From an uncultured Planctomycetia bacterium (GTDB lineage: Bacteria; Omnitrophota; Gorgyraeia; 1-14-0-20-64-10): a stretch of DNA of 64,000 nucleotides. The position numbers and the translations under genes are program-made. The stretch covers positions 133,655 through 197,654 of the forward strand of contig CAZQXN010000001.1 in NCBI GenBank assembly GCA_964597545.1, read 5' to 3'. Shown here one piece after another: positions 1 to 64,000 of this stretch (positions are counted from its first letter, which is position 1; every line of letters begins with the position of its first letter). The notes beneath the pieces were generated by a model. That model searched no databases. It was not told where the DNA came from and worked only from the letters and a program-made list of their open reading frames with translations.

Positions 1-932
1 CGCCTTCGGCCCTTAATAAGAAACCCCAGAGGCGCAGCAACCTTGCGGCCCACAAACGCGGCAGACTTCAAAACCAGCCATACCCACCGACGGCGACTGC
101 ATGCGTACAGCCCTGCCGCCAGGTTAAGACGCAGGAGATGCCGCCAGCGGACAAGCCCGAGCGTCTCAATGATGTCGTCGCGTGAATAATAACCCTCAAA
201 TGCTTCATCCCAGAGCCTCATCCGAAATAAAACCTGAAGCAAGTCCCTCCGAGCGCTTCTGCGTGTTACGGAAAGGGACTGGGGGTGCACCCTAAGGCGA
301 TAGGAGTTGACGCTTAAAAACTTCACATGGACATCCTGCTCGATCATCCGCGCCACGTACTCTGCGTCGACCGGAAGAAACTTTGGGTTGAACAGGCCCA
401 CTTGCGCAATGATGCGCCGCCTGATCCACAAGCCCATGCTGCAAATAACAAAATTGTAGCGATCTAGCAGGTGACCAAAGTTATCCTTCAGCCGGGCCTC
501 GGGTGGCAGCCAAAGGTAATGGAGAAGCGCTTCCTGCTGGCCGGCCGGATCGCAACGATACTTCTCGCCACCGCACACCAAGGCATCAAGCTCTGGATGA
601 TCGCGAAACACCTTCAAGATTTGCTTGACGGCATTCGCATAGAGGGTGTCGTCATCCGCCAAGAGCTTGATGTATTCGCCTCGCGCCAGAAGCACCCCCT
701 TGTTGAAAGCATGCCCCTCCCCCTTATCCGGTTCAGATACGAACTCCGAGATGATATCTCTATGGGCCCGTACCACCTCCTGGGTTCGGTCCGTAGAACC
801 CCCATCGATGACGAGCAGCTCGTCTTCGGGGGTAAGGTATTCGCGCGCGTTCTGGAGCGCACGCTCCAGGAAATCGGCCCGGTTGAGGGTTGTCAGAATG
901 TAGCTGACCCTTGCTTTGGTCTTGTCAGACAT
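1..932 (-). CDS. Family 2 glycosyltransferase, partial (C-terminus runs off the window edge)
   Basis: Reverse-complement reading from ATG at 932 gives MSDKTKARVSYILTTLNRADFLERALQ...LVIDGGSTDRTQEVV. This is a GT-A/GT2-type DGGSxD region. The frame stays open to position 1. The + strand ORF 471..935 in the track is its antisense shadow. Confidence 0.55.
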   Translation of the reverse strand, partial: MSDKTKARVSYILTTLNRADFLERALQNAREYLTPEDELLVIDGGSTDRTQEVVRAHRDIISEFVSEPDKGEGHAFNKGVLLARGEYIKLLADDDTLYANAVKQILKVFRDHPELDALVCGGEKYRCDPAGQQEALLHYLWLPPEARLKDNFGHLLDRYNFVICSMGLWIRRRIIAQVGLFNPKFLPVDAEYVARMIEQDVHVKFLSVNSYRLRVHPQSLSVTRRSARRDLLQVLFRMRLWDEAFEGYYSRDDIIETLGLVRWRHLLRLNLAAGLYACSRRRWVWLVLKSAAFVGRKVAAPLGFLIKGRR

Positions 933-991
933 TGAAGTCAATTGCGCTGCTTTTTGTTTTCATCGGACATTTTAGTATCTCGCTAACCTGT

Positions 992-3463
992 TTAGAATAC
1001 ATCAACATTCTCTGAGGCTAGAAGCACATTTCCAACCTGATCCAACCGAACAACCAGAAACCGCTTTGCCTGCCCGGGAACAAGGTCTTTGCTCAACACA
1101 CCTCTTGCGCGCTCGAGAAAGGTCTGTCGAGAAACGCGTTGGGGTGAATATCCCAGCGCGATGTACTTCTGGGCAGGAACACCAAGGCGGGCAGCCTCAT
1201 CTCCATACGCCATCATGGACCGAGCATGATAACGCAACCCTTCATTCCAAGCGCCCCCTTCCCATTCCCGCTCCACCCGGCACCCGCTCGCTGCCAGATA
1301 AGCTGCAAACTTCGGACATTCGCTTGCGTAAACGCCAAGGACCCGCAAGAAGCTGGGGGGGCTGACCCAGATCAACTCTCCGGATTGTTCGCAATGCTCA
1401 AAAACCATGCGCATTGTCTCTGGAAAGGACCAGGGAGCCGCGTTTCGCTGAATCGCCTGATCTACCAGAACGATCAATTCTCCTGCCGTCTGGCAACAGG
1501 AACGAGACAGGGACGCCAGCCCCTCCAGCTGCTGCTCCCTTTTCAAAGAGAACCAGGACTCGCGCAATGCGTCCCCTTCAGCGACAGCCTGATGGGCCGA
1601 TGGGGGAACTTCCAGGCGTGCCTGTTGAGCGAGCAAAACGGTGTATTTCAAGCTGTGGAGCGAAGCGAGCAGGGTGCGCACGCGCAGAGGGCGAATCCGA
1701 GCATAATATAGGAAATCAAAGGGTATTTTGACCAGCAGATAATCTACCAACATCCCTAGGGCGCAGCCGGAGACAAGTCTCTCGGGAACCTTCGGTTCGG
1801 GCAGGACGCTGCCCCAAAGATGCCGCAGGCGGAAGGTAGGGTACCAAGCAGGCAGATGGATCCAGGCAGACTCCGGGCAGAAATAGGGCAGGTGGGTTAG
1901 ATGCTTCTGTGCCCAATCCGGAAAGGCTGTGGGTTCAAATGGCGCAGGATCAACCGATCGGCCACCGGGGAAGACCACGATGAAATCGAGATCGGAGATC
2001 CCCGGCGTCTTGACCGCTCCAACCTGATAAATAGCAAGGGGAGGCTGGGGGAGTTCGGCCCAGACAGAAATAACCCGCTCTGTGATTTTCTCATAATCCG
2101 CCATGCAAGCTTCGGGCGGGAGATCTTCCAGGGAGCTTTGGGGAATGTCGTCGAAGTAATGAAATGCCGACCCCGCCCTGCCAAGGGAAGGCTTGGTAGA
2201 GTGGGGAACGCCATCTGTGCCGACCGATATCCTGCCGGAAGGAGATAGAATGTTCCTTCTCATTGCTTCCAGCAGACGCAAGACCCGTCCCGGATAGTCT
2301 GGACCGAGCACGTTGGCCGCTTCCTGTGCCCGCTGGCAACTGGATGGGCACCGGAGGAGCTGCCGGGTAAGCAACCCCGGCCACTGCAGCCAGCGAGCAG
2401 TTGCCACAAGCTGCTGGGACGGTTTTGGTCTTGGGCCGAGTTGTCTTCTGAGCCTAGAGGCTGTCCGAATGGGCTCCCAAACCTCCGAAGAGAAATCCCG
2501 CTCTGCCAGTGAGAAGGTTTCCCGCTTATAGCGGAAAGTGCCTGTCCGCCGCTGGAGATAGAGCGCAGGGAGAATCAAGGTGCAGCCCAGGATACACTCC
2601 AGCTCATGGCCGTCTCTCAAAACCAGAGGATCGGAAGGCCAACGCTCAAAGAGCGCCTGAAGGTCGTCCAACAGTCGATCCGTCACCCCTTCGGATGGAG
2701 AAGCGCAGAGCCAAAGCGCCTCGGAGAGGCCGGCGAGGTCCGCGCCGTAGCCAAACAAGACCGAAGGGAAAAGCGCCTCCGGGTAACGTCTAAAATCCAT
2801 CTCGGCCAGATAGAAAGGGCCGTGGTGCATGAAGGGATCAAAGGCATGGGTGAGCGTTAGGATCTGGGATGCCAGCCGGCGCAGGCGCAATAAGTTCTTG
2901 GGGCTTTTCAAGGCAGAGGTCCGTACGACAAAGGCCAAATCCATGTCGCTGAAACCCGGCACGTCGTCCAGGGTTGCAATGCTTCCATGAACCATCGCGC
3001 GCTTGAAAAAGGCCGCCCCCTCCTTCAGGAGAAGCCGCTGCAGCAGATGCACGGGCCCATATTTCCGCTCGTGTCCGCCTGATTGCATCCAACCCTCATA
3101 GGGCTGCCCGGATGAAAGCTGGCGGAACGCCGCCCCCGTTGGCAAAAACGCATCCCATTGGCAATAGGCGTAGGCGAGCGCTTCAGAGAAACGGTGCAGT
3201 GGAATCTTCTTTTGCGTGGAGGAGAAACTGAGCCGATGGGAAAGAATTCCTAGCTTGCGAAAAGCCCCCGAGACTCGCAGAAGGGATTCTGGGGTAAGAG
3301 ATCGTTTTTGTCCAAGATAGGATCTTGGCGATAACCCCGTCAGGCTGCCGTACAGAAAGTATTGAAGCGCATGGTACAGTTCGAGCTGGGCTGCTTGAGC
3401 ATTATCGAGATAACCGCTCTCCTCAGACACAACTGCTCTCACCCTGATCGCTCCCTCTTCCAA
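992..3463 (-). CDS. Large (823 aa) protein with two Pol-beta-type minimal nucleotidyltransferase motifs
   Basis: Two hG[GS]-x9-13-Dh[DE]h signatures: HGSIATLDDVPGFSDMDLAFVV and GAVKTPGISDLDFIVVF. Its start overlaps the upstream GT9-like gene by 25 nt, which places it in the glycan operon. Confidence 0.45.
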   Translation of the reverse strand: MEEGAIRVRAVVSEESGYLDNAQAAQLELYHALQYFLYGSLTGLSPRSYLGQKRSLTPESLLRVSGAFRKLGILSHRLSFSSTQKKIPLHRFSEALAYAYCQWDAFLPTGAAFRQLSSGQPYEGWMQSGGHERKYGPVHLLQRLLLKEGAAFFKRAMVHGSIATLDDVPGFSDMDLAFVVRTSALKSPKNLLRLRRLASQILTLTHAFDPFMHHGPFYLAEMDFRRYPEALFPSVLFGYGADLAGLSEALWLCASPSEGVTDRLLDDLQALFERWPSDPLVLRDGHELECILGCTLILPALYLQRRTGTFRYKRETFSLAERDFSSEVWEPIRTASRLRRQLGPRPKPSQQLVATARWLQWPGLLTRQLLRCPSSCQRAQEAANVLGPDYPGRVLRLLEAMRRNILSPSGRISVGTDGVPHSTKPSLGRAGSAFHYFDDIPQSSLEDLPPEACMADYEKITERVISVWAELPQPPLAIYQVGAVKTPGISDLDFIVVFPGGRSVDPAPFEPTAFPDWAQKHLTHLPYFCPESAWIHLPAWYPTFRLRHLWGSVLPEPKVPERLVSGCALGMLVDYLLVKIPFDFLYYARIRPLRVRTLLASLHSLKYTVLLAQQARLEVPPSAHQAVAEGDALRESWFSLKREQQLEGLASLSRSCCQTAGELIVLVDQAIQRNAAPWSFPETMRMVFEHCEQSGELIWVSPPSFLRVLGVYASECPKFAAYLAASGCRVEREWEGGAWNEGLRYHARSMMAYGDEAARLGVPAQKYIALGYSPQRVSRQTFLERARGVLSKDLVPGQAKRFLVVRLDQVGNVLLASENVDVF

Positions 3464-4416
3464 TCAAGAAACCGAGGCAGGATTATGGTTTCAAGCGCTT
3501 CATCTGGATTCACCGCGCTGGCGTTAAGCAAGCCGTTAGGAATCGGATTCTCTTTCCAGAGGGGTGGTGTCCAAAATCCTTTTTGAATCTCTTGAAAACC
3601 TACATCATCAAATAGATTGATGGTTGGAACCTGCGCATACCAGAAGAAGATTTCAAATCCACCTCGCCCGCCCAGGAACAGGTGGGCTTTCCTTCCAATT
3701 GCCAAAAGCGGACGAAGCCCAAGGCCCTTGCGATAACTGTCAACGGCCGAGACCGTCTTGGCTTCACGAAGAGGCGGTACCCTTTCGTGCTCAGTGGACC
3801 CCATGGCAAGGACGCGCACGTCGTCACCCATGATCTTGTTCTGGATAATGCGCTGATAAATCTGGTGCAGCTGAGCGGCGCTGCGACGGAAATGGATGGC
3901 GACCACAAATTTTTTGCCAAGCATGTGGCGCTCCCAAAAGCGTGCCGCAATGGTTTCGTCCTCCGGAGTAAAGAGTTCGGTCAAAATCTCTTGGTACTGT
4001 GAGGGCGTCGCCTGCCCTCCGTACCTCTTTGCGGCTTCGGGCGGATACCAATACTCGCCCAGGGCCTTGTTCAAGTCGGCCCCACGGAGTTCGTGTATGA
4101 AGGAAAAATTCTCCAGATATTCCTGTCTGTAGTTGACCTTGTCTCCATGAGCATCGGTCATGCGCCGTGCCGTGTCATAGGAAAGGCCGGCGGGGTTGTT
4201 CGGGGAATCGTCGTCTCGGTACAAGACGACGAGCTTTAGGTGGGGTGTGGCGCGCTTTGCGCGCTTTAAAAGAGGAGCCATCGAGATGATGTCCCCAAGG
4301 CCCCCATGAAGAATGATGACGCGTCTTCGGCCAAGCAAACAAGCCAGCCGATGCCGCAATTTGAACAGACCCCGGAGGACCAACGCGACCGGCCCGCGAG
4401 GCAAGATGCTCCTCAT
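3439..4416 (-). CDS. GT9-like (heptosyltransferase-family) glycosyltransferase
   Basis: VIILHGGLGDIISMAPLLKRAKRATPHLKLVVL resembles the GT9 N-terminal LGDxxxxxP signature. ATGA-type 4-nt overlap with the upstream gene. Confidence 0.5.
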   Translation of the reverse strand: MRSILPRGPVALVLRGLFKLRHRLACLLGRRRVIILHGGLGDIISMAPLLKRAKRATPHLKLVVLYRDDDSPNNPAGLSYDTARRMTDAHGDKVNYRQEYLENFSFIHELRGADLNKALGEYWYPPEAAKRYGGQATPSQYQEILTELFTPEDETIAARFWERHMLGKKFVVAIHFRRSAAQLHQIYQRIIQNKIMGDDVRVLAMGSTEHERVPPLREAKTVSAVDSYRKGLGLRPLLAIGRKAHLFLGGRGGFEIFFWYAQVPTINLFDDVGFQEIQKGFWTPPLWKENPIPNGLLNASAVNPDEALETIILPRFLDWKRERSG

Positions 4417-5348
4417 CCCTTTTCTTGCTCAACCGCTCGCTTCAATTCCTTCTTCCAGCCCTGGACTTGGCCGAGGTCCACATGAAAGAGCCAAACGCCC
4501 TGGGCTGCCAGGGCGGCTAATTCCGCAGCGCTGTTTGGATGCCCCCAGTACTGAATCTTGATTTGGTAGCGGGAAGCGGCTTTAACCGTATCTGCGTAGG
4601 ATGCTTGAAGGTCGCCGGCAAAGAAAGATTCATGGTGGTTGAAGATGTTGACGCCATGCCGGTATGCCTTCTTAAGTTCCTCCGCCAAGCCTCCCTGATG
4701 CTCATCCGGCTCTACGACCCAAATCTTGTAAGGGAAATCGTAAACCCGACAGTGAGCATCTATGTACCTCTCATTCACGTAGGGAATAATCCGATCCAAC
4801 GCGCCGCTGCAGGAGGCGGCCCGCTCCACCATCTTTTCACAAATGAACCTGCACAGCTTAGGGTCTCTCTTTTCCTTCCGGCGAGCAACATTCTCCTTGA
4901 TGTCCACGATGAGGTAGGTATCTGTGTAGCGTTTCATGAGTTGCATGACGTCATTCAAATCGAGCGGGGTGTACTTACCGTGGTATCTAAGCTTTTTGAA
5001 ATTTCGCAATGTCGTGCGTGAAATCTCCCCTTCAATCCCAAACCGATCGACCATCGGCGGATGAAAAGCAACCACTTGGTCATCTGCCGTAACGCACAGG
5101 TCAATCTCAAACACCTTGATGCCTTGACGGAGGCTGGACATCCATGCTTCCAGGGAATTCGTATACGCGCGTCCCTCGATGGTACCTAAGGCATAAGCGC
5201 TTAAGACCGGCGGTTCTCCAAATGCACTCAAATCTGGAGCGCGCTTGGGGGTGCGCGGCGGCAAGCGAAAGAGGCGCTTGAAACGCTGGAAGGGGCCCTT
5301 CATCTTCAGATCGGTCAATGCGCCATTTCGATAGAGCGATTGATCCAT
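4413..5348 (-). CDS. Glycerophosphodiester phosphodiesterase (GDPD)-like protein
   Basis: LGTIEGRAYTNSLEAW...GIKVFEIDLCVTADDQVVAFHP matches the GDPD/PI-PLC-X TIM-barrel signature. The start may instead be the internal Met (MKGPF) at 5303, which would remove the 34-nt overlap. Confidence 0.45.
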   Translation of the reverse strand: MDQSLYRNGALTDLKMKGPFQRFKRLFRLPPRTPKRAPDLSAFGEPPVLSAYALGTIEGRAYTNSLEAWMSSLRQGIKVFEIDLCVTADDQVVAFHPPMVDRFGIEGEISRTTLRNFKKLRYHGKYTPLDLNDVMQLMKRYTDTYLIVDIKENVARRKEKRDPKLCRFICEKMVERAASCSGALDRIIPYVNERYIDAHCRVYDFPYKIWVVEPDEHQGGLAEELKKAYRHGVNIFNHHESFFAGDLQASYADTVKAASRYQIKIQYWGHPNSAAELAALAAQGVWLFHVDLGQVQGWKKELKRAVEQEKG

Positions 5349-7402
5349 CGGACGGCGCTGGCCAGCGCGTAGAGGGCCTGCTCCTCGCTGATCCTAAGCC
5401 GAAAAGGAATCAGGCGAACCAGATGGAGGCCCATATAGAACAGGCCTTTGAGATACGCTTGCTCTTCAGAACAACCCAGGATATTCGACCAACGCTTCAG
5501 GCAGAGCTTCAGAATCTCCTCCTTTGGTGCATCTGCCGCGTACAGGAGGACAACCCCCTTTGCGTCGGAAAAATCGCACAGCTTGAGGTTATGGGACACC
5601 CACTCTTCGTATCTGCCAACCAACGATTGGAACAATTTTCCAATGTCCAGCTCCGGCGCGTCAAAGTAGTCTGCCCCGTCCATGTCGATGACCTTCACGT
5701 CCCCCTCAAAACACATGATGTTCTCAAAGGTCAAATCCCCATGGACAATGCAGAGGCGGCTGGGTGCGAGATGGCGAATCGTCGGAAGCGCCGCTGCTTG
5801 CGAGAGCAAGCTCCTCAGCCCAGGATACACCTTGCCATCGATGCGGACCTCTCCGCCGCCAGCGAGCTGCGCAAGCCGAGGGTGGGTCTGCAGGGCGTCC
5901 AGCTTTGGATAAATCTTCTTGGCTAAATGTGCCGCGAGCCAGTCGCCGCTTGCAGTGCTGGTGTGAACGCTGGTGGCGTAGAGGTGATCCTCAAGAAGCT
6001 CCAACAACCGCTGCAAACTTGAGAGCTTTTCCTGTGTCGAGCACGCAGAGAGCAGCTTGTGCTTGGGGAGGTACTCCATGTCGTAGTAATACTCAAATGA
6101 GTTGTCGCTCTCTCCGTAGAGTCCCGGGACAAGCTTCGCACAAATGCGGGAGAACCGCTCTAGGGTTTGATACTGACCCTTGAGCTTTCCATATCCCAAA
6201 GCAAGGTCTGTCTGCTTCGAAGCCTGCTTTCGAATGAACAGCTTCTCCTCGTCTGCCACCAGGAACGTCTCGGAGAAGGAACCCCCTTTAAGGCGTTTCA
6301 ACGGTGTTGGATGGAGCGGTTGAATATCAACATGGGCAAGCCCCTGGTCTCGCTTCACCTCGTACGACGCCGCCTGCGGCACCAGTATGGCTGAGGGTTT
6401 TCGATCGTTCACCAAGTATCTCGGGCCGCTGGGTAATCCCATCATGAGATCCTGGAAGGGTACGCCGGCCTTCAGCAAGGCCCCCTTCAGGGCGGCTTCC
6501 TCGGACGGATGCCTGGAGGTCATGAGAATAATGCGATAGCCCTTCTGGGTCCAGTCTCTGAGCTTCTCCGAGCTTCCAGGCAACAACTCAAGGGGATGAT
6601 CGTAGCTGGGTTTGTCTTCGTGCTTGACCAGGGTACCGTCGATGTCACAGAAGATCGCACCCGAGAAGATGTTTCGCTGGATGCGCACCTGCAATAAACG
6701 CTTCTTGTCTCCAAAAAACTCCGCTTGCCGAATGCGTACCGCCTGGATTGTTTTTCCTTCGGCGATCATCTGTTTGACGACTTCTGAGATATAGAGGCTG
6801 TGGCTGCGCCGAATCCGCTCAGTTACAGCAGCGGCGTCTGCAAAGTAGTAGCATCCGATGACGCCGACAAACTCCCCTTCGCCCGCAGGGAGCTCCTTTT
6901 CGGCGATTCCGGTTATGCGATCGCGCTCGGCAAGCGAAGCGACGCTCCAGGCTTTGAGGTCTTCGCCCTGGAGACTCCATACCGGAAGCACGCAATCCGC
7001 CTTGCTGTCCTCGCCAATCAGCTCAAAGAGCGGGTCCACATTCACCGAATGATCGCAGTCGCAGATGATCGCTCGACCGCTCAGGGCGCCCTCTTGGACT
7101 GCCAACGCCAATGTCTCGGCCGGCCCCTGCGTTGGCCGCTTAAGGTGGATGGTATCGAATGGGATGCCCCCGAGGATACCCTTCAGTCGAGCGCTGACCG
7201 CAAACTCTGATTCCTGTTCCTCCAGGTAAACAAAAACCACCCTGCCGATCTTGGACATCCACTTCATAAAAGGCCGGATGGCTGCCTCGATAAAAGTTTC
7301 CTCGCCGACCTTGAGGAACGGTTTGTACTTATAGCCGAATCGAGCGCCCCGTCCTGCCATCGGGAAAATGAGCGTAAGCGGATCCTCGAGCTTTTTCTTC
7401 AT
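5315..7402 (-). CDS. Trifunctional fusion: N-terminal sugar/head-group nucleotidyltransferase, HAD phosphatase, C-terminal APH/choline-kinase-like kinase
   Basis: N-terminal PMAGRGARFG (GxGxR NTP-transferase motif). Middle IFCDIDGTLV...LMTSR...NDRKP (HAD motifs I-III). C-terminal CIVHGDLTFENIM...VIDMDGAD (Brenner HGDxxxxN plus DxD kinase motifs). Confidence 0.6.
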   Translation of the reverse strand: MKKKLEDPLTLIFPMAGRGARFGYKYKPFLKVGEETFIEAAIRPFMKWMSKIGRVVFVYLEEQESEFAVSARLKGILGGIPFDTIHLKRPTQGPAETLALAVQEGALSGRAIICDCDHSVNVDPLFELIGEDSKADCVLPVWSLQGEDLKAWSVASLAERDRITGIAEKELPAGEGEFVGVIGCYYFADAAAVTERIRRSHSLYISEVVKQMIAEGKTIQAVRIRQAEFFGDKKRLLQVRIQRNIFSGAIFCDIDGTLVKHEDKPSYDHPLELLPGSSEKLRDWTQKGYRIILMTSRHPSEEAALKGALLKAGVPFQDLMMGLPSGPRYLVNDRKPSAILVPQAASYEVKRDQGLAHVDIQPLHPTPLKRLKGGSFSETFLVADEEKLFIRKQASKQTDLALGYGKLKGQYQTLERFSRICAKLVPGLYGESDNSFEYYYDMEYLPKHKLLSACSTQEKLSSLQRLLELLEDHLYATSVHTSTASGDWLAAHLAKKIYPKLDALQTHPRLAQLAGGGEVRIDGKVYPGLRSLLSQAAALPTIRHLAPSRLCIVHGDLTFENIMCFEGDVKVIDMDGADYFDAPELDIGKLFQSLVGRYEEWVSHNLKLCDFSDAKGVVLLYAADAPKEEILKLCLKRWSNILGCSEEQAYLKGLFYMGLHLVRLIPFRLRISEEQALYALASAVRWINRSIEMAH

Positions 7403-8109
7403 ATCTGGTACCCGGAAGTGGCGGCGTCTCGGTGGAACATCCTGACAGTTTCCAACGAAAATTCAGCCAGATCCTTGCCGAACAAATCCAGTTTGGGAAG
7501 CATATCGTAGGGGACGGTGATGATGTGGCAACCCTGTTGTGCAGCAACAACAATGCTGTAGATCTCCCTGCAGCTTGCCCAGAGCACCTCCAGTTTGGGC
7601 TTCGCGCGGGCTCCCTCCAGCGCATGGCGAATGATCGGGCCAGGATCTACCCCCGCGTCTGCAATGCGGCCTGCGAAAACGGAGAGGATGGCGGATGCAT
7701 CTGGATGAAACTGGGGAATCAGGCTATCGATCTGCTCTTTTGTGAAGACAGCCGTCACGTTGACCTTAACCCTGGCCACAGACAAAGAGGCAATCAGCTC
7801 TGTTGAGGGGCGACCGGAGGTATCTGTAGCCGGGATCTTGACATAGACGTTCTCGCCCCAGCTTGCCAGCTTCAGCGCCTGCTCTTTCATCTCGCCAAAC
7901 GTATCCGCAAAAACCTCCAAGGAAACCGGCAGTCCCTGGGCAACATCGAGCAAGCTCTTGGCGAACCTCTCATAATCCCTTACCTTCGCCTTCGCCATGA
8001 GGGTAGGATTGGTGGTGAAGCCCTTTACGCAATACTGCCGGATGAGGCGGGGGACGTCCCCCAGGTTGGCCCCATCGGCAAAGATCTTAATGTCTGGGAT
8101 CTTTCCCAT
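7399..8109 (-). CDS. Transaldolase-family protein, short FSA/TalC-like form
   Basis: GFTTNPTLM matches the TTNPSL transaldolase motif. Length of 236 aa fits the fructose-6-phosphate-aldolase-like subfamily. Confidence 0.7.
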   Translation of the reverse strand: MGKIPDIKIFADGANLGDVPRLIRQYCVKGFTTNPTLMAKAKVRDYERFAKSLLDVAQGLPVSLEVFADTFGEMKEQALKLASWGENVYVKIPATDTSGRPSTELIASLSVARVKVNVTAVFTKEQIDSLIPQFHPDASAILSVFAGRIADAGVDPGPIIRHALEGARAKPKLEVLWASCREIYSIVVAAQQGCHIITVPYDMLPKLDLFGKDLAEFSLETVRMFHRDAATSGYQI

Positions 8110-8771
8110 TACCGCTTCTCCAGGATGGTCAGCCGGTCTGCCTCTTGGCGTCTGACATATTTGCCCTGGCAGATCTGCTCATCCACCGCCCTGCGAGGCC
8201 CCCCATCCCTTGCCACATAATAACGGTCTGGATCTCTACCCAGACTGGTGCTATGGACAGCGACAATCCCTTTTTCCGACAATAAACCATACAGGATGAA
8301 CAAATCTCGGTTAAGCGCTGCATAGGTATGATTCGCGTCATGAAAGGCCATATCGATCGGCTTGGGAACAAGGCGCCCCGAATCCTTTGCTAATCCAACG
8401 ATGAGTTGGTAGTTGCCAAATCTATGGCTTAAGGCCTGGGCTACTAAATCGTAACTGGGCCAACCGCTGATGTGGGTGTTTGGCTCCACATCCAAGATGC
8501 GGTCAAAACAGTCAAGGCCGTAAAATCTCGTCTTCAGCCCGCTCTGATCACGGCAACTCAACAGCAAACTGAAGGAACCGGCCCAACCTACTCCTATTTC
8601 CAGATAAGTTCTGGGTCGCGCTTCCAGGAATGAGTCCTGAAGCAGCTGTCTTTCTTCGGGTAACAAATCACTTATAAAGAGCTTGCTGGGGTCGCCTCCC
8701 TTAAAATTCTCTTGGGTTGGCACGATGGGCGCAAAGGGGTTTGCATTTCCTAAATGACTGGAGGATGCCAT
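8109..8771 (-). CDS. Class I SAM-dependent methyltransferase (CmcI/Methyltransf_24-like, sugar O-methyltransferase type)
   Basis: YLEIGVGWAGSFSLLL is a SAM-binding motif I. Length and context fit sugar O-methyltransferases. Confidence 0.5.
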   Translation of the reverse strand: MASSSHLGNANPFAPIVPTQENFKGGDPSKLFISDLLPEERQLLQDSFLEARPRTYLEIGVGWAGSFSLLLSCRDQSGLKTRFYGLDCFDRILDVEPNTHISGWPSYDLVAQALSHRFGNYQLIVGLAKDSGRLVPKPIDMAFHDANHTYAALNRDLFILYGLLSEKGIVAVHSTSLGRDPDRYYVARDGGPRRAVDEQICQGKYVRRQEADRLTILEKR

Positions 8772-8806
8772 CTACATAGCTCGCCACGCCGAACCACCCC
8801 AGTCGG

Positions 8807-10066
8807 CTAGCATGAACGGATGGTGTGCCATTTGTGCGGAATGAAACAGGAACCGCACCTGGATTGGCTAAGATAGTTGTGACCTGTTTGGTAGGGGTCG
8901 CAGCGTGTTACCTCAAACTGCGCAGCGCGGTCCCAGAAATCGAGTGGCCGCAACCCCCTAATCCACAGCGCCAAGTCAAAGGTGTATCGGCCTACGCCAA
9001 GGGGGAGAGGGCCTATGGTTAACCCGATGATCTGCTCCTCCGGGGCAAAGTAAACATTGCTCATCTGGTTTGCGGCGCCATGAGACACGGTGCTGCCGTC
9101 GTAGCTTCGAATAAACCAGTCAACATTGAAGCTGCCTGCATTCACCCTCCCTTTCAGCCCAAAGCGGATTTCCATGATGTCTCCGTAACAGAAGCTGTAG
9201 CAAGGGGTTGCGTCTTTGCTCAGCAGCTCTACCCACTCCACGTAGAGCTCCGCATTGGCTGGGGGGGCGCTGCGATGAATCTTCCCTTTTCTCAAGTGTC
9301 CTTCAGTTGCCCCGGACAGCTCGTAGGCTTGAGTGACATCAGAAACTTCCCCGATTGCCTGGATTCCGCCGCGCTCGAGCCAGATGGCCCTAGAACAGAG
9401 TTTTCGGACTGACGTTATATTGTGGCTGATAAAAAGAACCGTGCGCCCTCCCTTGGCCACCTCTCCGATCTTCCCGAGGCATTTCTTTTGGAAAGCCATG
9501 TCCCCTACGGCTAGGACTTCGTCAACCAGCAGGATCTCCGGATCCAGCTGGGCGGCAACCGCAAATGCCAGGCGCATGTACATGCCGCTGGAATAGAATT
9601 TGACTGGCGTGTCGAGGAATCGCTGCAGTTCGGAAAACTCGACGATCTCATCGAATTTTTTCTGGATCTCTCGCCTCCCCATACCAAGGATGGCGCCGTT
9701 GAGATAGATGTTTTCCCGGCCGGTCAGCTCAGGGTGGAAGCCTGTTCCTACTTCGAGCAGAGAGCCAATTCGTCCATAAACCTCGGCATGGCCTCTGGTG
9801 GGTTCCGTAATCTGAGAGAGGATCTTCAAAAGCGTGCTCTTGCCGGCACCATTGCGGCCAACGACGCCAATGACTTCACCCCGATCGACCTCAAAGGAAA
9901 CATCCCTGAGGGCCCAGATGTGTCCCCGGGTGCGACGGGGAAATCGCTTGAAGCGACTCCGGACAAAATTAGCGATGAGATCCCTCAAGGTCTCGTAGGC
10001 GTTGGTCGCTTCTCCGATGGCGTAGCGCTTGCTGATGCTTTTAACTCGGATGGCTATGTTGGGCAT
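8807..10066 (-). CDS. wzt: Polysaccharide ABC exporter ATP-binding protein (Wzt/TagH type) with C-terminal extension domain
   Basis: Walker A GVVGRNGAGKSTLLKIL, ABC signature and Walker B. An extra ~170-aa C-terminal domain is typical of Wzt glycan-cap-binding domains. Confidence 0.8.
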   Translation of the reverse strand: MPNIAIRVKSISKRYAIGEATNAYETLRDLIANFVRSRFKRFPRRTRGHIWALRDVSFEVDRGEVIGVVGRNGAGKSTLLKILSQITEPTRGHAEVYGRIGSLLEVGTGFHPELTGRENIYLNGAILGMGRREIQKKFDEIVEFSELQRFLDTPVKFYSSGMYMRLAFAVAAQLDPEILLVDEVLAVGDMAFQKKCLGKIGEVAKGGRTVLFISHNITSVRKLCSRAIWLERGGIQAIGEVSDVTQAYELSGATEGHLRKGKIHRSAPPANAELYVEWVELLSKDATPCYSFCYGDIMEIRFGLKGRVNAGSFNVDWFIRSYDGSTVSHGAANQMSNVYFAPEEQIIGLTIGPLPLGVGRYTFDLALWIRGLRPLDFWDRAAQFEVTRCDPYQTGHNYLSQSRCGSCFIPHKWHTIRSC

Positions 10067-10069
10067 GGG

Positions 10070-10936
10070 TTACACCACATCTGCGAAAATCTTTTCCATT
10101 CTCCGAAAATAGAACGCGCCGCTAACCAACAAGGCGGCGGAGACAATCATTGAAAGAAGTAGCATGTTGCGCGGAGGGTAGGTTCCCAGGAGAGCCCACC
10201 GGAAGCCCTCAACCACGCCCACCATCGGATTGATCCCGTAGAGGGTGCGCCAGGGTTCGCTCAGCAGGCTGCTTGGATAAATAACGGGTGTGGCAAACAT
10301 CCAGAACTGGATTAGGAAGGGGACGATGTGGCGCACATCTCTAAAGCGTACGTTGAGCGCGGAAAGCCACAGGCCCACGCCCAGAGCAGTCGTCAGAGCC
10401 AGAAGGAGGAACGCCGGGAAGGTGAGGATTCGGTAGGTTAACTCAACGTCGTAGTAGACCATCATGAGGAGCAGCATGACGAAAGCGATGCAGAAATCGA
10501 AGATGCCGGAGAAAACACCGGCAACGGGAATGGTGAGGCGGGGGAAGTAGACCTTTCGGAGGAGGTTGGCACTGCCAACCATGCTGTTGGAGCTCTGGCC
10601 GAGGGACTGAGAAAAGTAGTTCCAGGGCAGCAGTGCCGCATAGCTGAAGATGGGATAGGGAACGCCATCGGATGGCATCTTGGCGAGACGGCCAAAGAAG
10701 ATGCTGAAGACCACCATCGTGGAAAAGGGCTGAATGATGGCCCAGGCAGCACCCAGTGTTGTCTGTTTGTAACGGACCTTGACGTCCCGCCAAACCAAGA
10801 AATAGAGGAGCTCGCGGAATTCCCACAACTCCCTGAAATCAATACCCCTCCAACCCTTGGAGGGAGCGATAACCTCCTTGTGGAGGGCTTCGTCTTTTGC
10901 GTGACGAGGTGTATGCTTGTTTCTGTCTTTGAACAT
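10070..10936 (-). CDS. wzm: ABC-2 type polysaccharide exporter permease (Wzm/TagG type)
   Basis: 288-aa, six-helix ABC-2 permease immediately upstream of wzt, 3 nt apart. Confidence 0.75.
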   Translation of the reverse strand: MFKDRNKHTPRHAKDEALHKEVIAPSKGWRGIDFRELWEFRELLYFLVWRDVKVRYKQTTLGAAWAIIQPFSTMVVFSIFFGRLAKMPSDGVPYPIFSYAALLPWNYFSQSLGQSSNSMVGSANLLRKVYFPRLTIPVAGVFSGIFDFCIAFVMLLLMMVYYDVELTYRILTFPAFLLLALTTALGVGLWLSALNVRFRDVRHIVPFLIQFWMFATPVIYPSSLLSEPWRTLYGINPMVGVVEGFRWALLGTYPPRNMLLLSMIVSAALLVSGAFYFRRMEKIFADVV

Positions 10937-11036
10937 TGGGGTATCTTGTTAACCCAATCAGGATACACCATCTTTTTGGGGTTGGCGAATAGAATGATGG
11001 TGGTTTCTAGCGCGGGGAAGAGCTTGTGGGAATAAA

Positions 11037-12040
11037 TGTCAAGGGTAACACTCAAAGATAACAAAAACACTACGCTGCGAGCTGCTTCTGAAGTACCGTT
11101 TGTAGCCGCTCATAGGGTGTCTGGCTCCCTAGGGCCCAATGGGGCCGCTGGTAATTGTAGTAATCCTGCCACCGCTGGAGCTTGGTATTTAACTCTTCCG
11201 TTGAGGCGTAGGTCAGCCCACCGTAGAACTCTTCGTCATCGGTCTTATGGCTGCGTTCCACCTTGCCGTTGAGTCTGGGGCTACGGGGCTTGATGTATCG
11301 ATGCTGAAGACCCTTATCTAGGCAATGCCAATGGAAGCCGCTCTGGAACTCGCTACCGTTGTCTGTACGGACAATTTGAACCTGGAAAGGCATCTGAGTC
11401 AGGACGTGATCCAAAAAGGCGATAGCGTTGACCTGAGTGGTCCTTTCGTAGATCCTAAGGACTCGAAGCCGGGTGGTGTCGTCCAGAGCCGTAAACTGGT
11501 AGCGCTTTGGTCGACCGTCTCGCTTGCCACCCGGGACCTTAACGTCAATCTGGACATGGCGTCCAGGAACAGCTTGCTCGTAGCGCTTAAAGAGCCTTGC
11601 ACCCCGTATCCGTTCGCCCCTCAGCAACCGGTTTTCGCCCTCAACCTTGAGGATGTGGTAGATCGTCGCGGTCGTGCAGGTAACTCCATGGTAGCGCTTG
11701 AGGTACATATGGATCCTGGAAGGTCCGAAGCGGTAGGTTCTTCTCAGATGCAAGATGAGCTCCCTGGCCTCCCGGGGTGTTCCTCGAGGACTGCGGTGGG
11801 GCCTTCGGCTACGATCTTTGAGACCCTCAACTCCATGCGCTTCGTATCGGTGCAACCACTTGTAGTAAATCCGCCTGGAGATGCCAAAATGTCGACATGC
11901 CCTAGATACGTTGATCTTTTGAGCGTAGGCGAACCAGGCAAGCCTGAGTTTGATACAGCGGTCTTCATGAGACATTCGTTAACCCTCCGTAAAAACAACT
12001 TCAAAACCAATACAACTACCATAAAGTGTTAACCATGTCT
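11037..12040. mobile_element. IS481-family insertion sequence (~1.0 kb) with imperfect terminal inverted repeats
   Basis: A single DDE transposase ORF fills the element. The left end TGTCAAGGGTAACACTCAAAG and right end ...AAAGTGTTAACCATGTC(TC) share an imperfect GGTAACACT / AGTGTTAACC inverted repeat. Boundaries are +-10 bp. No clear target-site duplication is resolved. Confidence 0.55.
11070..11975 (-). CDS. IS481-family DDE transposase
   Basis: N-terminal HTH (ACRHFGISRRIYYKWLHRY) plus integrase-core rve domain (QIDVK...TALDDTTR...VRTDNGSEF...ERSHKTDDEEF) gives the DDE triad. Confidence 0.8.
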   Translation of the reverse strand: MSHEDRCIKLRLAWFAYAQKINVSRACRHFGISRRIYYKWLHRYEAHGVEGLKDRSRRPHRSPRGTPREARELILHLRRTYRFGPSRIHMYLKRYHGVTCTTATIYHILKVEGENRLLRGERIRGARLFKRYEQAVPGRHVQIDVKVPGGKRDGRPKRYQFTALDDTTRLRVLRIYERTTQVNAIAFLDHVLTQMPFQVQIVRTDNGSEFQSGFHWHCLDKGLQHRYIKPRSPRLNGKVERSHKTDDEEFYGGLTYASTEELNTKLQRWQDYYNYQRPHWALGSQTPYERLQTVLQKQLAA

Positions 12041-12156
12041 CTTAATTCTCCACGTTCAAAAGAGCTCCTCTGGCGTCGAGCACACCCTCTGTGCTACAAT
12101 AAAGTGGAACCTTAGTATTATCGTACACTTGATAGAAGCTCAAATTACCCCATCTT

Positions 12157-12837
12157 ATGAAAACGGCGGAACGAGAAGCGGCACGGAAGCTGCGTAGGGC
12201 TGGCCACTCGATGAGAGAAATCGCAGGCCAGATCAACTGCGCTAAGAGCTCAATCAGCAGATGGCTTCAAGATATTCCTTTGCGCCCTCAGCAAATTGAA
12301 CGATTGAACTCAAACCAGGACAGGGGCCGGGCTAAAGCTGCAAATCATCCCAATAGCCCTAAAATGGTATGGGCGAAGATACGCAACGAAACCATGCAAA
12401 TGGCTTCAAGGGAGCTGCCCCTTCGCTGTTCCATGGAAATGCTGAAAATTTCGGGCGCCTGCTTGTATTGGGCGGAGGGCTACAGGGCCAGCTTTAACAT
12501 GGTCAACTTCAGCAACTCAGACCCATCCATGATCAGGTTCATGATGGCCTTCTTCCGAAGAGTTTGCAGAGTACCGCCTGCTAAATTCCGAGGCGTGGTC
12601 CATATCCATCCTCACTTAAACAGCAACGCTGCTTGTAAATATTGGTCTCAGATAAGCGGAATACCCCTAAACCAATTTCATAGAACTCAGTTCGCTATTA
12701 GCCGGTCCAGTCGGCAAAAACGGGATTCGCTGCCTCGGGGAACCTTCAGAATTGTCATCTCGGATACGCATCTTCAATGCCGGATCAGAGGCTGGATTGA
12801 AGGAATGCAGCGGTGGGCGAATAGCTCAGTTGGTTAG
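12157..12837 (+). CDS. Hypothetical protein with N-terminal HTH
   Basis: MREIAGQINCAKSSISRWL is HTH-like and the rest is unassigned. The 3' end overlaps the tRNA-Val gene by 23 nt, so the true stop or even the reality of this ORF is uncertain. Confidence 0.35.
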   Translation: MKTAEREAARKLRRAGHSMREIAGQINCAKSSISRWLQDIPLRPQQIERLNSNQDRGRAKAANHPNSPKMVWAKIRNETMQMASRELPLRCSMEMLKISGACLYWAEGYRASFNMVNFSNSDPSMIRFMMAFFRRVCRVPPAKFRGVVHIHPHLNSNAACKYWSQISGIPLNQFHRTQFAISRSSRQKRDSLPRGTFRIVISDTHLQCRIRGWIEGMQRWANSSVG

Positions 12838-12891
12838 AGCACTCGGCTTACATCCGAGAGGTCACAGGTTCGAGCCCTGTTTCGCCCACCA
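12815..12891 (+). tRNA. tRNA-Val (anticodon TAC)
   Basis: Cloverleaf read by hand. Acceptor GGGCGAA/UUCGCCC, D-arm GCUCAGUUGGUUAGAGC, anticodon stem CUCGG/CCGAG with loop CUUACAU, T-arm ACAGG-UUCGAGC-CCUGU, encoded CCA. Confidence 0.85.
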
Positions 12892-12951
12892 CCTTTCTGA
12901 AAAGACAGACTGGCCAATTCTCTCAATTTGCTCTAAGATGGATACTCTTCC

Positions 12952-13030
12952 GGGGTCGTAGCTTAGTCCGGTTCAAAGCGCCTGCCTGTCACGCAGGAGA
13001 GCGCGGGTTCAAATCCCGTCGGCCCCGCCA
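12952..13030 (+). tRNA. tRNA-Asp (anticodon GTC)
   Basis: Acceptor GGGGUCG/CGGCCCC, anticodon stem CCUGC/GCAGG with loop CUGUCAC, T-loop UUCAAAU, discriminator G, encoded CCA. Confidence 0.85.
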
Positions 13031-13063
13031 CTGCCTGTAACGTTCTGTGGTATATTCTATTAT

Positions 13064-13882
13064 GTGAATCCACTGGAGCGTTTCTGTACCTCCCTGCGTC
13101 ATCACCCAGTTTTTGAAAATATCCCGCTCTGGGATGTTGTTCGGCCCGCCTACAACACCCTCCTTAACATCATCGCATCCAAGAGAGGTCTTGAGCGAAA
13201 TATGAACGGTATGGATTCCATGCGCCTCCATCCGAGGTGGCGGGGAGTTCAGGAAAACTATGAGCCTCTCGTTTGGAAACACATGATGAACCATGTGCGG
13301 AAAGGGGATACTGTTGTCGATGTTGGAGCTTTTATCGGACTGTACGCAATCGCCTTAGCAAAGCGAGTGGGGCCTGGGGGGCTTGTTCTGGCTTTCGAGC
13401 CAGATCCTTCAACCTTCGGATGGCTCCAACAACACGTCGCGCTGAATCATGTAGGGGTTAGGGTAAAGCTCTTCCAATCGGCGGTAGGCCATCAAGTGGG
13501 CAAAGCAAATTTCATGTCAGGAATAAACTCCCAGGCCCACGTAGAAGCAAACCAATATGTCGGAATCAAGGTACCTATTACGACTCTCGATAAGGAACTC
13601 CCAAATCAGCGAGTAGATGTCCTTAAGATAGACGTCGAAGGCTTTGAGGAAAAGGTGCTTCAGGGCGCCATTCGGCTCCTTAAGGATCCGATTCGTTGCC
13701 CTCGGAGCATCTACATAGAGATGCATCCCTATGCGTGGAAAGAGCTGGGGAGCGCGGGTAAATCGTTGTTACGTTTGCTCAGAGATTGCGATTACAAGAT
13801 TTCAAAGCTGGACGGGCATCCCGCCGAGAATATTGATGATTACGGCGAGATTGTGGCGAGCAGGAATCTAGATAACCGATAG
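13064..13882 (+). CDS. FkbM-family SAM methyltransferase
   Basis: DVGAFIGLYAIALAKRVGPGGLVLAFEPDPSTF...VDVLKIDVEGFEEKVLQG matches the FkbM-domain architecture. Confidence 0.7.
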   Translation: MNPLERFCTSLRHHPVFENIPLWDVVRPAYNTLLNIIASKRGLERNMNGMDSMRLHPRWRGVQENYEPLVWKHMMNHVRKGDTVVDVGAFIGLYAIALAKRVGPGGLVLAFEPDPSTFGWLQQHVALNHVGVRVKLFQSAVGHQVGKANFMSGINSQAHVEANQYVGIKVPITTLDKELPNQRVDVLKIDVEGFEEKVLQGAIRLLKDPIRCPRSIYIEMHPYAWKELGSAGKSLLRLLRDCDYKISKLDGHPAENIDDYGEIVASRNLDNR

Positions 13883-13926
13883 CTGTGGTTGCTCAACTTG
13901 ACCAACCTCCTAGCATCCTCGGACTC

Positions 13927-14017
13927 CGCCCAAACCCGAAAATCATCCAGAAACGTGTTAAAATCCCCTTCTGAGGGGCTATCAGGAGTTCGAAAATCGT
14001 CCCGTCGGCCCCGTTTT
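13927..14017. repeat. Intergenic repeat family, copy A (~90 bp) containing an extended -10 element TGtTAAAAT
   Basis: GCCCAAACCCGAAAATCATCCAGAAACGTGTTAAAATCCCCTTCTGAGGGGCTATCAGGAGTTCGAAAATCGTCCCGTCGGCCCCG is ~85% identical to copy C at 15144..15236. Confidence 0.6.
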
Positions 14018-14029
14018 TACAAAACCAGC

Positions 14030-14059
14030 GGTACCGGGTACAAGCCTGTACCCGGTACC
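14030..14059. repeat. Perfect 13-bp inverted repeat (GGTACCGGGTACA-AGCC-TGTACCCGGTACC)
   Basis: Seen directly. Hairpin with a 4-nt loop lying between repeat copy A and a terminator. Confidence 0.6.
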
Positions 14060-14084
14060 GTATTGTTTAACTTCAAATAAGAAG

Positions 14085-14119
14085 GCCAGTTACGTTAATG
14101 CGTAGCTGGCCTTTGTTTT
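14085..14119 (+). terminator. Rho-independent terminator
   Basis: GGCCAGTTACG-TTAATG-CGTAGCTGGCC, an 11-bp stem with one G-U pair, followed by TTTGTTTT. Confidence 0.55.
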
Positions 14120-14307
14120 CTATCCTCTTTTTGAGGGCTTAAGCCTGGATAAGAACGTGCAAGTCCCGATCCAGCTGCCGCCGTTGTTCAGGGCTTAAGC
14201 TGTTGACCGGAAGGCCGAAATTCGGTGGATTCAAACCGCTAGCGCAACACGACTCTGTGAAAGGCAGATTCAAAACGGCAGCAGCGAAGGTCAGCTGTTC
14301 GACTGGC

Positions 14308-14372
14308 TTTCCGGCCATCCGATTCGGCCCAGACAAAATCAGCCAGAAACGTGCTAAAATCACCCTGCAGGA
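14308..14372. repeat. Intergenic repeat family, copy B (truncated), supplying the promoter of the MNT/HEPN pair
   Basis: CATCCGATTCGGCCCAGACAAAATCAGCCAGAAACGTGCTAAAATCACC aligns to the left half of copies A and C. The extended -10 TGcTAAAAT lies at 14352..14360, followed by SD GGAG at 14370 and ATG at 14381. Confidence 0.55.
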
Positions 14373-14380
14373 GAAAAAGA

Positions 14381-14713
14381 ATGGGCCGAAAAACACAGTT
14401 AGAGCAAGAACTCAGAAGAATTACCGATCTCATCCTTCAGGGTTATCAACCAGAACGGATCATCTTGTTTGGGTCGTTGGCCCGGGGTCAAGTTCACGAC
14501 TGGAGCGATATTGATTTGGCGATCGTCAAGGAAACGCCGGAAAGATTCATTGACCGGATCGGCTCGGTTCTTCAGCTCACTCATCCACAAGTCGGTTTGA
14601 ACGTAGTCGTTTACACGCCCCAAGAAGTTGCCGACATGGAACGGTCAGACCATTATTTCTGGATAGACGAAATTGCTGGGAAAGGAACTGTTCTTTATGA
14701 CAGAGCCGCATAA
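14381..14713 (+). CDS. Minimal nucleotidyltransferase (MNT) antitoxin of a HEPN/MNT pair
   Basis: ILFGSLARGQVHDWSDIDLAIV matches the GS...DxD Pol-beta NTase motif. The ATG at 14381 sits behind a GGAG SD. The track's GTG at 14351 is rejected as start. The stop overlaps the HEPN start. Confidence 0.75.
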   Translation: MGRKTQLEQELRRITDLILQGYQPERIILFGSLARGQVHDWSDIDLAIVKETPERFIDRIGSVLQLTHPQVGLNVVVYTPQEVADMERSDHYFWIDEIAGKGTVLYDRAA

Positions 14714-15086
14714 ATGGCTGGAGTTTGCACGAGAAGATTTCGTTCTCGCCGAAGTGGCGCTCGAGAAAAAGATCTACAATCAAGTCTGCTTTCATGCCCA
14801 GCAAGGGGTAGAAAAAGCTCTCAAGGGATTCCTCCGCACCCAGAGCCGAAGCGTGCCCAAAGTTCATGTTCTGAATGAATTGGTGGCGCTTTGCCGAGAA
14901 ATCGACAGCAGTTTTTCTAAACTCGAACAGACATGCCTGAAGCTGGACCGATTCTACATCCTCACGCGCTACCCTGACGCTTTGCCTGGGGTTGGCTCTG
15001 AGGGAATGCCCACCGCCCAGGATGCCCAAGAGGCCGTTGATCTGCTCGGGAAGGCTCTACGCTGGATCCAAGGGAAGATTTCCTAG
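14698..15086 (+). CDS. HEPN-domain protein (toxin partner of MNT)
   Basis: CFHAQQGVEKALKGFL and a C-terminal YILTRYPD match the PF05168-type HEPN signature. The start ATG at 14698 overlaps the MNT stop by 16 nt. Confidence 0.7.
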
Positions 15087-15143
15087 CGCCTAACGCAAAT
15101 CCCCTGAAGCTTTCCCCCTAGCTTCCTGGCCTCTTCCGATACA

Positions 15144-15236
15144 GCCCAAATCCTAAACTCCCCCAGAAACGTGTTAAAATCCCCTTCTGCGGGGCCCCAA
15201 GGAGTTCGAAAGTCGTCCCGTCGACCCCCGTTCCTC
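15144..15236. repeat. Intergenic repeat family, copy C (~90 bp) with extended -10 TGtTAAAAT
   Basis: Aligns to copy A along its whole length. It sits downstream of the HEPN gene, so copies B and C bracket the TA pair. Confidence 0.6.
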
Positions 15237-15387
15237 AATGGACACAACGAACTGTTACGAATGGCGTTATCGCGACAATTCTCTCTTCTCCTGAAGGGGC
15301 ACAACTAGGCATCAGCCTTGCATTGAATCTCAGGGGTTGTTCGAAAGCGCTGCGGGGGTGCTTTGGGGGTGGGGCAAAGGAGGTTTG

Positions 15388-17268
15388 TTACGATTCTGCT
15401 GTGGCGGCTGCGGTAGCCGGCTGGCCGTCACCTCCGTTAGGGACCGGTTCGGCCGGACGGGGTTGTTCAGTCCAGTCTAAGGCCTGCACGGTCTTAAAGA
15501 GGATCCCGCCACAGATCAAACAGACAATGCCAGCTCCGATGGCCTCCTTGTGGAAGCCCAAGAAGAACCACTGCAATCCCATCATGACCGAGTAAACCGT
15601 CCCGATCCCCGTCAGCCAGCAAACGATGTTGTTCCACCCAACGCGCTGCGGCTTCAACTCCGGCCACCGGCTTTTACACTCTTTGGCAATCGGGCCCCAC
15701 CAGCCGGGTGGCCTGACCCGCCTGTAGAAGCTGATGAGCACCTCCTGATCCGTCGGCTTAGAGAGGAGAGTTACCGTTACCCAGACGATGGTACAGAGAA
15801 TAATGGTGAGGACCACTTGAACGGCATACCACTCCCCTGTCTTGATCTGAGGCACCATAAGCAGCAGATTGGAGATGATGAAGCTTGAAATCAAGGCGGA
15901 CAGCTCCGACTTTGCGCTGATCCGCCACCAGTACCACCTCAGAAGCGGCACCAGCACGCCCCCGGCCATCATGGCGGTCAGGAAGAGCCACGCCCGGTAT
16001 ACAGAGCTGAGTTTCCATGCCCCGTAGGCGCCCAAGAGCACAACCAGAACCGACACGACCCGCGAGATAACGACGTAATGCCCTTCTGATTTTTTCCGGA
16101 CCACAAAGCGCTTGTACAGGTCGTTGACGATGTAGGAAGCGCCCCAGTTGATGTGTGTGGCCACGGTGGACATGAAGGCCGCCAGCATGGCCGCAACCAT
16201 GAGGCCTTTTAAGCCAATCGGCATGAACATCACCATCATCCGGGGATATGCCATCTCTGGATCGGCAAGTCGAGGCAGATAGATGAGCGACGCCAGCCCC
16301 ACGATGACCCATGGAACAGCCCGGATGGCATAGTTCCAGATGTTGTACCACAACAGCGCTCCCACCGCGTGACGGCCGTTGCGGCAGGAGAGCAGCCGCT
16401 GCGCCAAGAAGCCACTGCCGTCGGCCCCACCCCACCAGTTCACCATCAGGAAGGTCATGAAGGTGAAGATGGCCAGGTTCGAAGCCTCTAGGTTCGGAGC
16501 AAAGCGTAGGAGCTGACTGGGGTCTGCCACGGGGCTGGGCAGATCCGGCTGCCCATGGAGGGCCTGCGCCGCTGCTACGGCCTTGGTGGCCAGCGCAGTG
16601 GGTCCACCGACGTGGGCCAGGACAATCCCGGCCAGCGCCACCACCCCGATCATCGCCACAATAAACTGCATCAGGTCCGTGTACATGACCCCCCAGAGAC
16701 CAGACAGAGTGGTGTAGACAGCAGTCAGCCCCACCAGGATGGCGATGGCGGTCAGCTTCGGCCAGCCGAAGACCTCAGTACAGATCTTCTGCATCCCAAG
16801 AAAGACCCAGGCCAGCGTCACCGTATTGGCTATCAGAGATCGGAAGGAGGCGTGGAACATCCGAAGCCCTTTAGCGGTCCGGCCGCCATAGCGAAGCTCT
16901 ACCAACTCGACATCGGTCAAGACGCGCGAACGCTGCCAGAGCTGAGCAAAGAAAAAGGCGGCCATCATCGTGCCAATGAGGCCGCTCCACCAGTACCAGT
17001 TGCCCTGAAAGCCCTGCGTGCGGACAATGCGCGCAATGGCCAGCGGCGTATCCGCCGCAAAGGAGGTCGCCACCATGGAGGTGCCGGCGAGGAACCAGTT
17101 GAGCTTGCGGCCGGCAACAAAGTACTCGGTGAGGCTCTGGGAAGCGCGCTTGGTAAAGGCCATCCCGATCCAGAGCGAGATGATCCCGTAACCAATGATG
17201 ACAGCCCAGTCGATCGCGCTTAAGGCAATGTAATCGTGATCCAAGACGATTGTCCTCCCGGAGGGCAT
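15388..17268 (-). CDS. Sodium:solute symporter family (SSF) transporter
   Basis: YFVAGRKLNWFLAGTSMVATSFAADTPLAIA is the SSF signature. 626 aa with 13 or more predicted TM segments. Confidence 0.7.
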   Translation of the reverse strand: MPSGRTIVLDHDYIALSAIDWAVIIGYGIISLWIGMAFTKRASQSLTEYFVAGRKLNWFLAGTSMVATSFAADTPLAIARIVRTQGFQGNWYWWSGLIGTMMAAFFFAQLWQRSRVLTDVELVELRYGGRTAKGLRMFHASFRSLIANTVTLAWVFLGMQKICTEVFGWPKLTAIAILVGLTAVYTTLSGLWGVMYTDLMQFIVAMIGVVALAGIVLAHVGGPTALATKAVAAAQALHGQPDLPSPVADPSQLLRFAPNLEASNLAIFTFMTFLMVNWWGGADGSGFLAQRLLSCRNGRHAVGALLWYNIWNYAIRAVPWVIVGLASLIYLPRLADPEMAYPRMMVMFMPIGLKGLMVAAMLAAFMSTVATHINWGASYIVNDLYKRFVVRKKSEGHYVVISRVVSVLVVLLGAYGAWKLSSVYRAWLFLTAMMAGGVLVPLLRWYWWRISAKSELSALISSFIISNLLLMVPQIKTGEWYAVQVVLTIILCTIVWVTVTLLSKPTDQEVLISFYRRVRPPGWWGPIAKECKSRWPELKPQRVGWNNIVCWLTGIGTVYSVMMGLQWFFLGFHKEAIGAGIVCLICGGILFKTVQALDWTEQPRPAEPVPNGGDGQPATAAATAES

Positions 17269-17339
17269 TTCGAAGGAAATTTTGTAACCCGTTTATTGTA
17301 AGTGATTTCTCCGATAATGCAACCATAAATCCGCTCTTT

Positions 17340-17375
17340 TACCAGGCATGCCCGGAGCAAAAGCAATGTTATAAT
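17340..17375 (+). promoter_or_regulatory. Putative sigma70 promoter with extended -10 (TGtTATAAT) for carB1
   Basis: TGTTATAAT at 17367..17375 lies ~65 nt upstream of the carB1 ATG. The -35 is weak. Confidence 0.4.
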
Positions 17376-17440
17376 AAAACCTGCTGGAAAGACCAATCCC
17401 TCGTTCGTCTTTGCAATCACCTGATAAGGAGAGCCAATTC

Positions 17441-20400
17441 ATGCCAAAACGCCAGGACATTAACAAGGTCATGATCATAGGTTCAGGCCCGATCGTCATC
17501 GGCCAAGCATGTGAGTTCGACTATTCCGGCACCCAGGCCTGCAAGGCGCTGCGATCGCTAGGCTATAAGATCGTCCTGGTGAATTCCAACCCGGCAACGA
17601 TCATGACCGATCCTGGAATGGCTGACGCGACGTATATCGAACCCCTCAACACCCGAGCGCTGGAAGAAGTGCTCGCGGCCGAACGACCGGATGGGCTGCT
17701 GCCGAATCTGGGAGGGCAAACGGGGTTGAATCTCTCCTTTGAGCTGGCCAAGTCCGGCATCCTAAAACAACACGGCACTCAGGTGATCGGCGTCAACATA
17801 GACGCCATTGAGCGGGGGGAGGACCGGACAGCCTTCAAGGAAACCATGAACCGCCTGGGCATCGAGATGCCCAAGAGCGAGGCTGTCAACAACGTGGAAG
17901 ACGCCGAGCGGGTGGCCGAGATCTTGGGGTATCCGGTGGTGGTCCGCCCGGCCTATACCATGGGTGGCACAGGCGGGGGACTCGCCTACAACACAGAGGA
18001 GCTTCGCACTGTAGCTTCCCGGGGTCTTTCTGCAAGCCGGGCCAACCAGGTATTGATTGAAGAGTCGGTGCTCGGATGGGAAGAGTTGGAGTTGGAGGTG
18101 GTCCGGGACAGCAAGAACCAGATGATCACCGTTTGCTTCATTGAAAATGTGGACGCCATGGGGGTGCACACCGGGGACTCCTACTGCACTGCCCCCATGC
18201 TGACGATTGATCCGGCCCTCCAGAAACGGCTTCAGAAGCACTCCTATGACATCGTAGAAGCCATCGGTGTCATCGGGGGCACCAACATCCAGTTTGCACA
18301 TGATCCCAAGACCGGGCGGGTGGTGGTGATTGAGATCAACCCGCGTACCTCCCGATCCTCAGCGCTGGCCTCCAAAGCAACTGGCTTTCCCATTGCCTTT
18401 GTCTCTTCGCTCCTGGCTGGGGGGCTGACCATGGATGAGATCCCCTATTGGCGGGACGGGACGCTCGAGAAGTACACCCCCTCGGGAGAGTATGTGGTGG
18501 TGAAGTTCGCCCGATGGGCCTTTGAGAAGTTCCGAGGGATCGAGGACAAACTGGGTACGCAGATGCGCGCCGTGGGCGAGGCCATGTCGATCGGCAAGAA
18601 TTATAAAGAGGCGCTTCAGAAATCAATCCGGTCGCTCGAGATCAAGCGCTATGGTTTAGGCTTTGCCAAGGATTTCCACCAGAAATCCCTGGACGAACTC
18701 TTCGCGCTGCTGGCCACCCCCACCAGTGAGCGGCAGTTTTTGATGTACGAGGCGCTGCGTAAGGGGGCCGATGTCCAAAAGCTCTATGCGCTCACAGCCA
18801 TTAAGCCGTGGTTCATTGAGCAGATGAAGGCCTTGGTCGAACTGGAGATGGAACTCATCAAGCACCGGGGGGCTTTGCCGCCGGATGATCTCCTCAAGCA
18901 GGCTAAGCAGGATGGTTTTGCCGACAAATACTTAGCACAGATCCTGAACACCAAGGAAGAGGAGATCCGCAACCGGCGCAAGGCCCTTGGGGTGGTAGAG
19001 GCCTGGGAACCGGTCCCGGTCAGCGGCGTGGAGAATGCCGCCTACTATTATTCCACCTACAATGCGCCGGACCGGGTAGCCGTGAGTAAACGAAAGAAGA
19101 TCATGGTCTTGGGCGGAGGCCCCAATAGGATCGGGCAGGGAATCGAGTTTGACTACTGCTGTGTCCATGCGGCTTTTTCCATCCGGGATGCCGGATACGA
19201 ATCGATCATGGTCAACTGCAACCCCGAGACCGTTTCAACCGACTATGACACCTCGGATAAGCTGTACTTTGAACCGCTGACAGTCGAGGATGTCTTAAGC
19301 ATCTATGAGAAGGAAAAACCCGAGGGGGTGATCGTGCAGTTCGGCGGACAAACGCCTCTCAACATTGCGCAGGAGTTGGCCGAGGCCGGGGTGAAGGTCC
19401 TGGGCACCTCCCCGGCTACGATTGATCTGGCCGAGGACAGGGACCGGTTCCGGCAAATGATGCGCAAGCTCAACATCCCGCAGCCGGAATCCGGGATGGC
19501 CAGCAACCTAGAGGAAGCCCTTGAAACTGCCAAGACCATCGGCTATCCGCTGATGGTGCGTCCTTCTTACGTGCTTGGCGGACGTGCCATGGAGGTGGTG
19601 GAAGACGAGGAGATGCTGAAAGAGTACGTTCAGGCAGCGGTGGATGTCTCGCCTGAGCGCCCGATCCTGATTGATCGCTTCTTAGAGAATGCCATCGAGG
19701 CCGAGGCGGACGCGCTGTCCGATGGGACCGATGCATTCGTTCCTGCGGTTATGGAGCATATTGAGTTGGCCGGTGTGCATTCGGGGGACTCGGCCTGCGT
19801 CATTCCGCCTGTCAGCATCCCGCAGCAGCATCTTGACATCATCCGCGACTACACCCGCAAGATCGCCATTGAACTTGGGGTGGTGGGGCTAATGAATATT
19901 CAGTACGCGATCGCCAACGATACCGTCTATGTTTTGGAGGCCAACCCTCGCGCCTCACGCACAGTTCCCTTGGTCTCCAAGGTGTGCAACGTGCCGATGG
20001 CCCGCCTGGCTACACAGTTGATACTCGGCCAGAAGCTCTCGGATTTGAAGCTCACCCACAGCAAGATTTTTCATTTCGGCGTCAAGGAGGCGGTCTTTCC
20101 CTTTAACATGTTCCCTGAAACAGATCCTCTGCTCGGACCGGAGATGCGCTCGACCGGAGAGGTGCTGGGAATGGCGGATTCTTTTGGCTTGGCGTTCTTT
20201 AAAGCCCAGGAAGCCACCCAGCTGATACTCCCACTCAAAGGAGCGGTGCTCTTTACGATCGCCGAAAAGAACAAACCGCAGGTGGTGAAGTCGGCTAGGA
20301 TATTTTCTGAGTTGGGATTCTCCATCCGGGCAACCGAGGGAACACAGCAATTTCTGACAAAGCATGGCATTGCGTCAGAGCTGATTCTAAAGATCGGCCA

Positions 20401-20680
20401 CGGCCGCCCACACATTGTGGATGCCATCAAGAACGGGGAGATTCAATTGGTGGTCAATACCCCCAGCGGCAAGGCAGCCCAAGAGGATGATTCCTACATC
20501 CGCAAGGCCGCCATCAAGTACAAGATCCCTTACATTACGACCCCGGCCGCGGCACTGGCTACCGCCAAAGGGATTGCCGCCCGGAGCAAGGGAGAGGCTG
20601 GGGCGAAATCGCTACAGCGCTATCACCGTGACATCGCCGGAGCCGGGAGCAAGTGCCCGCCCGCTACCGTGGATGCGTAG
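17441..20680 (+). CDS. carB: Carbamoyl-phosphate synthase large subunit (paralog 1, standalone)
   Basis: [37 protein letters not shown] is the canonical CarB N-terminus. Two ATP-grasp halves plus an MGS-like C-terminus. AAGGAG SD sits 7 nt before the ATG at 17441. The TTG at 17411 is rejected. Confidence 0.9.
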   Translation: MPKRQDINKVMIIGSGPIVIGQACEFDYSGTQACKALRSLGYKIVLVNSNPATIMTDPGMADATYIEPLNTRALEEVLAAERPDGLLPNLGGQTGLNLSFELAKSGILKQHGTQVIGVNIDAIERGEDRTAFKETMNRLGIEMPKSEAVNNVEDAERVAEILGYPVVVRPAYTMGGTGGGLAYNTEELRTVASRGLSASRANQVLIEESVLGWEELELEVVRDSKNQMITVCFIENVDAMGVHTGDSYCTAPMLTIDPALQKRLQKHSYDIVEAIGVIGGTNIQFAHDPKTGRVVVIEINPRTSRSSALASKATGFPIAFVSSLLAGGLTMDEIPYWRDGTLEKYTPSGEYVVVKFARWAFEKFRGIEDKLGTQMRAVGEAMSIGKNYKEALQKSIRSLEIKRYGLGFAKDFHQKSLDELFALLATPTSERQFLMYEALRKGADVQKLYALTAIKPWFIEQMKALVELEMELIKHRGALPPDDLLKQAKQDGFADKYLAQILNTKEEEIRNRRKALGVVEAWEPVPVSGVENAAYYYSTYNAPDRVAVSKRKKIMVLGGGPNRIGQGIEFDYCCVHAAFSIRDAGYESIMVNCNPETVSTDYDTSDKLYFEPLTVEDVLSIYEKEKPEGVIVQFGGQTPLNIAQELAEAGVKVLGTSPATIDLAEDRDRFRQMMRKLNIPQPESGMASNLEEALETAKTIGYPLMVRPSYVLGGRAMEVVEDEEMLKEYVQAAVDVSPERPILIDRFLENAIEAEADALSDGTDAFVPAVMEHIELAGVHSGDSACVIPPVSIPQQHLDIIRDYTRKIAIELGVVGLMNIQYAIANDTVYVLEANPRASRTVPLVSKVCNVPMARLATQLILGQKLSDLKLTHSKIFHFGVKEAVFPFNMFPETDPLLGPEMRSTGEVLGMADSFGLAFFKAQEATQLILPLKGAVLFTIAEKNKPQVVKSARIFSELGFSIRATEGTQQFLTKHGIASELILKIGHGRPHIVDAIKNGEIQLVVNTPSGKAAQEDDSYIRKAAIKYKIPYITTPAAALATAKGIAARSKGEAGAKSLQRYHRDIAGAGSKCPPATVDA

Positions 20681-20716
20681 GGGCACCGAGGATACATCGC
20701 CGGGCATACGGCCAGG

Positions 20717-21772
20717 TTGCTTCGATTTCACGCATCCTGCAATATTTCGATGGATGCGTGGCTAAAGGAAAATCTCGTCTGCCCTCGCGACCACATGCCC
20801 CTAGGGTTTAAGGGAGCTGTTCTCGCCTGCCCCCAAAACCATAAGTACCCTCTCATTGACGACATCCCAATTATGCTGGTGGAGGAGGTTCGCCCCGCGC
20901 AGTCAGAATGCAGCAAAACGCTCAAGCAATCGACCCATCCGCGACCAGAACAGCCTGTTCACCGCGAAGCACCTGCTTGGGGGGCTGTAGATCCATTCGT
21001 GCAAAAGGCGGTTGGGGCTACGTGTGGTGCGCTGTATGCATCCCTGAGAGGGAAGCTGGCCGCCTATCCCATTCCGGAATTGCGCTTACCCAGTGTTTCG
21101 GGGAAACGTTTCCTTGAGCTGGGCTGTAATTGGGGGAGATGGTGCATCAGCGCAACCAGAAGAGGATACGCTCCCGTCGGAATAGATCATAACCTGAATG
21201 CAATCCGCGCCGCCTACCGCATAGCCAAACAATTGAAGGTTCCTGCTGTCTACCTTGTCGCAGATATGCGGCGTCTTCCTTTTGCGACGGGCTGCTTTGA
21301 TACCGTCTTCTCCTACAGCGTGCTACAACATTTCAGCAAGTCCGATGTTCGGGAGGCCGTGTCGGAAGCTGGCAGAGTGCTCCGGCCCTCAAGAAAAACA
21401 CTCATACAAATGCCAAATCTCTACGGGCTGAGAAACGTTCTGGTACGGTTTCGAAGGGGCTTCAGAGAGCCTGCGGGATTTGAGGTGCGATACTGGCATC
21501 CGAAGGAATTGGAACGGCTATTTCAACAGTTGATTGGACCTACGCGGTTACTGGCCGATGGTTACTTCTCGCTAAACGCTCAGATAAGCGATCTTCCGCT
21601 GTTGCCCTTAAAATCCCGCTTCATTGTTTACTGCTCGAATCTGCTTCGGAAATTGACGAGCATCGCTCCGCCCTTGAAGTATCTGGCCGATAGCCTGTAT
21701 GTTGAAGCCATTCGTCGCCCGCCGCCCGGAGCAAGCAACAAAAGGGGGTTGGGCGGAGAGCGCTGTACATAG
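20717..21772 (+). CDS. SAM methyltransferase (type 11) with N-terminal Trm112-like zinc-ribbon-type domain
   Basis: LVCPRDHMPL...ACPQNHKYPLIDDIPIML is Trm112-like. FLELGCNWGRWCISATRRGYAPVGIDHN and DTVFSYSVLQH are MT motifs I and post-I. Confidence 0.55.
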   Translation: MLRFHASCNISMDAWLKENLVCPRDHMPLGFKGAVLACPQNHKYPLIDDIPIMLVEEVRPAQSECSKTLKQSTHPRPEQPVHREAPAWGAVDPFVQKAVGATCGALYASLRGKLAAYPIPELRLPSVSGKRFLELGCNWGRWCISATRRGYAPVGIDHNLNAIRAAYRIAKQLKVPAVYLVADMRRLPFATGCFDTVFSYSVLQHFSKSDVREAVSEAGRVLRPSRKTLIQMPNLYGLRNVLVRFRRGFREPAGFEVRYWHPKELERLFQQLIGPTRLLADGYFSLNAQISDLPLLPLKSRFIVYCSNLLRKLTSIAPPLKYLADSLYVEAIRRPPPGASNKRGLGGERCT

Positions 21773-21917
21773 CAAGCTGCGTTGATGTTGTTCGTTGAAC
21801 CGCACCCCTTCGCTCCCAAGAGGGGGAAAAACAAGGGAAACCATGGGTTCCCTTTATGGAGTGAGTCTTGAGTGCAAGTGAAGGACGGGCGACGTTCAAT
21901 TTCCCGTCGGCCCCGCT

Positions 21918-22901
21918 TTGACCCATAATGAAATGATCGAAACTTGCCCCCTCTGTCACTCCAGCTGCGCATCCAAGCTTGTCCGGAGAAAGGATGGGCG
22001 CTGGATCAAGCGGTGCGAACAGTGTGAACACTGCTTCATTCCTATTTCCGAAGACGCCGATTGGCTAAGAGAGCTTTATGATTCCTCCTACAACTTTTCC
22101 TCTGTGGAAGAGGCAGAAAGCCATAGAGTGTCAGGGGAGTGGTTTCGGGATCCTAAAGGATACTTTCAGATCGGTCTGAACTGGCTGAAGCAAACGCAGT
22201 CCCTGAAAGGGAAGCGTGTTCTGGAAGTTGGTTGTGGGCTTGGCCACGTTCTCGCTTCGCTTCGAGAAGAAGGAGCCCAAATACGTGGAATTGACAGAAA
22301 TCCTTCAGCAGCCGTTTTAGCCAAGAAATGGTTCGATTTGGATACGCATGTGGGGGAGATTGAGGCGTTGGTTCCTCGGCTTCCAAAAAACTATTTTGAT
22401 ATTGTGATCTTCTTTGAAACCATCGAACATTTGATTGACCCATCCAAAGTGCTTCAACAGCTTCACGCTTTACTTATTGACAAAGGGCTCCTCCTCGTTT
22501 CAACACCCAACTTTTCCCTTTTTTGGTCCGAGCGGTCTGGCTACAGTGACCTATCCCAAAGATTTGAACACATCCATTTCTTCCAGCTGCATACCCTTTC
22601 GGCGGCGCTTAAAAAAACAGGCTTCAATGTGGTCGAGCACATACCCTGCGGGAGCATCCATCCTCTGATCGAACGGCTGGCGCTTCGAACCGGACTTCGT
22701 CCGCTTATTGCCTCCTGCTGGTCTTCGCTGAGGAAACTTGTCCTTCTGCGTGCACCATTGCGTTTGGTTTACCGACGGTTTAATTCCCTGACGGCATCTA
22801 TGGGTGCAGACAAGGGCCTGTCTCCTGGCCTGTTCGTAGTCGGTGAGAAAGCGGCGGAAGACCGATCGGGCGTCGAGGAATTCGGCGATCGGCGGGATTA
22901 G
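21918..22901 (+). CDS. Class I SAM methyltransferase with N-terminal CxxC...CxxC zinc-ribbon
   Basis: CPLCHSS...CEQCEH, then VLEVGCGLGHVLASL (motif I) and IVIFFETIEHLIDP. Confidence 0.6.
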   Translation: MTHNEMIETCPLCHSSCASKLVRRKDGRWIKRCEQCEHCFIPISEDADWLRELYDSSYNFSSVEEAESHRVSGEWFRDPKGYFQIGLNWLKQTQSLKGKRVLEVGCGLGHVLASLREEGAQIRGIDRNPSAAVLAKKWFDLDTHVGEIEALVPRLPKNYFDIVIFFETIEHLIDPSKVLQQLHALLIDKGLLLVSTPNFSLFWSERSGYSDLSQRFEHIHFFQLHTLSAALKKTGFNVVEHIPCGSIHPLIERLALRTGLRPLIASCWSSLRKLVLLRAPLRLVYRRFNSLTASMGADKGLSPGLFVVGEKAAEDRSGVEEFGDRRD

Positions 22902-23929
22902 TTGGAACCGGTGCGGTAGCGGCGATAGAGGGGCAGCCAGTCCCGGTGCGTTAGCTGCAGTAAATCTCTGGGAAGCGCGTGGTACGTTCTGCAGAGATAC
23001 TCCCGCAACTCCAGCTCGGGCCTGCCCCAAAACAGGTCTAAGCTCTCCTGGTCTATAACACACAGATGCTTACCGTACATCCTAAAACACTCCTCCCTGG
23101 TCCCTGCCGGAGCATACCCCAGCTTTTTGAGGAATTGAACCATTAAGAAGGTTTCGGGCCTCATGTGGCTGTGTTCGTGGAGTGCAGAGGCTGTTTCGTG
23201 GGACAGCGCTTGCAGTGCTTCAAAATTGATCTGTGCGGGCTTCTGGAGCAGCTCCACATCCCACAGCAGGAGCATGTCATCGATCTGACCAAAAGACAAC
23301 ATGTCCGAAACCCAATACGCGGAGTTGATGAAAGAACACAGGGACGTCACAACGATACGTTGCCTCTGAGCACAGCCGTCTGCCACCGGAAAAGTGTCTA
23401 AGAGACCCAAGAGAAATTCTTCCGCGTTGGGCGCATATACCCTTTGATCGGTCCTGCTCTTTAAGGCGTATTGCAGGTTCAGTTGCTTGGCTCGCCGAAT
23501 GCCGTTGAGGGATGAGGTGATCTGATAGTTGACGTGCGAGTATCCGGTCCACGACGGCTTTTCATTCAAGAGAACCTCTATCCCCTCGGCCTTAAGCTGA
23601 GCGACACAATCTGCGTCTGAATCGTCCCAGGTTGAGACAATGACAACGGAGCGGGGAAAGGTCTCTTTGTACAACCGAACAGACTCCAGCGTGAAATCAT
23701 TGTCTCCAAGCAGCGGTCCTTGGATCACGAGCCCGATCTCTTTGGTTGGGCGGGTCTGCTGACCTGGCGGGGCGGAGATATCGCGGTTGTAGCGTATATT
23801 CCGGCGGTATTTGGGACGCAGGTGCAGTGTTAGGAAAAAGGGGAAAGAGCGCAAGCGAACAATGCGCTTGAGGATCCTCTGCCCCCACTGCAGACAGCGC
23901 GCAACAAATGTACCTTTAAGGTAGATCAT
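22898..23929 (-). CDS. Hypothetical protein, possibly glycan-biosynthesis associated
   Basis: 343-aa ORF with no confidently recognisable motif. Contains VIVSTWDDSDAD. Confidence 0.3.
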   Translation of the reverse strand: MIYLKGTFVARCLQWGQRILKRIVRLRSFPFFLTLHLRPKYRRNIRYNRDISAPPGQQTRPTKEIGLVIQGPLLGDNDFTLESVRLYKETFPRSVVIVSTWDDSDADCVAQLKAEGIEVLLNEKPSWTGYSHVNYQITSSLNGIRRAKQLNLQYALKSRTDQRVYAPNAEEFLLGLLDTFPVADGCAQRQRIVVTSLCSFINSAYWVSDMLSFGQIDDMLLLWDVELLQKPAQINFEALQALSHETASALHEHSHMRPETFLMVQFLKKLGYAPAGTREECFRMYGKHLCVIDQESLDLFWGRPELELREYLCRTYHALPRDLLQLTHRDWLPLYRRYRTGSN

Positions 23930-23933
23930 CCAT

Positions 23934-24677
23934 TCACGCTAAAAGGTCCTGGTACGCTTTGGTCCTCTTGAACTCATCAAAATCCTCCGGCGTGCCTAAC
24001 CCGTGCATCTGGTTGGCCTTGATTTCATAGAGGCCGATGTTGAGGCCCTGCTTGATGAGTTCGTTGTACACCGGGCAGACGTAGAATTCGTTGTTCACCC
24101 GGATGTCCTTCTGAATCATGGAGCATGCCCCTTCAAAAAACATGCTCCCCCTTCGGTAGTAATAGATGCCCACCGTGGCGTGGTTGCTGATTGGCCGCTT
24201 CTCTGCGACTTGGATAACCGCTCCGCCATCGTCCACCTTGGCATACGACCATTTCGGATGAACAGCAGGAAAGGCCATGATGCTGCCGTCCAGCTTTCTC
24301 GAGCGCGCATCTTGCAGGAAAGCATTGATGTCTGCCTCGATGTACTGGTCGTTGTTGGCAATCATCAACTCCTTGTCGTCATTGAAGTGGTCGGAGGCCA
24401 GCAACACCGTGCAGGCCGCCCCCGCTGTAGGTTCGCTTAAGGTCACGACGTTGCACCGCGGAGCAATGGCGTTAAGGGTGTGGCGCAGGGAATACCGATC
24501 GTAGTGCGAGCGCTTACAAATGAACGTGAAACGATGGTCGCCCCGGGGCGTGATGTTCTGCACCACCAACTGAATGAGGGGGATGGTTTTGACTTCGACC
24601 AGCGGCTTTGGGAATGTGTAGCCCGCCGCCTTGAACCGAGAGCCTTCTCCTGCCATAGGGACGACAATGTTAAGCAT
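23934..24677 (-). CDS. Sugar-phosphate nucleotidyltransferase (short NTP_transferase family)
   Basis: N-terminal VVPMAGEGSRFK matches the GxGxRF pyrophosphorylase motif. 247 aa. Confidence 0.6.
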   Translation of the reverse strand: MLNIVVPMAGEGSRFKAAGYTFPKPLVEVKTIPLIQLVVQNITPRGDHRFTFICKRSHYDRYSLRHTLNAIAPRCNVVTLSEPTAGAACTVLLASDHFNDDKELMIANNDQYIEADINAFLQDARSRKLDGSIMAFPAVHPKWSYAKVDDGGAVIQVAEKRPISNHATVGIYYYRRGSMFFEGACSMIQKDIRVNNEFYVCPVYNELIKQGLNIGLYEIKANQMHGLGTPEDFDEFKRTKAYQDLLA

Positions 24678-24689
24678 GAAGCAACCCCT

Positions 24690-25312
24690 TTATGTTGCGT
24701 GATCGCTTAAGAAATTTTGAATCAGCGAATACCGAACTTCTTCGCACCCCTCAACCTCCAAAACGGCACCGCCGCTGGCATGTGCTGCCTCCTTCCCGTG
24801 GCCGGCGTCCTCAAGGATAAGGCACTCCGAAGGCTTAAGCTGCAGTTTTTCAAAAGCCCGCTGGAAGATCTCGGGGTCCGGTTTTGGCCGAGCAACATTC
24901 TCGTTGCTCAAAAAGAAATCAAAGTATGGCATCAAGCCCGCTTTCTCGAGCATCAGATCAACTGTCTTTTGCACCGAATTCGAGCAGACAATAAGACGAT
25001 ATCCCTCTTCTTTCAGCCTGCGTACCATGTTGACTTTCTCGGCGTCGACCGTACACAGCGCCTGGATCGTCTCCTGCGTATATCCCTGTTTGAGCTGATG
25101 AATGAGTTTGTGTAGTTGCCGTGGAAAATGTTTCTTTTCCGTTAAGTGTTCAAGCTTCACGCGTGTTGGCAAACCATTGTAAAAACGCTCATGCTCTTCG
25201 CGCCCAACCGAGAATCCGAACACGCCGAGTGCCCTGTTCAGGGCCAAGTAATGCCATTCCGCCGCATCGACCAACACGCCGTCTAGATCAAAGATGATCG
25301 CCTTGATCTTCA
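24690..25312 (-). CDS. HAD-superfamily hydrolase (HAD-IA, beta-phosphoglucomutase-like)
   Basis: The start is taken at MKIKAIIFDLDGVLVD (DxDG motif I). CSNS and a K...EDAGHG motif follow. The N-terminal extension in the track is rejected. Confidence 0.6.
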
Positions 25313-25963
25313 TCGGCCCCCCGAATTGAAATAGCGATCGGCCTCGCAGGGATGGTCCGTGCAGAGATAGAGCTGCCGGGAAAGGAGTTGGGGCAGTGCC
25401 TTGTAAGCCGCCCACCGTCTCTTGTGGGGGCGCCGATGCAGCTCAGGGGAGACGATGCAGATCTTCTTGCCGTTCCGATGATGCTTCTCGAGATCCGCTC
25501 TTTGAATCCACGGGCGCTGGAGCTCATCGAGCCACACCCATCGCGCATGCCTGTACAGAACAGGCTGGAGCTCCATGTCGCTGTGCCGGGTAGCGGTGAC
25601 GACCTTGCGGTGGTACTTAAAAAACCGGAAAGCGGTGGGTATGGACATGTCAAAGGCAAAGTAACGGGTGATGGCATGCTGCTTGAGCAGTGTGTTCACC
25701 GCCCGCTCTAAGCCGTCTGCTTTGATGTTGAGCGCTAAAAGAGAGGTGCTCCTGAGGGATCGATAGAGGCGAAGCAGTTGTTTCAGGGAGGGGCTCATTC
25801 GGTTGGCCATTTCGTGCGAAATCACTACCTCCCCGGACCGATCGCGAATATCCGCCTCAAGGCCAAAGCCTGCCGTTAACGCACGCTTGAATGCAGCAAG
25901 GGAATTCTGTTCGCTTGGGTTTCCCCAGAGGCCTCGATGACAAACAATGTGCAAGTGGCTCAC
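25310..25963 (-). CDS. Glycerophosphodiester phosphodiesterase (GDPD)-like protein (second copy)
   Basis: VCHRGLWGNPSEQNSLAAFKRALTAGFGLEADIRDRSGEVVISHE matches the GDPD HRG...E.D...H signature. Confidence 0.5.
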   Translation of the reverse strand: MSHLHIVCHRGLWGNPSEQNSLAAFKRALTAGFGLEADIRDRSGEVVISHEMANRMSPSLKQLLRLYRSLRSTSLLALNIKADGLERAVNTLLKQHAITRYFAFDMSIPTAFRFFKYHRKVVTATRHSDMELQPVLYRHARWVWLDELQRPWIQRADLEKHHRNGKKICIVSPELHRRPHKRRWAAYKALPQLLSRQLYLCTDHPCEADRYFNSGGR

Positions 25964-26062
25964 TCCGCAAGTTGATCTTGGGAAGTAGTTTCTGTTTGTC
26001 TTGGCTGAATCTGTTCCTCAAGATCAGTATAGCAAAGCTGGGGGCGCGGTGCGGAATTCTGT

Positions 26063-27253
26063 TTAGGCCAATCCAAGGCGTTTGAAGAGCCGTTCAAATC
26101 GATGCTGCCAAGTGTGGTACTGGATGCAGTATTCTCTTGCCTTGCGTCTCATGCGGTCCCGAAGGGGTTTATCTGCCGATAGCGCTTTTGCTTTTTCGCA
26201 AAGCTCGTCCAGGGAGCGGTAGGTCTCGATGATCCCCTCCTCTGGATAAAAGCGATCCAGCTCCTCTGTGTGCTGGGTGAGGTAGCATGCTCCGCTCATG
26301 GGTGCTTCAAAATCTCTTAGCTTGGAATACGTCTGGTTCCATAAGTCTCTGCAGCTTGGGTGGATGTAATGATTAATGCCCAAGGTGACTTTGCTGCGTC
26401 CGTACAGACTCAAAACCTCATCATTGCTGAGCGGAGATTGGCTTGCGTGCCCGGCAACCAACGCCTCAAACTCCTTGCCCATCTCCCCTATCGTCTTCTG
26501 CATGCGCTTGGGGCGAAGGCCGTAGGCCAGGAGCGACTTTATCCCTCCCCGTTTCATCTCCAGAATATTCACCGCTTGCTCAAGGAGAGACAGCTTCGGG
26601 TAGGCTCTCTGTGTCTCCGCACCGGGGTCGTCCAACCCGTAATAAGCAGAGCGCTCATGCCAAGATGGTCCGTAGATCTCGAGCGGAAATCCCCTGCCCA
26701 AAAGGGAGCCCAAGAGCCACCTCCGGTAGGGGGTTTTGGTGCCAATAAAAACCAGATCCTTGCTCTCTTCGTTCTTGTGCGGCCTGTGCAAAGCCGGATT
26801 TGCCGCCATGGGCAAATAGATGAAGTTGTATCGGCGCGCTTTGTACATCGGCACAGCCCCCAGCTCAGGGACCCAATTCAGCGTAAAGTAGGGGGCAAAC
26901 GCATCGAGCACAGACCTTGTTTGAAGATTATCAGGAAAAAAACAGACGGTAGGAATCCCCAGGGCTTCGATCGCTTTGAAGATGGAGGGATCAAATTGAA
27001 AGGGAAACAAATGGATTAGGAACAGATCCAGCCCTCGGCTGCTGTGAACGCGCCGCACCTCTTCCAATAAACGCAACCCCAACTTTCTTCGCCACTTAAA
27101 CGACCAGGCCCTGGCATTGAGGCGATAGAACGACTCGTTGAGCCCGATCCCTTGGGCAAGATGAACCTCATGGCCCATATCCCGCAAGGGAAGCACCAAA
27201 TTGCGCGTCCACGTATTTGGCGTTTCGGTTCCGGTACAAACAAATATTTTCAT
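26063..27253 (-). CDS. CgeB-like / GT1-type glycosyltransferase-like protein
   Basis: Start taken at MKIFVCTG. Weak similarity pattern to the DUF3880 plus Glyco_trans_1_2 architecture. Confidence 0.35.
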   Translation of the reverse strand: MKIFVCTGTETPNTWTRNLVLPLRDMGHEVHLAQGIGLNESFYRLNARAWSFKWRRKLGLRLLEEVRRVHSSRGLDLFLIHLFPFQFDPSIFKAIEALGIPTVCFFPDNLQTRSVLDAFAPYFTLNWVPELGAVPMYKARRYNFIYLPMAANPALHRPHKNEESKDLVFIGTKTPYRRWLLGSLLGRGFPLEIYGPSWHERSAYYGLDDPGAETQRAYPKLSLLEQAVNILEMKRGGIKSLLAYGLRPKRMQKTIGEMGKEFEALVAGHASQSPLSNDEVLSLYGRSKVTLGINHYIHPSCRDLWNQTYSKLRDFEAPMSGACYLTQHTEELDRFYPEEGIIETYRSLDELCEKAKALSADKPLRDRMRRKAREYCIQYHTWQHRFERLFKRLGLA

Positions 27254-27267
27254 GAAAACCGTCCCAC

Positions 27268-28155
27268 TTAAGATTCCTGCCGAATCAAGGGCCTCACCTG
27301 CTCCAGCTTTTCTTGGGGCACTGCAATGAGGTTGTGATTCGTCTCGTAATGCCTCTTCATGGGAGCGAGAAGGATTTGCCCTTGGGGTGTCGCCGCATAC
27401 CACGTGTAGCGCTTGCTCTGCAAAAACTCGTAAAGCTCCTTCGCCTGATAGCCCCAGGGCTGCGTGCGCATATCCTCCATTTCAACCATGAAAATAGGCC
27501 GCCTTTTGCGGCTAAGCAATTGGCTGGCTCCCTGCAGCACCCCCTTCTCCGCTCCTTCTACGTCCAATATGACGACGTCCACGTGACCAATGGAGTGCTG
27601 CTCCAGGTAGCGATCGAGAGTGGTCACCTGTACAGGCACAATCTGTGTCGTTGCCTCAATCACCGGCGGCCGCAAACTGTTTAACCCCTTCTGGTGACCC
27701 AAGACGACGTGCAGCCTTGCCTCCGCCTCTTCTGCCCCAAGGGCAAAGGGTTCAACGGTCACATTATGGCAGCGATTCAAGCGTATGTGCCAAAGCAGCT
27801 TCGTCCGCTCCCGAGGAGAAGGCTCAAAAGCAATCACCCGCCCTTTGGGACCTACCCGCCTTGAGGCAAGCATGGCGTAAAGGCCGTGATGGGCACCACC
27901 ATTGAGCACAACCATGTTGGGCTTCAGGAAGCGCCCCAGGAAGCGGCGCTCCTCTTCCTCAAACTCCCCCATGAAGAGCGCCATGCTTACCCAATCTGCT
28001 TCCGTGAACCACCAGCACTTATAGGGCAGTCGAATAGGCAGGGAAATCTGTGGAAACCAACGGCACCACTGCACAATGAAGCGAAGCTTGAGCAGTGCGA
28101 TATTCTTCCTCAGCGGTCTCCGGAGAATCCTTTTTGCACGCGCGCCGTCAAACAA
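27268..28155 (-). CDS. FkbM-family SAM methyltransferase (second copy)
   Basis: VVLNGGAHHGLYAMLASRRVGPKGRVIAFEPSP...VDVVILDVEGAEKGVLQG. Confidence 0.65.
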   Translation of the reverse strand: MFDGARAKRILRRPLRKNIALLKLRFIVQWCRWFPQISLPIRLPYKCWWFTEADWVSMALFMGEFEEEERRFLGRFLKPNMVVLNGGAHHGLYAMLASRRVGPKGRVIAFEPSPRERTKLLWHIRLNRCHNVTVEPFALGAEEAEARLHVVLGHQKGLNSLRPPVIEATTQIVPVQVTTLDRYLEQHSIGHVDVVILDVEGAEKGVLQGASQLLSRKRRPIFMVEMEDMRTQPWGYQAKELYEFLQSKRYTWYAATPQGQILLAPMKRHYETNHNLIAVPQEKLEQVRPLIRQES

Positions 28156-28239
28156 GGGAGTCCTCTTTCCGTCTCGCAGATATGTTAAAATCGGCTTCAG
28201 GGAATTTGACCATCAGCTCCTCATGGGATATTAACTCAA

Positions 28240-28926
28240 GTGGACGCCAAACAATACTACGAATGGTACAATCGGGACAATCCCTCCTCTGCCTACACCC
28301 CCGAAAATGAGGCTACCTTCTCCCAAAGATTAGCATGGTTTCTTAAGAACATCCCCCCTGAAGCAAGGGTGTTGGATTATGGCTGCGGAGAGGGGGTATT
28401 GTTGGCCAGCTTGAGCAGGCAGGGCAACATTCATGCAGAGTCCTGTGGAGTCGACATCGCGGAGAATGCGATTCGAAAAGCTTCTGCCCGATTCCCCGAA
28501 CTCAAGTTCTCCTGTACCAGTCGCAACGGAACTGTTCCGTTCCCAGACGAATCCTACGATGCCATTGTTGCCTCAGAAGTTATCGAACACATATTTGACG
28601 CTGATGGGCTGTTTAAAGAATTCCGTCGCCTCCTGCGCCCCTGTGGCCGACTGCTGCTGTCGTGTCCCTACCATGGTTTCCTCAAAGACTTAGCCATCCT
28701 GCTGAGCGGCAAGATGGATAAGCATTACCACGACCCCCGCTCTAGTCACATTCGATACTACTCGCCTGCCACGTTGCGAGCGGTGCACGAAAAGCATGGC
28801 TTGCGCCTCATCAAGCAAAATGGCGTTGGGAGGGTCCCCTTCCTATGGAACAGCATGGTGACAGTGGCAACCAAACATGCCGAGGGTCCAAAACCTGATG
28901 TTCCTTGGGCGGAGAGAGGGGGTTAG
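28240..28926 (+). CDS. Class I SAM methyltransferase (type 11)
   Basis: RVLDYGCGEGVLLASL is motif I. DAIVASEVIEHIFD. Confidence 0.65.
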   Translation: MDAKQYYEWYNRDNPSSAYTPENEATFSQRLAWFLKNIPPEARVLDYGCGEGVLLASLSRQGNIHAESCGVDIAENAIRKASARFPELKFSCTSRNGTVPFPDESYDAIVASEVIEHIFDADGLFKEFRRLLRPCGRLLLSCPYHGFLKDLAILLSGKMDKHYHDPRSSHIRYYSPATLRAVHEKHGLRLIKQNGVGRVPFLWNSMVTVATKHAEGPKPDVPWAERGG

Positions 28927-30058
28927 GGTACGCGTGCGCATCCATTATGACGCGTTCGGGCGCATTGCGCTGATTGTTGGTTTCGGACTTGCTTTGGGCT
29001 TGTTGCTAAGCGAAGCCTTCGTCAGAATGGTCGGTGTTAGGGCCGGTTATGGCAGCGCCGTTATCGTCTCTGACCCTACTTTACATCACGTCCACCAGTC
29101 CAATTATGAGTTTGTTGTATACGATCCGTCAGGAGAATTCGGAGGCCATAGGGTTCGATACGATCAAGAGGGGCTGGTGGTGAATCCGGAGGGGGGACGC
29201 GACGGCCCATCCAGGGCACCGGACATCCGGATTGCTTTGATGGGCGACAGCTTTGTCGAAGCGGCTCAAGTGCCTTATGAAATGTCTTTCGCCGGGATCT
29301 TGGGCCGCGCCGCAAAAGAGGGAGTGGAGATAAGAAACTATGGTTGCAGCACTTACAGCCCGATTCTCTACTGCCTGCAATGGAAAACGTGGGTCAGCCG
29401 GTACCGGCCAACGCACGTACTCCTTCTCCTGCACGTGTATGACGTCGTACAGGATGCAGAATTGGCTTCCATCGCTCAATTCAACGAGGCCGGCGATCCG
29501 ATCGCCGTGCCAGGCCCAGGTTCGACCTGGTGGAAAATCCTCCTGAGGAAATCCCACCTTTTTCGCTTTGGCAAGAAGGTCTGTGTGAAGCTGGCGTGGT
29601 GGTTTAAAAATCGCCACCGAGACCCTCAACCTGTCGCCGGGGATTACGTCGAGGAGAATCTCGACATTACAGAGCGAACAACCGCTTACGTCATGAAGCT
29701 GTATAAAGCGGTCCGAGCCTCAGGGGGTGAATTCATCCTGGCAGCCGTTCCGTCCAAGTACCGACTAGAGAGAGGAACTCGCTATCTGGGCACGCCTGAA
29801 TTCTCTGACCGGTGGAAAAAATGGGCCAAGGAGCGGGCGATCCCCTTCTTGAATCTTGTGGAGCTCTTCTGGGAAGCTGCGGAAGAGGGCAAGTCGTTGT
29901 ACTTCCAGAAGGACATCCATTGGACCGAGTGTGGGCATCGCATCGTCGCTCAGTCCGTTATGGATGCCTATCCCAATTTATTCGGGAACGCTCAACAAAA
30001 CGAGAAGGGGTTCCATACCTTGCAACGAGCATCCGTGGGGTACAATACAAGGCAGTGA
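28877..30058 (+). CDS. Membrane-anchored SGNH/GDSL-hydrolase-like protein (AlgX/AlgJ-like, possible polysaccharide O-acyl transferase or esterase)
   Basis: N-terminal TM segment, then IALMGDSFVEAAQ (GDS block I). The start is uncertain because it overlaps the upstream MT gene by 50 nt. Confidence 0.45.
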   Translation: MPRVQNLMFLGRREGVRVRVRIHYDAFGRIALIVGFGLALGLLLSEAFVRMVGVRAGYGSAVIVSDPTLHHVHQSNYEFVVYDPSGEFGGHRVRYDQEGLVVNPEGGRDGPSRAPDIRIALMGDSFVEAAQVPYEMSFAGILGRAAKEGVEIRNYGCSTYSPILYCLQWKTWVSRYRPTHVLLLLHVYDVVQDAELASIAQFNEAGDPIAVPGPGSTWWKILLRKSHLFRFGKKVCVKLAWWFKNRHRDPQPVAGDYVEENLDITERTTAYVMKLYKAVRASGGEFILAAVPSKYRLERGTRYLGTPEFSDRWKKWAKERAIPFLNLVELFWEAAEEGKSLYFQKDIHWTECGHRIVAQSVMDAYPNLFGNAQQNEKGFHTLQRASVGYNTRQ

Positions 30059-30065
30059 TGGGCTC

Positions 30066-30935
30066 ATGAAAAACCTTCTGATATCTCTGCGGCCGCAGCA
30101 ATGGATTAAGAACCTGTTCGTCCTTCTTCCGCTTATCTTTGGCGGGAAGCTATTGTCTTACCCGGCCAACCTCACCGCAGCAGCGGCTGTCTTCCTTTTC
30201 TCCATCGCTTCTGGCGTCGTCTACCTGATCAATGACTTAATGGATCTGGAGCGGGACCGATCTGATCCGGCCAAGCGTATCCGGCCCGTGGCGTCTGGCA
30301 AGATTACGCCTGTGCAGGCAGCAGTGGCAGCACTCATTCTCGGAGCGTTGTGTGCCATTGGGGCATTTGCGCTGAACGCTGCTTTCGGATGGATCATCAT
30401 TGCTTATTGGAGCCTCAACCTCCTCTATAGCGCACGGCTCAAGGAAGTGGTGATCCTTGATGTCTTCTGCATTGGGGGTTTCTTCATGTTGAGAATCCTA
30501 GCAGGCGGGGCAGTGGCTCAGGTTGCCCTTTCTCACTGGATTCTCTTCTCGGCGGGGCTGTTGGCGCTGTTTTTGGGGTTCAACAAGCGCCGTCAGGAAC
30601 TGGTGCATCTGGGTGAAAAATCGGTGCAACACCGGAAAGTCCTGCGACGCTATTCCGCCTATTTCATCGACCAGCTGATTGGCGCCATCACAGCTTCCAT
30701 TGTCATCGTTTACATGCTCTATACGGTTGACGAAGCAACTGTGGTTCGCGTGGGATCCAGCCGTCTGATTTACAGCATTCCTTTTGTGTACTACGGAATC
30801 TTTCGGTACCTCTACCTCATCCACGAAAGGCGCGGGCCCGGAGACCCCACTCAGGTTTTGCTCTCAGACCGAACGCTCCAGTTAAACATTCTGGCGTGGT
30901 TGGCTGTCTGCATCGCCGTCATCTACCTGCCGTGA
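30066..30935 (+). CDS. UbiA-superfamily polyprenyl-phosphate phosphoribosyltransferase, DPPR-synthase-like
   Basis: YLINDLMDLERDRSDPAKRIRPVASG is an NDxxDxxxD motif followed by a KRxRPxASG motif, as characterised in decaprenyl-phosphate 5-phosphoribosyltransferase homologs. Multi-TM. Start at MKNLLISL. Confidence 0.6.
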   Translation: MKNLLISLRPQQWIKNLFVLLPLIFGGKLLSYPANLTAAAAVFLFSIASGVVYLINDLMDLERDRSDPAKRIRPVASGKITPVQAAVAALILGALCAIGAFALNAAFGWIIIAYWSLNLLYSARLKEVVILDVFCIGGFFMLRILAGGAVAQVALSHWILFSAGLLALFLGFNKRRQELVHLGEKSVQHRKVLRRYSAYFIDQLIGAITASIVIVYMLYTVDEATVVRVGSSRLIYSIPFVYYGIFRYLYLIHERRGPGDPTQVLLSDRTLQLNILAWLAVCIAVIYLP

Positions 30936-30955
30936 GACAAGGGCTGCGGGGCCCC

Positions 30956-30985
30956 TTGACTGACGATCGGGCTCTCGCGTAGAAT
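30956..30985 (+). promoter_or_regulatory. Near-consensus sigma70-like promoter (TTGACT-18-TAGAAT)
   Basis: Seen directly, ~50 nt upstream of the APC-Usp gene. Confidence 0.4.
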
Positions 30986-30993
30986 GACCTTAA

Positions 30994-31020
30994 CCCTTCG
31001 GAGTGTTCCGGAGGGTTTTT
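30994..31020 (+). terminator. Intrinsic terminator-like hairpin (CCCTTCGG-AGTGTT-CCGGAGGG + TTTTT)
   Basis: 8-bp stem with one G-U pair, then a U-tract. Lies 60 nt downstream of the UbiA-like gene stop and directly after the -10 above. Confidence 0.5.
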
Positions 31021-31036
31021 CCGCTACTGAACACAG

Positions 31037-32920
31037 ATGCCTCCTGAACGGGAAATAGACCTCTCGGATGAGAGCTTAAGCCGGCGGCACGTCGTCACCC
31101 GCAAGAAGGGGGCGTTGCGCCGTCTGCTGGGTGCCACCTCCCTCTTTGCCATCGGCTACGGGGATGTGGGTTCCTCCATCTACTACGCCCTGGGGGTCAC
31201 CGCTGCCTTTGCCTTAGGGGCAGCCCCCATCGCAATCCTGATCGCCGGAATCTTCTTTATTTTTACGGTCCTCACCTATGCGGAGCTGTCCGCCTCTATA
31301 CCGGAATCAGGAGGAGCGCAGGTCTTTGCCCGGCGGGCCTTCGGAGATGTGGCTTCCTTCATCGCTGGATGGGCCCTGTTGCTGGACTATGTCCTGACCG
31401 CCGCCATCTCCGCCTATGCGGTAGCGCCCTATCTGGGTTATTTCTGGCCGGTTCTTAAAACCGTCCCGGGCCACTTGATGTTTACGGCACTGCTCCTGTT
31501 CGCCTTGGGGGTCTTGAACATTGCCGGAGTTCGAGAATCCACCCGAGTCAGCCTTGGACTCGCGATCATGGGGATCATCACGCAGGGGGCCATTGTTATT
31601 GTAGGGTTCTTCGTGGTCTTCAACCTGCCCAAGCTGATCAGCCAGATTCAGTGGGGCGTTGCCCCCACGTGGAGCAATTTGATCTACGGTATCTCCATTG
31701 CCATGGTCGCCTATACCGGCATTGAGGCGGTGTCGCAACTCTCGGGGGAGGCGGTCGACCCCGGCCGCAAGGTGCCTCGAGCAATGCTCTCGACCCTGGT
31801 GACGGTGCTCGTCATGTATCTAGGGATCTCTGTCATCGCGCTGTCTGCCATGACGCCGGAGGAGCTGGGAACCCGCTGGGTGAATGATCCGATGGCCGGC
31901 ATTGCCGCGAACACACCGGTGCTGGGGCCCTATTTATCCCCCTGGATTGCTGTGCTGGGCGCTGCGATCCTGACGATTGCTGCCAACGCCGGGGTCATTG
32001 GCGCATCCCGCTTGGCCTACTCCATGGCCAACAGCTATCAGCTGCCGCCCTTCTTTGGTCGGCTCCACCCCAAGTCAAAAACACCGTATCTCGCGATTGC
32101 CACCTTCACGATAATCGGCATCATCATTGTTCTGGCCGCCCGGCACCTCAAGGTGTTGGCCGACCTGTACAACTTCGGAGCCATGCTCGCCTTCTCGATG
32201 GCGCATCTCTCCCTGATCGGGCTGCGGTGTAAGGAACCTAAGCTCGCGCGCCCCTTTAAGCTCAGGCCCCATCTGAAAATCGCCGGCAGAGAAATCCCGA
32301 TCACGGCAATTCTCGGCTTCTGTGCGACCTTTACGGTGTGGTTGATTGTGGTCTTTACCCATGTCCATGGGCGCAATCTCGGTTTTATCTGGATGGGGGT
32401 GGGTGTCCTCCTCTACGCCTGGTACCGCAAGCGCTCACAACTGCCTGTTATGGAAACGGTGGAGATCGAGAATGTAGATCTGCCTGAGTACCAAGCGATG
32501 GAGATCAAGTCGATCTTGGTCCCCATTACAGCAGGCCCCCTGGGAGAGAATCTTCACTTTGCCTGCCAACTGGCCAAGGAGCATGAGGGAGCGCATGTGA
32601 CGGCTCTGTGTGTCATCGAGGTTCCCTCTACCCTGCCGCTGGACACCTTCTTGCCGGAGAAGCTTGCGGTGACCGACGCTGCCTTGAAGCGGGCCATGGC
32701 GGTCGGCCGGGAGTTCGGCCTCCAAGTCGCCACCCACTTAACGCAGGCTCGCTCCGCAGGGCAAGCGATTGTGGCCCTTGCCAAGGAGAAGAAGTTCGAG
32801 GTGATCGCCGTGGGGACCTCCTATCGGCGGGGTGCTTCGGCCTGGATGGGGTCAACCACCGAGTATGTGGTGCGCAATGCCCCCTGCCGGGTCCTCATCT
32901 GTAAATCCGCTACGAAGTGA
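31037..32920 (+). CDS. APC-family amino acid/polyamine permease fused to a C-terminal UspA (universal stress protein) domain
   Basis: 12-TM APC core (LLGATSLFAIGYGDVGSSIYYALG). C-terminal ~140 aa carries a USP fold (ILVPITAGPLGEN...EVIAVGTSYRRGASAWMGSTTEYVVRNAPCRVLI). Confidence 0.7.
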   Translation: MPPEREIDLSDESLSRRHVVTRKKGALRRLLGATSLFAIGYGDVGSSIYYALGVTAAFALGAAPIAILIAGIFFIFTVLTYAELSASIPESGGAQVFARRAFGDVASFIAGWALLLDYVLTAAISAYAVAPYLGYFWPVLKTVPGHLMFTALLLFALGVLNIAGVRESTRVSLGLAIMGIITQGAIVIVGFFVVFNLPKLISQIQWGVAPTWSNLIYGISIAMVAYTGIEAVSQLSGEAVDPGRKVPRAMLSTLVTVLVMYLGISVIALSAMTPEELGTRWVNDPMAGIAANTPVLGPYLSPWIAVLGAAILTIAANAGVIGASRLAYSMANSYQLPPFFGRLHPKSKTPYLAIATFTIIGIIIVLAARHLKVLADLYNFGAMLAFSMAHLSLIGLRCKEPKLARPFKLRPHLKIAGREIPITAILGFCATFTVWLIVVFTHVHGRNLGFIWMGVGVLLYAWYRKRSQLPVMETVEIENVDLPEYQAMEIKSILVPITAGPLGENLHFACQLAKEHEGAHVTALCVIEVPSTLPLDTFLPEKLAVTDAALKRAMAVGREFGLQVATHLTQARSAGQAIVALAKEKKFEVIAVGTSYRRGASAWMGSTTEYVVRNAPCRVLICKSATK

Positions 32921-32936
32921 TAGAATAAAACATCGT

Positions 32937-33012
32937 GCCGAGGTAGCTCAGGTGGTAGAGCGCGGCCCTGAAAAGGCCGGCGTCGGCGGTTCAACTCCGT
33001 CCCTCGGCACCA
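32937..33012 (+). tRNA. tRNA-Phe (anticodon GAA)
   Basis: Acceptor GCCGAGG/CCUCGGC, D-arm GCUCAGGUGGUAGAGC, anticodon stem CGGCC/GGCCG with loop CUGAAAA, T-arm GGCGG-UUCAACU-CCGUC, encoded CCA. Confidence 0.85.
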
Positions 33013-33037
33013 TCCCTTGGATGAAGCGTCACCTCTA

Positions 33038-33436
33038 ATGCCTATACCTAGAATCCTCTTTGTCTGCACTCAGAATGCCGGTCGATCCCAAATGGCTGAG
33101 GCCTTTGCCGGCGTGTTGGGGGGAGGTGTTGTGGAAGCCTTCAGCGCCGGATCCAAACCTGCCGATCAAGTACATCCTCAGGTTGTCCAGGTCATGCTGG
33201 AGCGCGGAATCGATCTTGGCAGCAAGACACCTAAGGGACTGAAGGACCTTCCGGAAGGTGTATTTGATATTGTTGTCGGGATGGGCTGCGAAGATGCTTG
33301 CCCGGCGCAGCGGGCCGGCAAGGTAATCGCTTGGGATATTCCAGACCCCAAAAACCAATCGGTTAAACGGGTGCGGGAAATCCGCGATCAGATTGAGGGG
33401 CAGGTCAAAGTACTCTTAAGGGGGCTCTCAGGCTAG
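33038..33436 (+). CDS. Arsenate reductase / low-molecular-weight protein-tyrosine-phosphatase family (ArsC-LMWP type)
   Basis: ILFVCTQNAGRSQMAEA matches the CX5R(S) P-loop. Start at the internal Met MPIPRILF. Confidence 0.6.
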   Translation: MPIPRILFVCTQNAGRSQMAEAFAGVLGGGVVEAFSAGSKPADQVHPQVVQVMLERGIDLGSKTPKGLKDLPEGVFDIVVGMGCEDACPAQRAGKVIAWDIPDPKNQSVKRVREIRDQIEGQVKVLLRGLSG

Positions 33437-34005
33437 AGGGCGCGGCTCCCCGGCTTGACGAGGGGCACCCCCTCCTTGCACAGGGGGCAGTCGGCCGGAG
33501 AGAAGGTCTTGACGCTTAAGCTCATCAGGGCGTGACACTTCACATCAAAAGAGGCCCATCCCCCGGAGCGGTCCACCAAGGCCCCGACCCCTACCACAAC
33601 GGCTCCGGTATCCCGGGTGAGTCGAATGAGCTCCTCCACTGAGCCCCCTGTGGTAACGACATCCTCGACCACAAGGACCCGGTCTTGGGGGCCTACCTGG
33701 AAACCGCGCCTGAACTTAAGCGCCCCCTCCTCCCGTTCGGCAAAAACAGAACGAACCCCCAGCTGTCGGGCGGTCTCATACCCCACGACAATACCCCCCA
33801 ATGCCGGCGCGGCAACGCAGGTCACCTCGTCACCGGCAAAGCGCTCCGCCAGCGCTTCGCAAACGCGAGCGGCTATGGTGGGATGTTGAAGGATGCCGCT
33901 GCACTGGAGATACTCGGCGCTGTGGAGGCCGCTGGAGAGGACAAAGTGCCCCTCCTTCCAGGCGCTGCAGGCCTGAAAGAGTCGCATGGCTTCGCTCGGT
34001 CGCAT
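33433..34005 (-). CDS. pyrE: Orotate phosphoribosyltransferase
   Basis: Start at MRPSEAMRLFQ. PRPP-binding VLVVEDVVTTGGS. Abuts the response-regulator stop. Confidence 0.75.
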   Translation of the reverse strand: MRPSEAMRLFQACSAWKEGHFVLSSGLHSAEYLQCSGILQHPTIAARVCEALAERFAGDEVTCVAAPALGGIVVGYETARQLGVRSVFAEREEGALKFRRGFQVGPQDRVLVVEDVVTTGGSVEELIRLTRDTGAVVVGVGALVDRSGGWASFDVKCHALMSLSVKTFSPADCPLCKEGVPLVKPGSRAL

Positions 34006-34009
34006 GGGG

Positions 34010-34819
34010 TTACGCTCCCTCTGAGATGATCTTAAGCCCCCGGCCCTCGGCTGCCCGCTGGATGGCAGCTTCAAGCTTCTGCATCTGCTGTTCGGAAACA
34101 TTCCATCTTCCCGGACCCAGCGAGGGAATGGCATGGAGGATGACCTCCTTGGGCTCGCCGGAGGCTGTGCCCAAATCAGCGGCCAGCTTGCCCGCAGCCA
34201 CTCCCAGGGGCAGCCGCGTGCCGTCTAAAACCACCAAGTGCGGCTTAAAGGTGCTCAGCAATTCAAAGGCCCCTTCCGGAGTGCAAGCCAAGGCAAGTTC
34301 ATACTGTTCCTGGCGCTGCGCGCTCTCGAAAAAGGGCTTAAGAAAATTCTCGTACATCTTCTGAGATCCCTCTACAAAAAGCAATCGGACTTTTCCGGAG
34401 GCAGCAGCGCTTTTCTTGGCAGAAGAAGCCGGCTTGGTCCCTTCCAAGAGGGTGCTGACGGTCTGGGTCAAAATCTCTAGGGTGACCGGCTTGACCATGA
34501 CAGCTTCAGGCTTGAAATGGTCCAACTCCTGCTGGTAGCGCTCGGAGTGTCCGGTAACCACCAGGACCTTAATCTCTGGATGCTTCTCGCGGATCTCCCG
34601 GAAAACCTCAATGCCGTCAATGCCGGGCATCTGAAGATCCAACATCAATAGGTCTGGCGGTTTTTGCTCAATGCGCTTAAGGGCCTGGTCTCCGTAGAAA
34701 GCGCGGCTGACCTCATACCCTTTATTCTTGAAGAACGCTTCTAAAGAAAGGGTGACTGTCGCCTCGTCGTCCACGATTAAGATGCTGCCCAAGGGGCGGC
34801 CTTCGATCGACTTCCCCAT
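34010..34819 (-). CDS. Response regulator (N-terminal REC domain, C-terminal REC-like or unknown domain)
   Basis: ILIVDDEATVTL...DLLMLDLQMPGIDGIEV...KVLVVTGH is the receiver domain with the phospho-acceptor Asp. Confidence 0.6.
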   Translation of the reverse strand: MGKSIEGRPLGSILIVDDEATVTLSLEAFFKNKGYEVSRAFYGDQALKRIEQKPPDLLMLDLQMPGIDGIEVFREIREKHPEIKVLVVTGHSERYQQELDHFKPEAVMVKPVTLEILTQTVSTLLEGTKPASSAKKSAAASGKVRLLFVEGSQKMYENFLKPFFESAQRQEQYELALACTPEGAFELLSTFKPHLVVLDGTRLPLGVAAGKLAADLGTASGEPKEVILHAIPSLGPGRWNVSEQQMQKLEAAIQRAAEGRGLKIISEGA

Positions 34820-34820
34820 T

Positions 34821-35609
34821 CTACTGGCTCCCCTTGCATTCCTGCAGAATTTCCTGCGCTGCCTTGACAGGATCCGGAGCCTCTAGGATGGGCCGGCCCA
34901 CCACCAGATAGTCGGCACCCGCCTGAATAGCCGCGGAGGGGCTGGCAGTCCGCTGCTGGTCATCCTTCTTTTTCGGCGCGGCACCTGATGTCTCTTTACG
35001 CGCAGCTGCGGAAAAGGGGTCTGGAGCTTGAAGCCGAATGCCTGGTGTCACAATGATAAAGTCGTCTCCGCAGGTCCACCGCACTGCCTGCGCTTCCTGG
35101 GCAGAGGCCACAATGCCGTTTAGGCCCGCTGATTTGGCAAGCTTGGCCAGATAGAGCACTTGATCTTTCAGGGTCTTGCGCATTCTCAAATCCGCCAAAT
35201 CCTTGCTGGCCATGGAGGTCAGAACCGTCACGCCAATGACAAGGGGTGGTTTGCCCCCTTTGCGGCTGGCCTCCTCCTTGACGGCCTCTACGGTCTTGCG
35301 CATCATGGCAGACCCCCCTTGGATATGCAGGTTGGTCATCCAGACCCCAAGCTGCATGGCTGCTCGGGTTGCTCGGGCCACTGTAGAGGGGATATCGTGG
35401 AATTTGAGATCCAGAAAGATCTTCCCGCCACAGGCGCAAACCGCCTCCACAGCGGCCGGCCCTGCCAGCGTAAAAAGGGAAAGGCCGATCTTGTAATGGG
35501 TAATTCCAAGCGGTGTTAAGCTTTTTACCAGCCGTGTGGCTTCGTCAACCCCCGGCACATCCAGGGCAACGATCAAACGCTCTTGGGGCTTTGGCTTCTC
35601 AGGTGACAC
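34821..35609 (-). CDS. pyrF: Orotidine-5'-phosphate decarboxylase
   Basis: LIVALDVP...IFLDLKFHDIP matches the OMPdecase signature. Confidence 0.75.
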   Translation of the reverse strand: MSPEKPKPQERLIVALDVPGVDEATRLVKSLTPLGITHYKIGLSLFTLAGPAAVEAVCACGGKIFLDLKFHDIPSTVARATRAAMQLGVWMTNLHIQGGSAMMRKTVEAVKEEASRKGGKPPLVIGVTVLTSMASKDLADLRMRKTLKDQVLYLAKLAKSAGLNGIVASAQEAQAVRWTCGDDFIIVTPGIRLQAPDPFSAAARKETSGAAPKKKDDQQRTASPSAAIQAGADYLVVGRPILEAPDPVKAAQEILQECKGSQ

Positions 35610-36588
35610 GCTTGGTTCTCCGCTGTTTCTGGCCCAACGCAGCTTGAGGTATACCTAAAAGCCGCTCGGGCGTCTTAAGTTTCCCGATGAGCTCTCTGGC
35701 AGAGGTGAGCCTGCGGGAAGTGAGGTATCGCTTCAACCCCTCCAGGATCTCCAGGGGCGCCGCGGGATTAATGTAATTGGCGGTGCCCACCTCAACGGCT
35801 GAAGCGCCGCACAGCATGAATTCAACTGCATCCTCGGCCGTCATGATACCACCGATTCCAACCAGCGGCACTTTAGGGAAGGCGCGATGGACTTGCCAAA
35901 CCATGCGCAGCGCAACCGGCTTGATGGCCGGACCGGACAAGCCACCGGTCACCGTGGCAATGCGGGGCCGCCAGCTCTTGGCGTCCACAGCCGTCGCCAA
36001 TAGGGTGTTGATCAGCGAAAGGGCGTCTGCACCGGCCTCCACGGCTGCGCGGGCGGTGGAGGTAATGTCGGTCACATTGGGGGAGAGCTTTACGATGAGC
36101 GGCAGCCGCGTCGCCTTGCGCACACGCTTCACCACCTGGTAGGTGAGCTTGGGGTCTATGCCGAACTCGATGCCGCCCCGCTCGCAGTTGGGGCAGGAGA
36201 TGTTGAGCTCCAGCCCCGCAATCCCCTTTGCCTGACCCAACCGCCGCGCCAAGGCAGCATACTCGGCCACCGATTCCCCGGCCAGATTGACGATGACCTT
36301 GGCCTTTTTGAGACGGCGCAAAAAGGGAAGTTTCTCGGAAAGGAACCGCTCCAATCCCACATTCTGCAGCCCAATCGCATTGAGCATCCCGGAAGCGGTC
36401 TCAAAGATCCGGGGGGAAGGGTTGCCTGGACGGGCTCGAAGTGAGATCGCCTTGGTCACCAACCCCCCTAAGCGATCGACGTTGTAGAGGCGGTGGTACT
36501 CCGGACCATAACCAAAGGTGCCGGAGGCAACCATGACCGGGTTCTGGAGTTTCAGCTTGCCTATGCGGATACTCAGATCAACTGCCAT
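35599..36588 (-). CDS. pyrD: Dihydroorotate dehydrogenase catalytic subunit (class 1B type)
   Basis: NPVMVASGTFGYG...GLELNISCPN...GIGGI. Pairs with pyrK downstream. Confidence 0.8.
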   Translation of the reverse strand: MAVDLSIRIGKLKLQNPVMVASGTFGYGPEYHRLYNVDRLGGLVTKAISLRARPGNPSPRIFETASGMLNAIGLQNVGLERFLSEKLPFLRRLKKAKVIVNLAGESVAEYAALARRLGQAKGIAGLELNISCPNCERGGIEFGIDPKLTYQVVKRVRKATRLPLIVKLSPNVTDITSTARAAVEAGADALSLINTLLATAVDAKSWRPRIATVTGGLSGPAIKPVALRMVWQVHRAFPKVPLVGIGGIMTAEDAVEFMLCGASAVEVGTANYINPAAPLEILEGLKRYLTSRRLTSARELIGKLKTPERLLGIPQAALGQKQRRTKRVT

Positions 36589-36593
36589 TTCCC

Positions 36594-37010
36594 CTACTCC
36601 TTAATCTTAAAGAACTGCATTGCAACCACAGTGCCGATGACGAGGGCTGTGGTAAAGATGCCGCTTAAGTAAGGAGCCAACCACTGCGCTGTAAAGACCC
36701 CCACCCCGATAAAGAAGATGGTCTTGCCTGTCATCAAGGCAAACAGCAATCCATAGTTTAAGTTCCCGCGGCGCTCCAACCAAATGGTTTTAATGCCCTT
36801 TTTGGGGAACCCCCCAAGGTAGCGCCACTTGGCCAACCCATCAATCACCAACCCGGCGCCGATCAAACCCCATCCCCAGGGCCGTAAGGCATCGGAGGCG
36901 ACAATGCCTATCACAAGACCCATCAAAGAGTTGCCGGCAAGGCTTAGGGCGATCAGCTCAAAACTGACCTTTCCCCGGCGCTTCAACCACATCTGCCTTG
37001 GGCTATCCAC
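36594..37010 (-). CDS. Hypothetical small membrane protein (4 TM) embedded in the pyr operon
   Basis: Hydrophobic 138-aa ORF between pyrK and pyrD. Confidence 0.35.
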   Translation of the reverse strand: MDSPRQMWLKRRGKVSFELIALSLAGNSLMGLVIGIVASDALRPWGWGLIGAGLVIDGLAKWRYLGGFPKKGIKTIWLERRGNLNYGLLFALMTGKTIFFIGVGVFTAQWLAPYLSGIFTTALVIGTVVAMQFFKIKE

Positions 37011-37016
37011 GGCTCA

Positions 37017-37112
37017 CCTCCGCAGGGTTTGACCCTTTTGTACATGCGCGCCGCATCGTTCTGTACGAAAGGGTCTGACCCTTTTGTACATGCTGCCCTT
37101 TTGTACAAGGGT
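37017..37112. repeat. Tandem copies of a palindromic element (GGGTYTGACCCTTTTGTACATGC x2 plus a partial third), GGG-variant of the AAAGGGGTCWGACCCCTTT family
   Basis: Seen directly in the pyrK / membrane-protein intergenic space. Each unit folds into a ~12-bp hairpin on the mRNA strand. Confidence 0.55.
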
Positions 37113-38005
37113 TAGGGCCATGCAATCTTCTCTGCCGGAAAGACCGGGCCCTCTGTGCATACGCGTTGAAAGCGTGCGTGCGATCCGGCCGGCTCATCTG
37201 CCATCTCCACCGTACATCCCCAGCAGCAGCCCATGCCGCATCCCATCCGTTCCTCCAGAGAGACCTGAGCGCTCACCCTTCGCTCTCTGGCCAGTGCTGC
37301 TGCGGCTCTCATCATCGGGGTGGGACCACAAATGTACAGTTGGGTTGACTGCCGATCACCATCCGCCGGCCGCAAGGCCTGCCGGAGCAGACCCACCACT
37401 GTGCCCCGGTGCCCCAACGTGCCGTCATCTGTCGCGATCTGAACCGAAACCCCAAGCTTGCTAAACTGCGCCGCCCCAATGACCCAGCCTTTGGTCTTAG
37501 CACCCAAGAAGGCAGTGACGCTTCGCCTGCCTCGGGCAAGCTGCTTGGCCAGCATGTAAAGGGGTGGAATGCCAACCCCTCCCCCGACAAGATACGCTGT
37601 TTTGGTGCCCGGCGGAACCGCAAAGGGCCGCCCCAGGGGACCCAAGAAGTCGATCTTGGACCCTGCCAATACGTGGGTAAGGGCTGTTGTGCCCATTCCC
37701 ACCACTTTGTAGACAAAATCAAGGGTCCCCTTCTTGGGATCGGCATCCAGCAGGCTGAAAGGCCTTCTCAGAAACGGGGCCGGTTCTGCTTTTGCGCTGG
37801 GGCACAGCACATGGATGAACTGTCCGGGCCGAGCCCGCTTGGCCGCCCGGGGTGACTTTAAGCGCACCCAGTAATGATTGCGAGCAATCTTGCGCTGGAG
37901 CAGGACCGGGGCCTTCTCCTGGATCATGCCGGACGGGAGTGTGCGCCCCGCCATCTCCTCAGACCCCCTCCAGATACGCCTTGGCGTATTTCTTGTAGAA
38001 GGCAA
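37112..38005 (-). CDS. pyrK: Dihydroorotate dehydrogenase electron-transfer subunit (FAD/NAD-binding, 2Fe-2S)
   Basis: Ferredoxin-reductase-like fold. C-terminal CGMGCCWGC cysteine cluster. Confidence 0.75.
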   Translation of the reverse strand: MPSTRNTPRRIWRGSEEMAGRTLPSGMIQEKAPVLLQRKIARNHYWVRLKSPRAAKRARPGQFIHVLCPSAKAEPAPFLRRPFSLLDADPKKGTLDFVYKVVGMGTTALTHVLAGSKIDFLGPLGRPFAVPPGTKTAYLVGGGVGIPPLYMLAKQLARGRRSVTAFLGAKTKGWVIGAAQFSKLGVSVQIATDDGTLGHRGTVVGLLRQALRPADGDRQSTQLYICGPTPMMRAAAALARERRVSAQVSLEERMGCGMGCCWGCTVEMADEPAGSHARFQRVCTEGPVFPAEKIAWP

Positions 38006-38984
38006 CCATCCGAGCTACCCCCTCCTCCAACCCAACACAGGCAGACCACCCGGTCGCGGCTTTGAGCTTCCCTGTATCGATGGTGAAATCCCCTGTCTCG
38101 ATCTGCTCGTAATCTTTGGGCCAGGGGGTATGGATGATTTTGCCCGAGCCCACCGCCTTGACCACCGCTTCCACCATCTCCCGGAAGGTGCGGGATTGGC
38201 CGTGACCGCAGTTTACAACCTCCCCGGTCGTCTGATCAGAGGCCAGGGCAGCCAAGATAGCGTCGGCAAGGTCGGTCGCATAGAGGTAATCCCTGCGCTG
38301 ACTGCCGTCACCAAAGATTGTAATCTCCTTGTCCTCCATGGCGCAGCGCATGAACCACCCGGGCAGGGAGTACTTGTTGTGTTTGATCTGCTGGCGCTCT
38401 CCGTAGGGGTTGGTCAGCCGCAGCACAACGGTCCGGATGCCATAATCCCGATGATAAAAGAGGTGGTATTTCTCTGTGGTCAACTTGTGGATGCCATACA
38501 GGGTCAAGGGATTGGTGGGGTGCTCCTCGGTAACGGGGTTATGCAGGATCTTGCCCAGCACCATCCGGGAGCTGGCAAAAAGCACCTTCGCATCGGCATT
38601 GTATTTTCGGCAGGCCTCCAACACCACCAAGGGCCCCCGGCAGTTAACATCCAAGTCTTCAAAGGGGATCTTGCCGCTGTCGATATAGCTGATCTGTCCG
38701 GTGAGGTTGATGATGAAGTCCTGCCCGACCACCAGATCTTTTACGAGCGCCTCATCTCGGATGTCTCCTCGCACCACGCGCAGGGTGTGTTGGAATGGGG
38801 CGACATTGGCGGGGTTGCCTCCATACCGGGGATCCAGGGAGTCCAGCACTGTGATGGCGGCATTGAGCCCGGCCAGGCGCGCAATGACATTGCTGCCGAC
38901 AAAACCTAACCCCCCGAGGATCAAGAGCTTCTTGCCCCGGAAATGGTCTTGAGGAAATTGCGGGGTATCGTGCGCCGCGGTCAT
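37959..38984 (-). CDS. NAD-dependent epimerase/dehydratase (extended SDR) inserted in the pyr operon
   Basis: [16 protein letters not shown] matches the GxxGxxG motif. A YxxxK motif follows. The ATG at 38984 overlaps the carB2 TGA stop in an ATGA arrangement. The low-complexity N-terminal extension in the track is rejected. Confidence 0.6.
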
Positions 38985-41900
38985 TTGTGGGCCGCCGCCC
39001 GGCGCCGGGGCTTGCGGGGCCGGCTGCTGCTTATTTTGATCTTCTTGTGCCACTCCTGTACGGAGCAAACCTCAAACCCCTTGGAGCGCAGCGCGTAAAT
39101 CCCTGCGGCTAAGGCATCCGCTCCGGGGATCGTAGTGACACAGGGAATTCCTCGGGAAACCGCCAGGGAGCGGATCCGGGTTTCATCGACCTTGGTAGCC
39201 TTGCCGGAGGGGGTATTGATGATCAGATCCACCTTTTCATCCCTTAGGAAATCCAGCACGTGCGGCCGTCCTTCATAGATCTTCTTTACCACTTGGGTCT
39301 CCACATGGTGCCGCTTTAAGTAATCGGCAGTCCCCTGTGTCGTCACAATCTTAAAACCCATCGTCACCAACTGCCGGGTAAATCCCGCGATGAGCGGTTT
39401 ATCCTGATCTTTGACGCTCAAAAAGACCGTCCCGGATAAAGGCACCTGCTGATAAGCGGCCATCTGCGACTTGGCAAAGGCCAATCCGAAGCTGGCATCA
39501 ATGCCCATGACCTCGCCGGTGGAACGCATCTCAGGCCCTAAGATGATATCAACACCAAAGAAGCGGGAAAAAGGAAAAACCGATTCCTTAACAGCGGTAA
39601 AGGGCGGGGTAATCTCCTTTGTCGCCCCCTGCCCGGCCAAGGTATCCCCTGCCATGATCTTGGTGGCAATCTTGACCATCGGCATGCCGATGGCCTTGGC
39701 AATAAAGGGAACCGTTCGGGAAGCCCGAGGGTTGACCTCAAGAACATACACCTCGGCCCCCTTGACCGCAAACTGGATGTTCATCAGCCCCCGGACATTG
39801 AGCTCCTGGGCCAAGCGGCGGCTGGCTGCCCGAATCTCCTCCACCACCTTGGGTGCTAAGGTGTGGGGCGGCAGGGCCATCGCCGCATCTCCTGAGTGTA
39901 CACCCGCGGCTTCGACATGTTCCAAAATTCCACCTACCAGAGAAGTTTTCCCGTCTGCAATCATGTCGACATCCACCTCGACGGCATCCTCCAGGAACTT
40001 GTCCACCAAGACCGGGCGCTCCGGAGGGGCCTGGACCGCCGATGCCATGTAGGCGCGCAAATCGGTCTCGTCGTAGACAATCTCCATGGCCCGCCCACCC
40101 AACACATAGGAGGGGCGCACCAGGACCGGGTAGGTGAGCTGCTTGGCAATTTCTAGGGCCTCGCCCGGAGTCCGGGCAGTTCCGTTGGGGGGCTGCTTGA
40201 GCTTGAGGCGATGGATCATCTCGCTGAACTTCTCCCGGTCCTCGGCCCGGTCAATCTCCTCTGGGGCGGTTCCGATGATGGGGACCCCGGCTTGGCTTAA
40301 CGCCAGGGCGAGGTTGAGGGGGGTTTGACCCCCAAGCTGAACAATGACCCCGGCCGGTCGCTCAGCCTCAACAATGTTGAGGACATCCTCCAGGGTCAAC
40401 GGTTCGAAGTAGAGGTCATCAGCGGTATCGTAATCGGTGGAAACCGTTTCAGGGTTGGAGTTGACCATGATGGTGCGATAGCCGGCCTCCCTCAAGGCAA
40501 AGACTGCCCGGACACAGCAGTAGTCAAATTCAATCCCCTGTCCGATCCGGTTGGGGCCGCCGCCTAAGATCATGATCTTCTTCTGGGCTTGAGCGTCACG
40601 CGGTGTGGGGGCTGTACGCTCAGGAGTCGCTGCGCTTTCGAGGGCAGCCGCCACCGCTGGGCGCTCATAGGTCGAGTAGTAATAGGGGGTAAAAGCTGCG
40701 AACTCCGCAGCGCAGGTATCCACCATATAGAAGAAGGGCCGGATGTTGTGCTGAAGCCTCAAGGCCCGGATCTCCATCTCAGACTCACCCCAGAGAAAAC
40801 CCAGCTGCCGATCACTGAAGCCGTATTGCTTGGCCGTCCATATCAACTCCGGGGTGGGCTTGGCCCCCTGGAGCTGGCGTTCCATCTCCACAATCTGCCG
40901 AATCTCCCGGATGAACCAGGGGTCGATTTGGGTGAGCGCAGTCAACGTTTCGTCCGAAAAACCATCCAGCATGGCTTGTCGGATTCGAAAAATTCGTTCT
41001 GCATGAGGGATGCGGAGCCTCTCTTTGAGCGCCTCAGCCCCTAGCGGTGAGGACTCCTTCCCCCCTGCCCCCAACCCGAAGTGACCGGTCTCTAAGGACC
41101 GTAACCCTTTCTGCAGCGCTTCCTTAAAGGTCCTGCCAATGGCCATGGCCTCTCCAACCGACTTCATCTGGACCGTTAGGGTGGGATCCGCCGCTGGAAA
41201 CTTCTCAAAGGCAAAACGCGGAATCTTGACAACACAGTAATCCAGGGTGGGTTCAAAAGAGGCTGGGGTCTGACGCGTGATATCGTTGGGAAGCTCATCT
41301 AGGGTGTAGCCCACTGCAAGCTTGGCCGCAATCTTGGCAATGGGAAAACCGGTTGCCTTGGAGGCCAGGGCTGAGGAGCGCGAGACCCTTGGGTTCATCT
41401 CGATCACCACGCGGCGCCCGGTTGCAGGGTCCACCGCAAACTGAATGTTGGAACCCCCGGTCTCAACCCCGATCGCCCGAATGCAGGTAATGGCTTCATT
41501 GCGCATCGCCTGATATTCCTTGTCGGTCAAGGTCTGGGCCGGGGCCACGGTGATGGAGTCGCCGGTGTGCACCCCCATGGGGTCCAAGTTCTCAATCGAG
41601 CAGATGATCACGACGTTGTCGTTCTTATCCCGCATGACCTCCAACTCAAATTCTTTCCACCCCGCTACCGATTCTTCAATGAGCACTTCAGAGACCATGC
41701 TCAGGCTCAACCCCGCCTCGGTCGTGGCCTGAAACTCTTCCCAGTTGTAGGCTATGCCTCCGCCGGTTCCGCCCAAGGTGTAGGCCGGCCGGATCACCAC
41801 CGGTAAACCGATGGCTTCAGCCACTACCTTGGCCTCCTGCAGAGTGTGGGCAACACCGCTGCGAGGTACATCCAACCCGGCCTCCTGCATGGCCCGCTTA

Positions 41901-42295
41901 AAATCGTCACGATCCTCAGCCTTCTGAATGGCCTGCTGGTCGGCGCCGATCATCTCTACGTTGTAGCGCTTGAGCGCCCCACTCTGGGCTAACTGCATGG
42001 CGACATTTAAGCCGGTTTGTCCGCCCAGGGTAGGCAGCAGGGCATCCGGGCGCTCCCGAGCGATGACCTTCTCGATCGCTTCAGGGGTAATGGGTTCAAT
42101 GTAGGTTCGATCCGCAAATTCCGGATCGGTCATGATGGTGGCGGGGTTGGAGTTGACCAGAACCACCGAATAGCCCTCTTCTCTCAAAGCCTTGCAGGCT
42201 TGCGTCCCGGAATAGTCGAACTCGCAGGCTTGGGAGATGATGATCGGACCCGAGCCGATGATCAGAATCTTTTTGAGGTCAGTCCGCTTGGGAAT
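38981..42295 (-). CDS. carB: Carbamoyl-phosphate synthase large subunit (paralog 2, pyrimidine-operon copy) with non-canonical start
   Basis: Full-length CarB (...[37 protein letters not shown]...). An in-frame TAA at 42320..42322 lies 9 codons upstream of the conserved PKRTD. No ATG/GTG/TTG occurs between them. The only candidate start is ATT at 42295 with GGAGA 7 nt upstream. The track starts at an internal TTG at 42187. Confidence 0.8.
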
Positions 42296-43013
42296 GGTCT
42301 GGTCTCCGCATGGCCGGGCTTACCGGCAGATCAAACTCCAACACCGGCATGGTATGAAATTTTCCCTGGCCTGCCCGGTAGGTGGCAAAGAGGGGTGCAA
42401 AGGTCTGCCAGGCCGACTCGCTCCGGGTCAGGCGGGCCCGAGCAGTAATGATCCAATTGGTCCCTGTCTGCACAATGGCCAGTGCGATCTCCTCTGCGAA
42501 TAGCCGCTCCGGAGGCGAGCCTTCGGGCAGTGTGAGGCGCAGCTCCTTGCTGTACAGAAACCAGGGGCCGCTGGCATCGGGCGCCTGGTCAGGCTTCTCC
42601 TCTGTCTGAGTCCATCCTGCGGTGTGCAGCTTGACGCCGACCGGCAGTCGAAGCAGCAGGTGCAGTTGGGCGTCCGGCTCCTCTGACGGCTCCCACTGTT
42701 CTGGGACGCTTTCTACCACAAGCTTGACCAAAGCGACCTCTCCGGGTTCCAGCTTCCGCTCCGGCGCCTCAAAGCGCACTCGGATGGGCGATGGGGCTGT
42801 CTCAACCGTCGGAGCCGGAGAGGGTGTCTCAGCCGACATCTCTTGGGCCGGTGCCGGCTGCGTAGCCGGTCTGGCCCGCCGGGCACCAAACTCAAGGGGT
42901 TCAAGAACCGCCTCTTCCTGTGGCTCGGGCAACGGGGTCGAGGCATGCCGCAACACCACCACCGCAGCGATCACTCCCACAGTCAGCAAAATGCCGATTG
43001 CGATCTTCTTCAT
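42279..43013 (-). CDS. Hypothetical membrane-anchored Pro-rich protein between carA and carB2
   Basis: N-terminal TM ([17 protein letters not shown]), Pro/Glu-rich linker, then ~150-aa domain. No recognisable family. Confidence 0.35.
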
Positions 43014-44137
43014 TGCCTCTTGCCCTCCTGCATGAGCTTTACAAAACGGTCAAACAGATACTGGGAATCGTGCGGACCCGGGGAAGCCTCAGGGTGATAT
43101 TGAACCGAAAAAAGGGGAAGTTTTTTGTGCCGGATCCCCTCGCAGGTTTTGTCATTGAGGTTGATGTGCGTCATCTCCACATCCCTTCCGGGAATGGAGT
43201 CAGGGCGCACACAAAAACCGTGGTTCTGTGCGGTAATCTCCACTTTGCGGGTGCCCAGATCCATGACTGGGTGGTTGGCCCCGTGATGCCCGAACTTCAG
43301 CTTAAAGGTCTTACCCCCCAGGGCCAATCCCAGTACCTGGTGGCCCAGACAAATACCAAAGATCGGAATTTTACCGATGCACTCCCGCACGGTGGAGATT
43401 AAGTACGGCACCCCTTCGGGGTCACCCGGACCATTGGAGAGGAACAGCCCGTCTGGTTTGAGTGCCAAGATCTCTTGCGTTGAGGCTGTTGCCGGAGCCA
43501 CCGTCACTCGACAGCCCTTTTGGGTCATCATGCGGGGGATGTGGTCTTTCATGCCGCAGTCGATCGCCACCACGCGGGGTCTGACCTCTTTTTTGAGGTG
43601 AAAGGGGTCTGACCCCTTTGGGGTTTTCTCTGACCACTCGTAAACTTGCTGGCAGGTGACCTCCTTAACCAAATCCCGGCCCACCAGTCCAGGCAAAGCT
43701 TGGGCCTTCTGCACCAACCGCTTGGCATCGCCATCCTCTGTGGAGAGCACCCCCTTGAGAGCCCCTTTCTCTCTCAAGAGAAGGGTGAGCCTCCGGGTGT
43801 CGATCCCCTGAATGGCAACTGTCCCCTGATGGCTCAGCCACTCCTCCAAGGCCCCCTCTTGCTGCCAGTTGGAGGCAATCGGGCTTAAGGCGCGCACAGC
43901 AAATCCCTCTGCTTGTGGCTTTGCCGACTCTGTGTCGCTAGAATTGATCCCATAATTGCCGATAAGAGGATAGGTCATCACCACGATCTGCCCGCGGTAA
44001 GAAGGGTCGGTTAAGATTTCCTGGTAGCCGGTCATGGCGGTGTTAAAGATCACCTCCCCGGACACCTCGCCCGAGGCGCCAAACCCCTCGCCGCAGAAGA
44101 CGGTTCCATCCTCCAGGGCCAGCATTGTTTTCTTCAT
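43010..44137 (-). CDS. carA: Carbamoyl-phosphate synthase small subunit (glutamine amidotransferase)
   Basis: MKKTMLALEDGTVFCGEGFGASGEVSGEVIFNTAMTGYQEILTDPSY. GATase triad region. The start is taken at the ATG at 44137 by N-terminal homology. The GTG at 44161 is rejected. Confidence 0.85.
   Translation of the reverse strand: MKKTMLALEDGTVFCGEGFGASGEVSGEVIFNTAMTGYQEILTDPSYRGQIVVMTYPLIGNYGINSSDTESAKPQAEGFAVRALSPIASNWQQEGALEEWLSHQGTVAIQGIDTRRLTLLLREKGALKGVLSTEDGDAKRLVQKAQALPGLVGRDLVKEVTCQQVYEWSEKTPKGSDPFHLKKEVRPRVVAIDCGMKDHIPRMMTQKGCRVTVAPATASTQEILALKPDGLFLSNGPGDPEGVPYLISTVRECIGKIPIFGICLGHQVLGLALGGKTFKLKFGHHGANHPVMDLGTRKVEITAQNHGFCVRPDSIPGRDVEMTHINLNDKTCEGIRHKKLPLFSVQYHPEASPGPHDSQYLFDRFVKLMQEGKRQ
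43576..43619. repeat. Two copies (one diverged) of the AAAGGGGTCTGACCCCTTT palindromic element inside the carA coding region
   Basis: GGGGTCTGACCTC at 43576..43588 and the exact 19-mer at 43601..43619. Both are in frame, encoding ...PKGSDPFHLKKEVRPR... in the CarA inter-domain linker. Confidence 0.65.
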
Positions 44138-44138
44138 A

Positions 44139-44278
44139 GGGGACGGTCCATTTTGGGACACACCAGGAGCTGAGATGTCCTCTGTCGAGTAAAACCCGCT
44201 ATTGATCCAAGCATCATTCTGTCTATCCCGCCATGTTTACCAGAAACGGCCTGGTGTGTCCCAAAATGGACCGTCCCC
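44139..44278. repeat. Perfect 29-bp inverted repeat (GGGGACGGTCCATTTTGGGACACACCAGG ... reverse complement) with 82-bp spacer, abutting the carA start codon
   Basis: Arms at 44139..44167 and 44250..44278 are exact reverse complements. On the mRNA strand the distal arm ends 1 nt before the carA AUG. Confidence 0.7.
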
Positions 44279-44287
44279 TTTAGAACT

Positions 44288-45535
44288 TTAGAAGAGGGTC
44301 AGCTGTTTTTCCTTTTCCGGCGCCCCCGATTCCTTTCCCTTGAACTTGAAGATGTTAACCTCGCCATACTCCCCGTCGTAGCCGGGCAAAATCTCCACCT
44401 CCCCCTTGCGCACCCGAAGGATCCCTTCAGCCAGCTTCTGGGGAAGCTGTTTGCGCAGCTCCTCGGCCGGCAAATCGATTAGGATCTCAAACTCGGTGCC
44501 GACCCGCCCAACCAAATCCAGATATTCCTGCTGCACCCTTTTGGACTGTACCCCTACCTCGCGCGCCTCAGAGATGATCTGATCCAGCGGCACCATGCGC
44601 TTAAAGGGGATTGCCCCTTCCGGGGTCTGTCCTGCGGGGCGGTCGGCCAAAGCCTGCACCCGGTTCATGACTCCGACGGTGATCTTCTTACCGCAGGCCG
44701 GGCATCGAGTGCCCTGCCGGGCCGTCTCCTCGGGTGAAACCCGAACCTTGCAGGGGCGGTGGCCGTCAAAGTGATACTTCCCCTCTTCAGGGAAGAACTC
44801 CACCGTATACAGGAAGCGCTTGGCATCCTTGGTCTTCAAGATCTTTGCGACCTCGCGGTACTCCATCTTGCAGTCAAAGACGTTGGCCTCCCGACCGATG
44901 CGGCTGACGGAATGAGAGTCTGAATTGGAGATGAGCGTATAGCGGTCAAGGCCGCTCAAGCGCCAATTCATCTCAGGGTCTGAGGAAAGCCCGGTCTCTA
45001 AGCAGTGGATCTCGCGCGCCTGGTCTCCGAAACACTCTTCTACCGTGTCAAAGCCTGAGTAAGAGCCGAAGATGGAGAACCATGGCGTCCAGGCATGAGC
45101 AGGCACAATGAGGATTTCGCTGGAGATGTCCAAAACGAGCTTCACCATGTCCCGAGCAGAGAGGCGCAGGAGCGGCCGTCCATCTGAGTTTAAGTCACCG
45201 TAGCGGGCCAGCTGCTTGTTAGCCGCCTCGGCAATCTCTAGGCTCGGGAAGATGAGGACCGTATGGATACGCTTGTTCTTTCCGCCGACCAAGAATTGGT
45301 TGTTCACCTCGGCGGTCGGTACAAAATGCACCCCGCAGTACTCATAGAAACCACCCGGGGTGACTTTGAGTTTGGTTTTAAGCTCCAGCATCCAGAGGGG
45401 ATGCGTACAGTCTCCGGTTCCAAGCAAATGGACCCCTTTGTACCGGGCCCACTGGGCCAACAGGTCCAGATCCAGCCGGGTACTGGTGGCGCGCGAGTAC
45501 CTGGAGTGCAGGTGAAAATCGGCAACGAGTCTCAT
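44288..45535 (-). CDS. PHP-domain protein, endonuclease Q-like (TIGR00375-type)
   Basis: N-terminal DFHLHSRYSRATS...LLGTGDCTHP is the PHP metal-binding motif. C-terminal zinc-finger CPACGKKI. Confidence 0.5.
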   Translation of the reverse strand: MRLVADFHLHSRYSRATSTRLDLDLLAQWARYKGVHLLGTGDCTHPLWMLELKTKLKVTPGGFYEYCGVHFVPTAEVNNQFLVGGKNKRIHTVLIFPSLEIAEAANKQLARYGDLNSDGRPLLRLSARDMVKLVLDISSEILIVPAHAWTPWFSIFGSYSGFDTVEECFGDQAREIHCLETGLSSDPEMNWRLSGLDRYTLISNSDSHSVSRIGREANVFDCKMEYREVAKILKTKDAKRFLYTVEFFPEEGKYHFDGHRPCKVRVSPEETARQGTRCPACGKKITVGVMNRVQALADRPAGQTPEGAIPFKRMVPLDQIISEAREVGVQSKRVQQEYLDLVGRVGTEFEILIDLPAEELRKQLPQKLAEGILRVRKGEVEILPGYDGEYGEVNIFKFKGKESGAPEKEKQLTLF

Positions 45536-45602
45536 CTCAAGCCTCCGTGGGAACTTCTAGGGGCAGAATGGCCTGTCTGCAGACCGCTTTAAAAATCTTA
45601 GC

Positions 45603-45914
45603 TTACGGCCAGGTCAGGAAATCGAGGAGCTCGGTGGTGTGTGACGCCGGGTCCTCGGATGCCGGCGACCGGGACGGCCGGGCAAGGTATCGAGCGATGG
45701 AGCGCACCCGCTTCTTGGCCAGCCGGCCGTGCCGAGTTCCAGGAAAGGTTTCGGCCAGCAGGCTGTAGAAGTGATAGGCGATTTCCATCTGCTGCTTTGA
45801 CAGAGCGACGTCTGCCTGGTGCTGCAACTTCCGGGCCTCGTGGATCCCCTCCGTTGAGGCGCCGCTTCCCATCAGCAAGACGCTTAACAGCAATCCCAGC
45901 ATCAGCAAGCGCAT
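45603..45914 (-). CDS. Hypothetical small secreted protein
   Basis: Signal-peptide-like N-terminus MRLLMLGLLLSVLLMGSGAS. No family assignment. Confidence 0.3.
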   Translation of the reverse strand: MRLLMLGLLLSVLLMGSGASTEGIHEARKLQHQADVALSKQQMEIAYHFYSLLAETFPGTRHGRLAKKRVRSIARYLARPSRSPASEDPASHTTELLDFLTWP

Positions 45915-45929
45915 GGCTTCTCCTTTATC

Positions 45930-46619
45930 TCACTCTCTGAACGTAAGCTCTTCCACTATGACCCCGTCCGGCACAGTAAAGACAAAGGACTCAGGAGGGA
46001 TCGGGGCATTCACTTCGATATCGTAAAATCGATGGATCAAAATCTCTTTGTCCTCTGAGGTCAGCAGTGCGGTGCGACGCGTTAAACCATCCCCCTCTGC
46101 CACATCAACCCGAACGGTCTTGATCTTAACTGGGGCGGTTTCGTTCACCGCATCGAGCGGATCGGCCTCAAAACGCAGGAGGGTCTGACCTTCAGCCTCA
46201 ATCCGTTCGATAAACCGAAGGGTATCTAATTGAAGATCCGCAAAGGGCTGGTGCGGCCCAGGGGGGAGCGGTGGATTGGTGATTTTGTAAATGGTGTTGT
46301 CTTCAATCCCATGCTGCCACTCTACCTTGCCGTCGTCCACCAACAGCTGGCTGTTCTCGACCTCGCCTGCATATCGGATCTCCAGGCGCCTGAGGTTAGG
46401 CCGTTGGTAAAAGAGCTTCCCCTCCAGCTCGATGGGCTCCTCCCCCTCCTCCTTGACCTCCAGAGAGAATCGAGCTTTGTAGCTCGTGAGGGCATCGACC
46501 TTGGCTTGAAGTGCCTCGGCCTCCTCTGGAAGGGCTGGGCTTTGAGCCCAGGCAGCAAGGGCAACGCCCATAACCAGCAACACCACACACAATGTCCTAT
46601 AAGCCAGATCGCGCTTCAT
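45930..46619 (-). CDS. LolA-like (outer-membrane lipoprotein carrier fold) secreted protein
   Basis: Start at [10 protein letters not shown] with a signal peptide, directly abutting the pyrC stop. beta-rich LolA/LppX-like pattern. The long N-terminal extension in the track is rejected. Confidence 0.4.
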   Translation of the reverse strand: MKRDLAYRTLCVVLLVMGVALAAWAQSPALPEEAEALQAKVDALTSYKARFSLEVKEEGEEPIELEGKLFYQRPNLRRLEIRYAGEVENSQLLVDDGKVEWQHGIEDNTIYKITNPPLPPGPHQPFADLQLDTLRFIERIEAEGQTLLRFEADPLDAVNETAPVKIKTVRVDVAEGDGLTRRTALLTSEDKEILIHRFYDIEVNAPIPPESFVFTVPDGVIVEELTFRE

Positions 46620-47923
46620 GTCACCACCCCTTCCATGAGCCGGCCGCCACTGACCCTCTGCCTGCCGGCCACCAACACCTCTGTCACTTGCCCTTTCATG
46701 CGCCAGCCCAAGAAGGGAGAGTTGGTGCCCCTTGAAGCAAAGTTGCCGGCCTCCACTGTCCAATCTGCCTTGGGGTCAAAAACCGCTATATCTGCAACAG
46801 CGCCCGCGTTGAGTGTCCCCCGGTCGATGCCGAGCAGCTCGGCCGGCCGCGCGGCAAGCGCCTCAACCATCCTGGAAAGGGTAAGCTGCTTGCGATGCAC
46901 CAACTCCGTCAAGAGCGCCCCGAGGGCGGTCTCCAGCCCCATCGCTCCGAACGGGGCATGGGACAACCCCAACTCTTTTTCTGCCTGCGCATGCGGCGCA
47001 TGGTCGGTGGCCACCACATCCAAGGTGCCGTCGGCCAATCCCCTGCGCAGGGCTTCTTGATCCTTCTGGGACCTCAGCGGCGGCTTCATCTTAAAGCGGG
47101 CATCATAGGTGCTCAGCGCCTCTTCGGTCAGGGTTAGGTGGTGCGGAGTCACCTCGGCTGTGACCTGAACTCCTCTGGCCTTGGCGGCGCGAATCATTTC
47201 GACACCGGCTGCGGTGCTCACATGCGCAATGCGAAGCTTTCCGCCGACGGCCTCTGCCAGAAGGATGTCTCGCGCAATCATGATGGTCTCAGATTCAGCG
47301 GGGATGCCAACCAACCCTAAGCGCGTGGACGTCACCCCCTCATGCACCACCCCCTGACCGGAGAGGGTATGGTCTTCGCAGTGATCGATGATGGCAAGGC
47401 CTGTCATCCGGCTGTACTCCAGTGCCCGCCGCATCAGCCCCGCATTTTGAACCGGCATCCCGTCATCAGAAAAACCGACCGCCCCAGCCGCCTGGAGCTC
47501 TGACATCTGAGTTAGGGTCTCTCCCTGCAGTCCCATGGTCACCGCCGCAATCGGCAGCACCTGGATAAGTCCCACCTTGGTTGATTCATTTCTGACGTAT
47601 TCCACCACCGTTGCCGAGTCCACCACCGGATCGGTGTTGGCCATGGTGCAGACCGTGGTGAAACCCCCTTGAAGGGCAGCCAGGGATCCGGTTTGAATGG
47701 TCTCTTTGTGCTCTTGGCCTGGAGAGCGAAAGTGCACGTGCAAATCAATGAAGCCGGGGCTGACCACCTTGCCCTTGGCATCTAAGATCTCGGCGCCGTT
47801 GGCCTTTAGATTTTTGCCGACCTTGGAGACCTTGCCCTTCTCAATGAGCAGGTCGGTTGTTTCATCGACCCCTTGCGCCGGATCGATGAGGCGGCCCCCT
47901 TTGATCAACAACGACTTGCTCAT
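46616..47923 (-). CDS. pyrC: Dihydroorotase
   Basis: [10 protein letters not shown]...[15 protein letters not shown]...metal-binding His/Asp pattern of amidohydrolases. Confidence 0.85.
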
Positions 47924-48894
47924 GGGCGCACCTGCTGGGGTGCGGGGGCATCCGCTCCGGACTCTTCCTCGGCGGTCACTCCAGCCACCAGGTACAGCAC
48001 CGCCATCCGTACCGCAATGCCGTTGGTGACCTGCTCCAAGATTACCGATTGAGGTCCGTCGGCCACATCCGGGGCGATCTCGATGCCCCGATTGACCGGT
48101 CCGGGGTGCATGACAATCAGATCCGGTTTGGCCCGAGCCAGCTTCTTCTGGGTCAATCCATAAAGCCGGGTGTACTCCCTAAAGGAGGGGATGTGGCGCT
48201 CCTTCTGCCGCTCCAGCTGCAGCCGAAGGGCCATGACCACATCGGCTTGGGCTAGGGGCTTGTCCAGATCGTAGCTGACCTTGACCCCCAAGGCTTCTAT
48301 GGTGGGGGGGACCAGGGTGGGCGGGCCGCAGACGGTGACGTCGGCGCCCAGCTTGGTCAGACCCCACAGATCTGAGCGGGCCACGCGTGAATGCAGGATA
48401 TCCCCGACGATCACCACTTTGAGCCCCTCAATCCGTCCCTTCTTTTCTTGAATGGTGAACAGATCCAACAGCCCCTGGGTGGGGTGTTCGTGGGCGCCGT
48501 CGCCGGCATTGATCACGTTGGATCGGATTGCGCGCGCCACTGAGGCCGGGACACCGCTGGCGCTGTGGCGCACCACCACCACATCCACCCGCATCGCCTC
48601 GAGATTCCGAGCGGTGTCTACGACGCTTTCTCCCTTGACCAAACTCGAGGAGGAGCCTTGCACTTGCAGGATATCGGCGGAGAGCCGCTTGGCTGCCAGC
48701 TCGAAGGAGGCCCGTGTGCGGGTAGAGGGCTCCAAGAAGCAAAGGGCTACGGTCCTGCCCCGAAGGGCCGGAACCTTCTTGATGGCCCTGCCTGAGACCT
48801 CCTTGAACGCTTTGGCCTGCTGAAGCAGGAGTGTCAGCTCCTCTTTGCTTAACTCCTCTAATCCCAGCAGGTCCTTCCGAGTCCAGCGGGTCAT
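47920..48894 (-). CDS. pyrB: Aspartate carbamoyltransferase catalytic subunit
   Basis: [22 protein letters not shown] matches the STRTR carbamoyl-phosphate-binding motif. HPxQ region. Confidence 0.85.
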
Positions 48895-49445
48895 GTCACC
48901 ACCTCCTCAATCACAACCTCGTCCAAGCTGTCTACCTCAGTCAGGCGAACCTGAACAAGCTCCTGCTTGGCGGTTGGCAAGTTCTTTCCGACGTAATCCG
49001 CCCGTATCGGCAGCTCTCGATGTCCCCGATCCACCAGCACAGCCAACTCAATCACCTCGGGCCTTCCTAAGTCGGTCAGGGCATCCATTGCCGCGCGAAT
49101 CGTCCGGCCCGTAAAGAGGACATCATCTACAATCACCACCCGGCGCCCGGTCACATCGTAGGGAATCTCAGTCCCATGCACCACAGGATTGGACCCGCTG
49201 TGGTTGAGGTCATCCCGATAGAGGGTGATGTCCAGAGTTCCCAGGGCAACGGTGCGTTCGCTGATTTGACGAAGGAGTTTGTCCAAACGCTGTGCCAGCA
49301 CTTCGCCTCGAGATCGGATGCCGATCAAACAGATGCCCTCTGAATCGTGATCCTTCTCAAGGATTTCGTGGGCAATGCGGGTGAGTACCCGCTGGATCCC
49401 ATCGGCATCCAGGGCTTGGGTTTTAGTGCGGGTCTTGGCACTCAT
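48891..49445 (-). CDS. pyrR: Bifunctional pyrimidine operon regulator / uracil phosphoribosyltransferase
   Basis: PRTase-type protein ([19 protein letters not shown]). The start is taken at the ATG at 49445. The TTG at 49457 lies inside the terminator U-tract and is rejected. Confidence 0.8.
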
Positions 49446-49454
49446 GAAAGGGCA

Positions 49455-49501
49455 CAAAAAAATGGCTCACCCCCGCCTGACTCTAGGCGCAGATGAACCA
49501 T
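49455..49501 (-). terminator. Attenuator terminator of the pyrR leader
   Basis: mRNA-sense AUGGUUCAUC...GGUGAGCCAU forms a 10-bp stem including 2 G-U pairs, followed by UUUUUUU immediately before the pyrR start. Confidence 0.5.
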
Positions 49502-49539
49502 GGTTCGCTCAACAGAAACCACTTTGACCTCCCTTTTCT

Positions 49540-49553
49540 GGCCTCTCAGGACC
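49540..49553 (-). promoter_or_regulatory. PyrR RNA-binding loop (anti-antiterminator region) in the pyrR leader
   Basis: mRNA-sense ...UUUAAACUGGUCCUGAGAGGCCAGAAAAGGGAGG... matches the conserved GUCCAGAGAGGC(U) PyrR-binding motif with one substitution. Confidence 0.6.
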
Positions 49554-49609
49554 AGTTTAAAAGGTTATTTGCCTGTATCCCCGCGACAAGCGAGGATCCT
49601 CATGTAAGA

Positions 49610-50446
49610 TTAAACCACATCCTCCCCGTCGGTGTCAAGGTCGAGCAGGGTCTCGGTGGGATTTTTGAGGTGGTGGCGGCAGATTCCCCGCTCACTTTTC
49701 TGCACAAACTCCACCAAATGCTCCACTTCCGGAGGAAGATCCTGAAGGGCTCGGATGGAGTTAAGAGCCTGGGTGGTGTTCAAGCCCGCTCGATACAGGA
49801 GGCGATAAGCTTCCCGGATCTTTTGCAAGACCTGGGGTGCGACCTTGGCCCGCCTCAAACCCACCGTGTTGATCGACCAAACTTCGGAATCCCCCTTCAC
49901 CAGCAGGTAGGGTGGAATGTCCTTGTTGACCCGGGCCAGCCCCGCCACCATGGCAAGGGTTCCCACCCGGACAAATTGGTGAACCGCGACATGTCCGGAG
50001 AGGATCGCCCGATCCTCGACGGTGACATGGCCGGCCAAGAGCGCTCCGTTGGCAAGAATCACCCGGTTACCAACGTGGCAGTCGTGGGCCACGTGGGAAA
50101 AACCCATCAAGAAGCAGTCTGAGCCCAGGCTGGTCCAAGCCCCAGGCTGGGAGGCCTTGTGGATTGAGGTGTACTCCCTGAGCACCGTTCTATCCCCAAT
50201 CCGAACGCCGCCGGCCTGCGGCTCCCGAAGAGCCTGATGGAGATGGCCGACGACCGCCCCCACATGAATCTGACACTCCTCCCCAATCTCCAAGGGGGCC
50301 GCGAGATATGCGTGCGACCAAATCTTGGTGCCGGCCCCCACGCGGACCGGTCCCTCAATCACGGCATAGGGGCCAATTTCAACGCCAGGAGCAATCTCTG
50401 CCGCAGGATCAATAACCGCTGTGGGGTGGATATCGACGGTGCTCAA
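49610..50446 (-). CDS. lpxA: UDP-N-acetylglucosamine O-acyltransferase
   Basis: Left-handed beta-helix hexapeptide repeats (IHPTAVIDPAAEIAPGVEIGPYAVIEG...). A TTG start at 50446 overlaps the rsmI TGA. No upstream in-frame ATG exists before a stop. Confidence 0.75.
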   Translation of the reverse strand: MSTVDIHPTAVIDPAAEIAPGVEIGPYAVIEGPVRVGAGTKIWSHAYLAAPLEIGEECQIHVGAVVGHLHQALREPQAGGVRIGDRTVLREYTSIHKASQPGAWTSLGSDCFLMGFSHVAHDCHVGNRVILANGALLAGHVTVEDRAILSGHVAVHQFVRVGTLAMVAGLARVNKDIPPYLLVKGDSEVWSINTVGLRRAKVAPQVLQKIREAYRLLYRAGLNTTQALNSIRALQDLPPEVEHLVEFVQKSERGICRHHLKNPTETLLDLDTDGEDVV

Positions 50447-51177
50447 AGGGGTCTGACCCCTTTCTGGGTTTTAGGGGTCTGACCCCTTTGGTTCCTTTGG
50501 TATGGTACCGGAATGAAGATAATCGTGCACTCCCCTTTTGGAGCGCGAGTAGTATACCGTGCCAGAACCTCGCTTGTCGAGCCGCGCGTCAGCTCCTCGT
50601 GCATCTTGGTCAGCTCCCGAGCAACCGCCACTGGGATTTCGCCTAGCACCTTCTGGATCGTCTGGAGGGTTTTGACCACCCGATAAGGGGATTCAAAGCA
50701 GACAACAGGGTCTTCTTCCTCGGCCAGGCCGCGAAGCCACCGCTCCATGGCAGCCGACTTCTTTGGGGGGAAACCTTCAAATTGAAACCGCTCCCCCCGA
50801 AAACCAGAGAGGGCCAGCGCCGTGGTGACGGCTGAGGGGCCGGGGATCACCTCTACGCGGACTCCAGCAGCATGTGTCTGGGTAACCAGATCCGCCCCTG
50901 GGTCAGAAACCGTCGGCATCCCGGCATCGGTCACCAAGGCAATCGATTCACCGGCCTTAAGCCTCTCAAGCAATTGGGCCCCTTTGGCGCGCTCGTTGTG
51001 CTCATGGAGCGAGGTAAGTGCTGTTGTAACCCCATGCCGCATAAAGAGTTGCTTGGTCCGGCGCGTATCCTCGGCCGCCACCAGAGAAACCTCCTTAAGC
51101 ACCTTGAGAGCCCTTAAGGTAACGTCCTCAAGGTTGCCGATCGGGGTACCCACCAGATACAGCGTGCCTGCGCTCAT
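50443..51177 (-). CDS. rsmI: 16S rRNA (cytidine1402-2'-O)-methyltransferase
   Basis: LYLVGTPIGNLEDVTLRALKVLKEVSLVAAEDTRRT matches the tetrapyrrole-methylase-fold RsmI N-terminus. The last 15 codons are encoded by two copies of the 19-bp palindromic element. Confidence 0.7.
   Translation of the reverse strand: MSAGTLYLVGTPIGNLEDVTLRALKVLKEVSLVAAEDTRRTKQLFMRHGVTTALTSLHEHNERAKGAQLLERLKAGESIALVTDAGMPTVSDPGADLVTQTHAAGVRVEVIPGPSAVTTALALSGFRGERFQFEGFPPKKSAAMERWLRGLAEEEDPVVCFESPYRVVKTLQTIQKVLGEIPVAVARELTKMHEELTRGSTSEVLARYTTRAPKGECTIIFIPVPYQRNQRGQTPKTQKGVRPL
50445..50489. repeat. Two tandem copies of the palindromic element AAAGGGGTCTGACCCCTTT
   Basis: 50445..50463 is identical to 43601..43619. The second copy AGGGGTCTGACCCCTTT is at 50473..50489. 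Confidence 0.7.
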
Positions 51178-51875
51178 CAGGTCAAATCACAGAACCAAAA
51201 ACCATCGCGCTCAACCACCTCTCCTCGGTTGATCTGAATGGGCCGGCGAAAGATCGGTCCGTCATAGACAAAGGTATGAAACTCTCCATTCTCTCCGCAG
51301 GGGTCAACCCCCTCCGGAAGATCGTCAAGGAATCGCTGGTCATACTCCCGCCCACAAAAAGAGGGGTCTACCTGCTTGGGATCCACGCAAACCACTACCG
51401 CCTTAAAACCGGCCTCAATAAAATACCGGGCAAGGCTTCGGGTCTCCTTCTGCCACAAGGGAAAGATCCCTTGCATATCGACCCGGCTTAAGTTCTTCTC
51501 CCGATAGCTTCGGATATCCTCTAAGAACAGATCCCCGAATCCCACTCGCTTAATCCCCTTGGCCTGGTGGCGCGCGAGGAGGTTGCGCATCGCCTCTTCA
51601 TACGCCTCATTAGAGGCCTGGGGTGGAATACGAACCTGCTCCAGGGACAGCTCAAGCGAGGCAGCCTGCTGCTCCAAAAGACGGCACCGAACTCCATGCA
51701 TGCTGATTCGCTCATAACCCTCGGTCACGGTGGTGATCAACCCCTTGACCCGAAGGGCGGGCTCCTTAAGCAAAACCTCCAGCGCCAGGGCGCTGTCCTT
51801 ACCTCCGCTCCAGCCTACAAGGATTGGTTCAGTGGAAATGGTCAGCTTTTCGGTTCGATCTTGCAGGAGGGGCAC
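51177..51875 (-). CDS. PP-loop ATPase of the Dph6/MJ0570 (DUF71) family
   Basis: ILVGWSGGKDSALAL matches the SGGxDS PP-loop. Confidence 0.5.
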   Translation of the reverse strand: MPLLQDRTEKLTISTEPILVGWSGGKDSALALEVLLKEPALRVKGLITTVTEGYERISMHGVRCRLLEQQAASLELSLEQVRIPPQASNEAYEEAMRNLLARHQAKGIKRVGFGDLFLEDIRSYREKNLSRVDMQGIFPLWQKETRSLARYFIEAGFKAVVVCVDPKQVDPSFCGREYDQRFLDDLPEGVDPCGENGEFHTFVYDGPIFRRPIQINRGEVVERDGFWFCDLT

Positions 51876-52081
51876 AGCTTAAAAAGCGAGACCAGGCTGA
51901 TCACTCCTGCCAAGCCAATCACCGCGTAGACCACGCGGGAAGCAGTGCTCATCGGCCCGAGCAACCCGGCCACCAAATCGATCTGGAAGATCCCAACCAA
52001 CCCCCAGTTGATCGCCCCGATAATCACCAAAATGGGCGCCAGCTTACAACCCGGACATCCTGTTTCTTGTGTCATCGTCAC
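51842..52081 (-). CDS. DUF378-family small membrane protein
   Basis: GAINWGLVG motif and two TM helices. Confidence 0.45.
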   Translation of the reverse strand: MTMTQETGCPGCKLAPILVIIGAINWGLVGIFQIDLVAGLLGPMSTASRVVYAVIGLAGVISLVSLFKLCPSCKIEPKS

Positions 52082-52189
52082 ATCCTCCTTTTTCTTTGAG
52101 ATGCGGTTGTATTGTATCAGGATTCACAACGCTCCACACCAAACCCCTGCAAGATGGGTTAATGGTGATCTAGTGTTTGTTAGCGCTGC

Positions 52190-52219
52190 TTGCATTTTCA
52201 CCCTTAAATCGGGTAGACT
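52190..52219 (+). promoter_or_regulatory. Putative sigma70-like promoter (TTGCAT-18-TAGACT) for the giant gene
   Basis: Seen directly, ~25 nt upstream of the ATG at 52244. Confidence 0.35.
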
Positions 52220-52243
52220 TAATGCATACAGGATAAAACAGTT

Positions 52244-55200
52244 ATGGGGAAATCTTTCACCAGAATCTTTACCCTTTTGCTGGCGCTAAGCCTTGCCCTG
52301 CCAAGTCCTGCTTGGGCCCTGCGCAGTCAAGAACCCATAGAGACTACTGCAGCCACTGGGCTCGAAGAGGCCCTCTCCGGCCGGAAGGAAGGGGAAGCGC
52401 ACGTTGATGGCCACCTCATAGCAAGGCGCTTCGCCGAGCTGCTCAGGGAGGGGCGGACCAACCCAGCAATTCACTCTGGCGCGCCCTCCTCAAAACCGCT
52501 TCAGCGAGACGACATTACGCGAACCGACGCCAGAGAGGTGGTTTGGGAGTTGAGCGAAAAGGCGCTTAAGGGTGCGCTCAACGAACTGTGGGAGCGAGTG
52601 CTGCGGCACTCCGCTTATTGGAGACAGTTCCGCAAAGAGATCGATGTGGGCGCGCTCGGTCCAAAATATATAGAGCAGGGAATCGTCGATCACCTGTTCT
52701 CCATCTTAAGACACCCATTGGCCAATGCCGTTGATGCCTTGGTGCGAGCGTCCTATCCGGTTTTCGAGGATGCCGAGATTGCCGTCCTATGGTCTGTGCG
52801 GGGGCAGGAAATCCGGATTCAGATTTTGGATACAGGCTCTGGAATCGCCCCGGATGCCCTTGGTGTGCTGGGTCAAGAACTCATCGAAAACGACAAGGCG
52901 GACGAACTGGGGTCTTTTGGGCGGCAGGGGCGCGGGGCGTTCATTGCTGCGCGCTTGGCTGCAGCAGAAAATTGGCAGCTCAGTTTCGCCAACCGCGATG
53001 GCACAGGGGGCGCTGTCGTATCGCTGATTATCCCCCTCACCCCCACCCTCTCCGGCCAGGAGGAAACTTGGGAATTAAAAATCCAAGCCGGTTATACCGA
53101 TGCTCAAGTGACCGTTTTAGGCGTGGGCTTTATCGGCAGCCGAATCATGCAGCGTCTTTTGGGCTCCTACGGAGCGCTGGTCCGGACGGTCAAGGGAACC
53201 ACCACGAAAGCTTCTGAAAATCTCGCCACTCGGTTCTCCGATTTCCCCGCCTACCCGAAGCTGGCTCCAATCCAAGGAGATCACCGCAATGCCGAAAGCG
53301 TTCGCCGGTTCATTGGGGACTCCAAAGTCATCCTAGATACTGCCGGTCTTGCTTGGCAACACAAATCCGGGGGCAAGCCCGCCACCTTGGAAGAGGAGCT
53401 GCTCCAGAATGCAGCCAGCGCGGCGCTGATCGGACAACTGCTGGGTTCCTATCAGCGCCTCGTCTGGACCTCCAGCAACGCGGCCGATTACATGTTGGCT
53501 CGATTGCGCACTCATGAACAAGCTGTGCTCCTGAAAGAAATCGACGAGCGCGCCCGGCGCTACGTTCAATTCTCCAAGGGCCTTCCCTCTCAAGAAGCGT
53601 GGGGTGATTTCGTCCGACAGGATTTAGCTGAGTTTCAACCGCAAACTTTTGAAAAAGGCCCTAATCAAGCGGCAGCGGTCTTTGCAAAGGCATTCAGCTA
53701 TCCTTACTCCAAGCGGCTGGGGGAGCGAATATTAGAAATTGTATCGGAGGATCCAGAGAAAGACATCTGGGTGCTCAGGATCTCAGATGTATACGGCCCA
53801 GGCCAAGGTTTAGGGAAGGAGTTCTGGCATCCGGAGCGCGAGCGGCGGAAAGCAGCCAGGCGTCCACAATGGTTCATGGCGATTTTTGAAGCGATTCGCA
53901 ACGGGCAATTTGAGCCCTGGAAAACGGGGCAGGATTTCTTTCAAAGCAAGAACGAGCAGACCATCTACAACGACTTTGTGGCCCCTGTTTATATTGATGA
54001 TGTCGTGGAGATGATCCTGCGCGCCTCTGTGTTGGAAAAAGATTCGGACACTCCAGGTTCCGCAGTCCTCCAACTAAGCGCCCCGTGGATGACCAATCAG
54101 GCGATGGCCGAAACTATTGCCCAACAGGTCGGAATCGATCTGAACATTGCTGTGGGGGATCCGATCCTTCGACAGCAGCCGCTGGCAGCAAATTCGGGCT
54201 TGGCCCTTTTGGGCATGCAGGGAGAGCTTACCTCTTTTGAGGATGGGGTGGCCCGCCATTTGGACTGGTGGCGCCAGCCTCAGGTCCCCGCCGGCCAGGA
54301 GGAGAAACGAGCGCTGGCTCGGCATCTGAGGGATTGGGTAATCCCTCGGCTGCGGGCTCAGCTCCAGGCGGAGGAACAGATCGGTGTCGGCCGTCTGCGC
54401 AGGACGATCGGCGAGATTCAAAGCGACCAACCCTTTATCCAGGGAGGGGTGGCCTATGTGCCTGCTCGCCAAGGCCGATTGATTGTCCTTGGGGATCTCC
54501 ACGGAGATCTGGTCATGTTTGAGAAGATCCTTGACCAAGTGGGGTACGACCCCGAGATCAATCCAACGCTTCCGCCCGAACTTCAAGCGCACCTGGTGAT
54601 GGCTGGGGACCTTGCGGAGGGGGGTAGGCAGAACATCAAGCTGGCCAATCGGCTGGGGGAAATCAAGCTGAAGGATCCGAATCACGTCATCTTCGCAGGG
54701 GGCAACCACGACCAGGAATTGGTTCTGTGGGATTCACCGATCATCTCGAAGTATCCTCATTTCACCTTCTTGTCCAAAGAGCTGGCTGACCTGTTGGGGC
54801 CGGAGGAGGGAATGTCGATCTACGGGGATTGGAATGGTCTTGGGCGCGCACTTCCGGTCCTGATCGCTTTCCCCAACGGGATCGTCGTTGTGCATGGAGG
54901 GGGGCCCTCTCTGGCAAATCCTCCGCCACCTGGGCTTCCAGAGCAATTCCGCACCACCTTCAGCCCCGAAGCGGGCCTGTTGGGCATTGAGAATCCCATC
55001 ATCCAGGACCAGATGTCGTTTAACTTCCTGTGGGGATCCCACCTGGCTCGTTCCATGCCTGAGGTTGATGAGGTGATCGCGCTCAGCTCTAGAACCAGCG
55101 AGCGGGGAATGCACCCCGGCTTCTGGATCTCGCGGAACAGCCATTTTGGGTTCCTGGATTCGATTGGGGGGAAGGTTTTGGTTCGGGGACACGACTCCTG

Positions 55201-58200
55201 GGCCCCTCACGATCAAGTGTTCTACGATGGGACCGTCTTAACGCTTCAGTCCACCGATTATCGCTCACCAGACCACGCCTTCCAGAGGGATCGTCAACTG
55301 ATCGGCCGCTACGCTGAGTTCGATTTAAGCCAGACCTATGACCGGATTGATCCTGAGGGGGTAGTCAAGTATCTGTCCTGGGCCTCCGGCCTGGAGGAGG
55401 ATATTGCGGCCGAGGCGGCCGCTCTTCAAGAAGAGGGTCGGCCATTCAAGTTGGACCTGCATTGGCACGGCGTCGATCCGGATGGAAGATATCAAAAGGA
55501 CGGCAATGTCTCTCTTGTCAGCATTGGGTTCGACAGAGGGCGAGCGGATGTGCGGGGTGCCGCGCAACATGTGCAGCAAGCGCTCAGGCAGGCCACGGAT
55601 CATCCAGATGTGCGCATCGTAGCCGGCGGCAGCGAGAACTATGTTGCTGTCCTGCTGCCGCGGAAGCCTTGGGGGATGGAACGTGTTGCGCGCGAAGAGC
55701 TTCCGGGTGACCTCTCAGAGTGGCTCACTGTCATTGTGGGCGATTCCCTGGGCCTGGACTTTCTCTCTCTGGAACAGCAAGAGCGGTTCCCCACAGCATC
55801 CCTCCAGATATTGGTTCAGGGAAAGGAGGCCGTCTTGCCGCCTCACGCTGAAGAGGTCGTTCTCGCCAAGAAGGGCGGCGACGGTGTGGATGCCCTGCTG
55901 ACAGATCTGCTTCGGGTAATCGAGCGGGGCGGGCAGTACCAGGAGGTGGAATCCTTTGGAGAGCAACTGCCAGGGGACTTCCAGGATAAAGCCCTTAATC
56001 CTAAAAGATTGCATCTTATCTTTGATGTCGACAGCACGTTGATGGCCTCACTGGACACGTTTGATGCGCAGCAGCACGGAAAGCAGGGGCAGGAATTTAA
56101 GGGGGAGCGGCTGGAGAATATCGCCCGTCTGGCGGAGCGCGGCGTCTTCTTCAGGTTTGGAAGCGGCAAGGCCTTAGAGGAGGTCTCCGGTGACCGAGCC
56201 GTTCCTGACTGGGATCGTCTGCTGATCCCAGTTGTAAAGGCTTTCATGGATCGCAGGATCCCTGTGCAGCAAGTGGGATACGACGGCGTTTCCGGACAGC
56301 AAAAGGTGCGGGTGCGACCCGGAACAGAAGAACTGCGCTTTAGCCGAAGAGAGCTTCCGATCAGCCCGGATCGTCAGGTTTTTACGAATCAAGAGGTGAT
56401 ACGGCTCTTCCGCTTAGGCCTCCAGGCGGTCCAAGCCAATGCCAAGCCGACTCAACCGGGAGCCGACGCCGCCGGTCAGGAGGAGATAGCACAGGTTGCA
56501 GTAGAGGCTAGAATTTTAGCAATGGATCTAGGCGGAACTAACCTTCGGATCGGTTTGGTCAATAAGCGGACAGGAGAACTGTTTCCTGGAACGTTGCGCG
56601 CGCATCCCCTCGAATTCCTTCCGGGCACATCGCATGCCTCTGGTCGGAATGCCGAGGTGATCCTCCATCAGATTCTAACAGCTGCTCAAGCCTTATTGTC
56701 AGATATAGGGTTGGATTCTTTCGCTGAGATTGGAGGTGTCGCAGTGAGTATTGCCGGCAGCCTGAGGGAAGGGGAGGGGGTTGTTCGTTTTCAAGCAAAC
56801 CTCCCCTTTTCAGGACAGAATCTTGCTGCGCTCCTATCGCACCGGTTTAATGTTCCTCCGCAAGCCATTGTTCTTTCAAATGACGTAAGGGCTGGACTTC
56901 GAGCTGAGATGCACTATGGCGCGGGTCAAGGGCGCCGGGCCGGCTCGGTCGGATATTTCTCGGTGGGAACCTCCGCCAATGGGGCTTTTTTATCCGATAA
57001 GGGAGAAATAGTTAAGTTAGACTCAATTGATTTGATCAGATCGTGGATCAGGGAAGTCTCCATGCGTGCCGGAGGAATGCACCTACCACATCGGGCAGTA
57101 GAACAGGGAATGCCCTCAGCCACTGTTGGGACAACACAACAGGTTTGGGAGCAGGCGCAGGCGAGCCATGAAACTGCCAAAAAACTTATTCGGAAAGCAG
57201 CTGAGTCGATAGGAGAGGCTCTCGTCAAGATTACGGAGGCCGTAACAAAAGAGCAGGAGTTTCTTTGGATCCTCGGTGGCGGTGTGGTTGAAGGAATGGG
57301 TGAGCCGTTTGTTGAACAAATTCGGGCTTCAGCCGATCAGGAGCTCCATGAATCCCGTCGTGGACAAAGAATTACCATTTGTCTCTCTCCGTTGGATGGC
57401 CGAGAACGAGGGCTTCGTGGTGCAGCTTTGAGCGTTGCCGCCGGGCTGGAGGAGCAGGTTTCCCAGCGGGATGCGGCCGATATTAATCTGCTTTTCCAGC
57501 ATCTGGCCAACCCGGTAGATCAGCGGCAGATGCCCGAAACGTTCGATGCGGTCGTGGTCCTTGGTAATCCGAATCCTCAGCAAAATGGGGCGGCGGCGGC
57601 CGAAGCGATCCATCAGTTTAAACCAAGCTTCGTTGTGATAACAGGCACAGCCGAAGAAACACCTCAGTTTAAGAACGTGCTGTCCCAGCACGGCATTAAG
57701 GATCTCATCGAAGATGCAGCTGCGAGGCATACGGGGGACAATGCTCGAAACAGCGCCCGACTGCTGAAACCCAAAGGGCTTCCCGATTCCCCGAACATTC
57801 TTCTGGTCTCTGACCCACTGGCGGCAACCATCGCTCTGCGATTTTTCGAGCTGCAGTTTGCAGATGAATGGGGAGGGCCGGCAAATTTCTACAGCTACAC
57901 AGCCTCGTTGCCTAGCGTAACACCGGGAACGAACCGTAGCGAATTGGGAATGCAAGTGCAAGCGGGGATCAATATTTTTAGGAGCCTTAACGACTATGCT
58001 GGCACGTTCATTTCGGATCACGAAGCAGATCGGGATCCTCAAGTGGCCGCAGCGGTGCAGCGGCTTCGTGACCAAAACTATACCGCCGGCCAGGAGGAAA
58101 GCGCACTAGCGCAGGCTTTGTCCGACCCTGAGGTGCAAGCGGGCCTGGAGGACAAGGGCTGGGCCCAAACGAAAGCGCTGGGGCCAACTGTCTTTGTTGG

Positions 58201-58597
58201 GGACCCAACCCAGCTGAGAGCGCCAATCGGGTGGCTCTTTCTGCACGCAGGACTCAATAGACCAAAGGGGCTCTCTCCCAATACGCCGGTGGTTCGGATG
58301 CGCGCGGACAGCGTCCCGGAAATGCTTGTCTTTTATGATGAGCAGAAGCTCTCCGGAAGGGATGTGTCGCTGGTCAACATGACTCTGGTTACCCCGGAGG
58401 AGGTCTGGGCCTCTTTGCCGGTTACCGATGACCCGCATGCAGTGATCGGGGCCTTGAGCGGGGCTGAGCCGAATGCCGCGGAGACCAAACTACTTGCGGT
58501 TATCTCTCGCCGGGTGGGACCGATTTTTAGCTGGAAAACCACCCGCTATACCGCCCAAGACGGGCGGACCTACCTCGTCATCCAAATCCAGGTGTAA
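52244..58597 (+). CDS. Giant (2117 aa) signal-peptide multi-domain protein: GHKL-ATPase-like / SDR epimerase / PPP-family metallophosphatase / ROK sugar kinase / DUF218 / novel conserved C-terminal domain
   Basis: Signal peptide MGKSFTRIFTLLLALSLALPSPAWA. GHKL boxes: LANAVDAL, ILDTGSGI, GSFGRQGRG. SDR: VLGVGFIGSRI, YPYSK. PPP phosphatase: LGDLHGD, AGDLAEGG, GGNHD, VVHGGG, VRGHD. ROK: ILAMDLGGTNLRIGLV, NDVRAGLRAE. DUF218: AVVVLGNPNP...HTGDNARNSARLL...ILLVSDPLAATIA. C-terminal ~155 aa are shared with ORF 60980..62608. Confidence 0.6.
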   Translation: MGKSFTRIFTLLLALSLALPSPAWALRSQEPIETTAATGLEEALSGRKEGEAHVDGHLIARRFAELLREGRTNPAIHSGAPSSKPLQRDDITRTDAREVVWELSEKALKGALNELWERVLRHSAYWRQFRKEIDVGALGPKYIEQGIVDHLFSILRHPLANAVDALVRASYPVFEDAEIAVLWSVRGQEIRIQILDTGSGIAPDALGVLGQELIENDKADELGSFGRQGRGAFIAARLAAAENWQLSFANRDGTGGAVVSLIIPLTPTLSGQEETWELKIQAGYTDAQVTVLGVGFIGSRIMQRLLGSYGALVRTVKGTTTKASENLATRFSDFPAYPKLAPIQGDHRNAESVRRFIGDSKVILDTAGLAWQHKSGGKPATLEEELLQNAASAALIGQLLGSYQRLVWTSSNAADYMLARLRTHEQAVLLKEIDERARRYVQFSKGLPSQEAWGDFVRQDLAEFQPQTFEKGPNQAAAVFAKAFSYPYSKRLGERILEIVSEDPEKDIWVLRISDVYGPGQGLGKEFWHPERERRKAARRPQWFMAIFEAIRNGQFEPWKTGQDFFQSKNEQTIYNDFVAPVYIDDVVEMILRASVLEKDSDTPGSAVLQLSAPWMTNQAMAETIAQQVGIDLNIAVGDPILRQQPLAANSGLALLGMQGELTSFEDGVARHLDWWRQPQVPAGQEEKRALARHLRDWVIPRLRAQLQAEEQIGVGRLRRTIGEIQSDQPFIQGGVAYVPARQGRLIVLGDLHGDLVMFEKILDQVGYDPEINPTLPPELQAHLVMAGDLAEGGRQNIKLANRLGEIKLKDPNHVIFAGGNHDQELVLWDSPIISKYPHFTFLSKELADLLGPEEGMSIYGDWNGLGRALPVLIAFPNGIVVVHGGGPSLANPPPPGLPEQFRTTFSPEAGLLGIENPIIQDQMSFNFLWGSHLARSMPEVDEVIALSSRTSERGMHPGFWISRNSHFGFLDSIGGKVLVRGHDSWAPHDQVFYDGTVLTLQSTDYRSPDHAFQRDRQLIGRYAEFDLSQTYDRIDPEGVVKYLSWASGLEEDIAAEAAALQEEGRPFKLDLHWHGVDPDGRYQKDGNVSLVSIGFDRGRADVRGAAQHVQQALRQATDHPDVRIVAGGSENYVAVLLPRKPWGMERVAREELPGDLSEWLTVIVGDSLGLDFLSLEQQERFPTASLQILVQGKEAVLPPHAEEVVLAKKGGDGVDALLTDLLRVIERGGQYQEVESFGEQLPGDFQDKALNPKRLHLIFDVDSTLMASLDTFDAQQHGKQGQEFKGERLENIARLAERGVFFRFGSGKALEEVSGDRAVPDWDRLLIPVVKAFMDRRIPVQQVGYDGVSGQQKVRVRPGTEELRFSRRELPISPDRQVFTNQEVIRLFRLGLQAVQANAKPTQPGADAAGQEEIAQVAVEARILAMDLGGTNLRIGLVNKRTGELFPGTLRAHPLEFLPGTSHASGRNAEVILHQILTAAQALLSDIGLDSFAEIGGVAVSIAGSLREGEGVVRFQANLPFSGQNLAALLSHRFNVPPQAIVLSNDVRAGLRAEMHYGAGQGRRAGSVGYFSVGTSANGAFLSDKGEIVKLDSIDLIRSWIREVSMRAGGMHLPHRAVEQGMPSATVGTTQQVWEQAQASHETAKKLIRKAAESIGEALVKITEAVTKEQEFLWILGGGVVEGMGEPFVEQIRASADQELHESRRGQRITICLSPLDGRERGLRGAALSVAAGLEEQVSQRDAADINLLFQHLANPVDQRQMPETFDAVVVLGNPNPQQNGAAAAEAIHQFKPSFVVITGTAEETPQFKNVLSQHGIKDLIEDAAARHTGDNARNSARLLKPKGLPDSPNILLVSDPLAATIALRFFELQFADEWGGPANFYSYTASLPSVTPGTNRSELGMQVQAGINIFRSLNDYAGTFISDHEADRDPQVAAAVQRLRDQNYTAGQEESALAQALSDPEVQAGLEDKGWAQTKALGPTVFVGDPTQLRAPIGWLFLHAGLNRPKGLSPNTPVVRMRADSVPEMLVFYDEQKLSGRDVSLVNMTLVTPEEVWASLPVTDDPHAVIGALSGAEPNAAETKLLAVISRRVGPIFSWKTTRYTAQDGRTYLVIQIQV

Positions 58598-58600
58598 AGA

Positions 58601-60709
58601 CTATACCGAGCCCCGGTAGGATTCTGCTGCCCGGCCAAAGAGATGGGTGGTCAGCTGGCAGGTGCACGCGAATACAAAGGTCGCAAAGAGATAGCTCTCT
58701 TCTGCCAACCGCCAGATGAGTTTCAGAGGGTTTAAGCGATCGAGCCGCCCCCTCCGGAGACTGGCTCCTGCCTCCTTCCAAAAGCGCTCAATAGGTTTGC
58801 GCGACCAGGTCAAAGAGGTGCTGAAGGGGTTGTGCTGCCGGATCCATAGCCAAAGGCGGGAAGGAACGCGCTGACTGCGGCGCACCATGTGCTGTGCGCA
58901 GGCCTTCCGGCGGCGGGCAAAGGCAACGGCCCGCTGATAGGCCCACTGAAGCTGGCGCTGGCGCAGCTGGCGCCATTGCAACACATCGGCGTGGCGCTTG
59001 CGGAGGTGCTCCACCACCAACCGCTCCACATCGCTGCGGGGGTGGGTCTGCAGCCAAAGCTCCTCGAGCTCAAAGAGTAGGTCTAACCAGCGCCTTGCGA
59101 AGGTCCGGCAATCCCTAAGGCGCCGCTTGAAATATTGCCAACGTCCTTCTATCGGCCAGCCCGGCCTGCGCTCAAGCCGGTGCCGAAGCTTAAAGAGGCC
59201 GTGGATCATGGGGTGACCCTGCTCGACCACAATGGCGTTCTTGTGCCAGAGGAGGTTGGCAAAAACCTTCCAGTAATTCTCAGCTGAAACCCGCCGGAGT
59301 ATCGCCTTCATGTTCTCCATGTCATAGAAAGAGACCCTGGCCTCGGCATAGGCCCCCCTCCATTCTTCTTGGGTCATCCGGGGGTGCTCAACGGTGGCAT
59401 GGCAGGTGTTATAACGGTTGAGGTCCGGATCCAGGGCTACCCCGCGGCGGATCAAGTCGGCATGGTCCTTGGAGCCGGGTAAGGGGGTCAGCATAAAGAA
59501 AGAGACCTGGTCGGGTGCCAGGGTGGTTTTTAGGGTCTCGATGTCCCGGCGCACCGACTCTCTGGTGTCGAACGGGAAACCGATGATGTAGGCCACGTGC
59601 GTGTTGATCCCTCCCGCACGGTAGGTGCGGATGGCCTCGCCAAACTTTTCGGTCCGATTCTGCCGCTTCTCGGCGGCCACGAGGTTGTCGGAGTTTAGGC
59701 TCTCCACCCCTAAGAAAACCTGGGTGCAGCCGGCCGCTTTGGCCTTCTCGATAAACCGGGGGGATTTGTACGACTGGGTATCCACCTGAATCATGAAGGA
59801 AAGTTTAATCCCCTCCTCCTTGTGCAGGCGGATCAAGGCATCAAAGATCGCCTCCCAGTGTCTGTTTCTGAAGAAGTTGTCATCTGAGAAGAAGTAATAA
59901 GAAATCTTGCGCCGGTGGTAATTGTCTCGAATCAGCTCCACTAATCGCTCCACCTCTCTGAATCGCATCTTGCGCCCCTGAACATTGATCACGGTGCAGA
60001 AGGAGCAGGCAAAGGGGCAACCCCGGCCGCAGTCTAGGGTGCCGAGATTGGGAGCTAAGAAGCGTTTTCTGTACCGCTCGCCCACCTTAGGCATGGGGGC
60101 GCTTTTTAAGTCGGGTGGGGAGCCCAAAAAGTTGTATACCTGCTGTCGCTTGCCCTCCAGCACATCCCGCAGGATACCCTCCCAGCGGCCCTCGATCTCG
60201 CCGGCAACCACCGTAACCCCGGCATCGATCAAGCGCTGGATCTCGGTTGGGATTTGAGGCAGCATGGCGATCGAACCACTCACATGGAAACCGCCGATTA
60301 AGACATCGACTCCGCCTGCGCGAAGCTGGAGCGCCAAGTCTGAGGCCCGGGCAAATTGGCATGACTGCACTCCAACCAAGCAAGTGACAACGTTGGTGTG
60401 TGGGTCGCGAGCGGCACGGAAGATCTTTTGGAGGCTAACCCGCTCCAGTGTCTCGTCGATCAGTGTGACCTTCCACTGGAGAGGCCCCAGGGCTTCTCTC
60501 TGGCGGACATCTTCGGTGAGGCCGTGCAGGCAGGCCAAGGTGTTGCTGGGCAGAAGTCCGCGCCAGTAACGGATGACATAGCCGTCATCGTCATACTGCG
60601 AGGGCTTGATCAGATAGATCGCCAGCCGTCGGATCTTGGGTTGGGTAAGTAGTAATGTCTTCATCTTAAAATCTGCTGTAACGAAATATCCCCGTGGGAG
60701 GGTAATCAT
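58601..60709 (-). CDS. B12-binding radical SAM protein (class B, DUF4070-type) with ~200-aa basic/aromatic C-terminal extension
   Basis: N-terminal B12-binding Rossmann-like region. Radical SAM core CGRGCPFACSFCTV (CxxxCxxC). C-terminal extension ends in a hydrophobic segment. Likely true start is MKTLLLTQP at 60664. Its stop lies 3 nt from the giant gene's stop (convergent). Confidence 0.65.
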   Translation of the reverse strand: MITLPRGYFVTADFKMKTLLLTQPKIRRLAIYLIKPSQYDDDGYVIRYWRGLLPSNTLACLHGLTEDVRQREALGPLQWKVTLIDETLERVSLQKIFRAARDPHTNVVTCLVGVQSCQFARASDLALQLRAGGVDVLIGGFHVSGSIAMLPQIPTEIQRLIDAGVTVVAGEIEGRWEGILRDVLEGKRQQVYNFLGSPPDLKSAPMPKVGERYRKRFLAPNLGTLDCGRGCPFACSFCTVINVQGRKMRFREVERLVELIRDNYHRRKISYYFFSDDNFFRNRHWEAIFDALIRLHKEEGIKLSFMIQVDTQSYKSPRFIEKAKAAGCTQVFLGVESLNSDNLVAAEKRQNRTEKFGEAIRTYRAGGINTHVAYIIGFPFDTRESVRRDIETLKTTLAPDQVSFFMLTPLPGSKDHADLIRRGVALDPDLNRYNTCHATVEHPRMTQEEWRGAYAEARVSFYDMENMKAILRRVSAENYWKVFANLLWHKNAIVVEQGHPMIHGLFKLRHRLERRPGWPIEGRWQYFKRRLRDCRTFARRWLDLLFELEELWLQTHPRSDVERLVVEHLRKRHADVLQWRQLRQRQLQWAYQRAVAFARRRKACAQHMVRRSQRVPSRLWLWIRQHNPFSTSLTWSRKPIERFWKEAGASLRRGRLDRLNPLKLIWRLAEESYLFATFVFACTCQLTTHLFGRAAESYRGSV

Positions 60710-60772
60710 CCCCCGGGGATCGCAGTAAGGCTATTGTAGCACCTTTGGGGCAAAAAGACTGTTTTTGGAGTG

Positions 60773-60850
60773 GTGTAGCTTCCTGGACGACTTTAGAACT
60801 TTCTGTAGGGGCCGGGAAGCATCCGGCAAGTTGGCCGAAATAACCCGCGC
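60773..60850. repeat. Direct repeat DR1 (~80 bp) upstream of the paralog gene
   Basis: GTAGCTTCCTGGACGACTTTAGAACTTTCTGTAGGGGCCGGGAAGCATCCGGCAAGTTGGCCGAAATAACCC is ~80% identical to DR2. Confidence 0.6.
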
Positions 60851-60979
60851 CTTATTGTGGCACTCCATACCCTATCGACCCGAGCGGACACCGACCCTGT
60901 TAGCCTTAATTGTAGTTAGCTCGTCCCCTTTCATTTTGCTCTTGGGTCAGCTATACTTATTGTATTAAGTCCCAATCCA

Positions 60980-62608
60980 ATGAAAATGCGTAGAACCGCT
61001 CTAAAGATCGTGATGGTTGTCCTGGTGGCCAAGCTTGTCCTGCCCAACCCTGCCTGGGGACTACGAGATTCCATCGAGGATGAAACCCCAGGTGGGTTGG
61101 CAGCTGCTTTTGGAATTACTGCCGCTGGGCTGGAGGAGAATCGGCCGCTGGCGATTAACCGAAAAGCTATTCCGGTTCGAACGGCCGCTTTCTCGTTCGA
61201 GAACCCGGCAGAAATACAGGCGGTTGACCAGAAGTTGGGTGAAGCGGCTAGGTTATTCTCAGAAATCGGGTGGTTTGACCGCCATCCGGAATCATTCCAG
61301 CACACCACCGAGATCTCTGCGCACGGAAAGCGTTCGGGCATTGGAGGGTTGGCTTCTTCTGATCGCCCAGGAGAGCTATGGGTTCGAACTGAAGGCCTTC
61401 CTGTTTTGGAAGTTGTGAATACGCTAGCCCATGAAGATCGGCACAATGCGATCTATGCCGGCGCGCGTTGGGCGCGGATTGTAGAACACGAGGGTGCGAT
61501 TCCGACTCGCTTCGATCACCGCTGGTGCCCGGATGTCAGGCCTTCGGCCAGAGACCTGCTGAACGAGCTGGATGCATACGTGTTTTCCCTCCCCATTTCT
61601 CTTCAGATATGGGAGGCGAAACTGCTACCTGAAACCCCTTTGGCGGTTGAGGAGCTTTTCATGCTGTTGTTCCGGGCCGAGGAGGCAATCCGGCTTCTCG
61701 AGGAAAGCCGAGAAAAGGTCCTGAATGAGGATGGGGCGACGTGGCTGGAAGAATTAAAACCTTTGTGGGCCAGGCGGAGAGAGGCGGTTGAAACCCGTTG
61801 GGATTGGGACTCCGTGATGGCCTCTCTTGCAGGCTCTCAGGAGGAAGCAGTTCGCGCGATTTGGTACTTCCATGTGGGGGAGCTCTGGAAGGCCCGCCCA
61901 AATGAACAAACAGCTTATGAAGCGCTGTTGATCCAAACGCTCGCCAAAGAACGCAACCCGGTTTTCCTGCAGGAGGAAGTAGGCAAACAGCTTTCCCTCC
62001 TGGAAATGCCGGTAAAATTGCAAGAGCTGGTTGAGGCGCGGTATCTTTCGCTGACAGACAAAGGCGTGGAGCATCTTTCCGCTGATGCGTCCCTCATCGA
62101 CCAGCTAAAGGATACCGCTGGACTGGAGGAGGTGGGGCAAATAGTGACATCTCCGGAGGTGCAAGCCGGTCTCAAAGCTGCTGGATGGGCTTCCCTTGGA
62201 GAGGGTCGTTACGTTGTGAATCCCGCTAGACTCCAAGGATCCATTGGGCGACTCACTCTACATGCAGGGCTTGAGGAGCCGGATGGAGTTCCAGAGAACG
62301 CGATGGTTCGCATGGAAGCTGGTTCAGCCTCGGAGATGATCGCTTTCTATCGGGAACATCAACTGGGGCGAAATGACGTCGTCTTGGTCAACATGAAGCT
62401 TGTAACCCCAACAGAGGTGCTTGCTTCACTCCCCCTCAGCACACCATTCGCTGTGCTCGGCTCTACCCCCCAAGAGCGTCTTGCCTTGGGGACTCTCCTG
62501 TTCCTTGCGGAACTTTCCCGTAACATCGGCCCTATCCTACACGCTGACATCCGACCTTTTACCGCAGAGGATGGTCGATCTTACGTTCTGGTTGATATTC
62601 AAGCGTAA
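60980..62608 (+). CDS. Secreted paralog (542 aa) sharing N-terminal LPxPAW[AG]LR motif and C-terminal ~155-aa domain with the giant protein; contains an HExxH motif
   Basis: Signal peptide MKMRRTALKIVMVVLVAKLVLPNPAWG. TLAHEDRHNAIYAG. C-terminus PEVQAGLKAAGW...LHAGLEEP...VRMEAGSASEMIAFY...VVLVNMKLVTPTEV...TAEDGRSYVLVDIQA aligns at ~45% identity with the giant protein C-terminus. Confidence 0.5.
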   Translation: MKMRRTALKIVMVVLVAKLVLPNPAWGLRDSIEDETPGGLAAAFGITAAGLEENRPLAINRKAIPVRTAAFSFENPAEIQAVDQKLGEAARLFSEIGWFDRHPESFQHTTEISAHGKRSGIGGLASSDRPGELWVRTEGLPVLEVVNTLAHEDRHNAIYAGARWARIVEHEGAIPTRFDHRWCPDVRPSARDLLNELDAYVFSLPISLQIWEAKLLPETPLAVEELFMLLFRAEEAIRLLEESREKVLNEDGATWLEELKPLWARRREAVETRWDWDSVMASLAGSQEEAVRAIWYFHVGELWKARPNEQTAYEALLIQTLAKERNPVFLQEEVGKQLSLLEMPVKLQELVEARYLSLTDKGVEHLSADASLIDQLKDTAGLEEVGQIVTSPEVQAGLKAAGWASLGEGRYVVNPARLQGSIGRLTLHAGLEEPDGVPENAMVRMEAGSASEMIAFYREHQLGRNDVVLVNMKLVTPTEVLASLPLSTPFAVLGSTPQERLALGTLLFLAELSRNIGPILHADIRPFTAEDGRSYVLVDIQA

Positions 62609-62642
62609 TCCTTTGCAGGAAAAACAGTTACAGGAAATTATG

Positions 62643-62720
62643 TAGCTTCCTGGACGACTTTAGAGCTTTTTGTAGGGGGCAAGAGGCTCGTAAGTTGGCT
62701 GAGATAGCCCTATGCTGATT
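62643..62720. repeat. Direct repeat DR2 (~80 bp) downstream of the paralog gene
   Basis: GTAGCTTCCTGGACGACTTTAGAGCTTTTTGTAGGGGGCAAGAGGCTCGTAAGTTGGCTGAGATAGCCC. Confidence 0.6.
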
Positions 62721-62782
62721 GTAGCAGATTGGGTACCATTTCCTACGGCGCCGGGTTCAAAGGTGCAGAGGAAGTGTCCCCA

Positions 62783-63949
62783 TCAGTCTTGTCGGAGTTT
62801 AGGGTTTTTTGAAATCGGGGTCGGTAACTTTAAAACGACCCAATAAGTCGATATGATAAACGTCACAATCGTTGCGACCTGAATCACCATCGCTCCTGCA
62901 GCTGACAAAACCCCAATCGACAAAGCTGAAAATGCGACGAGGAGGGAGAATTCGCTTGATTGTGCCAAGCGGACCGACAGCTCTTTAGACCATTGCGGCG
63001 ATTCTCCTGCTCTTCGAAATGCAAAACCAAATACGTAAGCTTTCAATGGCACTAGAATCGCGCCAAATATGATTGCTGACAGAAGAAGTCTGCGCTCAAG
63101 GAACAAATTCAATTCCGCCCCTACCGCGAAGAAAAAAAGAATCAGAAAGAACTCGCGTAATGGCTTGAGGTGTTCGGCAATGGCAAGTGCGACCGTACAG
63201 GAAGCGATCGATAATCCTGCGACAAAAGCGCCCATCTCATAGGAAAGGCCCAAATAATGAGCGGTTTCTGCCCACAACAAACACCAAGCTAATGTTGCAA
63301 GAAAAGCATACTCCTGAATCACAGCAAAGTTTTTCAGTAGCGGTCTCAAAACAAACTGTACACCTAAAAATGATAAGAAGCAGAGCAATGCAAACTTCCC
63401 TACAAGCATTCCGAATGTGGCTAAAACATACTCACTCTTTTCCCCAGCAATGAATAAGATGACAAGGATGGCCAACATGTCCTGAAAAAGCAGGATGCTC
63501 GTCATTGTTTCGCCCATCGGTTTATAGTGAAGCGTCTTCGTTGGAATCAACTTTAATCCAACGACCGTGCTTGAAAACATCATTGCTGCACCAGAAATCA
63601 ACGAGCTGTGTATATCAAATCCGAGCAATAAGAAAAAAAGGCAAGCTATTCCTCCGAACAGCAGTGATGTGCCAAGGGTAAGGAGCGAAGTCCTGCGGAA
63701 AAGCTTGATCAGCCTTCTTGGATCTAAGTTGAGGCCAATGAGAAAGAGTAGGAGTATTACACCGAAATGAGCTATTTGTTCAATGTGGTCGGTTCTGCGA
63801 ATTAAGCCAAGCCCGTTTGGTCCAAGGGCAATCCCGATTGCAATATAGGCTATAAGAATGGGCTGTTTTGCGTAGAGAAAGAATGTCCCTAGCAAAGCGG
63901 CCCCCACTACGATAGCGCTTAATTCGAATATAATGCTGTCAAGATTCAT
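62783..63949 (-). CDS. Monovalent cation:proton antiporter (CPA family, NhaP/KefB-like)
   Basis: GIALGPNGLGLI...FGVILLLFLIGLNLDP is the typical N-terminal TM pattern of Na+/H+ exchangers. 388 aa, ~11 TM. Confidence 0.65.
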   Translation of the reverse strand: MNLDSIIFELSAIVVGAALLGTFFLYAKQPILIAYIAIGIALGPNGLGLIRRTDHIEQIAHFGVILLLFLIGLNLDPRRLIKLFRRTSLLTLGTSLLFGGIACLFFLLLGFDIHSSLISGAAMMFSSTVVGLKLIPTKTLHYKPMGETMTSILLFQDMLAILVILFIAGEKSEYVLATFGMLVGKFALLCFLSFLGVQFVLRPLLKNFAVIQEYAFLATLAWCLLWAETAHYLGLSYEMGAFVAGLSIASCTVALAIAEHLKPLREFFLILFFFAVGAELNLFLERRLLLSAIIFGAILVPLKAYVFGFAFRRAGESPQWSKELSVRLAQSSEFSLLVAFSALSIGVLSAAGAMVIQVATIVTFIISTYWVVLKLPTPISKNPKLRQD

Positions 63950-64000
63950 TTGGTGTAAGGTGGTTGCTGTATCTTGCTACTTTCGACGGTGCTGTGTCGA

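Follow-up and report, generated by a model that had tools for sequence, protein, structure and literature searches.

Domain and module content of the open reading frame

An open reading frame (ORF) that joins several unrelated enzyme domains behind a signal peptide raises the question of whether it represents a single gene, and of what such a string of enzymes would be for. The ORF in question (52244..58597, + strand) lies in the window, the 64,000-nt stretch of DNA analysed here, starts with ATG and extends over 6354 nt (2117 aa) without an in-frame stop. It is one genuine gene and a member of a modular family. Pfam analysis of the whole protein and of its segments recovered all five enzyme domains named in the initial annotation, each above the curated cut-off. 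These include HATPase_c (PF02518; residues 151-266; E 2.1e-8; score 35.0, cut-off 26.4), Epimerase (PF01370; best stretch 290-381; E 3.3e-7; score 30.4, cut-off 20.9), Metallophos (PF00149; residues 745-984; E 4.5e-11; score 44, cut-off 21.5), ROK (PF00480; best stretch 1469-1577; E 9.4e-11; score 42.2, cut-off 22.9) and DUF218 (PF02698; residues 1768-1877; E 1.1e-10; score 41.9, cut-off 27.6). The full PPP phosphatase motif set and the ROK DxGGT motif quoted there could likewise be located, while a sixth module (~357 aa), a C-terminal domain of ~170 aa and a pentapeptide repeated at the junctions had been overlooked. A full-length homologue of the protein was not found, with the best matches spanning 22% and 11% of its length.

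The first module (M1; aa 43-269; 52370..53050, +) is a GHKL-type ATPase with an N-box (aa 161) and a DTGSG motif (aa 196), and is 61% identical to aa 455-680 of the relative P0002. M2 (aa 275-682; 53066..54289, +) is an extended SDR of the NAD-dependent epimerase/dehydratase type (GVGFIG, aa 293; YPYSK, aa 486), and shares 51% identity in a MAFFT alignment (48% by BLASTP) with a module of P0001 (2065-2491). M3 (aa 688-1047; 54305..55384, +) is a calcineurin-like metallophosphoesterase which retains the metal-ligand motifs (GDLHG, aa 750; GDLAEGG, aa 788; GNHD, aa 820; HGG, aa 884; RGH, aa 981), with the phosphate-binding DR of the PPP motif GDxVDRG replaced (GDLAEGG); a solved relative of M3 was not found by sequence. 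M4 (aa 1053-1409; 55400..56470, +), the sixth module, may be HAD-like on the basis of a DxDxT motif (DVDST, aa 1261), with only sub-threshold matches to Pfam DUF2608 (E 0.21) and an NCBIfam FCP1-like family (E 0.15), and no match to the PDB by sequence. Both Pfam and NCBIfam place M5 (aa 1415-1732; 56486..57439, +) among the ROK-family sugar kinases (DLGGT, aa 1428), its nearest solved relative being the polyphosphate/ATP-glucomannokinase 1woq (E 1.9e-5). As the sole cysteine of the entire protein is found at aa 1713, M5 lacks the Cys-rich zinc motif of ROK kinases. M6 (aa 1738-1947; 57455..58084, +) is a DUF218/YdcF-like module, and is followed by the C-terminal domain (aa 1948-2117; 58085..58594, +), which ends in IQIQV.

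Predicted export signal and cysteine depletion

Sequence pattern and hydropathy predict a Sec signal peptide at aa 1-25 (MGKSFTRIFTLLLALSLALPSPAWA; 52244..52318, +), in line with the initial annotation. In the N-terminus, MGKSFTR-IFTLLLALSLAL-PSPAWA followed by LRS, an n/h/c arrangement is combined with an AxA site, as in Sec/SPase I signals, and the conserved L-R (aa 26-27) directly after it forms part of an A-x-[AG]-[LM]-R leader signature which recurs among family members. This region is the sole strongly hydrophobic 19-mer in the protein, with one marginal segment at aa 865, within the phosphatase module. The protein is furthermore almost devoid of cysteine, with one residue in 2117 aa (0.05%) compared to 1.41% in the 36 other genes of the window (P = 2.5e-12), and the same depletion is observed across 28,055 residues of the family (0.089%). 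The product is thus predicted to be exported via Sec, with the signal probably cut between AWA and LR, and the enzymes would act beyond the cytoplasm of the producer, with the periplasm, the cell surface and a host cell as candidate sites. The periplasmic or surface action suggested in the initial annotation gains backing from the cysteine depletion as far as the extracytoplasmic side is concerned. However, ATP- and NAD-dependent enzymes fit poorly in the periplasm, and the destination of the exported string therefore remains puzzling.

The near absence of cysteine also bears on the possibility that adjacent genes were fused through a sequencing or assembly error, or that the contig is chimeric. 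The exact 2117-aa product is on record from one NCBI contig only and is absent from the contig index, as might be expected of an artefact. Against this, one frame is open over the entire 6354 nt, GC content is uniform, no start codon or RBS-like restarts occur at the boundaries, and a single compositional regime (1 Cys) and a single junction layout run through all modules. Equivalent multi-module genes also occur in independent assemblies, with identical copies of P0001 in two Logan assemblies and one from NCBI. One layout and near-zero cysteine across the whole ORF, recurring in independent assemblies, argue against a chimera, and an artefactual origin is considered highly improbable.

A pentapeptide at the module junctions

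The boundaries of the modules coincide with a pentapeptide, [A/S/T]-G-[L/Q/M]-E-E, which is present at every module boundary, with one further copy after the signal peptide. The latter (J1; TGLEE, aa 38-42; 52355..52369, +) lies 12 residues past the predicted cleavage site and is directly followed by ALSGRKEG, a degenerate second junction, with the DNA at 52371-52390 representing a 90% copy of that of J2. The remaining junctions are J2 (SGQEE, aa 270-274; 53051..53065, +), J3 (AGQEE, aa 683-687; 54290..54304, +), J4 (SGLEE, aa 1048-1052; 55385..55399, +), J5 (AGQEE, aa 1410-1414; 56471..56485, +), J6 (AGLEE, aa 1733-1737; 57440..57454, +) and J7 (AGQEE), with which the C-terminal domain opens. 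Eight copies of the motif are found in the ORF against 0.06 expected, a number reached in none of 20,000 shuffles, and three in a neighbouring ORF (60980-62608) against 0.02 expected, while the other ORF segments in the window with a length of 200 aa or more, 20,702 aa in total, contain none. Among 140 sites in 40 proteins, the first position is occupied by A (75), S (28), T (19), G (9) or V (8), followed by G, then L (111), Q (26) or M (3), then E, and finally E (135) or D (5), with the flanking residues unconserved. Homology between family members stops at the motifs. For example, the block shared by M1 and P0002 carries motifs at 455 and 680 of the latter, M2 and its counterparts in P0001, L005 and L006 have the motif at both ends, and a complete FTHFS enzyme in P0030 is also bounded by it. 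The codons of the motif vary synonymously and the first site (GGG CTC GAA GAG) lacks any Shine-Dalgarno-like string, and selection thus acts on the peptide. Conservation at the protein level points to a functional signal.

The pentapeptide could alternatively serve as a mere connector in a permanently fused multi-enzyme protein, exported as one scaffold (e.g. within a cell coat). Each module would then start with a strong helix N-cap, comprising a small residue, Gly, a hydrophobic staple and two Glu against the helix dipole. The AlphaFold2 model of the C-terminal domain (pLDDT 95.7) is compatible with this, as J7 caps the N-terminus of a well-packed helix (2-12, pLDDT > 90) and makes up its first turn, and a second, partly conserved copy (AGLED, aa 1966-1970) falls inside helix 2 (15-24); the modelled positions suggest that the motif could mark the structural start of a helix and not a site of protease cleavage. 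A third, degenerate copy (AGLNRP) occurs where relatives have GLEEP. Pro-rich extended segments often precede the junctions, no dedicated protease was found nearby, and extracellular coats built of giant proteins have been proposed in the literature. However, a helix cap alone would require neither five fixed residues across otherwise unrelated modules nor the absence of the motif from other proteins (20,702 aa), and the copies which occur in tandem, spaced by 10-30 residues and not separated by a module, in the leaders of P0022, P0023, P0030, P0016 and L008 are better explained by a recognised linear motif. A fused scaffold is therefore regarded as a serious, if rather unlikely, reading. We infer instead a recognition role for the junction, most likely in the processing of an exported precursor into separate enzymes, as in a bacterial polyprotein; cleavage itself, taken alone, is proposed tentatively, with somewhat less than an even chance.

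The modelled C-terminal domain takes on a generic CheY/flavodoxin-like fold, with only 4-16% sequence identity to proteins of this fold. It differs from CheY-like receivers in the lack of a Response_reg Pfam match and in the conserved Asn which, in an alignment judged by eye, occupies the position of the phospho-acceptor Asp, and it adds two N-terminal helices to the fold.

Locus variability and the question of a dedicated pathway

The gene is located between pyrimidine and radical-SAM housekeeping genes. The convergent radical-SAM gene (58601..60709, -), identified by Pfam, shares 92% amino acid identity with the L001 neighbour, and the flank from window position 58579 is 89.4% identical to that of a close relative over 2243 nt. 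Within the gene itself, alignment is limited to the leader (79%) and M1 (75%), two blocks which overlap on a motif-coded repeat, and the gene at the same position in the relative encodes, besides the GHKL module, SDR dehydratase, GNAT, HEAT-like and unassigned modules. With the flanking DNA so conserved and only the leader and one module kept, the locus is hypervariable, which makes a fixed pathway unlikely.

This bears on the sugar-phosphate or sugar-nucleotide remodelling line proposed in the initial annotation, a dedicated periplasmic or surface pathway running from kinase through phosphatase and epimerase to DUF218. ROK, SDR epimerase, phosphoesterase and DUF218 proteins all have potential links to sugar chemistry, lipopolysaccharide (LPS) and glycan genes are also present in the window, and relatives carry PGM, GHMP kinase, sugar dehydratase and hexapeptide-repeat transferase-like domains. 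However, the close relative has only the GHKL module in common, family members also include unrelated enzymes and domains such as FTHFS, FBPase, GNAT and HEAT, besides PGM and GHMP kinase, and no operon partners of the gene were found. Module content thus looks combinatorial, the modules probably do not make up one dedicated pathway, and the proposal is considered improbable.

The explanation we favour as a whole, and consider fairly probable, is that of one genuine gene for an exported modular enzyme string with a junction motif, at a module-swapping locus. The mature protein would comprise six independently folding, nearly cysteine-free modules and end in the family-specific alpha/beta C-terminal domain, with the pentapeptide marking each boundary. 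The 15-20 nt which encode the pentapeptide may provide microhomology where modules are gained, lost and swapped, and it is proposed that the locus thereby diversifies much faster than its flanks.

Comparison with known systems

Several known systems resemble parts of this arrangement. In MARTX toxins, a variable array of unrelated effector or enzyme modules, differing between strains, lies between conserved ends; the modules are exchanged by recombination and released by cutting at a short recognition site (after Leu) in the inter-module linkers. By analogy, the present family has conserved ends, a variable module array and a short motif between modules. However, MARTX toxins are secreted by a type I system and have no Sec signal; their glycine-rich repeats and internal cysteine protease domain are absent from the 2117-aa protein, where cleavage is a proposal. 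Viral and other polyproteins have fixed cleavage motifs, and C39 peptidases process double-glycine (small residue-Gly) leaders. The short invariant motif with unconserved flanks at each module boundary recalls the former, and its opening small residue and Gly the latter. C39 peptidase domains are reported to be frequent in giant proteins of the Omnitrophota; unlike C39 systems, neither the gene nor the window encodes a C39 or other peptidase domain, and no protease gene is conserved beside family members.

Multi-enzyme long proteins have already been described in the Omnitrophota, and the claim that no such architecture was known does not hold. A June 2026 preprint (10.64898/2026.06.07.730766) describes long proteins of this phylum in which HATPase_c, HAD, GNAT, PGM, ROK and similar domains are tiled behind signal peptides, a building plan shared by the relatives of the present protein. 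Together with two further reports (10.1101/2023.11.21.568195; PMC10066038), it describes the same lineage, as judged from relatives labelled Omnitrophota, with unrelated metabolic Pfam domains tiled in one polypeptide, a common N-terminal signal peptide and poor sequence conservation. Those proteins are however at least 10,000 aa in length or encoded by ORFs > 20 kb, most with transmembrane helices, compared to 2117 aa and a signal peptide only. The junction motif is not among the published features: it is not mentioned in the literature searched, and, as compared by descriptions, the three reports mention neither this motif nor the shared leader, shared C-terminal domain and cysteine depletion. 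The cleavage points of giant proteins were stated to be unknown by West-Roberts et al. 2023 (10.1101/2023.11.21.568195).

The protein belongs to a small, fast-changing modular family of Omnitrophota-type (PVC-group) bacteria, the lineage being judged from relatives so labelled. A common layout, in which a signal peptide and A-x-A/G-L/M-R are followed by [AST]G[LQM]EE and then by variable modules each bounded by the pentapeptide, is shared with a 542-aa neighbour, several larger proteins of the Omnitrophota and 30 further cluster representatives out of 1.84 billion. One very small subfamily (31 cluster representatives) additionally ends in the ~170-aa C-terminal domain. The neighbour, a paralogous small member (P0003; 60980..62608, +; 1 Cys), consists of a signal peptide, AAGLEE, an orphan module, TAGLEE and the same C-terminal domain as the 2117-aa protein, and its orphan module carries an HExxH motif (LAHEDRH, aa 151).

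Domain composition of the 2117-aa protein

The ORF at window positions 52244–58597 (+) runs uninterrupted from an ATG start through 2117 codons, as initially annotated, and most likely represents a single genuine gene, whose product would be a Sec-exported string of enzymes that fold independently and lack cysteine. This string would have been assembled from a lineage-specific kit, comprising a leader, a junction pentapeptide and a terminal domain, which appears to be reshuffled rapidly. All five domains named in the initial annotation, which had proposed domain searches as a check, were recovered by Pfam above the curated cut-offs: HATPase_c (PF02518; aa 151–266; 35.0 bits against a cut-off of 26.4), Epimerase (PF01370; best stretch aa 290–381; 30.4 against 20.9 bits), Metallophos (aa 745–984; 44 against 21.5 bits), ROK (PF00480; best stretch aa 1469–1577; 42.2 against 22.9 bits) and DUF218 (PF02698; aa 1768–1877; 41.9 against 27.6 bits). 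The same families were matched in NCBIfam at sub-threshold level only. The motifs previously quoted are likewise all present, namely GDLHG (aa 750), GDLAEGG (aa 788), GNHD (aa 820), HGG (aa 884), RGH (aa 981) and DLGGT (aa 1428).

The GHKL ATPase module (M1) carries an N-box (LANAVDA, aa 161) and a G1 box (DTGSG, aa 196). It cannot be classified as a sensor histidine kinase, with no HisKA/DHp-type domain found in Pfam or NCBIfam, and kinase C-termini are matched by the protein only partially and below threshold in both databases. Module M2 is an extended SDR, as indicated by GVGFIG (aa 293), YPYSK (aa 486) and the above-cut-off PF01370 match. The proposed PPP-family phosphatase (M3) does belong to the metallophosphoesterase superfamily, but its second motif, GDLAEGG, lacks the D-R pair of GDxVDRG, so that it can be called a PPP enzyme in the strict sense only tentatively. 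M5 matches the ROK family through PF00480 and DLGGT, but the zinc motif CxCGxxGCxE is absent, and is indeed impossible since the sole cysteine of the protein is located at aa 1713. Its closest solved relative is a polyphosphate/ATP glucomannokinase, a kinship which may provide a lead, and nothing more than a lead, to an energy source other than ATP. M6 is DUF218/YdcF-like on the basis of PF02698. Overlooked in the initial annotation were M4 (~357 residues, aa 1053–1409), for which only a weak HAD-like DxDxT signature could be distinguished, the conserved C-terminal domain and the repeated junction motif. A defence-system identity was considered and dropped, as PADLOC matched neither this ORF nor the neighbouring ORF (60980–62608, +).

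The predicted signal peptide is supported by both sequence pattern and hydropathy, with the succession MGKSFTR, IFTLLLALSLAL and PSPAWA|LRS fitting the Sec/SPase I layout. On inspection a charged n-region, an h-region and an AxA motif are evident, the leader contains neither Cys nor RR, and it forms the only strongly hydrophobic segment of the protein. A small ORF (~51869–52078, –) lies in the divergent intergenic region just upstream and encodes a hydrophobic product of ~70 aa (MTQETGCPGCKLAPILVIIGAINWGLVG...), which by eye looks like a DUF378-type membrane protein.

Cysteine is nearly absent from the protein (1 in 2117 residues), as it is from the neighbouring 542-aa ORF (1 Cys) and the relatives P0001 (3 in 2639) and P0002 (1 in 2603), and constitutes 0.089 % of the 33 collected family sequences overall. 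The thirty-six other genes in the window contain 206 cysteines in 14,571 residues (1.41 %), and at this background rate a protein of 2117 residues would contain no more than one cysteine with a probability of 2.5e-12. To judge from composition, this depletion is independent evidence that the whole string would be under one regime typical of exported proteins.

The junction pentapeptide

Every domain boundary in the translation bears the same pentapeptide, with copies TGLEE (aa 38), SGQEE (aa 270), AGQEE (aa 683), SGLEE (aa 1048), AGQEE (aa 1410), AGLEE (aa 1733), AGQEE (aa 1948) and AGLED (aa 1966). A six-frame search of the 64-kb window for [ASTP]G[LQ]E[ED] returned twelve copies, eight in the 2117-aa ORF, three in the neighbouring ORF and one outside any ORF of at least 200 aa, with none in the remaining window ORF segments that reach 200 aa or more (20,702 aa in total). 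Shuffling of the protein yields an expected 0.06 copies versus the eight observed, a number reached in 0/20,000 shuffles. Across 140 sites in 40 proteins, the position preceding the glycine (–1) is occupied by A (75), S (28), T (19), G (9) or V (8), and the glycine is followed by L (111), Q (26) or M (3), then E, and E (135) or D (5); the flanking residues are unconserved. Literature on the pentapeptides returned unrelated matches only, such as Ras DTAGQEE.

The junctions are encoded by an 18-nt direct repeat present in six copies (83–100 % identity). The Gly, Leu and Glu codons differ from site to site and site 1 (GGG CTC GAA GAG) is free of any Shine-Dalgarno-like string, which argues for selection on the peptide rather than on an RNA signal. 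Together with the strictly in-frame placement of the motif, these features rule out its origin as a by-product of an internal Shine-Dalgarno-like signal (GGAGGA).

The C-terminal domain and distribution of the family

The C-terminal domain of the 2117-aa protein shares 45 and 42 % amino acid identity with those of the neighbouring ORF and of the relative P0004, respectively. A subfamily was defined by the presence of a ~165-aa alpha/beta domain matching profile A3 at the extreme C-terminus, to which the 2117-aa protein belongs, its own C-terminal domain having seeded the profile. Comparison of the C-terminal-domain profile against 1.84 billion cluster representatives identified thirty-one proteins (27 at E ≤ 1e-10) of 59–2603 aa, in all of which the domain is located at the extreme C-terminus. 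The AlphaFold model, based on a 28-sequence alignment, is of high quality (pLDDT 95.7; pTM 0.90), with no significant Foldseek match in the PDB or among viral models, and no Pfam or NCBIfam model matches this domain or the leader.

Members of the wider family are defined by a signal peptide followed by A-x-[AG]-[LM]-R, by [AST]G[LQM]EE at every module boundary and also no further than ~25 residues from the signal, and by an almost complete lack of cysteine. The leader, junctions and near-absence of cysteine place the 2117-aa protein in this family. A hydrophobic signal opens most full-length members, usually with A-x-[AG]-[LM]-R behind it, and the thirty-three sequences collected (31 profile matches, P0001 and the 2117-aa protein; 28,055 residues) contain 113 motif copies (4.0 per 1000 residues). 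Searching with the whole protein retrieved two relatives only, both partial: P0001 (2639 aa), named a Candidatus Omnitrophica protein in NCBI, and P0002 (2603 aa), which originates from a JGI metagenome. In each of the two, a signal peptide is closely followed by a motif copy, and the enzyme modules, which differ, are separated by the motif. The neighbouring 542-aa protein is a small member consisting of a signal peptide, AAGLEE, one orphan module, TAGLEE and the C-terminal domain. The motif also occurs in Omnitrophota loci with other C-terminal ends, including a 3113-aa protein beside P0001 and the loci L005, L006, L008 and L009–L011. In L008, a tandem pair of family members (757–5493 and 5529–10442; 0 and 1 Cys) embeds a complete formate-tetrahydrofolate ligase (FTHFS; Pfam E 1.6e-169) and a class II fructose-1,6-bisphosphatase (FBPase_glpX) between junction motifs. 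Core cytoplasmic enzymes are placed behind signal peptides in this locus.

The SDR module detected three loci only in a genome scan and none in a metagenome scan, while the C-terminal-domain alignment detected three metagenome loci. Word-indexed searches returned no matches for the C-terminal domain alone, and the orphan module encoded by the neighbouring ORF matched only itself. When clustered at 90 %, the 2117-aa protein has P0034, an unrelated-looking 46-aa JGI fragment, as its representative, which looks like a clustering artefact and accounts for the absence of the protein from the homology-search results.

Module boundaries and variability of the locus

The limits of shared modules coincide with the motif. 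M1 (aa 43–269) aligns with P0002 residues 455–680 (61 % identity), both of which are motif positions, while M2 and its counterpart in P0001 (51 % identical by MAFFT, 48 % by BLASTP) both begin at SG[QL]EE and finish at AG[QL]EE. SDR modules of the M2 type in L005 and L006 are again preceded by [AS]GLEE. No relatives of M3–M6 were found within the collected set.

P0002 occupies the same position in a related genome as the 2117-aa ORF in the window. The adjoining convergent radical-SAM genes of the two loci (window 58601–60709, –) encode proteins with 92 % identity, and the flanking DNA is 89.4 % identical over 2243 nt, in a block whose start precedes the ORF stop codon by only ~18 nt. Within the ORF, alignable DNA is confined to two pieces, 131 nt at the leader (78.6 %) and 690 nt at M1 (75 %). 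At the protein level the C-terminal domains share only 32 % identity, and all remaining modules differ. The locus is hypervariable. The leader and M1 alignments overlap at window positions 52375–52393, which encode ALSGRKEG, a degenerate junction that copies the second junction (J2) to 90 % in its DNA, and it is exactly here that P0002 holds an SDR dehydratase module. Such an overlap would be left if recombination at the motif-coding repeat had inserted or removed a module. The module content of the family looks combinatorial, which argues against the earlier proposal of a single sugar-phosphate or sugar-nucleotide remodelling line.

A ~65-nt repeat (GTAGCTTCCTGGACGACTTTAGAACTTTCTGTAGGGGCCGGGAGGC...) is present in the window in two direct copies only (60775–60841 and 62642–62705), one on each side of the 542-aa family member. 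Five copies occur in the related contig L001 (10190, 11832, 12340, 13083 and 14840), where each lies immediately upstream of a gene or operon on the minus strand. The element does not fold stably (z = 0.46) and is matched by no Rfam family; it could represent a promoter/5'-UTR element or a scar left by cassette insertion.

Potential role of the junctions

The strict five-residue signal with free flanks, the copy following the signal peptide and the tandem copies with no module between them point, at the level of sequence, to a site that may be recognised by a trans-acting factor. Processing into separate enzymes is tentatively ranked as the most likely role of the junctions. That they form a purely structural connector ranks second and is considered rather unlikely; in the model, the AGQEE copy at J7 caps helix 2–12 of the C-terminal domain at its N-terminus and makes up its first turn, which is the chief reason to suspect a structural motif. 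Against processing stands the lack of a protease encoded nearby, since neither the window nor eight related loci show a conserved protease or secretion gene beside family members.

A putative processing enzyme may exist within the family itself. HExxH motifs occur in a hydrophobic, zincin-like context in the neighbouring ORF (aa 151, LAHEDRH), P0006, P0011 and P0022, four members that have their leader and C-terminal domain in common. Five HExxH are counted in 35,516 aa, where a composition-based estimate predicts about one. The neighbouring ORF is a possible candidate secreted metalloprotease; its orphan HExxH module has no Pfam or NCBIfam match and is modelled only unreliably by AF2 from the single sequence (pLDDT 38.7).

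If cutting, enzyme release and action outside the cytoplasm of the producer are taken together, these proteins would be true bacterial polyproteins, a joint reading which is regarded as improbable. The Sec-exported precursor would be cut at every [AST]G[LQM]EE by a lineage-specific peptidase, setting free rapidly reshuffled, cysteine-free enzymes (kinases, phosphatases, epimerases and even FTHFS and FBPase) which would require ATP, NAD or perhaps polyphosphate. These would act beyond the cytoplasm of the producer; most interestingly, they might work inside host or prey cells, or on their surface, and rewire the central and sugar-nucleotide metabolism of such cells. Were this so, the junction would supply the missing cleavage or module map for giant Omnitrophota proteins, and if the junctions are processing sites the family would represent a rare polyprotein strategy among bacteria.

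Comparison with known systems

The Omnitrophota are uncultivated, apparently host-dependent nanobacteria, in which huge multi-domain proteins are a recognised puzzle. Giant ORFs have been described in this phylum by Seymour et al. 2023 (PMC10066038) and West-Roberts et al. 2023 (10.1101/2023.11.21.568195), and are thought to be extracellular and to function in adhesion or predation; their cleavage points are unknown according to the latter study, and their module boundaries are also unknown in published work. A June 2026 preprint (10.64898/2026.06.07.730766) sorts proteins of 10,000 aa or more into classes, one of them being "multi-enzyme metabolic clusters" rich in HATPase_c, HAD, GNAT, PGM and ROK domains, and reports signal peptides or transmembrane helices in 94 % of the catalogued long proteins, leaving their function open. 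The earlier statement that no such architecture had been described therefore holds for the exact five-domain combination, which is unique, but not for the general kind, which is described in that preprint. This uniqueness is unsurprising, since the family shuffles its modules. The 2117-aa protein shares Pfam tiling and overlapping domain families with the multi-enzyme long proteins, but at 2117 aa lies outside their operational definition of at least 10,000 aa, and its origin from an Omnitrophota genome, also part of that definition, is presumed from its relatives; by analogy, it would work like a small, signal-peptide-only version of this class.

MARTX toxins are characterised by a type I secretion signal, glycine-rich A/B/C repeats and an internal cysteine protease domain. 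These hallmark domains are absent from the 2117-aa protein in Pfam and NCBIfam, and it has a Sec-type signal instead. Along with viral polyproteins, MARTX toxins provide the closest mechanistic analogies, but the defining parts of both are lacking.

The junction, leader signature, terminal domain and cysteine depletion are not mentioned in the three works on Omnitrophota or in the pentapeptide literature matches. Both the leader-junction-terminal domain layout and the evidence for module exchange at junctions thus appear to be new. A compact member of ~2 kaa with a clear layout offers a concrete, testable rule for parsing giant proteins, as well as evidence that such proteins evolve through module swaps at junctions. 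The placement of cytoplasmic-type enzymes behind a secretion signal, purged of cysteine including the ROK zinc site, further raises the question of where they act and with which energy source.

Other features of the window and related loci

Two full-length carbamoyl-phosphate synthase large-subunit genes are encoded in the window (17411–20680, +, and 38981–42187, –), one of which forms part of a pyrimidine cluster with carA, pyrB, pyrC, pyrD/K, pyrF and a phosphoribosyltransferase. At 11070–11975 (–) and 12815–13027 (+), an IS481-type transposase (rve, LZ_Tnp_IS481) adjoins two tRNA genes, with an LPS/glycan block on one side comprising a Wzt/Wzm ABC exporter, WavE, methyltransferases and a glycosyltransferase. 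In L001 (17576–18012), the gyrB gene bears an annotated intein (Intein_splicing, precomputed Pfam list).

Follow-up and report, generated by a model that had tools for sequence, protein, structure and literature searches.

The window, by which we mean the whole 64 kb stretch of DNA analysed, comes from an uncultured member of the Omnitrophota. Two neighbouring genes encode a giant protein of 2117 aa and a small one of 542 aa, the latter identical in sequence to P0121, and a radical SAM gene lies between them, convergent with the giant gene and separated from it by 3 nt (Table 1). The window copy is chromosomal, with housekeeping genes around it. Both proteins obey one grammar, in which a leader ending A-x-[AG]-L-R is followed by a first delimiter, by cargo modules each closed by the pentapeptide [AST]-G-[LQ]-E-E, and then by a terminal domain of ~160 aa. 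This building plan of a leader, delimited enzymes and a shared end domain is previously unreported.

Table 1. Features of the two modular-protein genes and of the gene between them (coordinates in the window; aa, residue numbers in the respective protein)
Feature	Coordinates	Strand	Remarks
Giant ORF, 2117 aa	52244..58597	+	Leader, six delimiter-separated cargo modules, terminal domain
Giant leader (aa 1-27)	52244..52324	+	MGKSFTR / IFTLLLALSLAL / PSPAWA-LR
Delimiter TGLEE (aa 38-42)	52355..52369	+	Giant, leader-proximal
SGRKEG (aa 45-50)	52376..52393	+	Giant, decayed delimiter; aligns with SGQEEG of the L001 giant
Delimiter SGQEE (aa 270-274)	53051..53065	+	HATPase_c / epimerase-like junction
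Delimiter AGQEE (aa 683-687)	54290..54304	+	Epimerase-like / metallophosphatase junction
Delimiter SGLEE (aa 1048-1052)	55385..55399	+	Metallophosphatase / module aa 1053-1409 junction
Delimiter AGQEE (aa 1410-1414)	56471..56485	+	Precedes ROK kinase module
Delimiter AGLEE (aa 1733-1737)	57440..57454	+	ROK / DUF218 junction
Delimiter AGQEE (aa 1948-1952)	58085..58099	+	Giant; directly precedes terminal domain
Giant C-terminal domain (aa 1953-2117)	58100..58594	+	Two helices, β-hairpin, flavodoxin-like α/β core (model); ends in strand YLVIQIQV
Radical SAM gene	58601..60709	-	Weak NCBIfam similarity to B12-binding radical SAM families
Small ORF, 542 aa	60980..62608	+	Leader, delimiter, cargo with HEDRH motif, delimiter, terminal domain
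Small-protein leader (aa 1-29)	60980..61066	+	MKMRRTALK / IVMVVLVAKLVL / PNPAWG-LR
Delimiter AGLEE (aa 49-53)	61124..61138	+	Small protein, first delimiter
Small-protein cargo (aa 54-379)	61139..62116	+	DRPGE...LAHEDRH; HExxH at aa 151-155
Delimiter AGLEE (aa 380-384)	62117..62131	+	Small protein; precedes terminal domain
Small-protein C-terminal domain (aa 385-542)	62132..62605	+	Ends YVLVDIQA

The original prediction described two proteins with unrelated middles and shared termini, and BLASTP comparison confirms this for the middles and for the C-termini, where the similarity spans ~180 aa (giant aa 1935-2116 against small aa 370-541) with 81/182 identities (45%) and is significant on alignment (E=1e-35). 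The N-terminal likeness, with both leaders ending PxPAW[AG]LR, is weak when the two are compared pairwise (E=0.002) but recurs throughout the family: x-[WFYLIVH]-[AG]-[LM]-R follows the hydrophobic segment in at least 17 full-length relatives, including P0131 and P0144, which were counted after correction of their miscalled starts. Leader motif and C-terminal domain occur together in nearly, if not quite, all full-length members. The family had been placed at 58150-62608, an interval that leaves out the giant's own N-terminal motif (52244-52324). It had also been called two-member, which describes the window, where a domain HMM detects two copies and no more, one in each ORF; in a library of 1.84 billion representatives, however, the domain forms 27 clusters at 50% identity. 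The domain is thus rare; it stands at the extreme C-terminus in 27/27 matches, and the named sources are all Omnitrophota.

The giant's leader combines a basic n-region, an h-region of 12 residues and a Pro-containing c-region that places Ala at both -3 and -1, ahead of the conserved Leu-Arg. Read from the sequence, the leaders of the family share the features of Sec/SPase I substrates (basic n-region, h-region of 10-15 residues, small residues at -3/-1). By the -3/-1 rule we regard them as Sec-type signal peptides, from which export itself is inferred. Sec substrates do not usually have a conserved Arg at +2, just beyond the position where signal peptidase would presumably cut, and secreted-looking proteins elsewhere in related loci end A-x-A without Leu-Arg.

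The pentapeptide at every domain junction is the strongest signal in the region and was absent from the original prediction. The giant holds 7 copies against 0.157 expected (P=4e-10), a number reached in 0/20,000 shuffles; this corresponds to 3.3 per 1000 aa, compared with 0-0.09 in ~65,000 aa of other Omnitrophota ORFs, and elsewhere in the 64 kb window the delimiter is almost absent. In almost every member of the family one copy lies directly after the leader and one directly before the last domain. Some leaders carry delimiters in tandem, with short spacers between them. Position -1 is A, S or T in 45/52 internal sites, with no further flank preference. At 61 sites in 11 genes the codons vary (GAA/GAG; CTG/TTG/CTC/CTT/CTA) while G-[LQ]-E-E is fixed, and this synonymous variation around constant residues indicates that the delimiter is selected at the amino-acid level.

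The delimiters bracket whole, apparently intact enzymes. Pfam matches in the giant comprise HATPase_c (aa 151-266), Epimerase (290-381), Metallophos (745-984), ROK (1469-1577) and DUF218 (1768-1877); each is flanked by two motifs, and every delimiter falls between matches, never inside one. The remaining module, aa 1053-1409, has no sequence relative in the PDB and contains FDVDST, which we take to be a HAD-type DxDxT signature. Relatives carry the leader and the delimiter around very different cargo, including complete enzymes: an FTHFS match in P0141 runs over aa 869-1390 (profile positions 11-542 of 556) and is enclosed by motifs at 862 and 1406, and in P0138 a GNAT domain at 1730-1849 lies between motifs at 1706 and 1874. 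The cargo of the small protein has no Pfam or PDB match, contains an internal GSQEE at ~aa 284, and gave an AF2 model too poor to be used (pLDDT 43.9). Modules of P0125, P0140 and P0147 can be aligned to it, though weakly. HExxH occurs in the small protein (W_small), P0126, P0140, P0147 and P0134 and lines up in one alignment (A4); the HExxH cargo modules align only weakly and have no Pfam match; P0125, a homologue of the HExxH cargo modules, lacks the first His.

Homology between relatives begins and ends at the delimiter. One case is the L001 giant, whose gene adjoins a radical SAM gene with a product 92% identical to that of the window; similarity between the two giants is nevertheless confined to the leader (68%), a single HATPase module (60%) and the terminal domain (32%), and its breakpoints lie 1-8 residues from motifs. 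Homology of the window's giant to other family members starts 0-3 residues from the AGQEE that precedes its terminal domain, and a module common to P0132 and P0133 occupies different positions in the two proteins and is motif-bounded in both. The junctions are also repeats at the DNA level: there are seven 19-nt copies, CCGGNCWGGAGGA occurs 6 times against 0.08 expected, and TCCGGCCAGGAGGA stands at each of the six internal junctions in the L001 giant. Over 20 nt, the DNA at SGRKEG (repeat copy 52371-52390, family D2) matches that of the SGQEE junction at 53046-53065 with 90% identity. Such near-identical junction DNA of 13-19 nt within one gene suggests that the delimiter is also a seam for module insertion, deletion and swapping. 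This junction-centred shuffling between near-identical genomes is an unusually clear instance of domain-cassette evolution, even if the chain is never cut.

The terminal domain is a previously undescribed family, with no Pfam, NCBIfam or PDB relative. Its AlphaFold model (~160 aa, pLDDT 94.6) is α/β and flavodoxin-like. The invariant or near-invariant residues of the alignment are only G, L and P, with no conserved catalytic residues, and P0130 and P0146 are members with nearly no cargo. The resemblance to CheY-like and flavodoxin-like domains is one of fold and not of sequence: PF00072 gives no match at E≤1 in 25 members, there are no invariant acidic residues, and the conserved acidic pocket and phospho-acceptor Asp of CheY-like domains are missing, and the model shows, in addition, a helical and β-hairpin element at the N-terminus of the domain and a further β-hairpin at its C-terminus. 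The shared termini had been likened to T9SS or PEP-CTERM sorting tags. The general pattern holds: the domain is strictly C-terminal, family-wide and attached to unrelated cargo, the behaviour expected of a sorting or handling module, much as T9SS substrates combine an N-terminal Sec signal with a conserved C-terminal domain on varied cargo, and gingipain precursors are cut into several domains. The comparison fails at the level of the fold. T9SS CTDs are β-sandwiches of 70-100 aa that occur in Bacteroidota and are covered by NCBIfam and Pfam models, whereas the domain here is a predicted α/β fold of 160 aa, and a Pfam/NCBIfam search with both proteins and 25 domain sequences gave no match to a T9SS C-terminal sorting domain. 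Nor does the model resemble the C-terminal β-barrel translocator, of at least ~250 aa, of type V autotransporters, and unlike PEP-CTERM/exosortase-type and related sorting signals, in which a short motif precedes a transmembrane helix and a basic tail, these C-termini end in a β-strand of the folded domain (…LVIQIQV, …LVDIQA), with no hydrophobic helix or basic tail. The predicted fold is unlike that of any known secretion tag.

We tentatively propose, as an explanation with slightly less than an even chance of being right, that the two ORFs are Omnitrophota-restricted modular proteins that are exported by Sec, cleaved at the delimiter and equipped with a handling module at their end. Judging from the leaders, the chains would pass through Sec; the delimiter would then serve as a protein-level recognition site, probably one where cleavage releases the exported modules, by analogy with the inter-domain sites of MARTX effectors. 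The junction DNA within one gene would provide the seam at which modules are inserted, deleted or swapped, and the terminal domain may act as a common handling module (sorting, anchoring or assembly) rather than as an enzyme or a radical SAM substrate. Enzymes of cytoplasmic type among the cargo (ROK kinase, NAD-dependent epimerase, phosphatases, formate-tetrahydrofolate ligase) hint that the proteins are delivered into host or prey cells, and such delivery would agree with the host-dependent lifestyle proposed for Omnitrophota. Against the proposal stand the Arg at +2, the weak alignment of the HExxH cargo modules, the unfamiliar fold of the terminal domain and a possible helix-cap role of the delimiter. 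In addition, ATP- and NAD-dependent enzymes are hard to reconcile with the periplasm or the outside unless they are delivered into another cell, a speculative step.

A rather unlikely alternative is that the chain stays uncut and forms a multi-enzyme scaffold at the membrane or surface, with the pentapeptide as a linker or helix N-cap copied along with the modules and the terminal domain as the part that oligomerises or attaches. In the model of the terminal domain, helix 6-15 has the delimiter as its N-terminal turn, and the delimiter could accordingly be a structural helix cap rather than a site; nearly identical junction DNA within a gene is what copying would leave; no protease is tied to the motif; and long multi-enzyme proteins of Omnitrophota have been interpreted, in a 2026 preprint, as assemblies associated with the membrane. 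However, a mere linker would not hold four invariant residues through synonymous change across distant lineages, would not be tandemly duplicated in leaders with short spacers, and need not sit right after the leader and right before the last domain in almost every member.

The same cargo can be accommodated by cytoplasmic enzyme arrays anchored through an uncleaved hydrophobic N-terminus, in which the modules act where ATP and NAD are available. The cargo consists of typical cytoplasmic enzymes that still carry recognisable sequence signatures, and an Arg directly after the hydrophobic segment is generally unusual for exported proteins. We nonetheless consider this arrangement distinctly improbable: the charges follow the signal-peptide pattern (basic before the h-region, acidic in the early mature region), the h-region, only ~12 residues long, leads into an A-x-A site that contains Pro, and a C-in orientation would break the positive-inside rule.

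The motif might instead act as nucleic acid, its translated Shine-Dalgarno-like GGAGGA driving internal initiation or ribosome pausing between domains. C[AT]GGAGGA is present in 9/11 window sites, the alternation between L and Q amounts to one change from CTG to CAG that leaves GGAGGA untouched, and there is a modest codon bias (GAG 72% against a background of 61%; NTG Leu 76% against 53%). Yet an in-frame start codon lies within 18 nt downstream at only 1/20 junctions, and ~45% of the 61 sites lack GGAGG, having GAA or other Leu codons, while the amino acids are kept. These codon data make such a signal unlikely as the primary constraint, and we give the idea as a whole very little weight.

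The suggestion that the adjacent radical SAM enzyme recognises the terminal domain as a substrate or carrier draws on the convergent, closely spaced genes, an adjacency kept only in the close relative L001-L003, and is hardly credible given more than 8000 radical SAM homologues against 27 domain clusters, seven domain-bearing loci (L004, L005, L007, L016, L017, L021, L022) with no radical SAM neighbour, and a domain alignment in which no Cys, His, Ser, Thr or Lys is conserved as a target. The orthologues in three further Omnitrophota genomes (L018-L020) adjoin a second B12-radical SAM gene and the lipid genes KAS, PSD and a CDP-alcohol transferase, with no tagged protein nearby. Substrate gene and enzyme gene thus show no conserved co-occurrence, and the radical SAM gene is a neighbour rather than a part of the modular-protein system.

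The Omnitrophota, ultra-small and probably host-dependent bacteria, stand out for their very long and giant proteins. According to a preprint (West-Roberts et al., 2023), missing information on cleavage points blocked the structural parsing of such proteins. Delimiter, leader and terminal domain give at least one class of them a grammar that is concrete and testable. Should the delimiter prove to be a processing site, the proteins would form a secreted polyprotein system of bacteria and offer a handle for predicting the functional units and possible effectors of an uncultivated phylum; even with the chain uncut, the terminal domain represents a new family whose predicted fold is confident. A wider claim, that [AST]-G-[LQ]-E-E is a general punctuation code of long and giant Omnitrophota proteins, at which a dedicated protease cuts exported polyproteins into free enzymes and cassettes recombine, strikes us as doubtful; were it true, the cleavage grammar of a bacterial secreted polyprotein system would be defined, giant ORFs could be parsed computationally into working units, and the missing cleavage points would be supplied.

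Among known systems, effector repertoires of MARTX toxins differ between close strains through recombination. MARTX and the present proteins both array unrelated effector or enzyme domains on one chain with short boundary sites, and in MARTX such conserved inter-domain sites are cut to release the domains (PMC3153235). The boundary sequences differ, [AST]G[LQ]EE here being distinct from the MARTX sites. MARTX toxins also lack a Sec signal, use a T1SS with RTX repeats, and are processed by their own cysteine protease, which cuts after Leu; no Pfam or NCBIfam domain for RTX repeats or the cysteine protease was found here, where a leader is present instead. In CdiA and Rhs proteins, too, a short peptide (VENN or PxxxxDPxGL) marks the boundary at which modules recombine, and the Rhs motif is also a cleavage site. 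These have one boundary per protein and a single C-terminal toxin with its immunity gene, whereas each of the present proteins has many boundaries and carries enzymes as cargo, with no neighbour resembling an immunity gene.

Polyvalent proteins of phages and conjugative elements are multi-domain mosaics as well, with 2-15 unrelated enzymatic domains in one chain, rapid mosaic evolution and predicted processing by embedded zincin-like HExxH peptidases (Iyer et al., 2017, PMC5512222); 4-5 of the modular proteins described here carry the weakly alignable HExxH modules. They differ in lacking a signal peptide, a fixed delimiter and a fixed terminal domain and in travelling with DNA into the recipient, whereas the present proteins combine a leader with a strict delimiter, a shared C-terminal domain and cargo of metabolic type. 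The modular proteins have no matches in IMG/VR. The L004 and L005/L006 loci are islands with integrase, HTH_17 and replication-initiator-like genes; L021 and L022, like the window, are chromosomal housekeeping contexts. The inter-domain delimiter itself occurs more broadly than the C-terminal domain.

The giant and the small protein of the window follow one grammar, in which a leader (a signal-like N-terminus ending in [AG]-[LM]-R) precedes cargo modules set apart by a delimiter, the pentapeptide [AST]-G-[LQ]-E-E ("GLEE"), and a common terminal domain of ~160 aa closes the chain. As originally predicted, the two share their ends around unrelated middles: in BLASTP the final ~180 residues are 45% identical (E=1e-35), the N-termini align at E=0.002, and nothing beyond these termini matches; the interval then assigned to the pair left out the giant's N-terminal motif. 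The translations contain seven delimiters in the giant and three in the small protein. For the giant, 0.157 copies are expected from composition (Poisson P=4e-10), no shuffle out of 20,000 gave as many as seven, and the density is 3.3 per 1000 aa vs 0-0.09 per 1000 aa in other ORFs of Omnitrophota (~65,000 aa). Over the entire 64 kb, six-frame translation gave only two further matches, which is chance level. Every giant delimiter sits between Pfam matches, the order being HATPase_c, motif, epimerase, motif, metallophosphatase, motif, an unassigned module with FDVDST, motif, ROK kinase, motif, DUF218, motif and terminal domain; in both window proteins one delimiter directly follows the leader and another directly precedes the terminal domain.

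Coordinates of the features discussed (window positions unless a related locus, L, is named)
Feature	Location	Strand	Remarks
Giant	52244-58597	+	2117 aa
rSAM gene	58601-60709	-	702 aa; thousands of homologues
Small protein	60980-62608	+	542 aa
20-nt repeat, leader-proximal copy	52371-52390		ALSGRKE
20-nt repeat, first true junction	53046-53065		TLSGQEE
Carbamoyl-phosphate synthase large subunit, first paralogue	17411-20680	+	full-length
Carbamoyl-phosphate synthase large subunit, second paralogue	38981-42187	-	full-length
IS481-family transposase	11070-11975	-	rve, HTH_32, LZ_Tnp_IS481
tRNA-Val/tRNA-Asp	12815-13030
ORFs with no Pfam match at E<=0.001	992-3463, 3439-4416, 42279-43013, 44288-45535, 45930-46763	-	244-823 aa
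Tandem long genes	L017:1-13198		GCA_016196355.1; 5475, 2874 and 1065 aa
Delimiter-bearing protein near P0144	L021:1891-4584	-	897 aa
Delimiter-bearing protein near P0144	L021:4878-7301	-	807 aa
Island with P0131 and P0132	L005:1765-13084
Island with P0126	L004:365-8209
gyrB with intein	L001:1-2504		PF14890 Intein_splicing

The same arrangement recurs in related proteins. In P0141 a formate-tetrahydrofolate ligase at aa 869-1390 (E=1.6e-169; profile positions 11-542 of 556, a complete enzyme) lies between motifs at 862 and 1406, and in P0138 a sugar-nucleotide dehydratase (83-409) and a GNAT domain (1730-1849) lie between motifs at 39 and 456 and at 1706 and 1874, respectively. The delimiters bracket whole enzymes. 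The window giant and P0141 carry GDLHG, GNHD, DLGGT, FDVDST, GxGxxG and GEGKTT, which we take to be catalytic signatures. In the leaders of P0135, P0147/P0151, P0141, P0130 and the second L007 gene, two delimiters stand 10-30 residues apart around a short spacer, which may represent a peptide that is set free, the scar of a recombination event or a means of raising avidity.

The window holds exactly two copies of the terminal domain (HMM), but the family is larger than the two members first proposed: a profile built from the two window domains, run exhaustively with HMMER against 1.84 billion representatives, returned 27 matches, all at the extreme C-terminus. A word-indexed protein search found nothing with a single sequence and P0146 alone with a 25-sequence profile, and queries of the GTDB representative genomes, a JGI metagenome contig subset and IMG/VR with peptide patterns from alignment A1, the pattern L[HQ]xGLEEPxGLP and P0132 gave chance matches or none, and no true match. 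The named sources are Omnitrophota MAGs, in which the proteins are annotated as hypothetical; a protein identical to the small one is already on record (P0121). Members combine a leader, x-[WFY..]-[AG]-[LM]-R, with delimiters and highly varied cargo, mostly without a Pfam match; P0131 and P0144, seemingly leaderless, have miscalled starts, and their corrected N-termini carry it. In other secreted-looking proteins of the related loci the N-terminal signal has only the A-x-A ending and lacks Leu-Arg, so this leader variant is specific to the delimiter class. Leader and terminal domain occur together in nearly all full-length members. Leader and delimiters also accompany other C-termini: a 1637-aa L007 gene and the 2874-aa L017 gene have a leader and 5-9 delimiters, and the 5475-aa L017 gene has delimiters near its end and a different C-terminus. 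The grammar reaches beyond proteins with the terminal domain. All three tandem L017 genes contain GLEE delimiters, the terminal domain being confined to the 1065-aa protein, and the 2874-aa protein has no Pfam match at all. The two L021 delimiter-bearing proteins share a second, different C-terminal domain (~160 aa, 48% identity, E=7e-38) that ends ...TFRSA or ...TLHSA. This picture suggests several alternative terminal modules within one grammar.

The terminal domain has no curated model and no sequence relatives in Pfam, NCBIfam or PDB. Its AlphaFold2 model, built from a 25-sequence alignment (pLDDT 94.6, pTM 0.89), comprises two helices, a β-hairpin, an α/β core and a C-terminal β-hairpin, and Foldseek against PDB and BFVD returned nothing at E<=0.001. 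Only Gly, Leu and Pro are invariant or nearly so, and the domain is therefore no obvious enzyme or receiver. A protease role is rejected, as no C, H, S, D or E is conserved, and so is B12 binding, since the His of LHAGL is Gln in most members and DxHxxG is absent. The existence of nearly cargo-less members, consisting of leader, spacer and domain, indicates an independent role for the domain.

A codon comparison of 61 motif sites from 11 genes shows GAG/GAA, five Leu codons and four Gly codons behind unchanged residues, so the primary constraint lies on the peptide; the only flank preference beyond the motif is at position -1 (A/S/T). Given this peptide-level conservation, the grammar, and the way delimiters follow the leader and precede the last domain, the motif is best explained as a putative recognition site separating modules. 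We favour a mechanism in which the modular proteins would be exported by Sec and then released proteolytically at the delimiters, by analogy with the inter-domain sites of MARTX and with polyvalent proteins, which are processed by a zincin. Cleavage and export, like delivery into a host, are inferred. The chief alternative is that the chain stays uncut as a tethered multi-enzyme scaffold, with the motif serving as a helix cap, at which the terminal-domain model hints. For proteolytic release, candidate processing enzymes may be present among the cargo itself: HExxH modules, putatively zincin-like, recur in the small protein, P0126, P0140, P0147 and P0134 (chance expectation <1 by a rough estimate) and match nothing in Pfam or PDB. 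Their alignment is weak, the first His is missing in one homologue, and the AF2 model is unusable (pLDDT 43.9). We found no mention of a GLEE-type motif in the searchable literature; two preprints on Omnitrophota giant proteins report similar cargo domains and describe no delimiter, and one of them states that the cleavage points are unknown. We rate the system as a novel variation on a known theme, that of secreted modular proteins with several domains and signals for sorting or processing, and see a real chance that it is a separate, new system.

The junctions are also repetitive at the DNA level. Those of the window form a 19-nt repeat family of seven copies, CCGGNCWGGAGGA occurs six times, always in the giant, vs 0.08 expected, and in the giant of locus L001 six of six internal junctions read TCCGGCCAGGAGGA, which includes the Shine-Dalgarno-like GGAGGA. 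Internal translation initiation is nevertheless rejected, because an in-frame start codon follows within 18 nt at only one of 20 junctions and many delimiter sites elsewhere lack GGAGG. The repeated junction DNA could act as a recombination seam. Between the window and L001 giants, similarity is limited to the leader (68%), a single HATPase module (60%) and the terminal domain (32%), and the alignments end 1-8 residues from delimiters. Compared with the window giant, that of L001 has an extra dehydratase module between SGREEG and SGQEEG; at this position the window giant has SGRKEG alone, encoded by DNA 90% identical to a true junction. The two stretches form a 20-nt direct repeat (90% identity) that resembles a scar left when sequence was deleted or inserted from junction to junction. 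The two syntenic giants have terminal domains of different subtypes, that of the window giant being 47% identical to the small protein's vs ~31% to L001's, and most pairwise terminal-domain alignments start 0-3 residues from the preceding delimiter. A methyltransferase-like module common to P0132 and P0133 occupies differing positions, motif-bounded in both. Derivation of the giant's modules from housekeeping genes of the window by duplication is rejected, as BLASTP found no match at E<1e-3.

The proposal that the terminal domain is a substrate of the adjacent radical SAM (rSAM) enzyme fails on co-occurrence. Seven other terminal-domain loci have no rSAM neighbour, and in three Omnitrophota genomes that are more distant, rSAM orthologues have no tagged protein nearby, so the adjacency in the window is a lineage-specific placement. 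The distant orthologues adjoin a second B12-binding rSAM and lie near ketoacyl synthase, phosphatidylserine decarboxylase, CDP-alcohol phosphatidyltransferase or cobalamin-uptake genes. In L001-L003, from three metagenome samples, an rSAM 92% identical to that of the window and a 2603-aa giant converge, again 3 nt apart. In L001, L018 and L020 the orthologue has the second rSAM as its partner, whose place is taken in the window by the small tagged gene; lipid-synthesis genes adjoin it in L018 and L020, and cobalamin-uptake genes also in L020. The window enzyme belongs to a very large Omnitrophota family, its best named homologues being nearly all 'Candidatus Omnitrophica/Omnitrophota', and NCBIfam relates it weakly to lipid, hopanoid and methylase B12-rSAMs. 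It looks like a widespread lipid-related rSAM, and the pair may modify membrane lipids.

The window derives from the chromosome of an Omnitrophota bacterium, with pyrimidine-biosynthesis genes, lpxA and polysaccharide genes upstream; Rfam, promoter and terminator scans gave nothing relevant. L021 has a family member in the pyrR-lpxA-methylase neighbourhood that the window also shows, and tandem members are frequent (L005, L007, L017, L021). The L004 and L005 islands carry genes for a tyrosine integrase along with an HTH_17 excisionase-like gene and a DnaD/replication-initiator-like gene, and the L005 island adjoins serS, which indicates that some family copies ride on integrative elements. The two carbamoyl-phosphate synthase paralogues of the window lie <20 kb apart, and only the second adjoins carA and pyr genes. 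The IS481-family transposase, next to the tRNA genes, is placed at the edge of a polysaccharide/ABC-2 exporter cluster. Lastly, precomputed Pfam annotation places an intein in the gyrB of the close relative represented by L001.

Follow-up and report, generated by a model that had tools for sequence, protein, structure and literature searches.

This locus raises the question of what a radical SAM (rSAM) enzyme does whose gene lies antisense between two paralogous genes, and whether its long C-terminal part really belongs to the protein. The initial annotation of the window, i.e. the whole stretch of 64,000 nucleotides of DNA that was analysed, had described a B12-dependent class-B enzyme that goes beyond typical DUF4070 rSAMs by about 200 residues and might act on its neighbours. 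The gene and its parts are located as follows (window coordinates, evidence in brackets):

58601..60709, minus strand: radical SAM gene including its stop codon, 702 aa if read from the first ATG (open reading frame list and translation)
60662..60664, minus strand: ATG of the alternative, possibly true start codon Met16, 687 aa (start of the ortholog, unconserved N-terminus)
60110..60631, minus strand: N-terminal Rossmann-type B12-binding-like domain, residues ~27-200 (hhalign, Foldseek)
59345..60064, minus strand: radical SAM core, residues ~216-455 (Pfam PF04055, AprD4 and BchE alignments)
59996..60019, minus strand: CxxxCxxC cluster-binding motif, C231/C235/C238 (translation and alignment)
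58604..59314, minus strand: family-specific helical C-terminal extension, residues 466-702 (conservation, codon signal, dN/dS, structure model)
58607..58729, minus strand: long terminal helix, residues 661-701, candidate membrane anchor (DSSP on the model, hydropathy, dN/dS)

The cluster-binding motif reads C231-PFA-C235-SF-C238, and all three cysteines are invariant in an alignment of 21 homologs, which extends down to 48% identity, so that the claim of a CxxxCxxC radical SAM gene was confirmed. The Pfam Radical_SAM model (PF04055) covers residues 228-392 with an E-value of 2e-19 and 70.7 bits, compared to a gathering threshold of 29.5, and the core alignments span residues 224-442 (AprD4) and 225-462 (BchE). 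With this motif, a score above the threshold and a partial TIM-barrel fold in the structure model, the protein belongs to the radical SAM superfamily. Its start might lie further downstream than the first ATG: the 92% identical ortholog (P0001, 687 aa) is called from the start equivalent to Met16, and residues 1-22 lack conservation in the homolog alignment and have a pLDDT below 50 in the model. Met16 may thus be the real start of a protein of 687 residues.

The 120 homologs listed share 48-92% identity with the window protein, and in 119 cases the match extends over 80-98% of the query, the remaining homolog being a fragment of 521 aa. Relatives occur in 398 species representatives from several phyla, mainly Omnitrophota and Acidobacteriota, with 45-62% identity across the phyla. 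The acidobacterial members are concentrated in Terriglobia, Bryobacteraceae and Solibacteraceae, and anaerobic candidate phyla are represented as well; among the best 80 loci of relatives, none belongs to Thermotogota or Thermoanaerobacter. Matches of ~3.1 kb in tblastn searches had raised the suspicion of an intein or another insertion, which was rejected, since the extra length is the match continuing into a downstream paralogous rSAM gene. In public records, members of the family are annotated only as "radical SAM protein". We conclude that the gene is a real, conserved member of a widespread, functionally uncharacterised class-B-type rSAM family of ~680 aa.

The assignment to class B is based on profile and fold comparisons. 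The N-terminal Rossmann domain carries the invariant motifs GGFHVSG and AGExE, and hhalign aligns residues 27-465 with 99.8% probability to the family of a partner rSAM, a B12-binding/Radical_SAM/DUF4070 paralog of ~540 aa. The two families are homologous over this range, whereas their C-terminal regions beyond residue 465 cannot be aligned; moreover, the paralog scores on both PF02310 (B12-binding) and PF13282 (DUF4070), and the window protein on neither. PF02310 was found in only one of the 21 family members, at an E-value of 0.15, and PF13282 in none of them even at E ≤ 1. The description as a DUF4070 rSAM with additional residues therefore did not hold. The structure model (AF2; pLDDT 82.9, pTM 0.81) matches 76 rSAM structures in Foldseek at E ≤ 1e-3, and the 15 top matches are all class-B-type structures (AprD4, TsrM, TokK, CysS, MgmA, OxsB). 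Likewise, the top NCBIfam matches are nearly all B12-binding or class-B-type rSAM families, with 72.4 bits for PhpK (cutoff 600), 69 for TIGR04013, 62 for BchE, 57 for HpnJ, 55 for ApyD, 48 for AprD4 (cutoff 500) and 43 for TIGR04014 (MgmA), all 24 matches lying far below the curated cutoffs (251-750). Since every NCBIfam cutoff was missed, we rejected identity with BchE, HpnJ, HpnR, PhpK, BzaD, AprD4, MgmA, ApyD and the ladderane-type TIGR04072. Together, the profile and fold evidence speaks for a class-B layout, in which a predicted B12-binding-like Rossmann domain precedes the rSAM barrel.

Among solved structures, the best match both by sequence and by fold is AprD4 (PDB 6fd2; sequence E 4.5e-12, Foldseek E 2e-17, TM-score 0.68 on the target), which has the same two-domain layout, but shares only 18% identity with the window protein, and whose solved chains of 454-457 residues have no counterpart of residues 466-702. 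AprD4 is the radical SAM 1,2-diol dehydratase of apramycin biosynthesis and acts on a soluble aminoglycoside; it does not use cobalamin, so the class-B fold alone does not imply this cofactor. The same domain order and fold are found in TsrM, TokK, CysS and MgmA, and the cobalamin-dependent class-B methyltransferases, including the PhpK, BchE, HpnJ, HpnP and HpnR families, likewise carry CxxxCxxC at the start of the barrel. The C-terminal domain of TokK, however, cannot be superposed on that of the window protein (rmsd about 15 Å). Because PF02310 is undetected and the best structural match works without cobalamin, both cobalamin use and methyl transfer are inferred here, and dependence on B12 is not visible in the sequence. 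Of the earlier description as a B12-dependent class-B rSAM, the architecture was thus retained, whereas the B12-binding family itself was not recovered by Pfam.

An enzyme independent of cobalamin has to be weighed as well, the B12-like domain of which would be degenerate, like that of AprD4, and which would carry out a non-methylating radical reaction on a hydrophobic substrate, such as a dehydration, C-C coupling, cyclisation or oxidation. The likeness to AprD4 and the lack of a detectable Pfam B12-binding domain in 20 of 21 members speak for it, and there are precedents in Tes, Mss, Grs and other lipid-coupling and ring-forming rSAM enzymes (PMC13459092). On the other hand, the N-terminal domain aligns throughout with the PF02310-positive partner family and has retained a GG-x-H motif (GGFHVSG), the histidine of which is absent from the partner's counterpart (GGPYNS), and the AprD4 score is less than a tenth of its NCBIfam cutoff. 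In addition, genes for B12 uptake and an adenosyltransferase lie directly upstream of the rSAM homolog in some loci, namely a btuFCD-like ABC system, a TonB-dependent receptor and CobA/BtuR in one of them (L007), CobA being the upstream neighbour in two loci. This is no more than suggestive, and these genes may serve the downstream partner instead. On balance, we regard a cobalamin-independent enzyme as possible but unlikely.

The position of the gene invites a different explanation, which involves the two flanking genes:

52244..58597, plus strand: giant multi-enzyme gene, 2117 aa, convergent with the rSAM gene (context only)
60980..62608, plus strand: 542-aa paralog, divergent from the rSAM gene (context only)

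Besides its signal-peptide-like N-terminus, the giant protein carries HATPase_c, Epimerase, Metallophos, ROK and DUF218 domains. The 542-aa protein begins with a similar signal-peptide-like N-terminus, and the two have their C-terminal ~180 residues in common (45% identity, E 1e-35). Between the TAA of the giant gene (58595-58597) and the stop codon of the rSAM gene (CTA on the plus strand, 58601-58603) there is a gap of 3 nt (58598-58600). Coordinates and shared domain thus agree with the described placement of the rSAM gene, antisense between two paralogs and with stops 3 nt apart.

From this arrangement, a modification by the rSAM enzyme had been proposed, with either the shared domain or the product of the giant enzyme as its target. 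In its post-translational form, the proposal states that the flanking secreted paralogs are modified either at the shared domain or at an (A/S)G(L/Q)EE junction motif. Class-B enzymes acting on proteins and peptides exist: MgmA and Mmp10 are methyltransferases of protein side chains, and ApyD-type enzymes act on RiPP precursors; the window protein bears a weak likeness to MgmA (Foldseek, and the 43 bits for TIGR04014) and to ApyD (the 55 bits above). Apart from the tight placement between the paralogs, the proposal is favoured by the 3-nt stop-to-stop junction, which is retained in the locus of the 92% ortholog (L001), and by the copies of G[LQ]E[ED] at domain boundaries, of which there are 8 in the giant protein, 3 in the 542-aa protein and 10 in the giant protein of L001, compared to ~0.1-0.2 expected by chance in a protein of 2117 aa. 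The wider comparison argues against it. Among 78 other loci, the shared C-terminal domain is found beside the rSAM gene only in L001-L003, which belong to the same lineage and carry the identical ortholog P0001, and L001 has a B12-binding rSAM gene at the position that the 542-aa paralog holds in the window. Besides the window and L001-L003, the motif is absent from the neighbours in the fetched family loci. Not one relative of the domain was detected at E ≤ 1e-3 in a search of 5.8 billion proteins, in contrast to an rSAM family that is spread over several phyla. Compared with L001, the rSAM gene of the window is 89% identical at the DNA level (protein 92%) and the C-terminal domain of the giant protein only 32% at the protein level, from which we conclude that the two genes have not co-evolved. 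Furthermore, the rSAM gene is encoded on the strand opposite to both paralogs, hence they are not co-transcribed, and since both paralogs have signal-peptide-like N-termini, an enzyme in the cytoplasm would need to reach them before their export. A protein- or RiPP-modifying rSAM with an adjacent substrate gene was rejected, since co-location does not extend across lineages but is confined to the window and L001-L003. The giant and the 542-aa gene are not conserved partners of the rSAM gene, and the proposed action on them did not survive the comparison. We consider modification of the paralogs highly improbable, and action on the junction motif that recurs in the secreted giant multi-enzyme proteins is likewise the less likely reading; the position of the rSAM gene between them looks like the outcome of gene shuffling in one lineage rather than a reflection of function.

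The part of the protein that sets the family apart is the C-terminal extension. Homology to canonical class-B enzymes stops near residue 465 (hhalign), after which ~240 residues follow rather than the ~200 initially noted. Within residues 456-702, arginine reaches 15.8% and tryptophan 5.3%, compared to 0.8-1.4% tryptophan in other parts of the protein; the reported richness in R and W was thus reproduced, whereas glutamine is not enriched (5.3% vs 5.6% in the N-terminal part). The extension includes a conserved motif, LExEExWLxT (E547, E549, E550, W552, L553, T555). It matches no Pfam or NCBIfam family, but a search with the extension alone matched 171 cluster representatives; it starts at residue ~390-485 in 23 matched proteins of 630-830 aa, the remaining matches being shorter sequences. 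In the model, everything after residue 447 is helical, mostly with a pLDDT of 80-90 in the extension, and the chain closes with the long helix 661-701, the hydrophobic face of which is conserved. The most hydrophobic 19-mer of the protein falls into this tail in 18 of 21 homologs, in agreement with the hydrophobic helix that had been noted at the C-terminus. The mean Kyte-Doolittle value of the tail (1.3-2.2) is borderline for a membrane helix, and several homologs carry charged residues there, so that the predicted helix is at most a candidate for a membrane anchor.

That the last ~240 codons are merely the run-through of a GC-rich frame behind a true rSAM of ~460 aa can be dismissed despite the local GC content of 58-63% around the gene and the unusual R/W-rich composition, since the extension is kept and alignable in all 120 homologs listed, has residues that are invariant in the 21-sequence alignment, shows a GC3 (0.74) like that of the core (0.75) together with positive codon log-odds solely in the reading frame, i.e. 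no random-like statistics, is confidently predicted to fold into helices, and has a dN/dS against the 92% ortholog of 0.137 (N-terminal part 0.063, core 0.098, last helix 0.048). The extension is therefore a genuine, fixed part of the family, and the entire reading frame is translated and under purifying selection.

As to the substrate, we turned to the neighbourhoods of the relatives by clustering 1236 open reading frames from 90 loci. Apart from the paralogous rSAM, every neighbour cluster is confined to at most 11 of 79 loci. The most frequent neighbour family reaches only ~18% of 78 loci, and the inference of a substrate is therefore weak and split between lipids and tetrapyrroles. In 14 of 78 loci, the gene that follows directly downstream in the same direction encodes the canonical B12/DUF4070 rSAM of ~540 aa, and the enzyme probably works together with this second rSAM in many genomes. 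Lipid-type neighbours comprise a hotdog thioesterase immediately downstream (8 of 48 loci), FabF or FabB upstream, a fatty-acid desaturase, a PS decarboxylase and a CDP-alcohol phosphatidyltransferase. NirJ1/AhbC-like and AhbD-like/TIGR04053 rSAM-SPASM genes flank the members of the closest clade (59-62% identity), where siroheme-type reductases and HemA are also encoded in the vicinity, and another clade has a protoporphyrinogen-oxidase-like gene upstream. Identification of the flanking AhbD-like genes as Gms or Hbs was rejected, as they align end-to-end with NirJ1/AhbC and TIGR04053 and are devoid of the additional ~100 residues at the N-terminus by which Gms is defined (10.1101/2023.10.20.563219). 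Further neighbours are of the nitric oxide or anaerobic-respiration type (NnrS, Nrf, NosZ), while the acidobacterial contexts are housekeeping (TilS, Hpt, FtsH, dNK) and give no clue.

The window itself contains neither a partner rSAM nor a lipid or heme gene near the rSAM gene, and tblastn with three partner proteins matched only the rSAM gene itself. To the left of the giant gene lie carAB, pyrB, pyrC, a pyrR-like and an LpxA-like gene, RsmI and a Dph6-like ligase, which are housekeeping genes without a functional clue. Upstream of the rSAM gene, we observed a conserved intergenic element:

60774..60820, minus strand: conserved intergenic element upstream of the rSAM gene (second copy at 62641-62687)

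Two exact 24-nt cores were found, none being expected by chance, and related copies precede five consecutive genes in L001. Fold z-scores of -1.8 to +0.2 do not support a structured RNA in this repeat, an Rfam scan of 58000-64000 returned a single match at chance level, and the promoter and terminator scan was uninformative except for a small hairpin spanning the convergent stop codons.

Taken together, we favour a genuine class-B-type rSAM family member with an Arg/Trp-rich helical extension that performs membrane-associated small-molecule chemistry, and we put the probability of this reading at roughly 0.6. As a best guess, the enzyme is membrane-associated and its substrate a lipid or a tetrapyrrole. 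It would reductively cleave SAM at its [4Fe-4S] cluster. With the resulting 5'-deoxyadenosyl radical, and probably with the help of cobalamin, it would then functionalise a small molecule, hydrophobic and membrane-associated, at an unactivated carbon, most likely by methylation. The C-terminal domain would serve to keep the enzyme at the membrane interface and to provide the substrate pocket. The membrane and lipid reading is drawn from the conserved hydrophobic C-terminal helix, the W/R-rich extension and the lipid-type neighbours; judged by the neighbourhoods of relatives, a fatty-acyl or lipid chain is a tentative proposal with somewhat less than even odds. A tetrapyrrole or heme intermediate, for which the AhbC/AhbD-like, siroheme-type, HemA and protoporphyrinogen-oxidase-like neighbours speak, appears rather unlikely on the same kind of evidence.

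Known anaerobic rSAM enzymes that modify lipids by acting on hydrocarbon chains include Mss, Tes, GrsA/B, Gmm and HpnP/R (PMC13459092). For Mss, hydrophobic regions near the C-terminus (PMC13159169) and homologs in Omnitrophota (PMC11868695; 10.1101/2023.10.20.563219) have been reported, the published criterion being homology to the Mss of T. ethanolicus (WP_129545148.1) or T. maritima (Tmari_0825) with E ≤ 1e-50 and at least 400 aa. A hydrophobic C-terminus and, in its relatives, FabB/FabF, thioesterase and phospholipid-gene neighbours liken the window protein to these enzymes, in the case of Mss by description only, and among the 50 Foldseek matches listed there is no recognisable Tes/GDGT-MAS entry. 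A more specific version, in which the family is a membrane-bound cobalamin-dependent rSAM that modifies membrane lipids without oxygen and the C-terminal domain is a new lipid-access module, seems very unlikely to us, although the concentration in Acidobacteriota and anaerobic candidate phyla and the FabB/FabF, thioesterase and phospholipid-gene neighbours make it compatible with the data. An example could be the methylation of the chains in branched tetraether or diabolic-acid-type lipids, for which we know of no enzyme.

The link between the enzyme and the giant Omnitrophota-type protein was tempting, but it is unsupported and has now been removed. What is left is one more orphan subfamily of the very large class-B radical SAM group, yet a coherent one, and its conserved C-terminal domain, for which there is no Pfam or NCBIfam model, could become a family model. 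The neighbours of relatives (B12/DUF4070 rSAM, thioesterase, FabB/FabF, AhbC/D-like, NnrS/Nrf/NosZ) point to anaerobic lipid or tetrapyrrole chemistry. If the lipid reading is true, the family could bear on the enzymology behind bacterial membrane-lipid biomarkers.

Between the genes of the giant protein and of its 542-aa paralog, the ORF list contains a single long open reading frame, which encodes the radical SAM (rSAM) protein. The positional statements of the initial annotation, i.e. an rSAM gene enclosed by two plus-strand genes and separated from the giant gene by 3 bases from stop to stop, are all correct, with the giant gene ending in TAA at 58595-58597 and the convergent rSAM gene having its stop codon (CTA on the plus strand) at 58601-58603.

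Genes and shared domains around the rSAM gene (window positions).
52244-58597, plus strand, giant gene (2117 aa)
58025-58594, plus strand, C-terminal domain (~180 aa) of the giant protein, shared with the paralog
58601-60709, minus strand, rSAM gene (702 aa)
60980-62608, plus strand, paralog gene (542 aa)
62075-62605, plus strand, C-terminal domain (~180 aa) of the paralog, shared with the giant protein

The translation contains C231-PFA-C235-SF-C238, and Pfam Radical_SAM matches residues 228-392 (E 2e-19). Judged from the alignment and the structural model, translation may actually begin at Met16 (ATG at 60662-60664); the 92% identical ortholog P0001 begins at this residue, and residues 1-22 are unconserved with a pLDDT < 50. 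A small GC-rich hairpin (TACCGGGGCTCGGTA) at 58604-58618 directly adjoins the rSAM stop codon in the convergent junction and could represent a bidirectional terminator element shared within the 3' ends of the rSAM and giant genes.

For the C-terminal extension (residues ~466-702), random-like codon statistics or a lack of counterparts in orthologs had been named as signs of a run-through reading frame; neither is the case, and the extension is real. Among the 120 homologs listed (48-92% identity to the window protein), 119 have a length of 614-712 aa with 80-98% query coverage, the remaining one being a 521-aa fragment. An alignment of 21 sequences revealed many invariant positions past residue 460, which include E547, E549, E550, W552, L553, T555 and E562 as well as W579, R580, R637, F643, W644, G654 and F678. 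GC3 is 0.74 in the extension vs 0.75 in the core, and the codon log-odds score is positive for every segment in the annotated frame only. The ortholog on L001, a metagenome contig, is 89% identical at the DNA level without indels, and dN/dS amounts to 0.063 (N-terminal domain), 0.098 (core), 0.137 (extension) and 0.048 (last helix). With the extension alone as query, 1.84 billion cluster representatives yielded 171 proteins (E ≤ 1e-3); 23 of these have 630-830 aa, and in them the extension begins at about residue 390-485, the other matches being shorter sequences. Based on its retention in homologs, the invariant residues, the codon statistics, the dN/dS values and this search, we conclude that the extension is a fixed, family-specific domain, which is unusual solely in that no Pfam or NCBIfam model exists for it. 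The ~200 aa originally assigned to the part beyond typical DUF4070 rSAMs are an underestimate: homology with canonical class-B enzymes stops at about residue 442-465, so that the family-specific part comprises ~240 aa.

An AlphaFold model derived from the alignment of the 21 sequences (mean pLDDT 82.9, pTM 0.81) shows an N-terminal domain of alternating beta and alpha elements (~28-200), the rSAM barrel (~220-445) and an all-helical C-terminal part.

Helices of the C-terminal part in the AlphaFold model (residues).
447-461, 464-473, 476-495, 523-555, 560-572, 576-581, 584-601, 618-626, 638-652, helices
661-701, final long helix

The extension had been described as R/W/Q-rich, which holds for Arg (15.8%) and Trp (5.3%), but not for Gln, which is not enriched. 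The terminal helix holds the most hydrophobic 19-residue segment of the entire protein in 18 of 21 homologs; its Kyte-Doolittle means of 1.3-2.2 lie at the limit for a transmembrane helix and agree better with an interfacial or tail anchor.

Profile comparisons and the model support a class-B architecture. In a profile-profile alignment, the rSAM family pairs with a family of ~540-aa partner proteins, often encoded directly downstream of rSAM relatives and matched by Pfam B12-binding, Radical_SAM and DUF4070, at 99.8% probability over residues 27-465, including the entire N-terminal domain. The top 15 PDB structures retrieved with Foldseek are AprD4, TsrM, TokK, CysS, MgmA and OxsB, and the best NCBIfam matches are nearly all B12-binding or class-B-type rSAM families, with scores that all remain ≤ 72 bits and thus far under the curated cutoffs of 251-750. 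Unfavorable or neutral are, besides these low scores, the Pfam searches, which detected B12-binding in only one of the 21 family members (E 0.15) and DUF4070 in none of them, and the best solved match, AprD4 (PDB 6fd2), which possesses a B12-like domain and functions without cobalamin. We conclude that the class-B architecture is supported, with a putative dependence on cobalamin; a cobalamin-independent mechanism resembling that of AprD4 appears rather unlikely. In sum, the protein has an rSAM core whose cluster motif is intact, an N-terminal domain of class-B-like type and, C-terminally, a conserved helical domain that evolves under purifying selection.

The appeal of the locus lay in the proposal that the rSAM enzyme modifies the terminal domain shared by its neighbors or the product of the giant enzyme. 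The giant and the 542-aa protein share their C-terminal ~180 aa (45% identity, E 1e-35) and similar hydrophobic N-termini (LALPSPAWALR and LVLPNPAWGLR, respectively), and L001 keeps the convergent rSAM/giant layout with a 3-nt stop-to-stop gap. However, the link is not supported: outside the window, a tblastn search of the fetched loci with the shared domain matched only L001-L003, three metagenome contigs with the identical 687-aa ortholog P0001. Among 5.8 billion proteins, no relative of the domain was detected at E ≤ 1e-3, nor does it match Pfam or NCBIfam, and it appears limited to the lineage of the window. Members of the rSAM family were identified in 398 of the scanned species-representative genomes, most of them Omnitrophota and Acidobacteriota/Terriglobia, with fewer in Melainabacteria, Bacteroidota/Ignavibacteriales, Planctomycetota, Tectomicrobia and others. 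When ORFs were called in 90 loci and the 1236 products clustered, the neighbors of the window rSAM gene fell into no recurrent cluster across 78 non-redundant homolog loci and the window. Sequence change in the giant gene far outpaces that in the rSAM gene: the L001 giant (12068-19879) has 2603 aa and matches the 2117-aa window protein only in patches (identity ~60% within one N-terminal segment and 32% within the C-terminal domain), both ending in IQIQ(V/A), and the 542-aa paralog is absent from L001, a 531-aa B12-binding rSAM gene holding its position. A conserved rSAM gene flanked by rapidly changing genes that are restricted to one lineage speaks against a dedicated pair of enzyme and substrate, as do the signal-peptide-like N-termini of both paralogs and the transcription of the rSAM gene from the opposite strand; the rSAM gene is without a conserved link to the giant and the paralog.

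Both neighbors carry the motif (A/S)G(L/Q)E(E/D), which occurs at enzyme-domain boundaries of the window giant in eight copies (residues 39, 271, 684, 1049, 1411, 1734, 1949 and 1967), in the paralog in three (residues 50, 381 and 430) and in the L001 giant in ten, compared to a chance expectation of ~0.1-0.2 for the 2117-aa protein; no other large protein of the fetched loci contains it. It resembles a linker or processing signature within a secreted multi-enzyme protein of the "beads-on-a-string" type and may serve as linker, processing site or modification site of a polyprotein-like multi-enzyme. In addition, an intergenic element of ~50-65 nt, with the core TCTAAAGTCGTCCAGGAAGCTACA (gene sense), is conserved.

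Copies of the intergenic element.
60774-60820, window, upstream of the rSAM gene
62641-62687, window, downstream of the 542-aa gene
5191-5240, 6957-6997, 7675-7740, 8184-8245, 9855-9890, L001, related copies before five consecutive genes

The element matches nothing in Rfam and forms no significant RNA structure, and it probably represents a shared promoter/operator or a recombination site. As the 542-aa gene (60980-62608, opposite strand) and the L001 531-aa B12-binding rSAM gene (8276-9871; best NCBIfam match BchE, 177 bits) fill the same slot between two copies, a cassette exchange at these repeats between close relatives is suggested. L001 also carries a gyrB gene with an intein (1-2504; Pfam Intein_splicing between the GyrB domains).

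Among the immediate co-directional downstream neighbors of rSAM relatives (n = 48), 18 encode rSAM proteins (DUF4070 in 14, PF02310 in 12) and eight a hotdog thioesterase, and the upstream neighbors are diverse (four tryptophanase-like, four amine-oxidase of the protoporphyrinogen-oxidase (PPO)-like kind, three rSAM, two CobA/BtuR, two ketoacyl synthases). One Omnitrophota clade shows the order PPO-like gene, target, B12/DUF4070 rSAM, PS decarboxylase and CDP-alcohol phosphatidyltransferase, and in one locus (L007) a B12-uptake system with CobA precedes this array. The nearest relatives of the window protein (59-62% identity) form a clade in which most loci (seven by our count) contain AhbC/AhbD-family rSAM-SPASM genes beside the target or one to two genes off, often on both sides, with NirJ1/AhbC-like scores of 515-522 bits and two AhbD-like proteins exceeding the TIGR04053 cutoff (447-452 vs 395 bits); FabB, an NMO-family gene, NnrS, siroheme-type reductases, NrfAH, NosZ, hemerythrins and Crp/Rrf2 regulators are located nearby. 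In three loci of this clade (L004, 6134-15322; L008, 8001-12400; L009, 5781-10022) the target belongs to clusters containing as many as four rSAM genes (NirJ1/AhbC-like, TIGR04053/AhbD-like, ThiH/HydG-like and a second B12-type rSAM) with FabB, the NMO-family gene, NnrS, hemerythrins, and NrfAH or NosZ close by, possibly an anaerobic or NO-responsive cofactor or lipid module. Acidobacterial contexts consist of housekeeping genes. In the window, pyrimidine biosynthesis, LpxA-like, RsmI and Dph6-like ligase genes lie left of the giant gene and a cation/proton antiporter gene to the right; the entire 64 kb contain no partner rSAM. Two themes recur, fatty-acid/lipid (FabB/FabF, thioesterase, phospholipid genes, and a desaturase in the locus L010) and tetrapyrrole (AhbC/D-like, PPO-like, HemA, siroheme enzymes), neither being dominant.

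We infer that the enzyme would perform SAM-derived radical chemistry on a hydrophobic, membrane-associated small molecule, with cobalamin probably acting as methyl carrier; the Arg/Trp-rich helical domain and the terminal hydrophobic helix would bring the enzyme to the membrane and give the substrate pocket its shape, and a further, canonical B12/DUF4070 rSAM enzyme often appears to be its partner. Anaerobic lipid chemistry is rich in rSAM enzymes (Tes, Mss, Grs, Gmm, HpnP/R; PMC13459092), and Mss homologs were reported from Omnitrophota (PMC11868695; 10.1101/2023.10.20.563219). We tentatively favor a lipid chain as substrate (probability about 40%); another type of molecule is quite conceivable and a tetrapyrrole rather doubtful. 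Identity with Mss would be unlikely, since Mss is a shorter enzyme and not of class B. Taken together, the family constitutes an uncharacterised, ordinary-looking subfamily within a very large enzyme class, with nothing strongly surprising for a radical SAM specialist; its neighborhoods offer usable context clues, and its C-terminal domain merits a family model of its own.
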